DNA of 63,506 nucleotides, filler included, from Squatina squatina (Eukaryota): assembly GCA_031763465.1 (NCBI GenBank). It is 4 parts of 4 records of this genome, joined end to end, with 100 filler letters (N's around TTAATTAATTAA, not from the genome) between each part and the next. Parts side by side here need not be neighbours in the genome. Positions count along the whole stretch, not along the records: positions 36,154 to 50,354 come from JARFOE010000080.1; 3 more parts are not named here. The stretch is one strand, 5' to 3'. The position numbers and the translations under genes are program-made. Positions within the stretch are counted from its first letter, which is position 1, and each line of letters starts with the position of its first letter. Below, in pieces: positions 1-63,506 of this stretch. The notes beneath the pieces are model-generated. The model did not search any database, was not told where the DNA came from, and saw only the letters and a list, made by a program, of their open reading frames with translations.

Positions 1-1209
1 TGTGAATTGGCTACTAAAAAGTAAATGTTACAATTTGATTTTTAAATTTTCAAAACCAATTTTAGTATCAGAAAAAATGTAAAGGCTGTGAGGAGTCATC
101 TGGCTTATCTGGACATAACTGGCCCTGAATTTGCGATTGGAGACTTACTGCGAGCGGAGCTTCCAATCGCAAAAATGTCTACGAACTTACCTGACAGGCC
201 TGAATCCACGTGAGTTTGCGATTTTCTGCCCCCACAGTTGGGCATTCGGAGCGCAGCTCTGTTCTTTCCTGTCTCAGTCCTGTGGAGAGACTGGAGAGGT
301 CACATGGGAGGCCCCAACCAATCAAGTAGGAGTATCTCTCATTCAAGACTTGACAGATCTGTCAAAGCTTGAATGAGAGATACAAAACAACACAAGCACA
401 TCAAAAAACATTTAAAAAATGATTATAATATTAAAATTTAATAAAAAGAAGATAAATAATATATATTTTTTATTGAAATTAAAAAAAAACTTTTAAAATG
501 TTTAAAACATACTTACCTTAATGGGAATGATTTTAAAGTAACGTACCATTAATTTTTTTGATTTTAACATTGTTAAAAACTCTTACGCTGGTAAAACCAA
601 GCATGTACGCTTGGTTATACCATGCATAAAAAGGTTTAAGAGATTTCCAGGGCAAGCGTTGAGGAAATCTCACAACTCTCCTGTATTTGGACAATTCTTT
701 TTAAAACAGATCTCCTATGATGTTGCTCTAAGTCAGGAGATGCACTGTTTTATAAGGATATGAGCTGTATACCAGTTAATACACACTATTATTGCTGCTG
801 CTAAGGTAGAGTGAAGTCCCTTTAAAGCCACGTGTTCCAATTGTTGTAAATGGTGACATTCCTTAGCTCAATTACAAACCTGTTCCTCACGGGCACTTCC
901 TGAGGTCAGTTTGAGGACACTGGGGCTGATGAGAATATGATCTTCAACAACATGCAGCACTGTTGCACATCTGAGTGCACATCGTGGGGCACTGAGGTCT
1001 ACAGAACACTTGTTGCACACTATAAGTGATAAATGTGCGCCAGAAGTGCTTGTGGCGACAGAGCTTGCTCGCTGGTGTGTACGGATCATTTTACTCAAAA
1101 TATTTAAGTGAGTGCTGTTTTGCATAATGCCTTGAGTACCTGAACAGTGCTCCAGATGCTCAGTGTCCATACAAAATGGATACTTGAACGGAGGTCACAA
1201 TCATCATAG

Positions 1210-1705
1210 GACCATAGGGTCATGTGACCATGTTGTTGCAACCACCCAACTGGTTCACTAATGTCCTTTAGGGAAGGAAATCTACTGTCTGACCTATACA
1301 TGGCTCCAGTCCCACACCAATCTGAGTGGCTCTTAACTACCCTCTGAAGTGGCCTAGTAAACCACTCAGTTGTATCAAACCGCTGCAACGAATAATAAGA
1401 ATGAAAGAAATTATATCTCATGGATTCAGGTCAAATATGACCATGGAAACCTTCTGCAGATTACCACATGCCAGGCATCATATCAACAGGTGCATGAGAA
1501 CAACATCACCTCCAAAGTTCTCCTCCAAATCACACACCATCCCAACTTGGAAATATATCCCTCTTCCTTCATCGTCACTGGGTCAAAATTCTTCACATGG
1601 ACTAAAGCAATTCAAGAAGAAGGCCCACCCACCGTCACCTTCTCATGGGCAACTACAGATAAGCAATAAATGCCGAGCTTGCTGGCGACACGCACATCCC
1701 GAGAA
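1210..1705 (+). mobile_element. Degenerate shark-type SINE/LINE 3' region
   Basis: Contains CTGGTTCACTAATGTCCTTTAGGGAAGGAAA and the tail GGGTCAAAAT...GCAATAAATGC...GGCGAC.C.CACATCCC. The tail recurs at 16645-16817 (+) and 39315-39525 (-). Confidence 0.6.
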
Positions 1706-4217
1706 TTTGGGTTTTTTGAAAAGTCAATGCTCCTCTAGGCCTACATTCCTCAAAATTTGTTCCTCGACTAATCCTCTTCGGGTACATGTTTCCAGACACT
1801 AGTCAGATTGCAAATGCCTGACTGGAGTTTGACAGTTATTACTCAGCCCCCTGTAAATACAAATCCCCAAGAAAAGAAATTAGTTAATGGGTCACAAAAA
1901 GTTCTCACCAAAATTACCAGGCATTAAATTAAAATTTTCCCCAAACTTAACAATCATTATTCACTGTCACTTGACTATTTTTAAATGTTTAATGGATACT
2001 TGAGTATTATCCTATTTCTATTGACTGGGTCTAGTTTGACTACTTGCAGTAGGATTAAACATTTCATACATTGCAGATGCAAAATTTCACATTAACAAAA
2101 TGATGATTGAATAAGTGATACCAGATGCTTGAAGAAAACATAAAATCTGCATGGTTCCAATTTGCTTTAAATTATACCCCATTTGTGTCATTCATCAGGA
2201 CTTAAATTGGAATTTGTGGGAAAGGCTTAAGATCTTACTATTGAACCCAGTTAATGTGACAGTATTTCAATAACAGTTTTCATATGTCAGCAAAAATACA
2301 ATAGTTTCCATTTTTAAAACATGTTGCACTTTATTATCAGTAAATTCCCCTGATTTGTCCTGCTCAGAATAGCAATAAGAGTATATTTTAGTGAAAGTCT
2401 GAGGCCTATAGTGTAGAACACAAACAATGTTCAAAAAGAATAGGAGAAAAGGCAAAATAAGTTACAAAGTCATGATTAGGGGACAGTAAGCTTGGGTGCT
2501 AAAAGCCTGTAGATTATAGGAAGCAGGAAAGACTTGAGTTCCACACTTTTGATGCCGTAGGAAAGAATGAGTAGGAGATAGTAGGAAGCAGTGGATTATA
2601 AGAAACCAGTGGCTGATATTTGAATCAGATAACATATTGCAGTTTAAAAGAAATGAGAGACCAAAGCTCAAAGGAGCTATGTTCACATTAAGGCTGGTGA
2701 TTTGTCTCAACAAAACATACTGCAAACCACAGCATATTTGGAGCGGAACATTGGGAAATCTGTCTCCCCCAATAGTCAAGTTCAATTAGGACTAAATGAC
2801 CGCTTGTCCCTCTGCTTTGGTTCTGCTTATATTATGTCCAATAATAACTGCAAGCCTACAATTGGTTGGAGCAAGTCGCCAGCATAACTCCTGCAGATTA
2901 GGCAATGAACAATAAGATGGAGATAACTGACACCAGTCCTGGCTCCTGCTCTGTCCTACACAACTCCCAACTCTTAACTCTCCAACTCTTAGTACTCTCC
3001 CTTTCAAACATCATGGTTAGTTGTAAAAAAGAAATCCAAGCTAGACAAAAATCAGAGTCTTGACTGTAGTAATATGGATAAAGTAGAAAGAAAAAGTTGA
3101 GAAGCGTTAGCAGTGTGGGTTTCATGCAAGATTAGAGGATGTAGCAACACCAAGGATGTCAATAGATTGAGGACGAGGACAGTGGAGTCAAACACGTGAC
3201 TCTTGGGAGCTTTTTGCAGATTATGTGACAGTGAAGTTGGTTAAGAAAGACTAAAAGTATGCAACACAGACTTAAAGAAGTTTATAATACAATGAAGTTA
3301 TAAATCNNNNNNNNNNNNNNNNNNNNNNNNNNNNNNNNNNNNNNNNNNNNNNNNNNNNNNNNNNNNNNNNNNNNNNNNNNNNNNNNNNNNNNNNNNNNNN
3401 NNNNNNAAGCAAAGAGGATTTAAAAAAAAATAAATTGAATACTGACCCACTTGATTGAACCTTCCCATATAACTGGAATTACATTAACGTAGTACAGAAA
3501 TTGGCATAGACTGAAAACAAAAACATTTAGGCTGACCTGAAGTGATTGTTACCGTGATCTGACAGCTCTGCTTGGTGAAAGAATACAAGTCGCTGCAGGC
3601 AGGTGCCTTGCAGAGGGCTTCAAAGTCAATTTTCTGCTTGTCTAGCTGTGAAGTTTTCATGGTTAAAGTAGCATGATTCTGATCTTCACTCTCTAGCCTT
3701 CCAAAAAAAATTGAGAGAGATTTATTCTACAACCCAATCAATTTTTTGTTTCTTCTGTGATGCGTTGACCTGAAAATTTGTTCCCATTGCGTACATTTCC
3801 TGGTTTGGCAACTGGTGATGGTGAAACATTTTGTCTCCTAACCAGCGATTTTGATTGGATAAGTAGCATTGGCCACCATCTTATTCTACTAGCCAAAGAT
3901 TAGTGCAAGACAGATTCGAACTGAACCACTTCAGCATGAAAACGCCGGGACACAATCGGCTGCAAAAACACAAAATTCTGAGCCCTTGAGTACAGACCGT
4001 CCTTTGCAGATTCACACATGTGGTTAAATCAAAATGTTGTGGGGAATTTGCTGTGTATGTTTCACGTGCAGACCTTTTTAAATGTATCCATTAATTCAAG
4101 TAGATCATATGGTTAGAACAATACCTGATTATGATTTAATCCCATTACAGAAATGCTACAATAGAGAATAAGTGCGAAAAATACAACAATGCGCAGGCCA
4201 TCTGTGCCTCGACCTAC

Positions 4218-4317
4218 CTCAAAATCCTTTGGATGAAACATGTTCTTAAGAATCACAACTCGATGGTATCGGAATCGTGAACTGCCGGCTTTTCTCTCTG
4301 GTCTCCAATCCAGCTGC
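4218..4317 (-). CDS. HTATSF1: HIV Tat-specific factor 1, internal 100-nt exon (start of the UHM/RRM2 region)
   Basis: Translates (K)QLDWRPERKAGSSRFRYHRVVILKNMFHPKDFE, matching recalled human KQLDWRPERRAGPSRMRHERVVIIKNMFHPMDFE. Flanked by ctag| acceptor and |gtaggt donor. Confidence 0.92.
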
Positions 4318-5257
4318 CTAGCAACAAGGATTCGTTGTGTCAACAGAAAGCTCCCCTTAAGTTAAGGACCTATAAACATGCGGAGTTCTGTATCAACAGA
4401 AATCCACGCNNNNNNNNNNNNNNNNNNNNNNNNNNNNNNNNNNNNNNNNNNNNNNNNNNNNNNNNNNNNNNNNNNNNNNNNNNNNNNNNNNNNNNNNNNN
4501 NNNNNNNNNTAATTGGACTGAATGGGAAGGGGTGTAATCCACTGGAATTCTTAAGAGCAAATTTGCAATTCTATAAAATGGGATTGCATGCAAGTGAATC
4601 GCTTCATTGGAACTCTATTATTGAATTAGCTATAGGTCCTGAGATTCATTTCCATAAGGAATGCACTACTTGGCGAGTTTTCAGTTCCTGGCGAGTGTTT
4701 GCACAGCACTTTTTTACTTTAACACTGTTTACAGTATCAACAATACAGGCAACAGTTCCAATTCTGTCTCCATAATCCAGGCTCTTGTTGAGTAAATCGA
4801 GATAGGAGATAGTATTTGATACATTATCATTGAAGGAACTGAGAGTCACATTTCTTAATAATACATCTGTCCTTTTGACAGTTGACCGGAAGTGCAGAGA
4901 GGCAGGATGCAAAGAATTTCCAGCCTGAAACAAATGAATAATCCTTTATTATTTTATTTGACAGTTGACCCACATCTTTAGCTGTTCCCGTGCCACGCAC
5001 CATTCCTAGAACTCTGCCAATGTAACGTAACAACACCATGGAGTGCCTCATTTTCTGATTTTCTTTCCCACCCTGTGGAATTGCTTGTCTTTCTGACCTG
5101 GCTGCTCCCCACATGATCTCAACTAATGTGGAAAACTGTGGCTGCCAAACCACATTTCCTAAGTGCCCTAAGTTGTTATTTTAGGGTCACCTAAACGCAT
5201 CATCCTTTTAGATGTGATTTTAAACATCCTTCTGCTTGTTTTAGTGATTCACATGGG

Positions 5258-5490
5258 TATTGACGGTCCCAAGATACTATTTGAAAAAGAGCAGGGAGTT
5301 GTCGTTGTGTACTGGCCAATATTTTCCCCTCAAACAATGCCACCTGAAACAGATTAACTGGTCATTCATCTCAGTGCTGCTTCTGGGATGTTGGCAGTGC
5401 AGAATTGCTGGGGCATTTCTTTATATTACTTCAAGAATGATTCGCTGTGTGAAGTGTTCTGAGCCTCTCGGGGTTGGTATTGTACCATGA
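5258..5490 (+). mobile_element. Deu-domain SINE fragment (SacSINE1/AmnSINE-like)
   Basis: Core ACTATTTGAAAAAGAGCAGGGAGTT...TGGCCAATATTTTCCCCTCAA, shared with the copy at 36305-36725. Confidence 0.6.
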
Positions 5491-5984
5491 AATGTCACAG
5501 TGCTTCCAGTGTGGGAGCCCCCTATTGTCAAACTACTCCACACCCAACACAATGAGCTCTTGCATATACAAGTAGGAAGCACCTAGCATGCCAGGAGCCT
5601 GGACTCTGCGCACAACGGCCATTGATGCCTCACTTTTCATATAAATTAGAGGCACTGCAGACACTGATATTAAGGGAGACTTAAGGACAGTCTCATTTTA
5701 GAAATAATGAATTTTATTCCTAATTGGCTCTCTCATTGTAATAGGAACACCCTTCATTTCTGCTCCACTAGTTCCTTGGCCTCCAATAGGCAATTCCTCA
5801 AAGGAGATTGTGTCCCACAGCCTCTGGAAAGAAATGGACAATGCTTGAAATTTTATCCATACATAACTAGTGATAAATTCTGTTATTATTACATGTCATT
5901 AAAAGACAAACGTTTATTGTTGCCAGGCAGTTCACTACGAAGAGAAAGACTGGTGTGAGGAGCCATACTCGGGCGGCTGCTACA

Positions 5985-6160
5985 CTGCATACTTCCCACC
6001 AGGCATCAAAACATCCAATCACCACTACTCTCTGCCTCCTATCCATTAGCCAATTTTGTATCCAAGTTACCACTAACCCCTGAATACCATGTGCTTCTAA
6101 TTTCCAAATAGGTCTGTTATGAGGTACTTTATTAAATGCCTTTTGGGAGCCTATATATAC
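5985..6160 (-). mobile_element. CR1 LINE reverse transcriptase fragment
   Basis: [19 protein letters not shown] is the typical CR1 RT motif WIxNWLxxRxQRVVV. Confidence 0.8.
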
Positions 6161-8545
6161 AAGAGAATGCAGGGCAACTCTGATGGAAAGACCGAACTCA
6201 GGACTATTCTAGTTCTATAACATTTACAGCACTCCCAACAATCTCATGTTTGCTGGGATTTATCATAACGGTTGAGTTTATTGCAACATCCTTTTTAAAT
6301 TGGGATGGTGTTTCCTTTGAGTGTCGGATTAATTCAGCAGATCTGCCTTAGGAGAAGTCCAGAGCCTATTATCATGAGATAGATCTCAATAAACCCAACA
6401 AATGTAAGAAAAGGAGATCATTTTGGGAGGTGGGCGAAGAAATAAGTTAAGTACTAAATTATTGTTAATGTCGAGGGGTATGCAAAAATGTCCAATAATA
6501 TCTGATCCACATTCCACGTGCCTTATTACTGAAATGTACTTATGTTTTCACAGGGAATTATAGGCAACTAGTTGCAAATCATTGCCAAAGTATCTTCCGC
6601 AAAGCTTAAATTGCATTTACAAGTCTTCACTTGATGCTTTCACATCATTCTCTTTCTTTTTGGCTCGGGCGAATGAGGGTTAGATTTGTTGCTCCGATTA
6701 ACTCTGCTGTGGGTGCCCCTATCTCNNNNNNNNNNNNNNNNNNNNNNNNNNNNNNNNNNNNNNNNNNNNNNNNNNNNNNNNNNNNNNNNNNNNNNNNNNN
6801 NNNNNNNNNNNNNNNNNNNNNNNNNATGTGTGTGAGTAAACGAGAATACGTCATGCAGTCATATTTTGTAAGAAGCTTGCTTTGTGGACTCACCTATATA
6901 TATGTAAATGTGACCATATGGTGTATGAGCACGCTTGGGAAGCTAAGAAACAGCTGTAAAGTTGTCCAATTGCTTTGTATATGCCCTTGTTCAGTAGGTG
7001 ATGAAAGATCACTTTGTAGCACACATACTTTGCCCTTGTACTTGGTTTTGGGAATAACTGGGTGCTCTTATTTTCTGAGATTGACAAACATCTCTCTCAT
7101 CTTCTCTCTGGTGGGCTGAAGGCTGGACACCATCTTGATTCTTCCTCTCATCCCACACAGAGCAATTCTCCTTTTACCCACTTTGTCAAGGAACAATTCC
7201 CATGCTGCAGCAATGAATGGTGCCTTTTTTTTCAGTTACTGCCCCGTTGTTTCCTGATCTTTCTCGGCTATGAATAGTTTTGCCTCCAAAAAAAATCTTC
7301 CTTTATACGCGAACTGCAGCCCTTTAAGAGTAACAGCAGCACTGGAAATTCCAAGCTCAGTGAGTGAACTCCCAACAGGAGGCCCAGATGAAGGCCGGGT
7401 GCTTTCTTACTTAATTAGGACTGACCAACCTCGGAAGGTCTGGTACAAAACGGATAAAGCCTACAGTGCACCATTCCCACTCCAACATCATGGAAATCAG
7501 AAAATATACCTTACAATGTATATTTTTATCAATCAAAGTAATCCTCAATTCATTGTGCTTAAACCTAGATTTGAAATCACTGTCAAAGCCATCTGCTGGA
7601 AGTTTGTAGATTTCTTACTGAATCCAGAAACCTGCCGTTTAGAATTTAATACTAACGCCAGACAGCTTGGGCCATATTTTGGGGAGTGACAGGGAAGGGG
7701 AGGAGATTGAGGATAGGGCTGACTTTACAATCAGTAATGTCTGCTTCCACCCATTGTGCAATCCTGCCCTCCAGAAGGGAAGGCCTGATATCAAGCTGTT
7801 AAAAGTGTAAGATAGGTCTGAATAACCATTTTAATAAAAATTCTTGGAAACTGCAAAACAAAAGCAAAGAAGGCAAAATAACACTGAATAAACTCTTTAC
7901 AGGCTGTACAAAATCCCTGTACAGACTAGCAAATGGCATGGAGGGTAAGTTGTGTTGATGCAAAACGAAGANNNNNNNNNNTATAGCCTCAGCTTCCAGC
8001 AGAGTGCCTGTATCTGACCACTTTAGCACGCTGCTGTAGTTCAGTTCATTACAGCTTATGGAACTGTCAAGTAGAATGATGGCTTTGTTCTAAGGCAGTG
8101 AGTCTTAACAAGGAGCTCACAGCCATAACCTTCTCAGGCTGTTAATCACAAATCCTGTGCCAAGATGATGTTACAAAAGACAACTCAAGCCATTGTCAAC
8201 TCCACAAAGGCGATGCATTTCTTCAGCTTTTTTTCTAATGTAGCTGCTGCTGCTTTTAAACACACAGCAGATAACTACTGTATTGTCATTCTCCATTTTA
8301 ATCCCTTTTGAACCTCGAGGTTGCTGGAGCCATATTGGCACCATGCCAACAATAACATAGGACTGGAAATGCCAGCTTTCATCAATGTGTACGGTACAGT
8401 GATGCTCCAACAATGTTTAAAAAGACAGCAACAAAAAGAAAGTCANNNNNNNNNNNNNNNNNNNNNNNNNNNNNNNNNNNNNNNNNNNNNNNNNNNNNNN
8501 NNNNNNNNNNNNNNNNNNNNNNNNNNNNNNNNNNNNNNNNNNNNN

Positions 8546-8634
8546 TCAGCCATGATCATATTGAATGGCGGTGCAGGATCAAAGGGCCTAATGGCCTACT
8601 CCTGCACCTATTTTCTATGTTTCTATGTTTCTAT
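8546..8634 (+). mobile_element. CR1-type 3' tail with (TTTCTATG)n octamer
   Basis: AATGGCCTACTCCTGCACCTATTTTCTATGTTTCTATGTTTCTAT. Near-identical copy at 50455-50527; both lie at contig ends. Confidence 0.8.
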
Positions 8635-9594
8635 ATTGGCTCTCCTGTGCTGCTTACATCGCAACAGCGTGTGCACTTCCAGAAAAAAGTACTTCAGTGG
8701 CTGTGAAAGCGCTTTGGGATGTAACCAGATTTTGAAAGGCGCTATCGAAATGGAAGTTATTTCTTTAAAAGGAGAGAAAGAAAGATTTAAAGGGGACAAC
8801 AGTATATTTGCTTTATTTTGCCTTTTTTAATATTAATTTCACCCCCACCACCATCACCCATAAAAAGAGCAATTCATTTTTCAGCTCAACATGTATTGGG
8901 AGTTCCTGCTTCCTGCTTCCAGCCCATAAATGACCTGACTTAAGACTGGAAGCTGGTGCTGAGTCAGAGGAAATGTACCAGACTCCAGAAGGGCAGAGGT
9001 TGGCCCCACTGGGGGCAGTGGGGGCGGGGTTCCAGGATAGGGAAATGGCCTAGACCCCAAAGATGGAGACTTAAAAAATATAGCACCTACCCTCTTACAC
9101 AGAGAAGCACACCAATGTTAAAACCCCCCTTAATCTCTGCTCTAAGGAGAACAATCCCAGCTTCTCTAGTCTCTTAGAATTCATTAATTATAGGAGCTCG
9201 CTTCCTAGGTTATATGGATTATTTTCTGAATACAATGAAAACAAAATCTCTTTACCAGCTGTATATATACAGCAAGCAAATCATCCCTTTACTGTGCCTC
9301 GCTGCTGGAGATAAGTTTACCTGCCAGAGAAATGTGATGGGAATCCAGTTCATTTGGTTCATACAGGTAGATTTTCAACTTGCAGTTCTCCCCATCGCAG
9401 CATCAAACTGTTTTTCTTATTTTAATGTTTTGAGGATCTTTGCTTCCAGTGCCCTGTTTGACAGTCCATTCCACATATTGTTCACTCTTCCTGACACCAG
9501 TCCTAAATCTGCCTTTCAACAGTTTGAGCCTGTTTTTCCTTTCATCATGCTGCCTTGGTTTTACTTGTAGTTGTATTTTTTTTCTATATCTTTT

Positions 9595-10440
9595 TCTGCC
9601 CTATGCACCTCTATAATGCCCTCTCCTAATCAGCCCCATTGGAAGCTGAAAAGCCCAAGTTGCTCCATTCGTTCCTGACAATTCAGTTCTCTGGTGCCAG
9701 GATTCAACTTCAGGGATCTGAATGTATCCATGTGTCTTGGTGATCAAAGCATGTAAGACCAAAGCACTGTAAGGTTCCAGCATAGCATTCTCCAAAAGGT
9801 CTACTGTTTTGGATAGATAGTTTAACATTCTATTTGCCTTATTTGTTGCTTCACTGCACTGACTAGATGTAAGCAGGACCAAGTCTACTTAGGAATAGCA
9901 GTAGACTATTCAGCCCCTTGAGCTCATTGTACCATTCAATTATATCATGGCTGATCTGTACCTCAACTCCATTTACGTACATTTGCTCTATATCCCGTGA
10001 TACCCTTAACTGACAAAAATCTATTAATCTCAGCCATGAAAATTTTCATTGACCCGGCTTCCATGGCTTTTTGGGAGAGCGAGTTCCAGGTTTCCACTAG
10101 TGTTTATGTGAAAAAATGCATTCTCATATCACTTCTAAATGCCCCAGCTCTCATTTTAAAATTGTGCCTCCTTGTTCTGGATTCCCTTAAATAAACCTTT
10201 GGTTTCTACCTCAACCACTCTCTGTAATAAAGTTCCAACAACCCTCTGAATAATAAAAACCCTCCAAACCTCTCTCCTTAGTGACAATTTTAAATTGATG
10301 ACCTCGTTTGCTTTTCATTCTATCAACACACTTCATAATTTTAAAAACCTCCATTAAATCTTCTCTTAGCCTTTTCTGCTCCAGTAGAAAGAGTCCGAGT
10401 ATCTCAATCTTTTTTCATAACTCTAGGTACCTCTAGATAA
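9595..10440 (-). mobile_element. Cluster of CR1 LINE 3' fragments
   Basis: SSQCSEATNKANRMLNYL (CR1 ORF2 C-terminal motif QCxxAxxKANxxL), plus reverse-strand CR1 3' UTR pieces. Confidence 0.7.
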
Positions 10441-11154
10441 CTCTCCCTGTTATCATTCAGGGGGATCTATGATGCATGCTTTCTTGGGCTTCAAAGTCCT
10501 TTCTATAACANNNNNNNNNNNNNNNNNNNNNNNNNNNNNNNNNNNNNNNNNNNNNNNNNNNNNNNNNNNNNNNNNNNNNNNNNNNNNNNNNNNNNNNNNN
10601 NNNNNNNNNNCCGCCTGCTTCCAAAAGACCAGACACAGAACAAGAGGTAATTTATGTCTAAACATCTGCTAGGATCAGTCTGCATAAGCCACTTTCCCGC
10701 AGTCATGGGGAAACTATGAAGGTTAACTCCTTTTAACCTCCCTGGTTTTCAGTCTGGAATCTGCTACCTGATGTTCAAGTGTAATGACAAAGGAGAGTTG
10801 ACAAAGTCAAATGAGAAATATAAACGTGAGATACACAAATGGCAAAACCAGTCATCCTGACTGTCAAATTGAAAATCACTGCTATAACAAATGTGATCTT
10901 CATGCATCTTAAAGCAACTTAGTGGTATATCACTTTTGTACCAGGGCTGTAACCTCAGCAATTATGAATGATAAGGTAAATGTTAACTGTAATTTTGCTT
11001 AATGTAAATATTGCCCCAGCCACGTTAAAAGCTGAATAAATTTATTTGTTTCAATACATAATGAACATTAGAATGTAGTTATTTCTAATTTCTGTCACGT
11101 TTTCAAATGTATCTTTTTCTTGTTATCTATGATGAACTGTTGCTGCAATTTACA

Positions 11155-11684
11155 ACTCACTCCCGGACTGTTACCTCTGGTGTCCCCCAAGGAACCATCC
11201 TTGGCCCCCTTCTATTTTTCATCTGCGTGCTGCCCCTTAGCGATATCATCCGAAACCACATCGGGTTCCACATGTATACTGATGATACCCTGCTCTACCT
11301 CACCTCCACCTCTCTTGACCCCTCCACTGTCTCTGAGTTGTCAGACTGCTTGTCCGACATCTAGTATTGGATGAGCAAAGATCTCCTCCAGCTAATTATT
11401 GTGAAGACCAAAGCCATTGCCTTCGGTCCCCGCCACAAATTCCACTCTCTGACCACCATTTCCATCCCTCTCCCTGGCAACTGTCTGAAGCTGAGCCAGA
11501 CCGTTAGCAACCATGGTGTTGTGTTTGACCCCAAGGTGAGCTTCTGACCCACATATCAACTCCATCACCAAGACTTTCACCTCTGTATGATCACCTGGCG
11601 CTGACCCTGCCTCAGCTCATCTGCTGCTGAAACCTTCATCCATGCCTTTGTTACCTCTAGACTTGACTGTTGCAATGCTCTCTT
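11155..11684 (+). mobile_element. L2 LINE reverse transcriptase fragment (decayed)
   Basis: SRTVTSGVPQGTILGPLLF...FHMYTDDTLLYL (GVPQG and YADD-type motifs), followed by HAFVTSRLDCCNAL, which is typical of L2. Confidence 0.87.
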
Positions 11685-12639
11685 NNNNNNNNNNNNNNNN
11701 NNNNNNNNNNNNNNNNNNNNNNNNNNNNNNNNNNNNNNNNNNNNNNNNNNNNNNNNNNNNNNNNNNNNNNNNNNNNNNNNNNNNAAACTAAAGGAGTACA
11801 AGTGATGCTTCGATATTTTGTTCCACATAACAGTTGGGCATTTTAAATTTTACCTTCCAAATGATTTTCATTAAGTGCATGTTGATGCTAGCTCACAGTG
11901 TTCTGTCGATTTAAATTAGTTTAAGGTGCAAAAAGGAATTAAATGTGTGCCCCTCTTTCAAACAGATTGATAGCGTACAGATGGTTTAAGAATTTTCCTG
12001 TTGCATTAGCAGTGTGAATGTTTTTACACTGGGAATTAAAAACATAAAATCCTTGTGAGTTATGCGGGCAGTTGCCACAAATGTGTTTCCAGGAAGTACT
12101 TCATGAGCTGTGCATAAAAAAAAACAAGGGAATGATTCAGCCCTCAACCTCCATCCTCCCTTCATTATCTGCTGGGAGCCTGTCAGTCACATAAATTTAA
12201 AGAGCAATTTTATAGAATGGAAACAATTCTGCAAGTAAGTGTGTTACAGTTAATCAGCATCAAAACGGACCAGTAATTCAATGCTGCACAATACCTGCAT
12301 TTATTCATAAAATGAGAAATTATTGGAGACTGGAGCAAAATGTCTGCGATCCCATCAATCCTTTCAGCAATACCAATCTGATCATACACACAAAACACCA
12401 CCTAGACTGCTCCTAGGTTGGTTTACATCACACATGATGCAATTTACAGGGAATTTTTTTGTTGCTTCACCTCCTCTAGTAAAAATACTTCTGCAATCAC
12501 TTCCTCTAACATCATCTACTGTATTACTTATCTAGTTCANNNNNNNNNNNNNNNNNNNNNNNNNNNNNNNNNNNNNNNNNNNNNNNNNNNNNNNNNNNNN
12601 NNNNNNNNNNNNNNNNNNNNNNNNNNNNNNNNNNNNNNN

Positions 12640-12778
12640 TTTAACGTCTCATCCAAAAGATGGCACCTCTGAGAGTGCAGCGCTCCCTCAGTACTGCACT
12701 GGAATATCAACGTCGATTTTTGTGCTGAAGTGTCTGGAATGGGACTTGAAACCATACCCTACCGACTCAGAAGGTCTG
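12640..12778 (-). mobile_element. Deu-domain SINE, 5' part
   Basis: Reverse complement of the tRNA-like head and CAGTGCAGTACTGAGGGAGCGCTGCAC...GATGAGACGTTAAA. Confidence 0.7.
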
Positions 12779-15700
12779 AACCTGTGGGTATCAGAGTGCC
12801 TTAAGAGTGTATCGGAATGTATAATTGGGGATATCAAACTGCGGAGTATCAGAGTGTGTAATGAGGGTGTGACAGAGTGTGAAGTGAGCGGGTATCAAAG
12901 CTACATTCAGAAAGGTTCATGTGATCGTGAAGTTGTCCTCGACTCAATGTCCAATCCAATGGTTGATTGCATTGCGGGTGGGTGGAATCTCTGATGCACC
13001 CATTAAGAATAAACTTCGATTCAGGCGTTAGGTTCGAGCAATGTGGATCAGTCGTCACTGTCAACATGTTTCAACTAATATCAGGAGCGCCTGCATACCA
13101 GTTGAGTGCCAATGTTAAAATCATGTGGCAGCATCTGGAATTTCCAGTCTCACTGCTCACACAAGAACTCGGATAAATATGTGAGACATGGTCAAAGAAA
13201 AGGACACATGCTTATGAAGTCAGTTTCTTCCACAAACCGTGTACAACATGCCCTCATTTGACTCTACCAAACCCATTGAAACTCCAAACAGCTACAGCTA
13301 AATCTTTCAGGTATATAGAAATCTTTGCCTAAAGGCAAAATGAAGCTCTGGGATAGTGCTACCCAGAGTACAGTTGAGTGGCCATTTGAAGCCTATCTCT
13401 CTTTCACAGCATGTTGACATGGTCCCATGCTTCCATCAACAAACCAATCCCACTTGGATCTCTCACTCTACTGGTGACTAGCACTCTGACATACCATGGC
13501 CTGTGATATAATGCATCTTTATGGCTCCTTAAATCACAGAGCTATATAAAAGGCCCTCTCTTTGACAAAACCGTTACCTATAATACATATATTGCATGAA
13601 TTTGTGATGAAAGTGTTGCGTAGACAACCTACTGCATTTTAACATTCATGAAAAAAACATTTTTTTCCTCGAATGGGACAGTTTTTACTTTTTAAAAATT
13701 AAATCCAGATGAAATTCTTTTGGGGAAAAAAAACTTTTGCGCATTTATTCAATTAGTCTGTTGTACTGGTTCTTTAAAATGTTTTTCATTCAGGTTTGCG
13801 TTTTCAACTTGTAAGACACAAGACCAACTCTGGATATTAATTTTCATTTTCAAACTCCAGAACTGGTTTGACCAACAGTAAACATAACCTAATAACACGG
13901 AAGCTTATGGTCCCTTGCTGCATTCCTGAAATGATTTTCTCCAATCACTGAACCATCATTCTTCCTTTAAAAGAATTCCCAGTTTTACTGCCATGAACCT
14001 ACTCACTGATGAGTCTGGTTTCAGATTCGGCCACAGGACACATAAATCACCAGTTGTGTGATGCGTGCTGAAAGGTCCCTCACAACCTTTACCAAGAAAT
14101 GACTTTCCCACTGCATAATAGACCAGGCTGTAGAAAGCGCTGCTGTGGAACAGATCAAGAATGGCTGCCGTGTGGTTTGTATTCATGCAGCCAGAGGTGC
14201 ATTGGCAGTGCATCAAACCTGCCAACTCAAGCAAAAGAGCTCCAACCCTTCAGGAATATANNNNNNNNNNNNNNNNNNNNNNNNNNNNNNNNNNNNNNNN
14301 NNNNNNNNNNNNNNNNNNNNNNNNNNNNNNNNNNNNNNNNNNNNNNNNNNNNNNNNNNNNAGGAGAAAAAGCCACCAAGGAAAGAGAGTCTGCAGTGCAA
14401 GAGGTCAGAGTGGATCCATGAGAGAGCAGTGGTACAGAGTTAGGCTGTGGAGGAGAAAGAAACTAGTGGCACAATGGAACGGTGTCATCCACTCCCCAGA
14501 TTTTCAATTCGGTGCAGGTCTCACTCCTAGTGTTCAAACTGAACCACTTCAGCCTCAAGGCAAACTTGAGACCACCTCATTCAACATATGCTTCCCCTGA
14601 TGATATCTTCAGAGACCACTGTGTAAATGGAGCATGGTCTTAAGCAACTTCCTGTGAATGCCAGTGAACTATTTTACACAGCAGGAGTCAATTGTTCAGA
14701 AAATTAGAATGAATGATATACCTATTTTAGCCAACTCTTGGTTACTGAGAGGCCTCCAATGATTTGAATTAGGACATAAATTATCTCGTTAAAACAAATT
14801 AAACGCAGTGGGAGAAGTAAGCCCGTTACTAGGGACAGTCTCTATGCACAACTTGATCAAAAGCAGCACATATNNNNNNNNNNNNNNNNNNNNNNNNNNN
14901 NNNNNNNNNNNNNNNNNNNNNNNNNNNNNNNNNNNNNNNNNNNNNNNNNNNNNNNNNNNNNNNNNNNNNNNNNATTCTTTTGGCACTCACAGAGAAGGCC
15001 CTGTGCCATCCGTGTCTGCTGGCGACAGCTAAGCACAGGCACAGTCATCTATTAATAAATGGGAATCAGATGTCAGTCTGTGCTCAAGGCAGACAGGCAA
15101 AAAAAAACATTGAAGACTTAGCGGGATGGACCCCCCAATCAGGAAAAGTACTGTCCAAGATTCCTGCAGCTCATACTAATGTAATTTGACTGTATTTAAA
15201 TCCTTAAGGCGTAAACTTATGCACGCAAAAGAGAAACAAAAATTTAAGAAGTATGAGTGTGGTGAAATTGTAGCCCTCCTTGCAGTAAGGTTAGTTGAAG
15301 ATTTGACTGAAAGCCCATATATCTGTCTCACTGGGCTGCACAGGGGATGATGGATATCTCCTCATCAATTACAAGCCACTGAGCTAATCCAGGGGTGCAG
15401 GTGATGTCAAAAACAGCAAGAAGTAAGAATCGGATTACTGCCTTACATTCACCCAGAGCGATTTGTTATTGTAGTGAATTCCCTTTGCATTGATTTCTCA
15501 TTGCCACGTTTCTACTTTCTGCTGCGGAACGGTGAGTGATGTGAGACCTACAGGAAACATGGTCTAAACCATGCAGCAGTACAGGGTTATTGCTGGCAGT
15601 GAGTTATAGGAACGTTCCTTTTATGCAGACCAACAGTTGTGTGGGCGAGATGTTACGAGCCAATAACACCAGACTTTCTGCTGATGTGATGAACTGTGAG

Positions 15701-15859
15701 ATCCGAGCTTCAGGCTTGAGCAGTTTCTAGAACTTAAAGATTGTGTTATATGGCAGAANNNNNNNNNNNNNNNNNNNNNNNNNNNNNNNNNNNNNNNNNN
15801 NNNNNNNNNNNNNNNNNNNNNNNNNNNNNNNNNNNNNNNNNNNNNNNNNNNNNNNNNNA

Positions 15860-15940
15860 AGAGCGTTCGCAAACCTTCCTCCCAGGATGTTGGTGCCCTT
15901 CTGGTTCAGATGCAGCCCGTCCTTCTTGTACAAGTAGGCT
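15860..15940 (-). mobile_element. CR1 ORF1 SGNH-esterase fragment
   Basis: LYKKDGLHLNQKGTNILGGRFANA carries the DGLHLN motif of the CR1 ORF1 esterase. Confidence 0.7.
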
Positions 15941-16644
15941 GAAGTTTTGGCTTTTTCCGTCACTGTGATGCCCAAGTTGGGATGCAATAGTAGAGGAAAT
16001 CTGGGCCAATTAGCCCCCAGTCTCACCTGTGATGTTGGGGAAGCACGGAATAGAGGGCAGGGGAAACTTTAAACTGAGACAGGGAAAGTCACCTCAGGCC
16101 ACTCTCACACCGCTCCCAGCAACTAATTTTAGAAAAGATTGCTAGAAGCTTGAAATTAGGTACTTGGCCTGGGATGGTGCATGGGTGATAGAGCTCACCA
16201 GAGGGACAGTGAGAAAAATTATTGAAAATGGGCTGCCCGATGCACCAGTGGATCTACCCAGTGCTAAGCAATACAGACCAGGATGATCCCAGATTCGATA
16301 CCCAATCTGCATAGAATTAGTTAATCTAAGATGGGCAACAATATTAGTGCTACAATTTTTCTCAATTCCCTCAGGTTAGGAAGGAAAACATTGCTCCTAA
16401 TCACTATCCAGCAACCCTGGTATAAGTGTGTGTATGTCTTCATAGGTGAAGACCAGGTTTGGGCTTAACTGTTGCACCCCATGGTGGAACTGTGTCAAGG
16501 CTTACAATCACTTGGATGAGGAACGAGAGGGCAGCTGATGTGAGTGGAACCATGTCCCAGCAAGCAGTCAGCAAAGGGCGGGGGGGGTGTATATTCGTCA
16601 GAACATTAAAAAAAAACCTAACATTCTAATTTAAAATACAATGT

Positions 16645-16817
16645 TACCATTCCTTCATCGTTGTTGGGTCAAAATCCTGGAACTCCCTAACAGCCCTGTG
16701 GAAGTACCTTCACCACACGGACAGCGTTTCAAGAAGACTCATCACCACCTTATCAAGGACAACTAGAGATGGGCAATAAATGCCCTTGCCAGTGACGCCC
16801 ACATCCCCATAATGAAT
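16645..16817 (+). mobile_element. LINE/SINE 3' tail
   Basis: GGGTCAAAATCCTGGAACTCCC...GGGCAATAAATGC...GACGCCCACATCCC; same family as 1210-1705. Confidence 0.65.
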
Positions 16818-17731
16818 TAAACAAATACAAGGGTTTTACTTTCCAATGTCACTACATTCAACGATTGCAGGATTACCAGGCTCCAACAAGAGCAACTCAG
16901 AAATAAGCAGCAAGCAATCCCTTGACTAAATTCAGCAAAGTTCCTCTCATAACATCTCTGAAAGAAAGCAGAGATCTGAATTTGTTCCTGGAGGTACTGA
17001 CGAGCATTCGTTTCAGCAACACAAGTTGCCAGGCAACACAGCTGTAAAAACAGGACGGGCACCCATTTATGTCAACTCAAGCCCCCCCAAAAAAATCCCA
17101 ATTGCACACTTCACATATGGGAGAAAAGCTCCACTGTATCTAGAACAGGGAAACATTCCTCATCACAGCTCATTGTCCCAGGCATACCAGTCACTGAGCA
17201 CATTGTACAACGCTCCAGCCTTGCAATTCCTTAAGAATTAATCTCTGACAATGCATATCATTCCCAGATGAGGCAGTCGAATGTTTTCTATCTTAGAAAG
17301 GCTAAGTATTCACCCATTATGACACTATTCTGAATCAGTCAGATGTTTAGAAGAAGTCAAAGTGCAAGCTTTAGAATTTTTTTTTGCATGAAGGAATGTT
17401 ACATTTTGAAAGTCGTTTGCAAGCTGCATTAACAAACATTGTCTCTATCTCATGCCACTGTCTTTGATAAAGATGCCCTCGCATAGAAGACTAGCCGTAT
17501 TAAAATGAATAGTATCAAAATATCACAATCCAACCAAAAAAGCCTCTCGAACCTTGAAACTCTTCCTCTTTGGGTGGAGTACTGAATAGAGAGCAGGGGG
17601 TTCAGCCAGTGTCCCATCATATCTGGAACAGGAGACCAGTCGAACTCACCAATAAATGACAGGGTTCTGGTTGTGCCAGGTCTTTGCTGTTCCCGGAAAT
17701 TTTAGGTTTCTGGAACGTCTGCCTCCCCTTA

Positions 17732-17831
17732 NNNNNNNNNNNNNNNNNNNNNNNNNNNNNNNNNNNNNNNNNNNNTTAATTAATTAANNNNNNNNNNNNN
17801 NNNNNNNNNNNNNNNNNNNNNNNNNNNNNNN
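17732..17831. other. Artificial scaffold linker N44-TTAATTAATTAA-N44
   Basis: Palindromic 12-mer with stops in all six frames, centred in a 100-nt spacer. Identical at 36054 and 50355. Confidence 0.95.
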
Positions 17832-19849
17832 GGGAGGAAAATCAGAGAGGGGGGAGGTGAAACAAAAGGTGCATTTTTCTTTCATTTTCTTTGAACACTT
17901 TTGGTTATTAGTCATAATAAATATTGCAGATGGGGATGGGGGAGGTCAAGAATCAACCAATCAGGTATCGATTGGTTCGCCCTCCAATGGGCCGTGGAAA
18001 TGCGGGGTGCCGCGAGGATGGACGTGTCAGGTGACCAATGGTGAGAGCGTGGGGTCGGGGGGGAGGGGCCTGATCGGAGGTCATGGGGTGAAACCTCCTG
18101 GAATACATCCACCCAGATTTGACAGCACCATACCAGAGCTAAAGTGAATCCAATAAACACCAATAACATACCACAGACCGAATATTAAAAGGCCTCTTAA
18201 TTAGAAAGTTGACAATTAAACTTGAGTTCGCCCACTGATCAATTAGATCATGGTTTAATTTGGACAAAGTACATGCCAGGGGCAAGGGGCTGATTAACAG
18301 TGCTTCAAATGCAGGCCCAAATCCAATTACAATTGGCAAACACTGCGCATAATTGGAATACAGTTCATGGATTAATTCCTTAATCTGATCTCGAGTGACA
18401 ATCTCGCTCAATCACTGTGCGTCCAAGGCACTGTGGTAGCTATTCAGATCCATAAGTCCCTAATGGATTTTTTATCTCCAATGCATTTTGTTTTTGGTGT
18501 GGAATGAGAGAAATATAGGAAAGCGAAGACTTGATTCAATTCAGTTCTATTCCGGTACAGGAGGCCTAATTGAATTAAAGGCAGATGCAGAGCAAGTAAG
18601 AGATATTAACTGAGTTAACGACAAAATAGGTTTCAGATGCTTGGAGTCTGTGAGAGAATAAAAAAGCTTTATAATTCTTTTTAAGCGCAGTGACATTAGC
18701 TTCTTCTTCATGTCAAGCCTATTCCTACCTTGAAGCATTAATGTTTGTTGTAATTAAAACAATGGACAGGAAAGAATCAATGGAACAACTCTAACATTCC
18801 ATTAGACAACAGACACGCAGTCCCCTGACAGTTAAGTTGGTCTAAACATCTCCTAGTCAAACAGCAAACTGCACAGATCGGAGAGTTACAGGTTCCCTTG
18901 TTGCTCTTTGTCTGCTGCCTGGATCCTAACTCGCACCCAGACCCGTTCACCCATCACCACCTCCCTCCCNNNNNNNNNNNNNNNNNNNNNNNNNNNNNNN
19001 NNNNNNNNNNNNNNNNNNNNNNNNNNNNNNNNNNNNNNNNNNNNNNNNNNNNNNNNNNNNNNNNNNNNNCTGTGCACTCTAACTAGGCCTCTTGTGTCTG
19101 TAAATCTGTCACACTGCAATTATGCACCTCACTCTGGATCTGAACTTGAAGAATGACATCAGGAGCCTGAAATGGAGATAGTTTTAATCCCCAACTCTAA
19201 CATCTTTCACCTTGATGAGAACAAGATTACCAAAAGTACAAAGCGGAGTTTTTTTTTAAACGAACAGAGAAACAGTTTAATGATGAAATCCCCTTTGGAT
19301 ATTCCGACAGGATAATTCCAGATGTTTAAAGCTCCAAAGACAAGCAATCAAACTGATTAAAAGCTAATTTAGATAAACATTCGTTCTAATTAATCTGAAC
19401 AGGTGTCTGCCCTTGGATCTGGGGTGGGGGTGGGAAACATTGCCATTATATTGATGCCAAAGATGTTGTCATGCCTCTGGCAATATCTTAAATCCATCGA
19501 GCTCGGACTAAAAGGTGCAGACAGCGTGAAAAAATAGGTTAGAGCTACAAACAACATCTGTTCTGTACGATAATTCAGTCCGATCATGATACTTTACTCC
19601 ACCAGTGTTACCAACTTTTATATCAAGCCCCACGGTCCCAAACAGGCTTTGCTTGAGGAGCACGGTGAGTAGACAAGGAGGAGGTGCATCTTAAGCGGAA
19701 CAAGACAGCAAAGAGATGAGGAACAGTGGTTATCCATCTGTCCACACATCTCGCTGACCATGTTACTTTTATCTACCTGTACAGCGATCCACCTCAGCAA
19801 TCACTATCCATACGTCTGGCCACCCATCTGCCTACTGGCAGGGAGGAAC

Positions 19850-20085
19850 AGATGAGGAGATCTTTTTCTTTTACGCAGTTGTTGTGATCTGGAATGCACT
19901 GCCTGAAAGGGCGGTGGCAGCAGTAACTTTCTAAAGGGAATGGGATGTGTACATGAAGGGGAAAAATTTGTAAGGCTGCGGGAAAGGTGCAGGGAGAGTG
20001 GGACTAATTGGGCAGCTCTTTCAAAGAACCAGCGCAGTCATGATGGGCCGAGTGGCCTCCTTCTGTCTTTTATTATACTATGATC
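19850..20085 (+). mobile_element. CR1 LINE 3' end
   Basis: TGGAATGCACTGCCTGAAAGGGCGGTGG...GATGGGCCGAGTGGCCTCCTTCTGT tail. Confidence 0.75.
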
Positions 20086-21086
20086 TGATGAACTATCTCT
20101 CTGTCTACCCTTCAAACCATGTCTTGCATTTAAGTTNNNNNNNNNNNNNNNNNNNNNNNNNNNNNNNNNNNNNNNNNNNNNNNNNNNNNNNNNNNNNNNN
20201 NNNNNNNNNNNNNNNNNNNNNNNNNNNNNNNNNNNNGTTGAGGTAAGTGAGAAGGTGGGTAAGTGGGGATTGAGGTACACGGGCTATTGGCTGATCCAAG
20301 AAACACAGACAGGCTTATTGGGCCTATTTGTAGACATCGATTTGCTTTTACAATAAACTGAGATTGGACTCTCGACCCTGCTGCTGCTTCTGCCAGGAAT
20401 TTGAATTGAGATGGTGGAGTCGCATACTGTGAGATCATGCCTTCCAACAGATATATATAGAGTTATGGATGGTGTGGGATTGAGTAATACTCTGTAATTC
20501 AATCAGGGAAGTTCGGGTGACATCACAAACCGCAAGAGCTAAACTGGAGTGGTTTATGGATGTGATCTGAACCTTGTCATTAAATTACAGCCTTTTACTC
20601 TCTCTCAACCATCTCTATATTTTTTTCCTCTAAGATGTACTAAGCTCTCAATAAAATGAAAACAATGTTAACAGCAGTTAAAAGCCAACCCCAAATTACA
20701 TTGAATGAAAAATAAACTGGCCACGTCCCACCCCTCCCCCTTCCTGAAATACTGACCCATCCTGTGGTCTGTGACGGAGGGCAGGGGGGCTGAGAATACT
20801 TCACTGCCTCGCCCATTCTTAACCTGCGAACCTTGTCACTGAGTGTCGGCGTGCTACTTGCCCGAGGGGTGGGGATGGGGGGGCGATTACAGACAAGCCT
20901 GATTTCTGCTCACCCGATGGAAAGAAAATCATGCCTTTCATGACCTCACATTAGAACTAATGAAGTATTTTTTGGAGTATGGTCACNNNNNNNNNNNNNN
21001 NNNNNNNNNNNNNNNNNNNNNNNNNNNNNNNNNNNNNNNNNNNNNNNNNNNNNNNNNNNNNNNNNNNNNNNNNNNNNNNNNNNNNN

Positions 21087-21480
21087 CTCCCAGGACAGGT
21101 ACAGCATGGGTTAGATACAGAGTAAAGCTCCCTCTACACTGTCCCATCAAACACTCCCAGGACTGGTACAGCATGGGTTAGATACAGAGTAAAGCTCCGT
21201 CTACACTGTCACATCAAACACTCCCAGGGCTGGTACAGCACAGGTTAGATACAGAGTAAAGCTCCCTCTACACTGTCCCATCAACCGCTCCCAGGACAGG
21301 TACAGTACAGGTTAGATAAAGTGTAACGCTCCCTCTACATTGCACTATCAAACATCCTCGAGTCAGGTACAACATGAGCAAGATTCAGAGTAAAACTCCC
21401 TCTATACTGTCTCATTAAACACTTTAGGGAAGGTACAGCATGGGTTAGATACAGAGTAAAGCTCTGCCTACATGGTCCCA
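21087..21480 (+). repeat. 67-bp tandem minisatellite, ~6 copies
   Basis: Unit CTCCCAGGACAGGTACAGCATGGGTTAGATACAGAGTAAAGCTCCCTCTACACTGTCCCATCAAACA. Period 67 (starts at 21087 and 21154), decaying rightwards. Confidence 0.92.
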
Positions 21481-22184
21481 CTAAGCATGGTCAGGGAATG
21501 CAGAATTCTATCTATCCTGCCTCAACAATTTGCTTCCACTCAAATTGCAGAAGAGTACCTCCAACTGCACCAGCGTAACATGTCTCCCCTTCCCATACCC
21601 ATCTTGTGTCTTTGAGTGAGATTGCCAACTTAGTGGCAATCGTGCCAAACTATAGGTGGCTTCAACATGCTCACTGCAAACTTCACGGCTGGTCAAACTC
21701 ATTTCACGGCCATTGGTGGAGAGTCACTTGTAAAAAAAAAATTCTCTGTGTACTATTTGGCCCATTTGAGGGAACTAACCCCAGATGTTCAACTGTCCAG
21801 AGCCCTTTCCTTTCCAGCAATGCAATCGGCTCGTCAGATTTGTAGCATCTGTGCAGGCAAAATTGCTCGGTTCATGCTGAGCTACTGATGAAAAGCAGTG
21901 AAGCGTGCTCGTTTTTAGTTGTTTGTGCAGTTCAGGAAGTCTTCCATCTTAAATGTTAATGTAAGACATCAGGCTAAAAGCTTATATTTTGCCTGCAATT
22001 AAAGCACGAGATAGAGGAAGCACCTGCAGCTGGTTCTGTAATTGGAGAACGCCTTTTGTTACATTTTAATTGGATCATACTNNNNNNNNNNTTTATCAGT
22101 CTGCCATATAAGCAGAGCGCCCGCTCCACATAATGTAAAATGTAATGAATCACTTATAAACAGTAGACTTGTGGCTCCTGACTG

Positions 22185-22383
22185 GCCTCCCACCTACCAC
22201 TCTCCATAAACTTGAACTCACCTAAAACTCTGCTGCCTGTGTCCTAACTTGCACCAAGTCTCGTTCACCCTGTGCTCGCTGACCTACGTTGGCTCCTGGT
22301 CCGGTAATGCCTCGATTTTAAAATTCCCATCCTTGTGTTCAAATCCCTCCATGGCATTGCCCCTCCTTATCTCTGTAACCTCC
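22185..22383 (+). mobile_element. L2 LINE 3' fragment
   Basis: AAAACTCTGCTGCC...CACCCTGTGCTCGCTGACCTAC.TTGGCTCC...GATTTTAAAATTC (QNxAA / PVLxxLHWLP / FKI region). Confidence 0.75.
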
Positions 22384-22596
22384 NNNNNNNNNNNNNNNNN
22401 NNNNNNNNNNNNNNNNNNNNNNNNNNNNNNNNNNNNNNNNNNNNNNNNNNNNNNNNNNNNNNNNNNNNNNNNNNNNNNNNNNNGCATTAAAACTAAGTGC
22501 TTGTTCACCCACCTCCGATTCGCACTGCTACAAATATTAATTGCCTCCCAATCCTTTGCAAGTTCAGTGCGGGCAGAGGAAGGGAAAAGGAATCTG

Positions 22597-23198
22597 TTAG
22601 TTGAAGTTTGTTTTCCGTAAATGCCTGTTGGGAATCTCCAGGGCACTGACCTGCAGTGGCCACGAGCCGCCCATGATCCCCGCCTGTATGGCAACACCAA
22701 TCACCACCGCCAGATCGGGATCCACCGAGGTGTTGGGCTCCTTGTCGAAGAACTGGCGGATCACCCGGCGTATCCGCGGGATGCGTGTGGAGCCGCCGAC
22801 CAGCACTATTTCGTCCACCTCGTGTCGGTCCAGGTGACCATGGGACAGCACCTCCTCCACTGGCTCCAGGATCTTCTCAAAGAGGTCTCGGTTCAGCTCC
22901 TCAAAGAGATCCCTGGTCACTGTTTCCTCGAACAAAACTGCGTTAGTGCTGCCGCCGGCACCGTCGTCTCCTTCTCCTCCTCCATCACCGGACCGCCCGG
23001 GGTTCGGCAGGGACAGCGGGACCCGGATCAGCGCCGAGTCAGAGAGGGTCAGGTTCAGCTTGGCCGCTTCCACGGCTTGGCGCAGGTGGTACACGTCCTG
23101 CTTGTGGGAAGGCAGAGTTCCGTACCGCTGGTGTATCTGGTTAAGCAGGAACTGCAGCAACCGCTGGTTGAAGTCCTGGCCACCTAGCTGGTTATTTC
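22597..23198 (-). CDS. HSPA13: Heat shock 70 kDa protein 13 (STCH), last coding exon
   Basis: GNNQLGGQDFNQRLLQ...EIVLVGGSTRIPRIR...PNTSVDPDLAVV.GVAIQAG..GGSWPLQVSALEIPNRHLRKTNFN*, the C-terminus specific to HSPA13. ctcag| acceptor at 23199-23200. Confidence 0.96.
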
Positions 23199-23239
23199 CT
23201 GAGCAAATAAATCAATTCAGACAGTCATAACTTGGATGG

Positions 23240-23350
23240 ATTAGAATCCTACAACAGAGGGGGAGGCTATTTGTGTATGTGCCAGCTCTCTGAAAGAGCT
23301 ATCCAATAAGTCCTACTTCCCCCTTGCTCTTTCCCCACTGCCCTACAAAT
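23240..23350 (-). mobile_element. CR1 3' tail
   Basis: Reverse complement of the CR1 tail (TAGAATC.TACAACAGAGGGGGAGGCTATT...GAAAGAGCTATCCAAT). Confidence 0.6.
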
Positions 23351-23360
23351 TTAAAAGGAA

Positions 23361-23551
23361 CTTTACTCTGTATCCAACCCGTGTTGTACCTGCTCTGGGA
23401 GTGTTTGATGGGACAGTGTAGAGGGAGCTTTACTCTGTATCCAACCCGTGCTGTACCTGCTCTGGGAGTGTTTGATGGGACAGTGTAGAGGGAGCTTTAC
23501 TCTGTATCTAACCCGTGCTGTACCTGCTCTGGGAGTGTTTGATGGGACAGT
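23361..23551 (-). repeat. 67-bp tandem minisatellite, ~3 copies, truncated by a gap
   Basis: Reverse complement of the 21087 unit (CTTTACTCTGTATCCAACCCGTGCTGTACCTGCTCTGGGAGTGTTTGATGGGACAGTGTAGAGGGAG). Confidence 0.92.
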
Positions 23552-23651
23552 NNNNNNNNNNNNNNNNNNNNNNNNNNNNNNNNNNNNNNNNNNNNNNNNN
23601 NNNNNNNNNNNNNNNNNNNNNNNNNNNNNNNNNNNNNNNNNNNNNNNNNNN

Positions 23652-23740
23652 TGACCTGAAAGGTTAGCTCTGTTTCTCTCTCCACAGGCACTACCTGACC
23701 TGCTGAATGTTTCCAACATTTTCAGTTTTCATTTCAAGTT
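23652..23740 (+). mobile_element. Penelope-like element terminal repeat remnant
   Basis: GACCTGAAAGGTTAGCTCTGTTTCTCTCTCCACAG...CCTGACCTGCTGA.TGTTTCCA.CATTTTC; related copy at 36154-36270. Confidence 0.55.
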
Positions 23741-24032
23741 CCCCCCTCATTGTTGGGGCGGTGTAACTTCTAACATTTGACTACTACCTGCCTCTGAAAG
23801 GCTACATCCTCCGAATTGCACTTCAGTCAACTTACTGGACGAGCTTTGGCCACTGTTGAGACTATAAAGACTCTCCATAGACTTGCAGGTTGTCAGGGAA
23901 CCTCCCTCTGCTTCATGCTCTCCTATGGCTTGGCTTGAGGGGTCTTCTGCATTGGCCTCGCACTGAAAGACACAAGTTTTCTCTTTTAAACCTTGAACAA
24001 TTGTGACTGTCACTGATTCCCTCCCAGAGCCA

Positions 24033-24478
24033 ATTAGTTTACCAGGATGTCACCAGGGATGGGAGACTTCAGTGATGAGGTGAGTTTGGAAATGTTAGGA
24101 CTGTTCTTCTTGGAGCAGAGAAGGCAAAGAGGTGACCCAATGGAGGTTTTCATGATGATGAGGGATTTTGATAGAGTAGAGAGGGAAAAACTATTCCCTC
24201 TGGTGAGTGGGTCAATAACCAGAGGTCGGAGATTCAAAATCTAGAAAAAGATCTAGAGGGGAGATGAGGAGAAATGTTTTCACTCAGAGAGTTATCGGGA
24301 TCTGGAAGGCTCGACCTCAAATTCCATGCTGATTCCACGAATAGTTTTAAAAGGGAGTTGGACAGGTATGTAAGGATGAGGAACTTACAGGGTTATGTGG
24401 AGTTGTGGGACCGAGCCAACACGGGCCCGATGGGCCAAATGGCCTCCTTCTGTGCTGTAATTTTCTATGATTCTTCGT
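24033..24478 (+). mobile_element. CR1 LINE 3' end
   Basis: LGLFFLEQRRQRGDPMEVF (LGLFSLExRRLRGDLIEV motif) plus the TTCTATGA tail. Confidence 0.85.
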
Positions 24479-25574
24479 AACAAATCCTGAAAGGTACGTG
24501 TAAATTGTTCCGGCGATTGTGACATCACTTGCTGTGCCATTTAGGACACAAGAATATGACTCCTGTGCTGCCGGACGAGCTAGTCACCGGGCCGTGAACA
24601 GAAGTGGGAACCCTGGCTGATTCTAGCTCTCGATAGCACAGTGAAACCGAAGCGTCTCAACCAACACCCCCAGTTCACTCAACACTGTCGAGGCTGAGAC
24701 CTTCCGGCTCCCCAGCACCTGGTGTAGTACCCATTGAGACACCAAGGGGGCACCAAAGAGATCTTCAAGAAGGTGGTGCCCCTTTAAATAGAGTCCCCAA
24801 CACTTATAGCGGGCATGCTCGGCCAGAACGCCATTTGCCCGCTATACGCGATGAGCGCTGTAACCAAGGCTTCTACCACAGTGCATCCTCTACCAATGAA
24901 AAGAATAAAGCACCAATGGATATTGCAACAGGTAAATCTGTATGGCAAAGCTTTGCATAAAATGTGCAAATTAATGAACTTGTGCGAAAACGCTGGGGCC
25001 AGGATCCTCAAGCCCATACGAACACTTGATCAGAAGTCGAAAGGATTGAGGAATACTGCATGTTAAACTCACTGCTGTCATGTCATTCCATTGTTTCCCT
25101 GGGGCAGAGCAACGATATGAATTTCCCAGCTTGTCAGACGGTCGAGCTTTCTCCCCTCTCTTCTTTGAAAGTAATTGAAAGTAATTTTGCTTCAGGGCCG
25201 GGGTCCTGGAACTGGAGGACAACACAGCGCAGGACAACAAAAAGGTAAGCAGTTCCGCTTACAGTCGGACGGTGAGCTAAACTTTAAACTTGAATATCAA
25301 ACCTGATTGTAAAAAGAGAGCCTATAATTTGTGAGGGGAACTAGAGAATAACTGGGCTGATAAAGAAAGAGATTGTGGGAACAGTTGCTTCAACCACTCA
25401 AAATAGTCGGCACGCTTAATACAATTTAAACTCCACCTGAATAATTGACGCCTATGGCAATGGCAAATGGTTCGCCCCATTTGCCCAACATAGGCGGCTG
25501 GCCGGGATAAGTGGGGATGTTGTAAGTGGTGGGGACTGTAGTAAGTTAGGAAACACAGTAAGTGGTGCAGATGG

Positions 25575-26188
25575 AATCAGGAAGTTACAATGGAAAACAT
25601 AGACATATTAAGTGAATGGGCAAAACTGTGGCAAATAGAGTTCAATCTGCGGAAGTAGGAGCTCATCTGCTTTGGATCCAAGAAAGACGCGTCAGATTAT
25701 TTTCTAAATAGTGAGAAACTAGAAACTGTGGTGGAGAAATGAGATTTTGGGTGTTCATATACACAAATCAGTAAAAGCTAGTGAACAGGTACAAAAAGTA
25801 ATCGAAAAGACTAATGGAATGTTGGCTTTTATCTCAAGGGCACTGGAGTATAATGGGGAGGGTGTGATGCTTTGATTGTAGGGAGCCTTGGTCAGACTCC
25901 ATCTGAAGTACTGCATTCTGGGCACCAAACATCAGGGAAGATATACTGGCCATGTAGTGGGGTGGCAGCACAGATTCACCAGAATGGAGAATCTAGTTCC
26001 TCTCGTGAGGGAATCTCGAACTAGTGGGCATAGTTTCAGAATAAAGGGAAGCCCATTTAAGACAGATGAGGAATTTCTCCTCTCAGAGGGTCATGAATCT
26101 TTGGACTTCTTTACCCCAAAGAGCTGTGGAGGCGGAGTCATTGAATATATTCAAGGCTGAGATAGACAGGTTTTTGATCAGCAAGGGA
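25575..26188 (+). mobile_element. CR1 LINE ORF2 C-terminal fragments
   Basis: LVRLHLKYC and RNFSSQRVMNLWTSLPQRAVEAESLNIFKAEIDRFL. Confidence 0.85.
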
Positions 26189-26289
26189 ANNNNNNNNNNN
26201 NNNNNNNNNNNNNNNNNNNNNNNNNNNNNNNNNNNNNNNNNNNNNNNNNNNNNNNNNNNNNNNNNNNNNNNNNNNNNNNNNNNNNNNNN

Positions 26290-26525
26290 ACCCTTCATAA
26301 TTTTAAAGACCCCTATCAGGCCACCCTGCCGCCTTCTCTTTTCCAGAAAAAAGAGCCCCAAACTTTTCAGCCTTTCCTGATAGGTTTAACCTCTCAGTTC
26401 TGATATCATTCTTATTAATCTTTTTTAGCACCTTCTCCATTGCCTCAATATCCTTTTCTAAATGTGGAGACCAGCATTGTCCACAGCACTCCAAGTGCGG
26501 TCTAACCGAGGTTCTATGCAAGTTT
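26290..26525 (-). mobile_element. CR1 LINE fragment
   Basis: VRPHLECCGQCWSPHLEKDIEAMEKV and GLFFLEKRRRQGGLIGVFKIMKG. Confidence 0.85.
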
Positions 26526-26979
26526 AATTTGATATAGAATTAGAAAGGCTCAAGTATATAAAAGGAAAGTGAACATTAACGCGGTGCTATTGGCTTCTGT
26601 TTGTTCTCGCATTCACTGCACACTAACTCGGATCGAACTAATGAGTAGACACGGCCATTTCTGCCCGAAATAAACAAAGTGCTTAAGACGCTATAATGGG
26701 CAACCTTGAAACTGACGTTAATGCGAATGGATAACGCTTATCTTTTCTTCCTGATATTAACAACTGTCCCTTTTAAACAGTGGGGTATTACCCCTTTAAT
26801 TAGAAAGTGGTTGTGCCTGATGTTCCCCTTAATGTTCTTTGGCCGTGGGCGGCCACTTTAAGAGGATGCTCGGCCCATTCAAACCCTGGCAAGTGGCCTG
26901 TGCCGGAGTGCGCAGCCGCGCAGCTTAAAGTGAACACTGGCCGTGCCACCACCAGGCAGGGACGGGCGCTAAAACTCAC

Positions 26980-27138
26980 CATCTCCTCCGACAGAGCTTT
27001 GATGTACTTGCGCGCCATTCTTTTCTTCATGGTTTTGGAAATGGCGCGCATGGTTTTCCCCAGCCCGCTCCCGTTCTGTCCGGACTTGGGCGGATTCTGC
27101 TCCCTGGCACCTTCTGCCTCTTGCTCAACTTCACCCGG
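26980..27138 (-). CDS. SAMSN1: SAM/SH3 domain protein SAMSN1 (HACS1/SLy2), internal 159-nt exon
   Basis: ...SGQNGSGLGKTMRAISKTMKKRMARKYIKALSEEM matches recalled human GGLGKKMRAISWTMKKKVGKKYIKALSEE. gtgtag| and |gtgagt sites; lies between HSPA13 and NRIP1 as in other vertebrates. Confidence 0.9.
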
Positions 27139-27367
27139 CTACACAGAGGAAAAGAAATCCTTTATTATCAGGCTTGCAAGTCACTTTGCGTTTCATCCTC
27201 ACGTGTGACAAGTAAAAATAAATTCATTTGCTGCTTTAACATCGTCTGCACCCAGAAAGGAATTTTGNNNNNNNNNNNNNNNNNNNNNNNNNNNNNNNNN
27301 NNNNNNNNNNNNNNNNNNNNNNNNNNNNNNNNNNNNNNNNNNNNNNNNNNNNNNNNNNNNNNNNNNN

Positions 27368-27625
27368 CCAGACATGAACCTGGCTCCTCCTGGTTTCCCA
27401 GACTCCCCCTTGTCTCTCAGACATGAGCCAGACTCCTCCTGGTCTCCCAGACATGAGCCTGACTCCTCCTGGTTTCCCAGACATGAGCCTGACTCCTCCT
27501 GGTCTCCCAGACTCCTCCTGGTCTCCCAGACATAAGCCAGACTCCTCCTGGTCTTCCAGACATGGTCCTGACTCCTCCTGGTTTCCCAGACTCCCCCTGG
27601 TTTCCCAGACTCCTCCTAGACTCCC
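27368..27625 (+). repeat. Composite 30-bp/19-bp GC-rich minisatellite
   Basis: ACATGAGCC at 27421, 27451 and 27481 (30-bp period), interleaved with shorter CCAGACTCCTCCTGGTCTC units. Confidence 0.85.
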
Positions 27626-28819
27626 TGATCCAAAGCCCCGGATTCTGCTGGTTTCCTGGACCCAGAGCCCCCGACCCCAAAAATTAAGTACCAAAATGGG
27701 CATGGATAGTTTCCTGCTCAGGCACAAGACATCTGGATAATAATTAGCTATCCCGTTGGACTAAGAACCTGGAGTCTGTGAAAAATCAACTCAAAGTCCC
27801 CAACCTGGATTGCAACTGGGAGCTAATGCAAGAAGAAAAATGCCAAACGCGGACTTGGTAAAAACCCTGCGGTTGGTCAAACTCGGGCAACGTGGGCGCA
27901 ACAGCGAGGAAGCACAGATCGTCAAGATTCCACTTTTAAATTAAGAGAGAAATATATAAATAAATATCCCTGACCACATTCGAGAGCACTTCCCAGGGCA
28001 ACGAGGAGGAAGAATGTGGGGGTGGGGGGGTAGAAAAAAAAACGATGGGATCTTGGAAATAAAAATTGGTTAAAACACTTAAGAAAAACAGAACATTTAA
28101 CTTTCAAAATATACCCTGCTACCCACTTCTTCAGTGACAGGCCACACTGGCACACATAGTACAGACTGATTAAGTAATTAAAGTTAGATTATTAAGACAT
28201 TAAATTCTCTTTTTTTTCTCTCTTTTTTTTACTCATAATTTTTTTTAATAAACACATTTATCAATTTACACATTGTACAGTACTTAACATTTGACTGTTT
28301 AATGTTTCATTGATATTACATTGCCAACTCAATGCTCTTCAGACATACTTGTATGTCATTCCTGCAACAACTTGCAGGAGAAAAATGAATCTGAGTGTGT
28401 ACTTTGGGGCCAATCGCAGCTAAGTGTAACATACATTGGGAGCCAGTGGCACTGGCATGGGTCATGTGGACTATAAAAGCTACAAAGGATGGGACCACAC
28501 AACTCAATGGATTAACACACTGAGATAAACGTTATGAGTTGGCATAGAGCTTTACACGATGGGAATGCAACTCCGGAATTTGGGTACAGAGATCTGCACA
28601 CTCAATTTGTGGCTCTCACGGTTTTCCATCTATTACCTCTAATGGCTGTGAAATCATGTAGAATGCAAATTGAATGTTCTGACCTCCGTGCTCAAACTAC
28701 TGATATGTACTCCAATCACCCATAGCTTTGTGATGAGAGCGCTCGTTTGTAAAACTCACCTCACATCTGTTGAGATGCACCAGGATTTCAATCTGGGCTA
28801 AGCTTATGTTATGAAAGTT

Positions 28820-29010
28820 ACATAGAATTACATAGAATTTACAGCACAGAAACAGACCATTTGGCCCTTTGGCCCAATGGTTTACGCTGCACATGGGCCT
28901 CCTCCCACTTTATCTCATCTAACCCTATCAGCATATCCTTCTATTCCTTTCTCACTCATGCACTTATCTAGCTTCCCCTTAAATAGATCTATGCAATTCA
29001 CCTCAACTCT
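28820..29010 (-). mobile_element. CR1 3' tail
   Basis: CATAGAATTACATAGAATTTACAGCACAGAAACAG.CCATT...; translates IDLFKGKLDKCM. Confidence 0.75.
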
Positions 29011-29638
29011 CCCTCTCTGCTGGCAGTAAGAGNNNNNNNNNNNNNNNNNNNNNNNNNNNNNNNNNNNNNNNNNNNNNNNNNNNNNNNNNNNNNNNNNNNN
29101 NNNNNNNNNNNNNAAACAAGGAACGGGGCGAAAGGGTGAGTGAGGGCTGTTAAGGATATCACCAACCGGTGCCACCACCCCAAGGAGAGGCGCTAGGCTC
29201 CCAACCAGGGCATTCGGAACTCATAACCTTGGCTGCTGCACCTTTCGCAACATGATTATCATGCTTTAGCACTGATCGTGACCGGGCAAAAGACAAATGG
29301 TATCATCCTCATTGTACTTATTTTATATATACGCATATATATAATATATGTGTGTATATATAAAATGACAATATAAAAATTGATGGATCCCAATATCTTG
29401 ACATTCCTGGCTATAGATACAAGTTCCAAACATGGGATCTGTCCTCCAACATGCTGTCTGTCAGCGCTGGTATATATATTATATACACTTACATTTTATA
29501 TATATTATATATGCAGCATTTGCCCTTCTGTCCAGCCGACCCAGAGTGTATTGCACAAGACTTGGTCTAATAGACAAGATTGTCTTCTTGCTTTCTTTCA
29601 TTTGTTAGTTTTTCGTTTCCCCCCCATTCTTCTGTTTC

Positions 29639-29726
29639 TCAATCGGGCTCCCGTTTTATCGCCACCACTTTCTCCAGGATCCCGTAGGCGCTTTTGCTCA
29701 GGTTCGGTGGGGGCGGAGCGTCGTGG
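29639..29726 (-). CDS. NRIP1: Nuclear receptor interacting protein 1 (RIP140), C-terminus
   Basis: ...SAYGILEKVVAIKREPD* resembles the RIP140 end (LTIKKESE). In frame with the middle segment; followed by an AT-rich 3' UTR. Confidence 0.75.
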
Positions 29727-30467
29727 NNNNNNNNNNNNNNNNNNNNNNNNNNNNNNNNNNNNNNNNNNNNNNNNNNNNNNNNNNNNNNNNNNNNNNNNNN
29801 NNNNNNNNNNNNNNNNNNNNNNNNNNNNNNNNNNNNNNNNNNNNNNNNNNNNNNNNNNNNNNNNNNNNNNNNNNNNNNNNNNNNNNNNNNNNNNNNNNNN
29901 NNNNNNNNNNNNNNNNNNNNNNNNNNNNNNNNNNNNNNNNNNNNNNNNNNNNNNNNNNNNNNNNNNNNNNNNNNNNNNNNNNNNNNNNNNNNNNNNNNNN
30001 NNNNNNNNNNNNNNNNNNNNNNNNNNNNNNNNNNNNNNNNNNNNNNNNNNNNNNNNNNNNNNNNNNNNNNNNNNNNNNNNNNNNNNNNNNNNNNNNNNNN
30101 NNNNNNNNNNNNNNNNNNNNNNNNNNNNNNNNNNNNNNNNNNNNNNNNNNNNNNNNNNNNNNNNNNNNNNNNNNNNNNNNNNNNNNNNNNNNNNNNNNNN
30201 NNNNNNNNNNNNNNNNNNNNNNNNNNNNNNNNNNNNNNNNNNNNNNNNNNNNNNNNNNNNNNNNNNNNNNNNNNNNNNNNNNNNNNNNNNNNNNNNNNNN
30301 NNNNNNNNNNNNNNNNNNNNNNNNNNNNNNNNNNNNNNNNNNNNNNNNNNNNNNNNNNNNNNNNNNNNNNNNNNNNNNNNNNNNNNNNNNNNNNNNNNNN
30401 NNNNNNNNNNNNNNNNNNNNNNNNNNNNNNNNNNNNNNNNNNNNNNNNNNNNNNNNNNNNNNNNNNN

Positions 30468-31233
30468 GGGAGAATCTTTCTCTTTTTGGGAATGTTACAG
30501 GGACTGTTGGATCCAGAGGTGGGCACCTGTGCCTCGACATGGCTGCCAGAGTTCCGATGCCGACTCAAGGTATAATTGTCCGAGGGGCCAGCGCTGTGCC
30601 GCAGCAGAAGTTGACTCAGAACACCTCCTTTCTGAGAGGAATGGGACAAGGCTGGAGACGAAGATAAAGGGGGAGAAACCATTTCTTGCTTCAGGTTCTC
30701 CAACGGGAAGGATGGGTGCTTGTGTTCGGGCCTGCTTGGCACTGGCAGCTGGCGATTGGCACTTTCTTCCAATGCTTGCGTGTTTGAGGAGAAGCCAGCC
30801 TCTTCCTCAACAGGCTCGGCCTTGACTTTGACCATGGATATGGGTTCTGTGAAGACGGCTTGCCCATTGCAGTAGTCCTCCGAAGGCTGCGCGATTGCCA
30901 AGCTCGGTGGTTCACCCTGCCTTCCATGCAAGTGACTCTTTAGGACCTTATCCTTCTCTGGAGTCCTCAGAAGGAGCTGAAGGACACTGCGTCTTTCAAG
31001 TAGGTTTTCGAGATCTGCGTTGGGAGTTGACGCTGCCTGGAGGCCTTGACTCTCCTGCCCGGTGCTGGGCTCGTGCAACATTGGCGGCTGAAAGCAAAGA
31101 GGGTCGCCCGACCTACCGAACAGGAGGCAACCTGAGGTCTCGCCTGCCCTGGCCTCCACAGGGCCCAGGGCAACATTCTTCTGCTCGATGTCCGCCTGGG
31201 AGGCCTCCGGAGACTTGTGGAAGCCAGTGTAAG
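30468..31233 (-). CDS. NRIP1: RIP140 middle segment of the single coding exon
   Basis: LENLLERRSVLQLLL, VKVKAEP, GVLSQLLL and PKKRK (LxxLL boxes and basic motif of RIP140). Confidence 0.92.
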
Positions 31234-32071
31234 NNNNNNNNNNNNNNNNNNNNNNNNNNNNNNNNNNNNNNNNNNNNNNNNNNNNNNNNNNNNNNNNNNN
31301 NNNNNNNNNNNNNNNNNNNNNNNNNNNNNNNNNNNNNNNNNNNNNNNNNNNNNNNNNNNNNNNNNNNNNNNNNNNNNNNNNNNNNNNNNNNNNNNNNNNN
31401 NNNNNNNNNNNNNNNNNNNNNNNNNNNNNNNNNNNNNNNNNNNNNNNNNNNNNNNNNNNNNNNNNNNNNNNNNNNNNNNNNNNNNNNNNNNNNNNNNNNN
31501 NNNNNNNNNNNNNNNNNNNNNNNNNNNNNNNNNNNNNNNNNNNNNNNNNNNNNNNNNNNNNNNNNNNNNNNNNNNNNNNNNNNNNNNNNNNNNNNNNNNN
31601 NNNNNNNNNNNNNNNNNNNNNNNNNNNNNNNNNNNNNNNNNNNNNNNNNNNNNNNNNNNNNNNNNNNNNNNNNNNNNNNNNNNNNNNNNNNNNNNNNNNN
31701 NNNNNNNNNNNNNNNNNNNNNNNNNNNNNNNNNNNNNNNNNNNNNNNNNNNNNNNNNNNNNNNNNNNNNNNNNNNNNNNNNNNNNNNNNNNNNNNNNNNN
31801 NNNNNNNNNNNNNNNNNNNNNNNNNNNNNNNNNNNNNNNNNNNNNNNNNNNNNNNNNNNNNNNNNNNNNNNNNNNNNNNNNNNNNNNNNNNNNNNNNNNN
31901 NNNNNNNNNNNNNNNNNNNNNNNNNNNNNNNNNNNNNNNNNNNNNNNNNNNNNNNNNNNNNNNNNNNNNNNNNNNNNNNNNNNNNNNNNNNNNNNNNNNN
32001 NNNNNNNNNNNNNNNNNNNNNNNNNNNNNNNNNNNNNNNNNNNNNNNNNNNNNNNNNNNNNNNNNNNNNNN

Positions 32072-32498
32072 CGCCCAGATGCTGCTGACGCGTCTGGGGC
32101 TGGCGGAGCGGGTGGAGTACCAGCCCTCGCAGCTCTCCGGCGGCCAGCAGCAGCGTGTCAGTATCGCACGCGCGCTGATGAACGGCGGTCAGGTGATCCT
32201 CGCAGATGAACCGACCGGGGCGCTCGACAGCCATTCGGGTGAAGAGGTGATGGCGATCCTTCACCAGCTTCGCGATCAGGGGCATACGGTCATCATCGTT
32301 ACCCACGATCCGCAGGTGGCTGCGCAGGCCGAGCGCATCATTGAGATCCGCGACGGAGAGCTGGTCAGCAACCCGCCGCCGCGTGAGTCCAGGGCAGCGG
32401 CGCCGAAAGAAGCGCTGCCGGCATCAACAGGCTGGGGGCAGTTCTCCAGCGGCTTTCGCGAGGCGCTGACCATGGCCTGGCTGGCGATGGCGGCCAAC
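32072..32498 (+). CDS. macB: Bacterial macrolide export ABC transporter MacB fragment (Enterobacteriaceae-like; probable contaminant)
   Basis: [68 protein letters not shown]...[15 protein letters not shown]. Carries the ABC signature, Walker B and H-loop, nearly identical to recalled E. coli/Salmonella MacB. No decay; CpG-rich codons. Confidence 0.95.
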
Positions 32499-33433
32499 CT
32501 CTCGCTGGCTGAGGCGGGTGTGGCCCGGGCGCCCAGCGAGTGCTCGCGGGAGTACTGCTGAAGCTGGGTGTCGCTGGAGAGCAGTAGGGCCAGCTGGCTG
32601 CAAGCGACACTGGGCTTGGGCGAGCCGGGGGTCCGGGCTCCATTCTCCACCATGTTGGCCACGGCCCGCAGCCTGGCGGAGCAGGAGATGGGCTCTCCGA
32701 CCGGCCTCGCGTCGCCAGGCGAGCGGCAAAGTCTCCGATGGTCGGCGGGGCTGTGGTAAAGGCTCTCGTTCTCCTTGGGGAGGTGGTCGGCCTGGCTGTG
32801 GTCCCTGTTCTTGAGCAGGGCCCTCAGGTGGCTGGACACCAGCCCGTAGCTCCTCAGATCTTCCTCCGGCGAAGAGGCGCGACTGCCCGGGGATGCCAGC
32901 TGGCCAGGCCTGGGAGCGCTGCCGTGCTGGGACAGTGCTACGTTCTGCAGCCTGGAGCTGAAAGACTGCAGCAAGGAGGCCAGCAATGTGCTGTGCTGCT
33001 GCTGCTGCTGCTCTTGGGTTTTGCCCAGTGCGCCTGGTCTGTTGGTGGCCGGGCTGCCCTCTTCCTCACTGGGCTCCAGCCCGTGCCCGCACACCCTTCT
33101 CCTCTTGGCCCCCTCCCATGCCTCGGCTTGGAGTAGCCTGGCCTTCTTCACGTTCAGCGCGGAGGCAGCTCTGGCAGCCCTCTGGTGAGAGGTGATGGGC
33201 AGCTGGCGCGAGGGAGAGGTGGCCAAGCCCTCCCCTCCTCCTCCTCCTCCTCCTCCTCTGCTGCTGCGACTGGCGGAGGTCCAGCAGGCTGCACTTTCGT
33301 CTTCGGAGACACGTTTGGTGGACGGGATGCCCACGCTGCCCCCTGGCGCTCGATGCATTAATACACTCTCGAGGTAAGTTAACACGACTGAATCCTGGTG
33401 CATCTCAGAGCAAAGCTCCTCTCCATGGGTCAT
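32477..33433 (-). CDS. NRIP1: RIP140 N-terminal segment
   Basis: Starts [22 protein letters not shown]; contains [55 protein letters not shown] and ASERLAA. Confidence 0.96.
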
Positions 33434-34002
33434 GTTCAANNNNNNNNNNNNNNNNNNNNNNNNNNNNNNNNNNNNNNNNNNNNNNNNNNNNNNNNNNNNN
33501 NNNNNNNNNNNNNNNNNNNNNNNNNNNNNNNNNNNNNNNAGGACAGGATTAGGGGATAAAATCGAGGCGAACAGACTCAGACATGGACAGATTGCACACA
33601 ACATTAATCTCGAGCAAACGCAGAGGACAGAGGAGGCTGTTTCAGGAAGGTCAGGAGGGTCAAGCTGATTAACTCCCCAGGCTTTGGCAACCGCTGGGCC
33701 CAGGCCCGGGGTTACTTGAGTTCACAGAGAGCCATTGACATTCAGCTCCACCACTTACTCATTAACGCATCAGCGGGCGATCGGAGACTATTTAAAGGGC
33801 CAGCTGCCTTAAAGAAAAGTACAAAGATAGACTGAGGAACTAATATGTTGCTGCCCTTTGGCACGGCTCAGGATCAAAAGGAAGAGATTCTGCCCATTTT
33901 AAATTAAGATTTTTTTTTAAATGGCCATTACGCCGTGAACTTGCGAAGATGAAGCTTTGATTAAATCAAATGGTCCCATTTTATTTTTCAAAACGAGATT
34001 TA

Positions 34003-34158
34003 TAAGATGACCAGATCGACAGTCGCAAACCGGGACAATCAGGCTGCACATGCGCAGTTCGTTCTTCACTGGAACTGTGCCTGAGCAGTCAGTTCTTCAC
34101 TGGAACTGCGCATGTGCAGTCGAGTGGGCCCGAAAAACCGGGACATCTGGCCACCCTA
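34003..34158. mobile_element. Short non-autonomous DNA transposon (hAT-Blackjack-like ends)
   Basis: Imperfect TIRs TAAGATGACCAGAT / ATCTGGCCACCCTA, AAACCGGGACA subterminal motifs and an internal perfect 17-bp inverted repeat. Confidence 0.6.
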
Positions 34159-34403
34159 AGTATGCAGATACCTGATNNNNNNNNNNNNNNNNNNNNNNNN
34201 NNNNNNNNNNNNNNNNNNNNNNNNNNNNNNNNNNNNNNNNNNNNNNNNNNNNNNNNNNNNNNNNNNNNNNNNNNNNGTTGTGTGGTTCTCATTACCTCAC
34301 ACTAACGGAAGGTTAGCTTTAAATTGGGCAATGATCACAGAGCAACTAAGCGATTGTCTGGTCATTTTCTGTTGCAACAACTGTTTGCCTTGTGTTTCCA
34401 CAG

Positions 34404-34531
34404 CACTGGTTCACTGCACTCCCACCCGTCCTAACCTTCGAACTTTCCAGATTTGAGTTTAATCAAGCTTTGGGAAGGCCTGAGAAGATCCATCACAAAT
34501 TGGAATTTCCATCCGTCTTGTACATGGACAG
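34404..34531 (+). CDS. USP25: Ubiquitin-specific peptidase 25, catalytic-domain exon (128 nt)
   Basis: [43 protein letters not shown] with ccacag| and |gtacag sites. QALGRPEK and the position next to NRIP1 favour USP25 over USP28. Confidence 0.93.
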
Positions 34532-34639
34532 GTACAGCAGCCCTGTAGTTTGTGAGTTGTTATTGAGCAGGACTAGAACAGAGTATCCTGGTGCTCCCAG
34601 AAGGATCTTTGCAGTGAAGCCACAACAACTGTAACTGGA

Positions 34640-34835
34640 ATTTATATTGCGCTTTTAATGTAGTAAAGGCGCTTCACAGGAGCGTTATCAGACAAAATTT
34701 GACACAGCCACATAAGGAGAAATTCGGACATTAGACCAAAAGCTTGGTCAAAGAGGTGTAGGGTATTAAGGAGAGTCTTAAAGGAGGTCGAGAGGCAGAG
34801 AGGTTTAGAGAGGCAATTCCAGAGATTGGGACCCA
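34640..34835 (-). mobile_element. L2 LINE 3' end
   Basis: Reverse strand gives LWNCLSKPLCLSTSFKTLL..HLFDQAF plus the AAGCGCAATATAAAT tail. Confidence 0.7.
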
Positions 34836-35191
34836 TAAAGTTGATACCAGAAATGCGAGGTTATACATATCAGGAAAGGATGAACAGGCTGGGTGTCTTC
34901 TCCAGAAAAGAGAAGGCTGAAGGGTGACCTAATAGAGGTCTTTAAAATTATGAAAGGTTTTGATGGAGTGTATGTACAGAGGGAGTGTTTCTACTTGTGG
35001 GGAAGAACAAAACTAGTGACCATCAATATAAGATAGTCACCAAGAAATCCAATAGGGAATTCAGAAGAAAATTATTTACCCAAAGAGATGTGGGAATTTG
35101 CTTCAACCACACTCGCAGGGAGTGGTTGAAGCAAATTGTATCGATGCATTTAAGGGGAGGCTGGACAAGCGTATGAGGGAGAAGGGAACAG
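34836..35191 (+). mobile_element. CR1 LINE 3' fragment
   Basis: AGAAGGCTGAAGGGTGACCTAATAGAGGTCTTTAAAATTATGAAAGG; translates VVEANCIDAFKGRLDK. Confidence 0.8.
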
Positions 35192-35447
35192 NNNNNNNNN
35201 NNNNNNNNNNNNNNNNNNNNNNNNNNNNNNNNNNNNNNNNNNNNNNNNNNNNNNNNNNNNNNNNNNNNNNNNNNNNNNNNNNNNNNNNNNNATCCCTCTC
35301 CAGACCCCCTGATCGGCCAACTGACCAAGGCATCAGAGGGCTGTGGTCACCTGCAGATCCCTACCCCGATCAAAGTGCCTTTCAGCGAGAAGGGGAGCAA
35401 CCTGGCAATATACATTGTTCAAAATGCTGTGTTCTTTGTGTTGCAAG

Positions 35448-35581
35448 GAAAAGAGTTGGAATACTTGGAGCAGCCATCGGCGAGCGATCCCTCTAAAGTT
35501 TGTGAAGAAGACACAGCAAGGACGGTCTCCAAAGCTGCCACGGAGTATGAAGACCGGGGCCCAGAGGCTGCACTGCAAGCG
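35448..35581 (+). CDS. USP25: USP25 exon C-terminal to the catalytic domain (134 nt)
   Basis: (G)KELEYLEQPSASDPSKVCEEDTARTVSKAATEYEDRGPEAALQA matches recalled human [43 protein letters not shown]. gcaag| and |gtatga sites. Confidence 0.85.
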
Positions 35582-36053
35582 GTATGACTTGCAACAAGCC
35601 AACTTTTCTTTCCTCTTTTTAATTTTGATATCAAATAAAGAAATGCTGAATTAGTTAATGTCAGGCCGCTCTCGGTTATTGCTCGCTAAGAAAAGCCCAT
35701 CGACCTCCCCCTCCACATCCTCCTTACCCACCCCCATTAACTGTTCTAAAACCCATGATTTAATCGGGTTATTTACAGGAGTATTGTAGCCCAGCGAAAG
35801 AGCAGTGTTGTTTTCGCTCGCCTTCCCTTTCTCTTAAATCTGTTCCCTACATAACCTCAATAGGTGCATTTTGAAAATAATTCATTGCTCGCGAAGTACT
35901 TTGGGATTTCCTGAGGGTCAGATAGGGTCTTCTGTAAATGTAGGTTCTTTTCACTTTCTTCCTGCCGTCTAATGCAGTCGCCTGTTTGGTCTTGCTTCTC
36001 CCCTGCCTCCGGCCAATATCTTTCCCTCTCTCTCTCTCTTTCCCCCCCATTTC

Positions 36054-36153
36054 NNNNNNNNNNNNNNNNNNNNNNNNNNNNNNNNNNNNNNNNNNNNTTA
36101 ATTAATTAANNNNNNNNNNNNNNNNNNNNNNNNNNNNNNNNNNNNNNNNNNNN
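36054..36153. other. Artificial scaffold linker N44-TTAATTAATTAA-N44
   Basis: Identical structure to 17732-17831. Confidence 0.95.
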
Positions 36154-36270
36154 CTGATGGAGGATTTCAACCCAAAATGTTAGCCTGTTTTTCCACTTTT
36201 CAGACGCTGATGCACGTACTGTGTATTTATGGCATCATTTTATTTTCAGATTTTCAGCATTCATTGTTTT
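36154..36270 (+). mobile_element. Penelope-like element terminal repeat remnant
   Basis: CTGATGGAGGATTTCAACCCAAAATGTTAGCCTGTTTT...TTTTATTTTCAGATTTTCAGCAT. Confidence 0.5.
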
Positions 36271-36304
36271 TCTTTTTATTTCTATAACTTAGTTTCAATA
36301 ACTA

Positions 36305-36725
36305 GTGTCAACTGTGGCTCAAGATGGTAGCACCCTCGCCCCTGAGTCATAAAGTTGTGGGTTCGAGTCCCACTCCAGAGACTTGAGCACAAAAATCTAG
36401 GCAGACACTCCAGTGCAGTGCTGAGGGAGTGCTGCACTGTCAGGATTGCCTACTTTCAGATGAAATGTGAAACCAAGGCCCTCTCATAAAAGAGCCTATG
36501 GCACTAATTCGAAGAAGAGCAGGGGAGTTATTCCTGGTGTCCTGGCCAATATCTATCCCTAAATCAACATCACTAAAACAGATTCTTTGGGAGCTTGCTG
36601 TGCACAAAATGGCTGTCATGTTTCCTACATTACAACAGTAATTACACTTCAAAAAATAATACTGTAAAGCGCTTTGGGACGTCTGTTGGTCGTGAAAGGC
36701 ACTATATGAATCCAAGACTTTTTTC
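36305..36725 (+). mobile_element. Near full-length Deu-domain SINE (SacSINE1-like)
   Basis: Pol III A box TGGCTCAAGATGG and B box GGTTCGAGTCC; Deu core ATGGCACTAATTCGAAGAAGAGCAGGGGAGTT; L2-like tail GTAAAGCGCTTTGGGAC...AAAGGCACTATAT. Confidence 0.85.
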
Positions 36726-36865
36726 TTTTTTTATTAGTATTAAATTACAGTAGTATCATTCCTAACAAAAAAGCTATCACTGCTGAATTCTCTCTGATGA
36801 CTGGCCCTTTATGAGGTGGAACAAATGAGGATAATGGACAGTTTGGAGGCATTGGTTGAGGGGGA

Positions 36866-37062
36866 AATTTTATTCAGGACATCAGGAGAACGCTCTGTTC
36901 TTCAAATAGTGCAATGGGAACTTTTACATTCATCTTGACAGGCATCTCATTTGAAACTCCCTCAGCACTGCTCTGAAGTGTCAGCCTAGACCATATAGTG
37001 GCTTGAACCCACAAACCTCGTCCTTCAAGGTGAGAGTCCTTCAACTGAGCCAAGTTGACACT
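36866..37062 (-). mobile_element. Deu-domain SINE, internally deleted 5' half
   Basis: Reverse complement of the head (GTGTCAACTTGGCTCAGTTG...GTGGGTTCAAGCC) and the Deu core. Confidence 0.7.
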
Positions 37063-39314
37063 TATAATGATCATTTGAGCATGTGACCAAATTGGTCTCT
37101 GTAATCAGATTCCAACAAACCCTTTTACTTGGGGGTTTTAAGGGATGGGGAGAACCTGAAAGAACGGATATAAACATAATTTGAAAATGGGATTGAAAAA
37201 AGAAATGTTACTTACACAACAATCCTAATTTACAACAAACATAATCAGAGGTTGAACTGACGACAAGCATGGGCTTAAAGTCAAGTATTATTGTGTGAAA
37301 GCAGTGGCTCAAAATATTCCAGTCTATCTTTAAACAAATACTTCCACTATATATTAGAGTCTACAACTCACCAAACCAAAGAAAATGCATCCTAATTGAA
37401 CAACATCAGTATATGCCACTGAATACAGTCCCCCAAGTAATGTATAAATCATTGCCACACAGGCTGAGATCACCACTGAGAGATTCTTATTTAGATCCAG
37501 AATGACACCAGAAGTCGTACCTGAGTAAAAAGGTGAAATTGTTATTCCATTAACAAAACAATATTTGGTAGAAAAGAGCAGGTTTACATTAGACTAACAA
37601 TAGCACCTCTGAAAATCCACAGGCCTTCTGATGCAGTCAGGCGATACACCCATAGCGGCAAGGGTGCCTGCCAGCAAAAATGTTAATTAGGGAACCTCCC
37701 ACTGATTGTAGATACTTCAGTGGGAGTGCTGTGGAAGTCCATAAATTAGGCTGGAACCTGGATACACTGGGTCCTGGCCTGTGTTGAAAGTGTCTGCGGG
37801 GACTTGTTGAGGGTGGAAACACTGTGCACCCTAAACGTGATCCCCAGTGTTAGAGGGGATATGGCCAGGGAGAAAGGCACTCCCAGGCTGAGAGTTTATT
37901 TGGGCCTCCAGCCACTGGCATGTTGGCTGAAAAGAGGGAGACAGGTATCAAGGTTGGTGGAAGTGGGGCCCATTGATGGATCAAGGCCTGGGTGTAACCT
38001 GGACCCCCCCCCCCCCTCAAAGGACTTCACCAGTCTTCGGCCTCATTCCTACCACCCGCCCCCAATCTGGTGCATATCCAATGCAGCTACCAGCAAAATG
38101 TTAAATAGGATACCTCCCAACTGACCCTGAATATTCCTGCGGCATCAGTGGCGTGGTGGTGGGCGGATCCCATCACTTTTCCCAGGATCAAAGACCAACA
38201 GATATTCGAGCCCAATGTCCTTTCTTNNNNNNNNNNNNNNNNNNNNNNNNNNNNNNNNNNNNNNNNNNNNNNNNNNNNNNNNNNNNNNNNNNNNNNNNNN
38301 NNNNNNNNNNNNNNNNNNNNNNNNNNGGAGATTAATCTTCAAATCCTGAAGCCTCCAGGCCATTCCTGGAGGCTTGACAACTCTAAGTTTCGTATATCTA
38401 CCAAGTTAACCGAAACACTCATCTGCAAATTGCTCTTCAAAATTTCACAACCAGAAAGACTTCCAGTTGATCACCAGGAGATTGGCAGCAAAAACGAAGA
38501 GTTATGTTGTTGCCTTCAGCCAAGTGAGAAGTGGTCGTGAATGAGCTGGTACTTGGAAAATCTTACGCAAGAAGTTTCCTCGTGGCGACTCCGATTCCAT
38601 CGCTGCATTTCGGTCCAAGTGTAGCGGTAACCCCATTAACACACGCCAATGAGGTTTCTACCGCCCTTCCAGCCAAGTTAAAGCAGTCGAGCAGGAGCAG
38701 CTCTGAGGAAATTCCGGCTACACTTAAGTCTTTAATAACATGGAGCTCACCATTATCAAGTTCACTTATGTGGGAAAAGTGATCAGCAAGTTTGGGTCAA
38801 GAAGTGGAGCTCATTATATGGGTGCTTACAATAATGCATATGGAATCGACATAGTGTCGACCTGACGACCAAGGTGAAGGTCCAGAATTAAGTGTCCATT
38901 CCAACACTCTTTTGTAGTCTGCAAGGCATGAACGGACTTACAGGGAGCAATAACTTGACAAATTCCACACGCCACCTACAATCAACACTATGATGCCGAT
39001 TTTTGACTTCCGGTGCACTCTTCCTCAGATTCGTAACACTGTTAAAACAGACCTTGTATGCTTTTAAATCCCAGTGGATAGGGACTCAATACACAGAAAC
39101 TGTAAGCAAATATTCTATGGCTTGAGGGAAAAAAGAACAGTCTGAATGATTGCTCTTTTAAAATCAACTTCATTCATTAAAAGTGGGAGAAAGAATATTT
39201 TATTTGAATGCAATATGAAGCAATGCCAAGGTGGTGCAAAACTTGGGTGTTTCTCACTAGACCGCCAGGCAACTTACCACTAAAAATTATAACTAGGTAT
39301 TGTACATTGAAAAC

Positions 39315-39525
39315 TTCTGTTTTATGACTTGTTCAAGGGAAGTGGCTGACGCAGGCAAGGCCACATTTTGTTGCTCTGAGAAGGTGCAGTCCTTGTGGTG
39401 ATTGTACTCCCACAATGATGTTACATATAGAATTCTGGGAGTTTTTGTTCCAGTGATGATGAAGCAATATGGCCAAGCTAGGATGGATGGTATGTCACAT
39501 GGAGGTGATGGTGTTCCCATAATAT
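39315..39525 (-). mobile_element. LINE/SINE 3' tail
   Basis: Degenerate reverse complement of the 16645-16817 family. Confidence 0.55.
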
Positions 39526-41463
39526 TNNNNNNNNNNNNNNNNNNNNNNNNNNNNNNNNNNNNNNNNNNNNNNNNNNNNNNNNNNNNNNNNNNNNNNNNNN
39601 NNNNNNNNNNNNNNNNNNNNNNNNNNNNNNNNNNNNNNNNNNNNNNNNNNNNNNNNNNNNNNNNNNNNNNNNNNNNNNNNNNNNNNNACAAAACTAAACT
39701 GAACTAATGTTGCAGAAGGCAGAATTAGTTCAGGGTTTTCTGTAGTTTATACACAATTACAATTAGTTTAGTACTTTAAAGCATTTTGTTGCAAAATTTG
39801 TCTAATATGCTGCTACACAATCTACACTGAAATAGTAATGTCTACCCTGCAGACACACACAGAGCTATGTTGCTAGTGTGCAGTGTTGTCGATAGGATCT
39901 CAATAAAATGCAACAGTTCATGTGTGAAACTTTCATATTATATCCACTCACAGTGTAAAGAAAAGTAATATAATTCTAGATCCTAATGGGGGTTGTTTCT
40001 GGAGAGACTATTTTGAGCTTTATAGCACAAAGGTAAAGTACTGGTAGTTATAGGTCCGTCACTGGTGATGGAATTAATTTGAGCGGACAAGTTAAGAGTA
40101 ACACCAAATATTAAAGCATAATGGCTTCATTGTGATTTTTTTTCCTATGACATATTAGTATTAGGGCACTAAATAGGCCTAGTGACAACACTAGATGAGG
40201 TTACACACAAATTTATAAGACCTAATTATTAGGCCTGATGTGACTTCAGTGCAGAGATGACCTGGTCCTGGTTTAAACCTATTCTGTAGATCAGGAGCAG
40301 ACCTTATGAGAAAGTCTAACACAAGTTTACTTCACTTCCTATTATTAAAAAAAAGTGATGTGGTGAAGTTTTATTTAATTTAAAGAATTCACATCCTTGG
40401 CCACTAAGGACAGTATGTGCGTACCCTGTTAAAACTAGCCTGTTAAACATTTACACCCACCATCTGCCATCCCCTCATGCAGCACAAGATAAAAGTTAAT
40501 GACAGCAGCATATTTTAAAGTGATTAATGTTGACTATCGGTTTGCCAAGTACAAACGCTGATGGTGATCATCATATGTGGGATGAAAAAGACATCCCACC
40601 TCACAAAAAGAACTCCACCTGTTCAATCCAGCAAAAGAACTTAAATGTTAAAAGACTGGACCTAACTGAATCACAAAGTGTATTATCGAATGATGTACAT
40701 TTTGAAATTGTTAATTTAAATCGAAGATGTAAAACATGAGCTTGAATTTGTCAACTCGAAGATGTGAAGGATGATATCCACAATAAATAGACAAAATGGT
40801 AGAATTAGGAAGGGATGTGATAGTAAAGAATAGAAAATATGTACCAAGAGATGGGGATGATGGGGAACAGTGAGAGCTGACAGGATAGCTGGGAATAGGA
40901 GCCACAACAAGGTCAGCAGGAGTAAACAGAATAGATATAGAAAGTATGTGGGAACACGATGAGGTAATGAAGAGGCAATTACAAAGACTATTGGCAAACA
41001 ATGAGTCTAACCAGAATCACGACCTTGATAGAGGTATCATGTGTAGTCTCTGTGTGACATTTGTGATGAATGTGGTACAGAAGGGACTGGACAACACAGA
41101 AGGTAATCAGATCCCTTTATTTATGAAGGACAACTGGGAACAAATGGTTTAAAGGAACCAAGACATAGACTGAGATGTGATGCAGCAAATGGGAATGGGG
41201 TTTTTGACCCCTATGGAAAGGAAAAGAAATGAAGATATTAGACCAGTGGAATTGGTTTTGCCTTTAAGAAAAAATGGAAATGAAATCGAACCTTGGAAGG
41301 TGTATCGGGTAGAATCGGTCCCAATGGTGGAGACTCTGAGTTAGGTCTGATCCATAAACAGTGTGAGGAATATCCGAGTTATCTGATTAAGAAGGAAGGA
41401 ACTTGGATAGCACCAGATATGCAGTGTTATATGCTGAAAGGAACATCTTGAGTTTATAGATGT

Positions 41464-41820
41464 GACTGGACAGACTAGATACAGGAACGATGTTTCCAAT
41501 GGTGGGGAAGTCCAGAACCAGGGGTCACAGCCTAAGGATAAGGGGTAAGCCATTGAGGACTGAGATGAGGAGAAATTCATTCATCCAGAGAGTGGTGAAC
41601 CTGTGGAATTCTCCACTACAGAAGAGAGTTGAGGCCAAGTCAATACATATATTCAAGAAGGAGTTAGATACAGTTTTTATTGCTGAAGAGATCAAGGGAT
41701 AGGGAGAAAAGCAGGAACAGGGTACTGAATTTAGTTGATCAGCCATGATCCAATTGAATGACAGAGCAGGCTCGAAGGGCCGAATGGCCTACTCCTGCTC
41801 CTATTTTCTATGTTTCTATG
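41464..41820 (+). mobile_element. 5'-truncated CR1 LINE
   Basis: MFPMVGKSRTRGHSLRIRGKPLRTEMRRNSFIQRVVNLWNS plus the TTTCTATG tail. Confidence 0.88.
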
Positions 41821-41929
41821 GAATCTGACTAAGAAGGGAGGAGCTTGGATAGCACCAGATATGCAGTGTTGTATTCTGAAAGTAACAACTTGGGTTTTGT
41901 AGATGTTACATATTAATATACACAGTAAA

Positions 41930-42670
41930 TGTAGATCACTGAGAAGTGTGGAGGAACAGATGGACCTTGGAGAGCATGTCCGCAGATCCCTGAAGGTAGC
42001 AGGACAGGTAGATAAGGTGGTTAAGAAGGCAAACGGGATACTTGCCTTTATCATCTGAGGGATAGAAAATAAGATCGGGGAGGTTATGCTTGAACTGTGT
42101 AAAACACTAGATAGGCCATAGCTAGAGTACTGTGTGCAGTTCTGGTCAGCACATTACAGGAAGGATGTGATTGCAACAGAGAGGGTACACAGGAGATTTA
42201 CGATGATGTTGCCTGGTCTGGAGAATTTTAGCGATGAGGAAAGATTGGATCGGCTGGGGTTGTTTACTTTGGAACAGCGGATGCTGAGGGGAGACCTAAT
42301 TGAGGTGTATAAAATTATGAGGGGTCTAGATAGAGTAGATAGGAAGGACCTATTCCCCTTAGCTGAGGAGTCAATAACCAGGGGCTTAGAGTTAAAGTAA
42401 GTGGTAGGAGGTTTAGAGGGGATTTGAGGAGAATTTTTTTCACCCAGAGGGTGGTGGGGTCTGGAGTTCACTGCCTGAAAGTGTGGAAGATGCAGAAACA
42501 TCATAGCATTTAAAAAGTACTTCGATGTGTACTTGATGTGCCGTAACCTGCAAGACTACGGACCAAGAGCTGGAAAGTGGGATTAGGCGGGAAAGCTCTT
42601 TGTCGGCTGGCATCGACACGATGGACCGAATGGCCTCCTTCTGTGCTGTAAATTTCGATGATTCTATGAT
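41930..42670 (+). mobile_element. 5'-truncated CR1 LINE
   Basis: LEYCVQFWSAHYRKDVIATERVHRRFT..LGLFTLEQRMLRGDLIEVYKIMRGLD plus the ATTCTATG tail. Confidence 0.9.
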
Positions 42671-44097
42671 CTACATATTGTTCCAGTTTGTGGGTTCACC
42701 CACGACAAATTATCGGCAAAATGTCAGGTTGGAATAAATAAATGGAAAAGGAAAAGGACAGTATTGTGTGACTACTACTGCCACTTGTATGACTGTGGAT
42801 TCAACCCAATGCCCCACACTAGAACATCACTTTTGTTTGATTCCTAGGAGAAATAGGCGTATCAGTGCTGAAACGTTGGTACTGGTCCATCATCATAACG
42901 CCACTTATCTGCAGATGAGGCTGGCTCTGGAGAATGAAGCTATTGGAGCCATTCCACACATGGGACACTATAGACCTCCCCTGTCTCTGGCTTCAAAGTT
43001 CATCATTGAGTGAATTAGGATGTCCCAGAAACATATATTGCAAATGATGCAGACAAACAGAGAGACAGAGCAGGCAATCCCGAGTCTTGGGAATCATGAA
43101 TAGTGGGAAGTAGTATCTAGTGTGGAACGACATCCTTGAGCTGGATTGTTCCAGATGGGATTGGTGATCGCACAGATAATAGCTTCAGGGATTCTGGTCA
43201 TTGTATTATTATGTGTAAGGAAGTCNNNNNNNNNNNNNNNNNNNNNNNNNNNNNNNNNNNNNNNNNNNNNNNNNNNNNNNNNNNNNNNNNNNNNNNNNNN
43301 NNNNNNNNNNNNNNNNNNNNNNNNNACCATGTGGATAACTTACAGACCACAGGCGTGCAAGTCAAAGCACCTCAACCTTCCCAGGTGGACCAAACAACTA
43401 GAATTGAAGAAGTGAGTATTTGTTTCGTTTATTTAGGTTTATTCAGGGGGTGCAACGATTATACGTCACTTTCCTCTGTAATGTGATCTTTTGTGATTGG
43501 TGTAAGTTGGAACTATTCTGGTACTTCATGACTGGTGAGTCTTTCACCACATGTGTCCAGCTCCAAAATTCTTATATAAAATGATGACTAATCCATTTAT
43601 GGACCAGAAACAAACAGAATAAAAAAAGTGATTTATTGAGTCTACTAACCACTGCACCTCCAGTCTTTACATCATCTACATAAGTTAATAAATCTCCATT
43701 TCAGTAGGAGAGGACAAATTAGCACCTTTGGATACTGCTGTCTTTTAATCCTGATCAGGGTAAGTGATTTAAAAAAAAAGTAATGGATTCCCTTCCCATA
43801 ACCCTCTGCTGCCCCCTCCCACCCCACCCCACCCTGTGATGCAGTTCGTGCAGTGCCTCCCGATGTACAGTGCATTTCAGGTCACTTGCTGAATTCTGTG
43901 CAAAAGATGATACTTGAGACCCATGACCAAGTTTCTGTGAATGCGATGGTGCACGGATTCCAAAACNNNNNNNNCAAGTACAGCTGGAGTCAAGTGACAA
44001 AAGTAATTGGATAAATAATGTTCTGGTCTTTGTAATAAGGCACAGTTCAAGTCATCTGAGGCACTTTGGAGTTGGCTGAAATGTAACTTGGTGCAGA

Positions 44098-44397
44098 TCA
44101 AACCTCAGAGCTGTCGCTGTGATAACTCTGTGCAGTCATGGCCTCGTTGCTGGGTGATTTCATGTAGTCTGCTTTCTTATCTGATTGCTTCCTGCGTTTC
44201 AGCAAGAGGACGACGATAATAATGACACAAATAGCTAGTAATAAGGCAGCGATCCCTCCAATAATGGGAACATTGCCATCTTCGTCGCCTCGGTCATTTG
44301 GTGACCTAGCAACAGCTCCTTCAGGGAAGATCTCTTCCTCAACAACCTGCTTCCGCCTGAGGATGTCTGGAGCGGTGTGGTGACTCAGCTGGCCCTT
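44098..44397 (-). CDS. FREM2: FRAS1-related extracellular matrix protein (FREM2, or TM-bearing FREM3 paralog): TM helix and cytoplasmic tail
   Basis: VPIIGGIAALLLAICVIIIVVLLL-KRRK...SNEAMTAQSYHSDSSEV* versus the recalled FREM2 end SSEPMVPPQSHHNDSSEV (PDZ-binding SEV). Paralog and 5' boundary are uncertain. Confidence 0.7.
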   Translation of the reverse strand, partial: KGQLSHHTAPDILRRKQVVEEEIFPEGAVARSPNDRGDEDGNVPIIGGIAALLLAICVIIIVVLLLKRRKQSDKKADYMKSPSNEAMTAQSYHSDSSEV

Positions 44398-45579
44398 CCA
44401 TATCAGGAGATGAAGGCAAGCCATGTCTGGAAGAGACAATGGCATAAATGGTACATAAAGGTAAGGCCCGATGGCAGATCTCAGAACTGAGGCCTCCAGA
44501 GCAGCACAGCAAAGGTTTCATGGGGACAAAACAAGGAGGAATAGCCATCGTTAAATCTGTGCCATGTCACTCACCCTCATCCTCAGGGGGAGCATGACAC
44601 CTCCCTTGCAATGGGCTGACCAATCTCTGCGTCGATGATTCCGGTCATATAATTTTCCAGGACTGACAATTGTACCTCCTCTCCCTCCTCAGCTCCTCCC
44701 TGATTTTGCTGTGCCCTGATGGCCGCCAGTTTAGCCTGCATATATAAGGACAAGTGCATTAAAGCCTACCCTTCGCTTTTAACTTGCAACTTCATGTCAT
44801 GGGCAAGAGGCTGTGTGCAATGCCCACTGGGCGCGATTAAGCAGGGTTCCACTTTAAGCACGTCATCAAGAATCTGAATTCTATGGCACATTACAAATGA
44901 GACACTTAGACATGAGGTGGCCATTGGTGAAAGAGTCAGACTNNNNNNNNNNNNNNNNNNNNNNNNNNNNNNNNNNNNNNNNNNNNNNNNNNNNNNNNNN
45001 NNNNNNNNNNNNNNNNNNNNNNNNNNNNNNNNNNNNNNNNNNTGGGATATTATCCAGGTGGTACATGAGGCGAGGGAAGCTGCTTTGCCTGCCTGTGTCG
45101 GATTCGAGGTGATGGTCAGTGGCCGAGAGGAGGTGGAGAGACTTTTACTGAGATTGCAGGTTGGTGATAAGTTCTTAGGTGTATTCCGAAGAGGTGGTGG
45201 TCTCACTCTTAAACCTGCCGGTTTATATTGCGGACAAGGTGCTAATAAAAATGTTGTTTTTCTTGTTAATAGCAGGAGTCTCACTTACCCTACAATTAGC
45301 AATGAGACTACCTGACACCTATTTTCATTTGTGAGTAGTAGGTTAGATTTCTATATTTTCACAGAGAACATCCAGTCAAGGTTCTTTAAGACTTTAAAGG
45401 AAGGACATGTTTTGACTTTGATTACATCATCTGTTATTTCCCCTCAGATGCAAATATTTCATTGTGTTATGGTGCAGGAAAGATGCATTTGTGCCTGTTA
45501 CAATGTTTTTGTCCCTGTACTGCTGTCACCTGCACTCTGGAGAACGGACGAGGGGGATTACATTGGAACAGTTACAAAA

Positions 45580-45734
45580 TCATAGAACAGTACAACACAG
45601 GAGGAGGCCATTCAGTCCATCGAGTCCGTGGCGGTTCTTTCGAAGAGCAATCCAGGCAATCCCACTCCCCCGCTCTTTCCCCATATCCCTGCAATTTTTT
45701 TTCTCCTTCAAGTATTTATCCAATTCCCTTTTGA
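45580..45734 (-). mobile_element. CR1 3' tail
   Basis: CATAGAACAGTACAACACAGGAGGAGGCCATTCAG...; translates KRELDKYLK. Confidence 0.75.
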
Positions 45735-48666
45735 NNNNNNNNNNGTGCATTCCAAATCCAAACCACTCGTTGCGTAAAAAGGAAGAAGTTGGTGCTTTCC
45801 GGAGAGGGGAAAAGAGTAAAATGAGCTGTGCAAAAAAAAGAAACTCACTCACCAGGATGCAACATAACAAAGAGACCACGGAATCGTGCATCAGTACGGA
45901 AGTTCACAACCAAGCGTCCTTCACTGTTGATCCGCATGCTAGTTGGGTAAAGGGCACCTGTCAGCAGACAACAGGCATGCTTATCAGATTAGGNNNNNNN
46001 NNNNNNNNNNNNNNNNNNNNNNNNNNNNNNNNNNNNNNNNNNNNNNNNNNNNNNNNNNNNNNNNNNNNNNNNNNNNNNNNNNNNNNNNNNNNNNNNNNNN
46101 NNNNNNNNNNNNNNNNNNNNNNNNNNNNNNNNNNNNNNNNNNNNNNNNNNNNNNNNNNNNNNNNNNNNNNNNNNNNNNNNNNNNNNNNNNNNNNNNNNNN
46201 NNNNNNNNNNNNNNNNNNNNNNNNNNNNNNNNNNNNNNNNNNNNNNNNNNNNNNNNNNNNNNNNNNNNNNNNNNNNNNNNNNNNNNNNNNNNNNNNNNNN
46301 NNNNNNNNNNNNNNNNNNNNNNNNNNNNNNNNNNNNNNNNNNNNNNNNNNNNNNNNNNNNNNNNNNNNNNNNNNNNNNNNNNNNNNNNNNNNNNNNNNNN
46401 NNNNNNNNNNNNNNNNNNNNNNNNNNNNNNNNNNNNNNNNNNNNNNNNNNNNNNNNNNNNNNNNNNNNNNNNNNNNNNNNNNNNNNNNNNNNNNNNNNNN
46501 NNNNNNNNNNNNNNNNNNNNNNNNNNNNNNNNNNNNNNNNNNNNNNNNNNNNNNNNNNNNNNNNNNNNNNNNNNNNNNNNNNNNNNNNNNNNNNNNNNNN
46601 NNNNNNNNNNNNNNNNNNNNNNNNNNNNNNNNNNNNNNNNNNNNNNNNNNNNNNNNNNNNNNNNNNNNNNNNNNNNNNNNNNNNNNNNNNNNNNNNNNNN
46701 NNNNNNNNNNNNNNNNNNNNNNNNNNNNNNNNNNNNNNNNNNNNNNNNNNNNNNNNNNNNNNNNNNNNNNNNNNNNNNNNNNNNNNNNNNNNNNNNNNNN
46801 NNNNNNNNNNNNNNNNNNNNNNNNNNNNNNNNNNNNCCACCATAACTCCAGTGGGAGACCAGCTGAATCGGCAAAAAAAATTCAGAAATGGCCGTTGCTG
46901 CTGATTCCTACGGTTCTGCTTGTCTTCAGCTAGAGTTACAGGTGGAGCTCCTGTGAAATTTCAGACTCACAATGAGTTTTAAATATTCTCACAAACTAGT
47001 TACATTTGTGGTGTAAAACTCGCTAATAAATCATACAGGATGCTTTGTGGTGACACCATTCCTAAATCAACATTCATGCACTGTTGGAATGGTGCTATTG
47101 TGGGACAATTATTCTCTATAAAGGATACAAATTTCACCATTGCATCCAGACTGAGCCATAACTAGTATTTAATGCAATATTGAGGATTCTGTTTATACTA
47201 TTAACATTGTCAATTTAATCCTGCTACTGAATTTTTAAAAATCAGTGCATCTTGAAGTGTGTTAAGCTGCAGTTTGCTGCAAGATCCAAGATAGCAATGG
47301 CATTCTGTGTTCAGTGAGGAACAACTGACAGGAGCAGTTCCACTTGGCGGAAGTATACTTCCTGCTTGACAATCAGTGTGGGGCTGACAGCGTCTGTGGA
47401 GAATTCCTTGTTCCTGATCAGCTAGACAAGGAAATACAGTAGCCTAATTTGGGAGGAGGAGAAAGTGAACTACTCATCCCACTTTGCATTGGAGAGTTTT
47501 GCAAGATTTACCAACACTATCTTAGATTTATAGATTCCACGGTATAAAATATTTTAGTGTTTTTACACAAAGTAAAAGAAGTAATGGTCAGGTGACATCA
47601 GACTAGGCTTTTAAAAACATTTAGATTGTAGGAGGAAGCAAAATTATTTTTAACCATGGTTTCATATGGAAGATTGGGATTAAATGCATGGTATCCTTGA
47701 CATGAACATTGAACATTCTGAAACATTTCACATTATAATTTAATTATTAGTGCTGTTTTAAATACTGACATAATATGAAGCTCAGTTTTTCAACTTAAAA
47801 TCCTGACACTAAGTATAATTTTACATGGCTGGGATTAGTACAGTGATTATCACTTTATCAAATTAAAATCTGTAACATTGCTCTATCAAAATAACCAAAG
47901 CAACAATTTTTTTAAGTCTTTTTTCCTACACCTTGATATGGTCTGATTAAATCCTAACATTAGGTTGAAGCGTAAATAGTTCAATGCAGAATGGATGATT
48001 TATAAGCCAAGTAGGCAATGTTGTAATATAATTCTTCAGAAATTTTTTTTTAGAAATATTGTCCTTTTGAATTCAGACTTTGCTCGTGTCCTTCAAGCCT
48101 AATGCACAATACGTGAGGTACCAGACTTCAGACAGATTCTAAACCAACACAACATTCCATCGATCAATGTGACAGAAAGTCAGACTCTCTCAATGTATAA
48201 AATGAAATGGCTGAAATATCAAGGCACTTCTACACCCTTTGCCATATAACAAAAACAATTATTGCTATTAATCATCCAGTAACATTCCATTCTAATTTAA
48301 CTGATATTGATAGAAAGAAACTGCATTACAAAAATAATATAAAAGGTTTTTGAACTGACAATTCTGCCACTTCAAACAGCCACCAACAGAACACAACAGA
48401 TTGCAAACGTGTCTTTTCCCCACAATGTTAATTAACTCTCGATAAATCCCAAACCTGTTCAAGACTTTAATAGTGCTCATATTTCTGGGCAGTTTTTCTA
48501 ACACTTCTCTTAGTGTCCTACAAGATATAATAAAAAGCCTGACATCTCATAGGTGTTTCCTTCTTTATCTTTTAAGCTTCCAATCTTTATCGTGCTCTCT
48601 CTGCTACAATTTTTATTTTCTCTCTCTTTGTTCACCAAAGCCCTAAATAATTGCAGCACGACTTAC

Positions 48667-49407
48667 GGGGGCCCCAAATGGTTAGTGCTGATGCTGGCTC
48701 TTTAATTGGTCCGGAACACTTTTTTTGCGCCGGCCCCGGAGCAACGGCCTCTGACCGGGAATTTGGATTGTTGTCGTTTTTTTAGGGTACTGAGCCGGCC
48801 CTAACCCGGCGCCTGGAACGTAGCACTAGCAACGTGGCACTGGTTGCCAAGACCAATGCGCTGACGTCAGCCACGGCCCCGCCCCCTGAGTTAAAGGGGA
48901 GGTCCACTAGCTGGTGTCACAGAGTCCCGGTGGCTGCCACTGGGCCACTAGGGAAGTGGGTGACTGGGCCGGCACGCCAATGAGTGTGCCGGCAAACATA
49001 AAGACAGGCCCGGGGGGGTGGCGGGGAGTGGCTGCCATGGATCGGCCGACAGGAGAGTCGGCCGATCAGAATAAATGGCAGCCGCCGGCGCTACTGCCCT
49101 TCCATTTAAGCGTCATTTGGAACAACAAGTTGAACCTGTCGTTGCCAACAATGCCTGCCTCACTAGCGACCCGCAGACCAATCCGCCGTGGGTTGCTAGT
49201 GACGCTGAAAGGGGGGAGCAGCGCTATGGGGTTGGTGCGTGATGTTATGACGTTGTGCGCCGATTAGCGCTGGATTTGGTGCCCCTGGCGCCTTTGCGCC
49301 GTGGGGACACCGACACCAATTCTGTGTGCGATGGTTTTATGCCCGCGGAATGTCAAGAACACGTTTTATGCCCCACTAGCGCCAAAACAAGATCAATTGG
49401 GCCCCCC
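48667..49407. mobile_element. GC-rich non-autonomous DNA transposon-like insertion
   Basis: GC/CpG-rich block in AT-rich context, bounded by GGGGGCCCCAAAT and AATTGGGCCCCCC (imperfect TIRs). Confidence 0.5.
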
Positions 49408-49469
49408 TTTACTTTTACACTCCAACCCTCTTGTTAGCTTTCTGTGATTCGTGAAGGACTCCCAAATCC

Positions 49470-50080
49470 CTCTGAATTCCAACATTTACTCGTCTTTCAC
49501 CTTTTAAAAAATATTCTGCTTTTCCATTCTCCCTACTAAAGTGGGTCATTTCACACTTCCCCACACCACCATCTTGCCCAATCACATAACCTATCTACAT
49601 ATCCCTTTGCAATCTCTTTGCATCCTCCTCAAAACTTACTTTCCCACCTAGCTTTGTATCATCAGCAAACTTGGATACATTACACTTGGTCCCATCATCT
49701 AAGTCATTGATATAGATTGTGAATAGCGGAAGCCCAAGCACTGATCCTTGCGGTACTCCATTAGTTGCAGCCTGCCAACCTGAAAATAACCCGTTTATTC
49801 CTACTCTGTTTTCTGTCCGTTAACCAATCCTCAATCCATGCTGATATATTACCCCCATCCCATGAGCTCTAACTTTGTGTAATAACCTCTTGTGTGGCAC
49901 CTTATCAAATGCTTTTTGAAAATACAAATACACTACATCCACTGGATCCCCCTTATCTACCCTGCTAGTTACAACCTCAAAAAACTAACAGACTTGTCAA
50001 ACACGATTTCCCTTTCATAAATCCACGTTGACTCTGCCCAATCATATTATGATTTTTCTAAGTGCCCTGTTACCTCTTTC
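49470..50080 (-). mobile_element. CR1 LINE reverse transcriptase fragment
   Basis: Reverse strand encodes DVVY.YFQKAFDKVPH.RL, WIEDWLTDRKQ, GVPQGSVLG and SKFADDTKLGG motifs. Confidence 0.88.
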
Positions 50081-50354
50081 CCTAAGCGATAGGAAAATGG
50101 TGGGATTTTCTGATGCCCACTGGCTGTGTGCAAGACCTTGTGGGCAGTGTGGGGTCTTGCAAAATTTACCTTCAATTGTAAAAGCAGATTACTGATGAGA
50201 AGATTTCCTGATATAAATTTTCCCCACCAAACTGATAATAACAATTGGAAATGTTAAAACAATCTCTGGCAGTCACGAACCCTGCAATTCAGCCTCTGGT
50301 GGGCTGCCAATTCCATCCCTCCACAAGATGGCAGTGTCGTACACAAAAGTCAAG

Positions 50355-50454
50355 NNNNNNNNNNNNNNNNNNNNNNNNNNNNNNNNNNNNNNNNNNNNTT
50401 AATTAATTAANNNNNNNNNNNNNNNNNNNNNNNNNNNNNNNNNNNNNNNNNNNN
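50355..50454. other. Artificial scaffold linker N44-TTAATTAATTAA-N44
   Basis: Identical structure to 17732-17831. Confidence 0.95.
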
Positions 50455-50935
50455 ATCATATTGAATGGCGGTGCAGGCTCGAAGGGCCTAATGGCCTACT
50501 CCTGCACCTATTTTCTATGTTTCTATGAATAGATTGACAGTTTCTTCCAATTAAATAGGTTAGTGAGATCCCAGGGTCACAATTTTAAGTTGTATAAGGC
50601 CAGAGCTAGGTTAGATGTCAGGAGGTGGTTCTCTTCCCAGAGAAGAATGGACCTCTGGAACAAGTTGCCGTCTCGTGCACTTGATGATGATTCACTGATT
50701 TCATTCAAGCTTGTTTCTGACTGCGGCGGAGATTTCCTCTTACAGCAAGGAATTCAGGGCCTGGACTAGTTTTGATCACCATGGGGAGGAATTTCCCAGA
50801 TTTTTTATCCAAGTTGGTCTGGATTTTAATCTTTTTTTTGCCTCTTACAGGAGATCACTTTTGAGAGTGTCTATGTTGTGGAACAGGCTAGATGAATCAG
50901 AGGGTCTGTTCCAGTCCGTCATTGTTTGTATGCTC
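50455..50935 (+). mobile_element. Two adjacent CR1 3' ends
   Basis: TTTCTATG tail, then RSQGHNFKLYKARARLDVRRWFSSQRRMDLWNKLP. Confidence 0.75.
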
Positions 50936-53900
50936 GTCTGAGCAGGTACAGTACTTGCAGTGCACAGTTCCATTACTTGTGTGTTTGCTTCTTTCAATTA
51001 ATTTTGTTTGGATCCTAACTTTAAAAAAGAACACAGCCAGCAACTGTTCGACACAGTTTTTGATGCTGGTGGTTGCTGATTAGGCAAACGTAACTGTCGT
51101 TCCTCCCACAATTGTGCTTGTGGAAGAATGACAATTACAAATATGCTGTGAAAGAACAGACACAGGCATCCCTTTCATTTTTATTGATTTATGTTACGTC
51201 TGCCTATTTCTAGACCTCCCTCTCACCTTTTGAGACATTATACAGCTTTCAAAATAATGACACTCCAAACCTGGCCATTTGGGTCACCTAAAAATCAGTT
51301 TCATTGACCCCAAGTTCAGCACATCTGCAGCTTAACCCTTTTATTTCCTTATCAAAAGAAGAAAAAGCTTTTTGTTTAAAAAAAATGTTTGTCTACATAC
51401 TGTCACCACTGGGGATTTGGTGAAAGAAAAGGCAAGATTGATATACAAGCAATCATGGGTCATGTAACATCATGAATNNNNNNNNNNAAAGTTGGCCTTT
51501 CCTTTTCACCAAAACCTGGCTGTCAGTTCGTCGACTGCGAGTGTCCATAAGCGAGCGCACAAAACACTTACAATGTAATCAGGAGCATATAAGAGATGTA
51601 AATAATGTCATTTTCTAACCAAAATCCATGACTTTGAAAACATAATACATTTAAGTATCTGAAAAAGTTTTAATGAAACTGACAAAATTGGATTCTGCCC
51701 CTTGATTTGAGACCAAAGACTATCTCTGTCATATACCCAGTGGTATTGAACCTTCTAATTAGTAGTGAACTGCACTCAATATAGAAACTAAATTTAAGAT
51801 AGAAACTCATAGGGGTGATTTTAACTTGGGACAACAGTGTGAAACGTACAATATCACACTGGCCGCCCATTATTGGCTTGGCTTTTTGGAAAATCTGATG
51901 TGATGTATAATGGGCAGCCAATTCCATAGCGCTTAGTTAAAATGATCTCCATAGTGTTTATTTTATTAAATTCAGAATTCTTAACATGGCACTGTCTTCA
52001 TTAAAAAAAAGTTTAATAAGCCTATTTTTCATTTGGGGGGCAGAAGAGTGAGAAGAAGCAGTGAGTCAATGCGCAAGTGACACATTGGTTCAATGTGATT
52101 CACGTCTTCAGTTGCACGATTATGAGCAATGAAAAAGATTTTACAAATGTTTTCATTACATTGTGCCTTTGATGCTTTTTAAATTTAAAATTTGCATAAG
52201 AAAAAAAAGCATGTAGATATGTAAAGCATCTGTAAAGGAATCAAAGCTTAAATCAGCTTCAGTAAATTCTGACCCTCAACGTTAACACATCAGCTAAGAG
52301 AGTTCAAAGGTCAAAACTGTTAAAATTGACATTTCTTCAAAGGTGTTTGGACTCTTTATATATTTATGCATTACTGTAGCCCTGAAGTAGTGAAGTAATT
52401 TACAGCACTCAATATATTTTGTATCTTATTTTCAGTCAAGTAAATAAAAAAAATCCATAGCATAGAAGTGAGAAATCACAATGATATTTTTTACCATTGC
52501 AACTTTCTAGAAATTAATAAACGACTCTGGGCATTGTGCAGAACACTATCAGATCTCAGATGGTTAATGGCATATGCAACACTGCAAAGAAAAAAAAGCT
52601 CAATCATGCCATAAGGAACCATGCAGAAAATGTTTCTCAGGCGCTGAATATAAAGCTATAAATATTCTGAAGTATTCATTAATGGTCGGTCTGGCAAGTC
52701 TGTTCACCACTTATTCTNNNNNNNNNNNNNNNNNNNNNNNNNNNNNNNNNNNNNNNNNNNNNNNNNNNNNNNNNNNNNNNNNNNNNNNNNNNNNNNNNNN
52801 NNNNNNNNNNNNNNNNNGAAACAGGCACAGATACTGCTCGGGAAATGAGGCGGGAGGGGGTGTTGTCAGATTTCTGAAGCCCTTTAAATTGACACAGCAG
52901 CACCAAAAATCCCAAACCTAACAGGTCCCAGAATCCCGGTGGATTCTTTTGCAAGACCCTGCATTAAATAACTAATGAACAAGGAAACTGGAGTTTACCG
53001 TGAGAATGACTATATGTGACTTGGGCAAATATGAAGTGTGCTGCACACTGCTCCTGCTGTGAAACAAAATCTACCTCCATGTCTTTTTATGTTTTTGATT
53101 TATTTTCTAAATGTTTTTTACATTAGCCACAAAAGCTGAAAAGACATTTGGATAAGCAAAGTACTTTATAGAAAACTGAATATGGTACATATTTCACTTA
53201 CTGCTAATGGTGTTAGTTATTTACCTCCTTATATGGGACACCTTACTCAGTGACCCAGCCACAAACTGACAAAATTCATTCCATTTGATTGGCAAACTCA
53301 AATGTTAGGCATCCCACAGGCCAAACCCTACCACCACAGAGAGGCAAAGCAAAATGCTCTACTGAACCACAAGAATCTCTCTCTCTCTTGCCAATATCTA
53401 TAAATGTATGATTAAAACAGTCTAATAAAATGCCTTGCTGGTTTCTATAACTGCTATACAAAATACTGGCTTTGTTTTAAATTATATCTTAATTACATAT
53501 TAATCTTTTGAGCTGTGCTAGAATTTTAAATTATTGATGTAAAAATGAAAATATGCAGATCTGTCTTTTTTGTTTTACATTTCACATTCTTTATGACTTC
53601 GTTGCATCTGAATTTTTGGCAGACAGGTGATTAATGGTACCGTATTTTATAAAGCCTTCGGTCGCAGACTTCTCTCAGACTCAAAGTGTTTACCGCTTAA
53701 CTGTTTTTTTCCTGGAACATTAACTCTGAGCTTCCAAATGATATCGGAGCGCACCATTTATGCTGCTTTGTGGTAGTTCCACACGGCTGTATCGGACTTT
53801 TGACTCTACACTCTACACTAATTTTTCATTCCTGTACTCGGTGACATTAGGCGAAATCACAAGGGAATTGGGACTCCATCCTTAGAGAGATGACATTTTT

Positions 53901-54164
53901 GCTCAGCTGTGGCAAATTAATATTTTTAATTATAACACAGTACATTTAGCTGCATTTGTTGAGCTATTAATAACCCTTGTCAGTGTTTGTCGAGTAGCTC
54001 AAGTGGTTTTGTTCTTGACTCCCAAAAGGAAGGTTGCAAGCTTGGGTCCTGAAGATACTGATTATTCAAACCTCTTGAGCCATTGGTTGCAGTAGAAGAG
54101 TGTTGGACATTATCTGGATTTGTTGACTGATTGATTGAATACTGTCCTTGCGAGCTTTCTGAGC

Positions 54165-54358
54165 TCCACTCTGCAGAAACTCCAGCTCCTCCAGAATGCC
54201 ACACCCAAATTCCATCTGACTTGTCCTACTCACCATCAGTCCTATCATTGCCAATCTCCATTTCGTCCATTCCTCAGTACATCAACTTCAAAACCCTACT
54301 CATACTTACAAATCTTTCTGGTCTTATTCTTTCATGCCTCTGTACCCTTCTCGACTGC
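54165..54358 (+). mobile_element. L2 LINE 3' fragment
   Basis: TLQKLQLLQNA and INFKTLLILT motifs. Confidence 0.55.
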
Positions 54359-55312
54359 CNNNNNNNNNNNNNNNNNNNNNNNNNNNNNNNNNNNNNNNNN
54401 NNNNNNNNNNNNNNNNNNNNNNNNNNNNNNNNNNNNNNNNNNNNNNNNNNNNNNNNNNNCCCTAAAAGCAAGGAAAAGAAAATCATAATTTGCTGTTTTT
54501 CTGACCCTGGATCATCATAAATGGAACTAACGAGATATTTAGCTGATGAGATAATTCACTTTAAACTGCTCATGTTTTATAGATAGCAAATCACAGATTG
54601 CAATTGGTAACCACTTGTCAAATCTGCAATTATGGCTCACTTGACTTTTGTACGTTTATTTTTATAAATGATTGTTCCTTAGAAACAAGATTTGTTATTG
54701 TGACAGTAAGTATACTCCTGATGAAGCACGATGAAAATGGCATTGTCTCTCCATGATTAGCTCCCCAACTCTTAACTGTCATTACGGATGTTGCATCGTC
54801 TTCAGATCATTTCAAATAGTTGCTTACTTAAACAGAATGCTGTAGGTATAAGATAGAATAGACAGACCTTCTCTGTCTACCAACGGTTTATTTTTTCATT
54901 ATCTACTATCACCGACATTTGAAGCAATAACGCTCATAAGTGGATGCATTCCTTATGCCTTGCTACCCAAAATTTTGAGCTCCACAGAGGATTCCTTATA
55001 AAGCAGTTTGGCTTTTTTCAACACGTGTGATGTAATGATTTGTTTGGTTACCAAAGATGGTAAACATTAAATGTAATTTTAAGAATTTCTAAACTGGGTC
55101 TGTCGTAATGCTAATTTATTTTGATGCAGCAGAGGATTATTTTCATTATGAATTTGTTTGTATTATAGTTATCCAGCGGCTTGGACTGATGAACAGATAT
55201 TTGAGTTCAAATCCCACCACAGCAGCTTCAGAATTTAAGTTCAGTTAATTAAATAAGTCTGGGAGGGAAAAAAGGCTAGTATCAACAGTGACCATAAAAC
55301 TATTGGATTGTC

Positions 55313-55695
55313 GCAAGTTTCCTTTTTCCTCAACTGAGGATTCCCCTCTACCGTGGTTGACATGGCCCTTGACCGTATCTGTTCTATTTCCCGCACTTCT
55401 GCTCTCACCCCTTCTCCTCCCTCCCAGAACCATGATAGGGTTCCCTTTGTCCTCACCTTTCACCCCATCAGCCTCTACTTTCAATGGATCATCCTCCGCC
55501 ATTTCCGCCACGTCCAGCATGATCCCACCACCAAACACATCTTTCCCTCCCTTCCCCTTTCAGCATTCCAAGGGGACCGCTCACTCTGCGACACCTTGGT
55601 CCACACCCCCATCACCCCTAGCAACCCCTCTCCTTCCCACGGCACCTTCCTGTGCAAATGCAGAAGATGCAACACCTGCCCTTTTACATTCTCCC
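55313..55695 (+). mobile_element. Penelope-like element ORF fragment (RT thumb to Cys linker preceding GIY-YIG)
   Basis: GFPSTVVDMALDR...DRVPFVLTFHP...IILRHFRHVQHDPTTKHIF....AFQGDRSLCDTLVH...GTFLCKCRRCNTCPF. Confidence 0.85.
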
Positions 55696-55954
55696 NNNNN
55701 NNNNNNNNNNNNNNNNNNNNNNNNNNNNNNNNNNNNNNNNNNNNNNNNNNNNNNNNNNNNNNNNNNNNNNNNNNNNNNNNNNNNNNNNNNNNNNNACGTA
55801 CACTCAAACCAACAACCTGCCTTTTTCTTTCAGATTCTGATCACCCTAATGCGCATATCCTTTACTTTAAAAAAAATTATTTCTGAACTGCCTTAATTAG
55901 CTGGCTAAAACAGCCGATAGTGGCTATACAATTAAATCTGCTTGTCTCAGATAC

Positions 55955-56091
55955 CTTGAGAATATTCTCCTTAGTGATGCTGTCAAAGAAAATCTTTGCT
56001 CCTTCTTTGATCGACCTTCCACTTCCTCTCTTCCATGTGACAGTGGGTTTGGGGTTCCCAGTCACCTTGGCTTTAAAAATAGCATCTTTGC
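55955..56091 (-). CDS. IGSF22: Immunoglobulin superfamily member 22, first Ig (I-set) domain exon (137 nt)
   Basis: (G)KDAIFKAKVTGNPKPTVTWKRGSGRSIKEGAKIFFDSITKENILK versus recalled human [44 protein letters not shown]. ctatag| and |gtatct sites. Confidence 0.85.
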
Positions 56092-57699
56092 CTATAGCAA
56101 AACAGACCCTTTCAGTAGTAGCAGCCTAAATGAACATGACTGACACATCAATTACACAAACATCAAAATCCCACTGAATGTCATTTGAAACGCATTGGTT
56201 AATGTGCTCAAGTAGATTCACTGGGTGTGTTATTTTATAATGACGTTAAACCATTTTTCAAGCCCGAGAGATTATGAACTATTGCCCCTCTTCCAAAAGC
56301 AGTATTTCTAAAATGAATTTTTCTCCTGAATCAAGATAGCAATCTGTTTTGGGTAGACAATCCTGGCACTAAACACAGGACCACATAAAATGAACAAACC
56401 TCTAGTAAGATAAGAGATATTAAGAAGTGGGCTTTGTTTGAAGTTTTCTCCCACCTTTATTTCCGCTTATGACCGTTGTTGAGGCTGGGCATTGGTTCTA
56501 TAGATGCCGGTTGCCCCCGCCCCAGTGTCTCACCCTATTCTTCACATGAGGCGAGACAGTGAGAGTCAGCAAGCTAGTCCATCAGGGAGGGCAGCAAAGT
56601 TGGGTCTCCCCTTGTCCATGCTTGACTATTTAGCAGAGGTCACTGGATAGTCATGAGAAGCAGGAACCCTGCTCAGGGTGGCTGAGGCCCAAATTGCCAA
56701 GAAGGACTAAGTGTGGTCTGCAGCACTCAGTATCACATCAAAGAGTGCTTTCACCCACAATGGATCAGCTATTTTTTTTAAACCACGCAGTAATGTATAT
56801 GTGGAAAGATTCCCCAAAAAAGTGAATGCAGCTATGAAGTCACCATCTGAGCAGAATTTCTATCTAAAGAATACAATAACAGATAAGCACTTGTCATCAT
56901 TGCATTCGATGAAATACACTGTCATTAAACGATGTAACCATGTTGCAAACCTATTAAACCAAGGAAGAAAATCATTCAACTAAAACACTGAAGCATTGCA
57001 TCCTAATGCAGACACTGAAAACCAGGCTGTGTAGCCTTCAAGGAAAGGTACACTATGAACAGACTGTTACCTCTTCGTCATTCAAGTCTACCATACTTTG
57101 CAATTGTATTATGCTAGGTGAAAGCGTGATGGAAAGCAGCACAGTCAAAGAAACAACGTTTGCTTTCTTGCTTTCATGTTGTAGCTTTGTCTTTTGTTAT
57201 TCTCTCACATGAACTCACCCAGCAGCATTGCGTTCAATGTTAATCAAAGGTGGACCAAGCTGTACAGATCTTCTTCAGCCTCCAGTGGCTAAAAAACTAT
57301 TACAGAGATGAACAGAGCAGTGTCTCTTGATCTTTGCCTATTTTCTTCGCACAGACAGTTACAGTCACACTGTGAAATATCAGATCTAAATAAACCACTA
57401 ACTATGGTGTCTGCACCCTCTAGGTGGATGGTTTCTTTTCAGTCGAGGGTCTGACTCTACAAAACCAATGCTAAAACAATACAGAGACTAGCTGAAGACA
57501 AGTGTGTAAGGAAACTGCATGAAAAGGTCTGCTAGGATAACGGAGCCCTACACTGGCACTGGACAGCAATTCAAGCGGTCTGAAATTNNNNNNNNNNNNN
57601 NNNNNNNNNNNNNNNNNNNNNNNNNNNNNNNNNNNNNNNNNNNNNNNNNNNNNNNNNNNNNNNNNNNNNNNNNNNNNNNNNNNNNNNCATCCCAAGGAA

Positions 57700-58120
57700 A
57701 GAAAAAAGTCTTGCATTTATTTGACATCAGGACATCTGAAAATCTTCATAGCCAATTACTTTTGAAGTTTAGTCACTGGTGTGAGGCAGGGAAATGTGGC
57801 AGCCATTTTGCGCACAGAAAGGCCCCTCAAATAGCAATCAGATAAATAGCCAGACAGTCATTTTTTTCAGTGATGGTGATTGAGTGATAAACTGGGAGAA
57901 TCATGCCATTGAATCTTTCATGTCCATCCAAGAGATCAAATAGTATTTCTGCTTAACGTCTCATCCAAAAGGCAGCATCTTCAACAGTGCAGCATCTCCA
58001 ACAGTACAGTACTGCAGTGAAGTATCAGACTCGATCATTCACACAAGTCTTGGATTAGGACTTGAATCCAGCATCATCTTACTCAGAGGCAAGGACGCTA
58101 TCACTGAGCCAAGGCTAGCA
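57700..58120 (-). mobile_element. Deu-domain SINE
   Basis: TTGCATTTAT tail, TTAACGTCTCATCCAAAAG core and GGACTTGAA...CACTGAGCCAAGG head, all in reverse. Confidence 0.75.
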
Positions 58121-59829
58121 TTGAAGTTACAGCAGTTGATTGGAGAACTCCTGAGGTAATTTCCAGCATACTACTTTCTTTCATTTCAAACTTGCAGTAC
58201 ATGGAATGTAATTAGGTTGATCCTAAGATCTTCATTTAAGAAGAACATTAAGCATACTGTATGACATAGCATGACAGGCAGCACTGCTGCCAGTTTGTCC
58301 ATTGCTAATTGAGCGAAGTTTACGAATCAGAGAAATAATGATCCATTTCTCAAACCAACCACCCTTATGGCCTCCTGAGTGACGCTGCTAACTTAGTACC
58401 AATTACTGACAGTCTTGTGGACTCCTGCCCATTAGCAATTGGGTTGAGGCTGTTTCCCAGCTCAGTTGAGCTGGAAAGATTCCAAAAAGTTGGTTGAAAA
58501 AAAAGATTTTCTGTTTTCAAACTGCCTGCCTTTGTATTAGCAACGACCACAACACCCAGTCAACAGCAACCCCCTACCAAACCGTACAGCAGTAACCCGA
58601 TTAGAGACTTGAACAATGTTTTGTTTACTAGCCCTTAGCAAGAATTCCAATAGTTCAGGTTTTAGCAGTGTGGAAGGTTTGACATCGATTCCCACAGCAG
58701 GCGTTGCTGACTTTGGGGAGGTGCTCTTGAGTCACCAGGTAAGGATCTCAGAGGCCCCCTGCTGCTGAAATATAAGAAGTGGTGANNNNNNNNNNNNNNN
58801 NNNNNNNNNNNNNNNNNNNNNNNNNNNNNNNNNNNNNNNNNNNNNNNNNNNNNNNNNNNNNNNNNNNNNNNNNNNNNNNNNNNNNAAATTGGTCCCATGA
58901 AACTTATCTCACTCACTCTATGCTGCACCTAGTTACGCTGATTTTGAGCTCCGTTTAAATACATTTAAAGAGACCAATATCCCGACGTAATCCAGCGGTG
59001 CAGAACCGGTGCTTATTCCACCCCTATTCGGCAATTGGGGCCCCAATACGTATAACACAATCTGCACATCTTACAAACAGTGTAACTTAATTATAACAAA
59101 TTCTTGCACTATAAAAAGCTCTCAACTAAACTCTGTAACTGACTGCTGGAGGCAATCTTTCCTCTGGTCACTATAAATGCGTGGATAGGCAATGACACAA
59201 TGGCCCAGTGTGTTGGTGCTTTAATACGCTATCCACCGAGTGGAAGGGCATGACTATAGAAAGTAAGGATGTGTGGCTCCCATATGCAAGGCAAGACAGC
59301 TAAAACCCATGAGAAACAGCTGTTTCTTTTTTTTTAAAAAGAGACTATTTTTATTCAGTTGCCCCAAGATGAAGTGCTGATACTACCCTGCATAATATTT
59401 CCTGTGGTCTTTCAAATGTTGCTGGTAACCAGATTAATACAAGCCTTAGCTGCTACACCATAACTGTTAAGTCAATTTAATTGTCATGGTCAGAGTCCAC
59501 TTAATAACTACAAAAATATTTAAAATAAATAAAGTGAACAAACCCTGGAGTCAGCTCATATACTAAGTATGAACTCTATTAGATTAATGTCTCTTTCTCA
59601 CAGCAGTGGTTGGATTTATCCATGCAACGAAGACTCCATTTCAACAGCCACACAGCAGCAGCTCTGCCAAGACATTCCAACAAAGCCACAATACATTTAA
59701 TTAAAAAACACACTTAAAAGATCTGCAAGCCTGTTTAAAAACAGCATCCACTATGTCAGTAATTATAACTGAACGTTAACCTATTGTCCATTAATTATCA
59801 TGTAACCTTCAATTAAAAAACATGTAAAG

Positions 59830-60120
59830 GAAGAACTTGTGTTTATATGGCACATTTGACAAACTCAAGGCATCCAAAAATGTTTCAAAGTATTTTTTTA
59901 AATTTAATCACTGTTGTAATGTAGGGAAGCACAACACCCAATTTGTGCACAGCAATGTCCTACAAACAGCAATGTGGTAGAGGACTATAATCTATTTTAA
60001 TTATATTGGATGAGGGATAAATGTTGACCAGGGCACTCAGAGAATTCCACTGCTCATCTTCAAATAATGCCATGGGACCTTTCACATCCATCAGAGAGAG
60101 CCGGCAGAGCCTCAGTTTAA
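59830..60120 (-). mobile_element. Deu-domain SINE, 3' two-thirds
   Basis: GAGGGATAAATGTTGACCAGG...CTTCAAATAATGCCATGGGA (reverse Deu core). Confidence 0.75.
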
Positions 60121-62682
60121 AGTACAATTCAAAAGGCAGTGGGGTAGAAATGAGTTTGGGCCTATTTTCGAATCCAGACTTGGCAATGTGCAAGCAGTGT
60201 GCGCCTGAAGCAAGAGGCCTGAGGATCGATGGAAATCGGTCCTCAGGCCTCATCAACAGACTTGAGACAAGCGGCCAGTGTTGGTTGTGCCGCCACAGGA
60301 TGCTTGCCCAAAGGAAACTTCAATTATGGACAGTCTGCCTCACCAGCAATGGCCTTCGGGTCAGTCCCAGGAGAGGGAATGGAATGTACCATGAGGTGGT
60401 GGCGGGGGATTACCATGCCTGTGGAGTTGGGGAGCACTCCTGTTCTTCGTAGCTCTAGGGAAGGATTTTTGAAACTTACCTCGTTGGCGACCACGACCCA
60501 GTGCCTGTCAGCACTGACTAATTCCACCAAAGAGTCCCTCAGCAGGCGTTAGGCCCCTAATTAACATATTCAAGGGGCCTAATAATTATATNNNNNNNNN
60601 NNNNNNNNNNNNNNNNNNNNNNNNNNNNNNNNNNNNNNNNNNNNNNNNNNNNNNNNNNNNNNNNNNNNNNNNNNNNNNNNNNNNNNNNNNNCTGTGCCTG
60701 CACATTTTTGAAAGAATTAGCATCATCACATTACAGTATGACACTGAACTGCATCTGAACCGCACAGCAGCTAGTGATTCAGTCTCGCACACTGACGTTT
60801 CGAAGCCGAAGTCGTCAGATGCCAGAAAATCAGTATCCTTCTGTTATGCTCTTCCACTGCAATTTTCTATATGGAACAAGATTTTTTTAAAAAACCGACT
60901 GTAAACTGCATTCTTTCATGATCTGCAGATTAGCTTTTTTTCCATGAGACTTTTATTAACATTTGCACCTGATGTTTGTGTGCCATGCAACCTTACTGGA
61001 CCTTTCTGGATTTCTCCTTGCTTACATTGTTCACAAACAATTTGATATAAAATGCAAATACAAATGATACTGCATTCTATCAATCTTCAGGAAAGCTCCA
61101 TGTCACCTGATGTCCACGCAAAAGGGAAAATGATTGAAATGCATTAAATTACCTTTTTCTTTCATTCTTACTGCTCAGGCAAGACAACAAGACAGCTGCT
61201 TTTCAATCACCTTTTAACTGTAGGATATGGCCAGATATCTCAGACCTTGTGTCAATGTCGCATCTCCAGTCACTAGACATCTCTGCTCTTGCACATCTGG
61301 TGCCTATTCCTTGGACTGAGAAGGGAAATATGAACTGATACCCAAGCAAATCAAAGACAAAAAGAACAGGGCTTACTAATGCTAAATGCTANNNNNNNNN
61401 NNNNNNNNNNNNNNNNNNNNNNNNNNNNNNNNNNNNNNNNNNNNNNNNNNNNNNNNNNNNNNNNNNNNNNNNNNNNNNNNNNNNNNNNNNNCACTCCCAG
61501 GCCTTTAAATAGCGCTGGAAAACATGAGATGAATGATGTTAACGCCCAAAAAACTGGGCATTGTCACCCCTAGTTTTAAGGCTCATCAGCCTTATCGAAT
61601 TCTCTAGTGGGCGGCTATTTCGGGCGTTGGCCTTCTGATGACATCATTGAGGGCTTGTAACACTGCTGAGTTTTTAGCCTTAAAGGTTTAGCACCCATTT
61701 AGTGCCAGTGTTAAGTGGTGACAAATTTCCCAGCGTTAAATTTAGCGCCCAAAATCAGCATTAAGCCCTTAACGCTGATTTAATGCTAGTTTAATGCCAA
61801 AAAAAAGGACGAATTGGGCGCCCTTATTTTCCACCAGTGTCAAACACGCAGTACATCTTCTATTCAATCTCTCATATTTTGAGACCATTGCACAGAACTG
61901 CTAAAGCAACAAAAGGAATCTGTGGTCATTTTGTGCGATAATACTGAAAGTCTTTTCTGTGCTATAAAAGATTGTTGTTTGCTCACTATTATTTCAATTT
62001 ATTCATAAATCAGTGAAGAAGCAGCAGAAATGAGAAAAGAGGCCTCCTGTGTCTCATTTTGATGCACAGGAATAAAGCATAATGACATAGCATATCATTA
62101 CTTGTCACATGTGCTCATTTATGTCACACGTCTATTTGTCAATACATTGGCAGCTGTGTACATGCCATGCAAGCAAGTATTTTTTACGAAATAATTTAAC
62201 AATGCATAGCTTTGTGTCTCTACTAAAACATAAGCATCTGAAACACATAGATTCAATTAGGACAGTTAGGATGGTTCAAAGCTTTAACTGTTCTGTTTAG
62301 TGTGGTAGTTCCATTTGGCTCACTTCCACTCTCCTCACCTTGTTTCCCTAGTTACTTGGATGCATTATTGATTCTCTGTTGATCATGGTTTTGTTATCCA
62401 GCTGGCCAAAAATCAAGAATTTTTAAAAGTAGAGAAAAAGCTTCTTTATATATTAATTTCTTTGTTTGTATATGTTTGATCACATGATGCATGTTTTATA
62501 GACCTAATATGGATATTTTTTGTTACCTGGAATGACCTAGCAGAGGCTTAGTTATTGAAGGAGCACCATAGCCATCAGAATGNNNNNNNNNNNNNNNNNN
62601 NNNNNNNNNNNNNNNNNNNNNNNNNNNNNNNNNNNNNNNNNNNNNNNNNNNNNNNNNNNNNNNNNNNNNNNNNNNNNNNNNN

Positions 62683-63080
62683 CGGCGGTTGGACTCAGCG
62701 CGTGCGCGTGCCCGCGTTCCGCGGCATGTGTCCCGCGTGTTCTCCCGCCGCCGAGCGCGGTTGTCAGTGTCACTGCTGGGGGAGTGCGCGCTCGCGAGAT
62801 GCGCGCGGCCACGTGTTGCTACCGCGCTGATTCAGTTTCAAAGCGCGCGCGCGCGCGCCGCTGCACTCAGAAGGCCGAGCGAGCGCGGGCGGGCGAGTGA
62901 AAGCGGCGGTGGCGGATAAACAGAGAGTGGCAGCTTCATCGCATTTGTGTCACGATTTCCCCAACCTCCCCCCACCACCCAACCCGCTTCGTTCCCATCT
63001 CATCTGTGCTCAACTCTTCTCTTACTCCCTTTTTCAGCGTAACCCGAAGACAGGCAGCGTTTTGTCCGGCCAGTATTCAG
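62683..63080 (+). promoter_or_regulatory. CpG island; candidate promoter and non-coding first exon
   Basis: Very CpG-dense 62683-62915 including a (GC)n run, followed by the donor-like CAG|GTAATA at 63080. Gene not identifiable. Confidence 0.55.
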
Positions 63081-63506
63081 GTAATATCATTTGCTTTTAA
63101 GAAAAATAAGAATCCACCTCCTTCTCTTCCTCCTCCCCCATAGCACCCGCCATGTCCTCTCAAAGCGACTCGATAGCTTCCAAATGCGCCCTGAAAGTTA
63201 GAGGCGAGAGTGACGGTGTCTGTCTTTGTGTGATATTCCTGTGTGTGAGAGTGGGAACGATAAAGGCCTTTAACGCATCAGTCACTGCACACTGACTGAT
63301 TTACAGTTTTTCGGCTCTGACTCGCTAATGCCCCTTCTCTTCCCCCCCCCCGCCCCCAAAATATGAGAAGCAGCCTGGTGTTGAAAAGCTTCTTTCGTTT
63401 GTTATTTCTGCAGATCAAGCGCGTCTGACGTGGCTGTCAAATGTATGACTCGTTTCCCTCTCCTCCCCTTAGCACTTCGCTGATTCTGTTCGTGTAACTT
63501 AATCTT

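Follow-up and report, generated by a model that had tools for sequence, protein, structure and literature searches.

An Enterobacter macB fragment fused to a shark NRIP1 coding exon, very likely as an artefact

NRIP1 and the macB piece

The window, that is, the whole stretch of Squatina squatina DNA analysed here (63,506 nt), contains the gene for NRIP1 (RIP140) in three pieces, and an internal fragment of a bacterial macB gene abuts the first of them (Table 1). The window consists of 48 sequence pieces with a median length of 1045 nt, mostly parted by gaps of 100 N, as in a heavily gapped vertebrate scaffold. Three linkers (17732–17831, 36054–36153, and 50355–50454) are composed of 44 N, the 12-mer TTAATTAATTAA, and another 44 N. 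The 12-mer, which carries stops in all frames, is man-made and is not to be read as genome; among the papers listed by a literature search for it, none dealt with scaffolding linkers.

Table 1. Coordinates of the features at the NRIP1 locus
Feature	Position	Strand	Evidence or remark
NRIP1 C-terminal piece and stop codon (whale shark 1216–1238)	29639–29726	-	open, same frame (29710–29642)
Sized gap, 741 N	29727–30467		inside NRIP1, in frame
NRIP1 middle piece (whale shark 705–954)	30468–31233	-	open, same frame (31231–30467)
Sized gap, 838 N	31234–32071		left of the macB piece; inside NRIP1
Internal Enterobacter macB fragment	32072–32498	+	Pfam, PDB MacB match, genus-wide DNA comparison
5' part of the fragment, allele type A	32072–32378	+	0 differences from an X13 contig over 307 nt; 3 from G040 (L003)
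A/B allele switch, common 21-nt run	32358–32378	+	type A and type B overlap
3' part of the fragment, allele type B	32358–32497	+	0 differences from an X2 contig over 32358–32489
Junction overlap	32477–32497		Enterobacter macB on +; LAAIASQ in the NRIP1 frame on -
NRIP1 codons 1–319, from the ATG at 33433	32477–33433	-	Pfam, whale shark alignment

All three NRIP1 pieces are in frame -2. The Pfam model NRIP1_repr_1 matches the host side of the joint with an E value of 9.9e-59. The closest NRIP1 is that of whale shark (P0001/P0121), with an identity of 62–68% by alignment and 68% by BLASTP. This value is far above those of the other 119 matches listed (41–45%, mostly tetrapods), indicating that the host sequence comes from a cartilaginous fish; protein searches found no shark NRIP1 other than that of whale shark. 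In its N-terminal part, the gene carries poly-Gln and poly-Gly codon runs (32986–33023 and 33223–33272) that exceed those of whale shark in length.

As assembled, NRIP1 would be a protein of 385 residues, 319 from the host and 66 from the antisense strand of macB, ending at the stop codon 32276–32278. A reading of this locus made from the sequence alone (hereafter, the sequence-only reading) had described macB as antisense to and continuous with NRIP1, NRIP1 as truncated at the 32276 stop, and the gene as intact past the next gap. The present analysis bears out all three statements: no N lies at the joint, NRIP1 runs on the minus strand, and the middle and C-terminal pieces are open and in frame. 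The NRIP1 gene of a related shark, which the same reading had proposed to inspect, is intact in whale shark and encodes 1238 residues. We predict that the real NRIP1 of the present shark is also intact.

The macB piece starts at the first base past the 838-N gap, and the plus frame from 32073 is open across it. Pfam ABC_tran matches the piece with an E value of 1.6e-11, and all of its 142 residues align with residues 125–268 of E. coli MacB (5nik_J, E value of 1.3e-64). This part of the protein comprises the ABC signature, Walker B, the H-loop (VTHD), and the linker to a point immediately ahead of the first membrane segment. The open frame, the Pfam match, and the alignment agree with the earlier description of a 427-nt intact MacB segment carrying ABC motifs. 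The same description included the start of the permease; the MacB content stands, but the piece reaches only the edge of the permease part and ends short of "KMRTLLTMLG", the next stretch in bacterial MacB. The piece possesses neither a start nor Walker A, and its left end meets the N gap. With this content, it is an incomplete MacB gene without the full nucleotide-binding domain and permease, which could not work as a pump. No mobile-element ends and no terminal or target-site repeats of note were seen at the piece.

The bacterial donor

Comparison across the genus Enterobacter showed that 79 of the 81 genomes match the macB piece at E values of 1e-60 or below, with the best identity of 95% (G040). 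The identity is 79% to macB of Klebsiella pneumoniae and 75% to that of E. coli. A search against modern Enterobacter- or Klebsiella-type genomes had been proposed as a check in the sequence-only reading, and its outcome points to Enterobacter. An exact 52-nt pattern from the piece was found in two Enterobacter genomes, with about 90% identity, and a search with a short exact stretch of the 3' part recovered three metagenome contigs with 91–94% identity over the compared length. No contig matched all 427 nt in one piece (95% for the best species representative and 91–94% for the metagenome contigs), and plasmid collections contained nothing close to the piece over its full length. A eukaryotic ABC transporter was also considered as the origin and was rejected, because the PDB matches to ABCB are far weaker than those to MacB and the DNA is that of Enterobacter.

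The macB gene belongs to the macAB operon, which encodes the MacAB–TolC ABC efflux pump, and one of the loci compared (L024) has a complete macB downstream of a MacA-like frame. The piece resembles Enterobacter macB over the aligned residues (E. coli numbering) but, unlike the full gene, represents only an internal third of a kilobase-scale gene, devoid of the start, Walker A, and the membrane domain.

The piece shows no decay. Its codons differ from those of the best representative at 16 synonymous and 4 non-synonymous positions, with no stop and no indel, and from those of the second-best representative at 26 synonymous and 1 non-synonymous positions. In a comparison with 24 loci, from which L021 was omitted as a duplicate of L002 and in which L023 lacked the first 42 nt, only one of the 427 letters (32429, silent) was absent from all the loci, and this letter is present in a contig of a public sequencing run (X2 record 25). 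The observed/expected CpG ratio of the piece is 1.03, compared to 1.04–1.08 for the bacterial alleles and 0.56 and 0.51 for the host exon pieces. Nothing in the piece points to a past in a methylated vertebrate genome, in agreement with the lack of decay claimed earlier.

The differences between the piece and individual Enterobacter loci are unevenly distributed. Three differences from the locus of the species representative G040 (L003) lie in 32072–32372 and 19 lie after it, whereas L004, L023, and L024 exhibit 23–32 differences before that point and 2–4 after it. Public runs were also compared with the contig containing macB and NRIP1: 24 were listed, and 20 contain part of it (at most 0.23 of its words). 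The eight runs examined in detail cover the macB part only; the shark side is absent from them, so that the end of their cover at 32498 says nothing on the joint. An X13 contig (record 9) shows 11 differences over 32072–32437, all of which lie at or after 32379 according to the depth column. X2 record 25 shows two differences over 32340–32489, placed at 32350 and 32357 by depth arithmetic. In addition, contigs of X11 tile 32072–32281 with no difference, and 32463–32497 is identical to contigs of X3 and X11. Each base up to 32497 is thus found unchanged in present-day bacterial contigs, split over two allele types, A and B. Two modern Enterobacter alleles are therefore joined in the macB piece as a mosaic, and their types are close to the species representatives G040 and G011.

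Types A and B overlap in a common run of 21 nt, where the piece switches from one to the other. Among the matches listed for eight of the 24 public runs, no contig agrees with the piece on both sides of this switch. The switch may plausibly have arisen when two contaminants were assembled into one sequence, or by natural recombination between species. L003 and L004 share six identical runs of at least 21 nt, amounting to 40% of the bases. Given these runs and the plausibility of natural recombinants, the switch at a 21-nt run speaks only weakly for a k-mer process. Comparison of the rest of the window with three Enterobacter genomes revealed no other Enterobacter DNA, and heavy contamination is thus not evident here.

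The joint and its origin

The sequence contains only one joint, at the right end of the macB piece. Identity to the bacterial sequence stops at 32497/32498 in every locus compared, at 32498 where the allele has C. In seven of the eight public runs, which are not shark runs and display only the bacterial continuation, contigs reaching this position continue as macB. The sequence-only reading had stated that RIP140 is replaced after ASERLAA. The bacterial piece is indeed found there, but the host sequence probably continues through IASQ to 32477. The homologues read RLAAIANQK in whale shark and RLAAMASQK in coelacanth and bichir at this site. The codons for LAAIA (32483–32497) encode the whale shark residues, and the next whale shark residue is N, not S. 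A glutamine two residues past the last alanine is conserved in 10 of the 11 homologues without the tetrapod "MAR" motif, two of which are the same whale shark gene; the other form, that of tetrapods, accounts for 162 of the 177 NRIP1 proteins and is uninformative on this glutamine. The residue after the glutamine is lysine in whale shark, coelacanth, and bichir and alanine in the window, and the overlap is therefore bounded at 32477.

A randomly placed joint would encode LAAIA in the correct frame with a chance of about 1.8e-6, to be multiplied by 0.028 for the glutamine. On the grounds of these sequences, the joint is shown to be homology-guided. The host and the bacterium probably share 21–22 nt (at least about 15 from the residues identical to whale shark, 21–22 if the host has S-Q like coelacanth and bichir, and 22 if the donor has C at 32498), a length deduced from protein homologues, so that third codon positions could differ.

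The lengths across the gaps were compared with the whale shark gene. From the glutamine codon at 32477 to the first aligned codon past the 838-N gap there are 415 codons, compared to 403 in whale shark. This span is composed of the gap, 405 bacteria-only bases, and 2 host bases, and is in frame. Across the second gap, 252 codons separate the aligned anchors, compared to 261 in whale shark. The size predicted for the gap beside macB is near 1207 for an added insertion and near 802 for a replacement, and the size seen is 838; the macB piece stands in place of missing NRIP1. Two in-frame gaps would arise by chance in one of nine cases. Their occurrence suggests that the gap sizes were projected from the intact gene of a relative and that the bacterial overhang was subtracted. 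If so, the sizes fit a misjoin but provide no independent evidence on the allele of this animal.

A macB piece is indeed fused to NRIP1 in the assembled sequence, and this fusion is very likely an artefact. The joint is very likely not a real biological feature, and the macB piece very likely belongs to a contaminating bacterium. A misassembly of contaminant DNA at a host contig end had already been proposed. It agrees with the near-identity to living Enterobacter, the lack of decay, and the retention of frame and length, and the location at a contig end agrees with the start of the piece at the 838-N gap in a window of short pieces. The donor genus, the two-allele mosaic, and the likely common stretch of 21–22 nt, which would explain the site of the joint, are added by the present analysis.

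We consider it most likely that the chimeric contig end was produced by a graph misjoin of Enterobacter and shark NRIP1 sequences in a fragmented short-read assembly. A section of PMC6736328 (section 22) describes that SPAdes, which builds iterative de Bruijn graphs from k = 21, fuses sequences that have a common word near the end of coverage. In the account given there, the genuine continuations have been trimmed away or are lacking, what remains is condensed to a single edge, and this edge is handed to larger k; k values below 29 sharply raise such fusion errors. The number of 21-mers expected to be shared by chance between a host with an assumed size of 3.5 Gb and a 4.8-Mb bacterium is about 7,600, and the corresponding number for k = 31 is 0.007.

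The misjoin may be pictured as follows. Low-coverage Enterobacter DNA likely contaminated the sample. Host coverage would have been thinned in the NRIP1 exon. High GC marks both the exon (0.66 over 32499–33439) and the macB piece (0.67), and the exon is interrupted by two gaps, as would be expected of a region with falling coverage. With k as small as 21, the host and bacterial paths would have met in the common word. With the true continuations short or absent, these would have been trimmed, and the remaining edges condensed to one contig and passed to larger k. During scaffolding, the contig would then have been positioned from its host portion and the gap reduced by the length of the bacterial overhang that did not align, so that the frame and the length would have been kept. 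The allele switch at the 21-nt run would fit the same process acting on two contaminating Enterobacter types. The joint would resemble the SPAdes case of PMC6736328 (section 22) in that unrelated sequences are probably connected at a common word near the end of coverage. It differs in that the case presented there concerns two RNA-seq transcripts, whereas a host genome and a contaminant genome are involved here.

The main rival to the graph misjoin, and likewise an artefact, is a library chimera, in which PCR template switching or mis-priming would have connected a shark fragment with an Enterobacter fragment at the common stretch, and the single molecule so formed would have extended a low-coverage contig end once sequenced. 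A match of about 15 nt would be enough for this process, which would explain the homology-guided joint equally well and would fit a contig end beside a coverage gap. However, a rare physical chimera would be needed exactly where coverage ends, and the second switch, from allele to allele in the 21-nt run, would be left unexplained unless the donor is a natural recombinant. We thus regard the library chimera as unlikely, although worth serious consideration.

Another artefact to be weighed is that the two sequences were connected through a short exact overlap not in a k-mer graph but afterwards, during gap filling, contig merging, or reference-guided patching. The scaffold has been post-processed, as seen from the sized gaps, the 100-N gaps, and the three linkers, and some assemblers glue tips on overlaps of at least 8 nt (PMC6736328). 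In contrast, no suffix–prefix overlap of at least 4 nt was found across any of the 47 gaps in the window, indicating no other overlap-based merging there. A later-step join is accordingly quite improbable in our estimation.

Microhomology is also a mark of end-joining repair. The overlap, together with the joint being free of N, would therefore fit a real and very recent insertion, in which Enterobacter macB entered the shark DNA (in the germ line or the sampled tissue) by microhomology-mediated repair and truncated one NRIP1 allele. Several findings speak against it. The piece exhibits no decay and no CpG loss, though a very recent event would show none. Its letters are identical to those of bacterial contigs from runs on soil, root, wastewater, and other material, and they combine two Enterobacter types in a mosaic. 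Ends of mobile elements were not seen, the far joint is missing, either hidden by or absent at the gap, and the remaining NRIP1 pieces are open and keep the frame, unlike a dead gene. Fixation would be unlikely, since Nrip1 knockout mice are infertile according to a statement in PMC1617106 (citing White 2000), and cross-kingdom contamination at contig flanks is a common pattern in the account of PMC7218494 cited here. We hold a real insertion to be the least probable of the explanations, with a very slight chance of being correct. The lack of decay, the two-allele mosaic, and the single joint thus uphold the earlier judgement that a real horizontal insertion is far less likely than contamination.

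Known bacteria-to-animal insertions resemble the present case in that bacterial sequence is contiguous with animal sequence. They are endosymbiont-derived or ancient and shared across species, whereas the present case shows a free-living enteric donor, a modern sequence, and one visible joint. Among the papers listed by a thin search of the literature, none had a title dealing with bacterial DNA within a gene of a shark, which is no proof that the case is unreported.

The closest parallels are found among contaminated assemblies. According to PMC7218494, contaminants occur as short contigs, at the flanks of longer ones, and as N-flanked parts of scaffolds; examples detected by Conterminator are human NT_187580, which ends in Acidithiobacillus sequence, and C. 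elegans chromosome X, which carries E. coli sequence. A passage of PMC10898089 states that FCS-GX classes terminal inter-kingdom chimeras as "TRIM" and that chimeras are under-reported. As in these cases, near-identical bacterial DNA is fused at a host contig end here. The macB piece differs in its length of 427 nt, compared to 4–18 kb, and in its location inside a coding exon, where the likely overlap is readable from the host protein.

A gapless joint between bacterial and vertebrate sequence in an exon can thus come from one common 21-mer, and thousands of such words are expected per genome pair. The joint described here is short enough to evade contamination screens, and annotation would turn it into a truncated NRIP1 or a spurious gene transfer. 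Any further foreign pieces in the shark assembly deserve equal suspicion. Were the insertion real, it would represent a rare and very recent case of bacterial DNA integrating into a vertebrate gene on which fertility depends in mice, caught before decay.

Other features of the window

An Hsp70-family exon (22597–23211, minus strand) and an SLy/SPIDER-domain exon (26803–27138, minus strand) lie within 11 kb together with NRIP1 (29639–33433, minus strand). We take the two exons to be HSPA13-like and SAMSN1-like, respectively, and the order of the three genes presumably recalls that of HSPA13, SAMSN1, and NRIP1 on human chromosome 21 (21q). The genes are squeezed together, probably because most of the intervening DNA is missing from the scaffold. 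Short tandem repeats at 27368–27660 adjoin the SLy-domain exon and encode repeated peptides in several frames.

An open frame on the minus strand at 44101–44517 contains a single membrane segment and a basic stop-transfer run. No Pfam family matched it above the cut-off, and the PDB hits were only weak; its layout resembles that of an exon of a type I membrane protein. A CpG island at 62683–62950, with an observed/expected ratio of up to 1.47, a GC content of about 0.7, and CG runs, is likely the promoter or the first exon of the next gene.

What the first reader, a model, noticed from the sequence alone, without database searches (positions are those of the whole stretch)
40527..43225. Hidden fossil of a viral-type fusion glycoprotein (F-like env) in a shark genome
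Removing two CR1 insertions and reading through stops gives a class I fusion layout. In order: N-terminal subunit; cleavage site (GGG GAA CAG TGA at 40862-40873, TGA plausibly a decayed Arg codon); Gly-rich fusion peptide ELTG[W]LGIGATT.SAGVN.IDIE; heptad; a long Cys-containing region (VCGF, GKGQYCVTTTATC, QCP, FCLIP); second heptad; [W]W...HP[W]; C-terminal TM helix. Stops at 40886, 43101 and 43137 are each one change from TGG, and 42744-43225 stays in one frame. A fusion peptide early in the protein with a long intervening domain fits paramyxo/pneumovirus F rather than gamma-type retroviral Env. Lokiretroviruses are the vertebrate retroelements known for such Env, and I recall them mainly from lampreys, bony fishes, amphibians and reptiles, so a chondrichthyan lineage would be notable. 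No gag/pol or LTR was recognised here.
Basis: partly seen in the sequence, partly recalled or inferred. Interest (0 to 1): 0.78.

Follow-up and report, generated by a model that had tools for sequence, protein, structure and literature searches.

The report
Dead F-like retroviral envelope, living cousin
This is a broken, front-truncated piece of a many-copy gene that is likely a retroviral envelope, predicted (weakly) to fold like the fusion protein of measles-type viruses, and an intact relative is 85-88% identical across three shark orders, so sharks likely tamed one such envelope gene long ago.

Summary
The fossil is real. Read with X at its stops, its pieces align in order to intact 723-754-aa proteins of sharks and a frog (best E 4e-25). 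It is cut at the front (single-copy host DNA up to 40510), split by two LINE insertions and ends at an assembly gap; related copies are many in four other organisms. It lacks gamma-type motifs; a low-confidence model of a relative retrieves F-type fusogens, foamy and walleye-virus Env, a second model did not (109). Lokiretrovirus is not supported: no pol, different Env layout, 0 of 6 chondrichthyans positive in the original screen. By eye the motif order matches bird Ovex1/GGLTR11/TERV Env. Most interesting: an intact relative is 85-88% identical in Chiloscyllium, Scyliorhinus and Heterodontus, a likely captured env; synteny and dN/dS are untested. The scan had noted F-like shark Envs on other DNA before; I saw no note on the conserved intact gene or Ovex1.

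The parts
39688..40510 (.). Single-copy host flank (not pol, not LTR); a short unrelated repeat at about 39990-40070
   Evidence: One contig per run at single-copy depth, 93-95% alike, ending at 40510 in 3 of 3 DNA runs laid; no Pfam or PDB match
40511..40873 (+). Remnant of the C-terminal part of the N-terminal (SU-like) subunit, 5'-truncated, with stops and a frame change; ends at the position of the cleavage site, which is not basic in this copy
   Evidence: 40584-40715 aligns weakly to relatives (hhalign E 2e-4; tblastn E 0.21); multi-copy depth starts in the bin 40514-40572
40874..41335 (+). Fusion peptide, first heptad (40 residues shorter than in the intact relatives) and start of the central domain; 3 stops
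   Evidence: hhalign probability 99.1, E 9e-19; 25-26 of 36 residues identical to the shark proteins at the fusion peptide
41350..41461 (+). First part of the Cys-rich domain, in another frame; 1 stop
   Evidence: tblastn 51% over 39 aa; profile E 2e-8
41462..41820 (+). LINE 3' fragment (CR1-like, name recalled), boundaries approximate
   Evidence: Summed contig depth above 1e6, loose ends at 41806-41820
41823..41915 (+). Second copy of ~75-80 nt of env, plus a short continuation
   Evidence: 75 nt at 89% identity to 41381-41455; tblastn to the same residues 488-511 of P0004
41917..42670 (+). Second LINE 3' fragment (CR1-like, name recalled) with an 8-nt flanking duplication; boundaries approximate
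   Evidence: Depth 1e5-1e6, loose ends at 42669-42670; 8-nt word shared at 41907 and 42672
42674..43160 (+). Rest of the Cys-rich domain, second heptad and Trp-rich membrane-proximal stretch; a frame change near 42745 and 3 stops
   Evidence: phmmer E 4e-25 to P0004 among 1.84e9 proteins; profile 114 bits
43161..43225 (+). Transmembrane helix, then an assembly gap (43226-43325) that hides the tail and any 3' LTR
   Evidence: 19-residue hydropathy 2.94 at P0002 residue 140; gap list

Best explanation
The stretch is a dead, 5'-truncated, LINE-interrupted copy of a multi-copy gene family whose intact relatives in sharks and frogs are likely retroviral envelope proteins of the non-gamma, Ovex1/TERV-like kind, predicted with low confidence to fold like paramyxovirus F and foamy-virus Env. 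How the protein would have worked (inferred from anatomy and class I fusion biology): a host protease cuts at R-X-K/R-R; the ~275-290-aa front subunit, likely with an Ig-like domain, would bind the cell; the ~450-465-aa rear subunit would insert its N-terminal fusion peptide and fold its two heptads together around a Cys-rich beta body, pulling membranes together. History (inferred): an LTR retrovirus, most likely class I/epsilon-like (about 50%; class III Ovex1/snakehead-like about 30%; Loki about 10%), spread in the germ line; this copy decayed, took two LINE insertions, and lost everything 5' of mid-SU, most likely by a deletion. It makes no protein now (shown: stops, frame changes, insertions). 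A sister lineage of the same env was likely captured by an ancestor of galeomorph sharks and is still intact.
For: 4 relatives at E<=0.001 among 1.84e9 proteins, named Chiloscyllium, Pelodytes, Heptranchias, Xenopus; collinear pieces. Relatives have a basic cleavage motif, 10 ectodomain Cys, one C-terminal TM helix, no CX6CC or CXXC. Multi-copy: env bins are covered by many contigs, up to 24 at one site, mostly under 95% alike, at 10-100 times the flank's summed depth in runs of 4 organisms. Foldseek with the P0004 model: 22 BFVD hits at E<=0.001, all viral glycoproteins or unnamed/uncharacterised viral entries, led by F-type proteins, walleye dermal sarcoma virus Env (rank 2, 1.3e-6), baculovirus F and feline foamy Env; all 14 listed of 15 PDB hits at E<=0.001 are paramyxo/pneumovirus F or foamy Env. 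Motif order matches the Ovex1/GGLTR11/TERV alignment by eye (PMC2717909 supplement 5); two relatives only ~27% alike return the same first Atlas cluster of 874 aa, the length given for zebra finch Ovex1 ORF3.
Against: No gag, pol or LTR is seen, so retroviral origin and lineage are inferred from Env alone. Both models are poor (pLDDT 36 and 35), TM-scores are 0.1-0.3, and the second model gave 0 hits at E<=0.001. No Pfam fusion family hits the pieces or the intact relatives; no PDB sequence hit to a fusogen. Atlas scores 0.82 and 0.84 are leads only, and the cluster is unnamed. The Ovex1 match is by eye. Summed contig depth is no copy number. The cause of the 5' junction is not shown: no listed env contig is as alike (93-95%) as the flank contigs, which fits an insertion after the species split or a misjoin as well as a deletion.
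Confidence: 0.8

Rival explanations
1. It is a lokiretrovirus env, the first from a cartilaginous fish.
For: Loki Env is the published F-like vertebrate retroelement Env (PMC7947760); the fusion-peptide and central Cys-Gly motifs resemble it by eye; other scan notes file shark F-like Envs next to Loki (unchecked).
Against: Different subunit size, cysteine number and membrane-proximal region; the Xenopus relative P0008 differs from the amphibian Loki Env ends seen; no PF00523 hit; 0 of 6 chondrichthyan genomes positive in Fig. S1; no RT to test.
Confidence: 0.1
2. It is the pseudogenised orthologue or a retrocopy of the intact conserved shark gene.
For: Its nearest tree neighbours and best hits are the three intact shark proteins; 25-26 of 36 residues alike at the fusion peptide; 5' truncation without LTR fits a retrocopy.
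Against: Only 34-38% identity in the C-terminal part, branch 1.24 against 0.01-0.06 among the intact three; the family is multi-copy and the longest laid contigs across the heptad are collinear with the short form.
Confidence: 0.05
3. It is a non-retroviral endogenous element from an RNA virus with an F protein (paramyxo-, lispi- or xinmovirus-like), amplified by LINEs.
For: Top Foldseek hits include such viruses; no LTR or pol is seen.
Against: All sequence relatives found are vertebrate genomic proteins, none viral; the front subunit is far longer than F2; the layout matches an LTR-element Env in birds.
Confidence: 0.05
4. For the 5' edge only: a truncated env piece was inserted into an empty site after the split from organisms A, B and F, or the assembly is misjoined there.
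For: Three orthologous contigs stop at exactly 40510 and run on for 335, 1862 and 650 letters unlike the window; the scaffold has 47 gaps.
Against: The internal duplicate has diverged by 11% (8 of 75) and the frames hold 8 stops in 442 aligned codons, more decay than the 5-7% between the flanks would allow if rates are equal.
Confidence: 0.4

Closest known systems
Ovex1 ORF3 / GGLTR11 / TERV envelope of birds (Carre-Eusebe 2009, PMC2717909; passages and supplement 5 read)
   Same: No CWLC, ISD or CX6CC; long rear subunit; the same order of motifs by eye (Asn..Cys after the first heptad, Trp..Asp-Leu..Cys cluster, Tyr-Val-Gly-x-Gly..Cys, Pro-x-Pro before the second heptad, Gly-x-His-x-Trp-Trp before the anchor); Ovex1 too is kept intact across a host clade.
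   Different: Not computed against Ovex1; 873-874 aa against 723-754; the paper found no signal peptide and doubted it was an Env; hosts are birds; no F-like fold was proposed in the passages read.
Epsilonretrovirus Env (WDSV, WEHV1)
   Same: Non-gamma Env of fish retroviruses (PMC9967133, passages); Foldseek rank 2 and 27.
   Different: 1159-1317 aa, 9-12% identity; model too poor for a firm structural call.
Lokiretrovirus Env (Wang and Han, PMC7947760; first two of four parts, passages and three supplement look-ups read)
   Same: Cleavage motif followed at once by a fusion peptide, heptad, long Cys-containing body, C-terminal anchor.
   Different: ~116-aa front subunit, 4 Cys after the cut, no Trp-Trp motif; reported absent from 6 of 6 chondrichthyan genomes.
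Paramyxo/pneumovirus F and foamy virus Env (PMC11468914, listing and a keyword look-up only)
   Same: Predicted class I architecture; all 14 listed PDB hits at E<=0.001.
   Different: 10-14% identity, no Pfam PF00523 or foamy Env hit; front subunit with a probable Ig-like domain.
Captured env genes (syncytins, percomORF; PMC12813294, passages and section 14 read)
   Same: The intact shark relative looks like a captured env: open frame, conserved across host orders.
   Different: Those are gamma-type and were found with CKS17 and CX5-7C filters that this kind lacks; the window copy itself is dead.

Membership tests
Lokiretrovirus | RT sister to all other retroviruses | not testable with these tools
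   No pol in the contig; no genome held; no related locus in viral or metagenome contigs
Lokiretrovirus | gag-pol-env between two LTRs | tested here: inconclusive
   Upstream is host flank, downstream a gap; no long direct repeat around env in 33000-50000
Lokiretrovirus | Env with detectable similarity to Pfam PF00523 | tested here: not met
   0 of 3 window pieces and 0 of 4 intact relatives hit PF00523
Lokiretrovirus | Env layout of published members (short front subunit, four Cys after the cut) | tested here: not met
   One full Loki Env and five C-termini read by eye
Gamma-type retroviral Env | CX6CC in TM and CXXC in SU | tested here: not met
   Absent in 5 of 5 intact relatives scanned; definition from PMC9967133
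Ovex1/GGLTR11/TERV-type Env | No CWLC, ISD or CX6CC; RX(K/R)R site; coiled coil, Trp-Trp and TM at the C-terminus | tested here: met
   the basic site is present in 4 of 5 relatives by pattern and absent in the window copy
Ovex1/GGLTR11/TERV-type Env | Computed sequence homology to Ovex1 ORF3 | tested here: inconclusive
   By-eye match only; Atlas first hit of matching length at 0.82 and 0.84, unnamed; Ovex1 was not among the 4 hits or the 2
F-like class I fusogen (paramyxo/pneumo F, foamy Env, baculovirus F) | Fold: fusion peptide, HRA, Cys-rich beta domains, HRB, TM | tested here: inconclusive
   Model 1 (pLDDT 36) retrieves the class, best E 1e-7, TM 0.1-0.3; model 2 (pLDDT 35) does not
Captured (domesticated) env gene - the intact shark relative | Open frame conserved across distant host lineages | tested here: met
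   85.4, 84.8 and 87.8% pairwise identity, 89-93% in the rear ectodomain, in three shark orders
Captured (domesticated) env gene - the intact shark relative | Same locus (synteny), single copy, dN/dS below 1, tissue expression | not testable with these tools
   No eukaryotic genome DNA is served; each exact protein is recorded on one contig, which is no copy count

The most novel reading that the evidence does not exclude
Galeomorph sharks carry a captured, still intact retroviral envelope gene of the F-like, non-gamma kind (GCC29952.1, XP_072333160.1, XP_067889054.1), kept since before horn, bamboo and cat sharks split (about 200 million years, recalled), making it one of the oldest captured env genes and a first for cartilaginous fish; the window holds a fossil of the virus family next to it, and the same Env kind links bird Ovex1, frog genes and walleye-virus Env to the F/foamy superfamily.
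Probability: 0.6. Interest if true: 0.8.

Novelty: new variant of a known kind. Interest (0 to 1): 0.55.

Why it matters
The locus itself is dead DNA. It matters as a pointer: (1) an Env kind without gamma-type motifs is invisible to screens that filter on CKS17/CX5-7C or use gamma and beta queries, so shark ERV diversity is undercounted; (2) it suggests that the doubtful Ovex1 ORF3 is a true envelope of an old, wide lineage (sharks, frogs, birds), bearing on whether F-like fusogens are the ancestral retroviral Env; (3) the intact shark gene is a directly testable candidate for a host fusogen or antiviral receptor blocker in egg-laying sharks (egg-laying recalled), where a placental role cannot be the reason for keeping it.

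Tried and rejected
Pfam and PDB sequence searches with the window pieces: nothing. Word-index protein searches with the pieces: 0 of 197 and 0 of 137 candidates. The Atlas could not be asked about the broken piece itself; only intact relatives were looked up. Related loci: 0 of 28 pattern matches in viral contigs, 0 of 112 in each of two metagenome scans. My impression of a decayed integrase in 39688-40510 was rejected: no Pfam or PDB support, single-copy host behaviour. A Pfam scan of all six frames of 27-51 kb did not run; only 9 frames next to env and 12 chosen ORFs were scanned, so pol remnants elsewhere in the window are not excluded. Second structure model uninformative; VIA search not run, machine busy. 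No RNA holder is on record; run X17 (RNA only guessed) covers env at ~88% identity but not the flank, which multi-copy DNA would also give: no evidence on expression. The tree (7 rows, 162 columns, long branches) does not place the window copy firmly. Literature: 10 searches showed no paper on a conserved non-gamma env in sharks; Wang and Han 2020 on retroviral gene co-option and Wang, Chen and Cui 2023 on shark foamy virus are not held and may bear on novelty; bioRxiv supplements were not seen.
Full report
Observation. The env-like DNA lies in one gap-free piece, 39688-43225, of a scaffold with 47 gaps. Stops are at 40871, 40886, 41150, 41171, 41449, 43011, 43101 and 43137 in the frames that align to relatives, with frame changes between the pieces. 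Two very-high-copy LINE 3' fragments interrupt it; the label CR1 is recalled. The first is flanked by a 75-nt duplication of env at 89% identity, the second by an 8-nt duplication.

Homology. The pieces, read with X at stops, hit nothing in Pfam or the PDB or in two word-index searches. The exhaustive phmmer search with the C-terminal piece gave 4 proteins at E<=0.001 among 1.84e9: Chiloscyllium punctatum GCC29952.1 (739 aa, E 4e-25), Pelodytes ibericus (723 aa), Heptranchias perlo (250 aa, three RefSeq accessions) and Xenopus tropicalis (438 and 519 aa). tblastn of the Chiloscyllium protein finds six pieces in the window, in order apart from the duplicate. A profile of six intact relatives gives 7 domains, all in this region, best 114 bits against at most 0.8 in 20 shuffles; hhalign gives E 9e-19 for the fusion-peptide piece and 2e-4 for the upstream piece. 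The feature is real.

Anatomy. The intact relatives have a front part of 272-290 aa ending in a basic motif and a rear part of 451-464 aa with an N-terminal Gly-rich hydrophobic peptide, a long helix, ten ectodomain cysteines, a second helix, Trp-Trp and one TM helix; CX6CC and CXXC are absent in 5 of 5. UniRef names the Chiloscyllium protein 'Ig-like domain-containing', and antibody V domains hit residues 68-145 weakly (E 0.05-0.9). The window copy lacks about the first 150 residues, has no basic residues at the cleavage position and has a first heptad 40 residues shorter; the longest laid contigs across that place are collinear with the short form, so it is probably a family trait.

Copy number and edges. 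Twenty runs of 8 studies hold small shares of the stretch; I laid 5 of them. In runs of organisms A, B, C and F the env bins are covered by many contigs, up to 24 at one site, mostly 80-95% alike, at 10-100 times the summed depth of the flank; summed depth is no copy number, but many distinct contigs show a multi-copy family. 39688-40510 is covered by about one contig per run at 93-95% identity; in 3 of 3 DNA runs that contig stops at 40510 and runs on for 335, 1862 or 650 letters unlike the window. So the DNA upstream is host flank, not pol, and the element's 5' edge is at about 40511-40514. The letters beyond were not shown, so deletion, insertion and misjoin cannot be told apart; the 11% divergence of the internal duplicate and 8 stops in 442 codons argue for an old copy cut later. 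The 3' end is hidden by a gap.

Fold. AlphaFold2 on a 6-row alignment gave pLDDT 36. Foldseek still returned one class: 22 BFVD hits at E<=0.001, led by F-type glycoproteins of insect negative-strand viruses, walleye dermal sarcoma virus Env, baculovirus F, paramyxovirus F and feline foamy Env; all 14 listed of 15 PDB hits at E<=0.001 are F or foamy Env. TM-scores are 0.1-0.3. A model of the Xenopus protein (pLDDT 35) gave none at E<=0.001, with one F0 at rank 3. The F-like fold is likely, not shown.

Which family. Gamma-type is excluded by motifs. Lokiretrovirus: the original screen found none in 6 chondrichthyan genomes; the published Loki-Pyo Env has a ~116-aa front subunit, four cysteines after the cut and no Trp-Trp (by eye); PF00523, which Loki Env hits, is not hit here. 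The bird Ovex1 ORF3/GGLTR11/TERV alignment shows the same motifs in the same order by eye; that paper also notes the lack of CWLC, ISD and CX6CC, calls GGLTR11 a class I ERV and Ovex1 pol close to snakehead and spuma viruses. Two relatives ~27% alike both return one Atlas cluster of 874 aa, the length of zebra finch ORF3, at lead-level scores. Elephant shark holds both epsilon-like and snakehead-like ERVs (PMC4422223, first part read). Without RT the carrier is open; I favour class I/epsilon-like, partly on an unchecked scan note of an F-like shark Env on a class I pol (e1-9943543).

The intact cousin. A profile search (only the 8000 best candidates scored) added Scyliorhinus torazame XP_072333160.1, whose 90% cluster holds Heterodontus francisci XP_067889054.1. 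Pairwise identities are 85.4, 84.8 and 87.8%, 82-84% in the front subunit and 89-93% in the rear ectodomain, all three open frames with the basic motif. A rough sum gives about 1e-4 for a 739-codon frame staying open at 10% neutral divergence. Conservation of the front subunit, usually the fastest part of an Env, and the three host orders favour capture over recent cross-infection (inference); synteny, copy number and dN/dS could not be tested. The window copy is not this gene: 34-38% identity in the C-terminal part and a branch of 1.24.

Novelty. Ten literature searches showed no description of this family or of a conserved non-gamma shark env. Two screens of fish env genes used gamma/beta queries or CKS17 and CX5-7C filters (10.1101/2021.11.23.469661, first two of six parts; PMC12813294). 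Two papers that may bear on it are not held. Other papers were seen as keyword passages only. The scan has noted F-like, Ig-headed shark Envs in other genomes; no look-alike of this stretch or of P0004 was indexed and 'Ovex1' was met in no note.

Verdict. A real but dead env fragment of an under-described Env kind; the lokiretrovirus reading is not supported; the likely captured intact relative in three shark orders is the part worth following. Interest 0.55.

Noticed in passing
window 32073-32560 (+): An ABC-transporter ATPase stretch (Pfam ABC_tran E 2e-11), bacterial MacB-like by recall, sits right after an N gap and overlaps the end of the NRIP1 frame on the other strand: probable bacterial contamination or chimeric gap fill.
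   Followed up: partly
window 30467-33439 (-): NRIP1 (RIP140) coding region, split by gaps (Pfam NRIP1_repr_1 E 1e-63, repr_2 E 9e-8).
   Followed up: partly
window 22600-23211 (-): Hsp70-family last exon (Pfam E 1e-37), HSPA13-like by recall; only ~7 kb from NRIP1, which with 47 gaps suggests a compressed, reference-ordered scaffold whose adjacencies across gaps are unreliable.
   Followed up: partly
window 37357-37593 (-): Exon of a sodium:solute symporter (Pfam SSF E 1e-6), SLC5A7-like by recall.
   Followed up: partly
window 44101-44517 (-): Last exon of a single-pass membrane protein (weak TM_ErbB1 hit, E 0.007); not identified.
   Followed up: partly
window 55880-56125 (-): Exon of an I-set immunoglobulin domain (Pfam E 1e-7).
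   Followed up: partly
window 43326-43418 (+): Just after the gap, a short open stretch ends at a GTGAGT splice-donor-like site: possibly a host exon on the + strand, not env tail.
   Followed up: no
P0006 (Heptranchias perlo XP_067846792-4): A 250-aa C-terminal half of another lineage of this Env, annotated under three RefSeq accessions, on a long branch: a second, separate shark env fragment that may be transcribed.
   Followed up: no
P0005 and P0008 (Pelodytes, Xenopus): Frog members are 53% alike with open frames; whether they are proviral or captured was not tested.
   Followed up: no
rank 3: The glycoprotein of a fish filovirus (Wenling thamnaconus) appears among the F-like hits (E 1.7e-6), unlike the gamma-Env-like GP of Ebola virus; from a poor model, so a lead only.
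   Followed up: no
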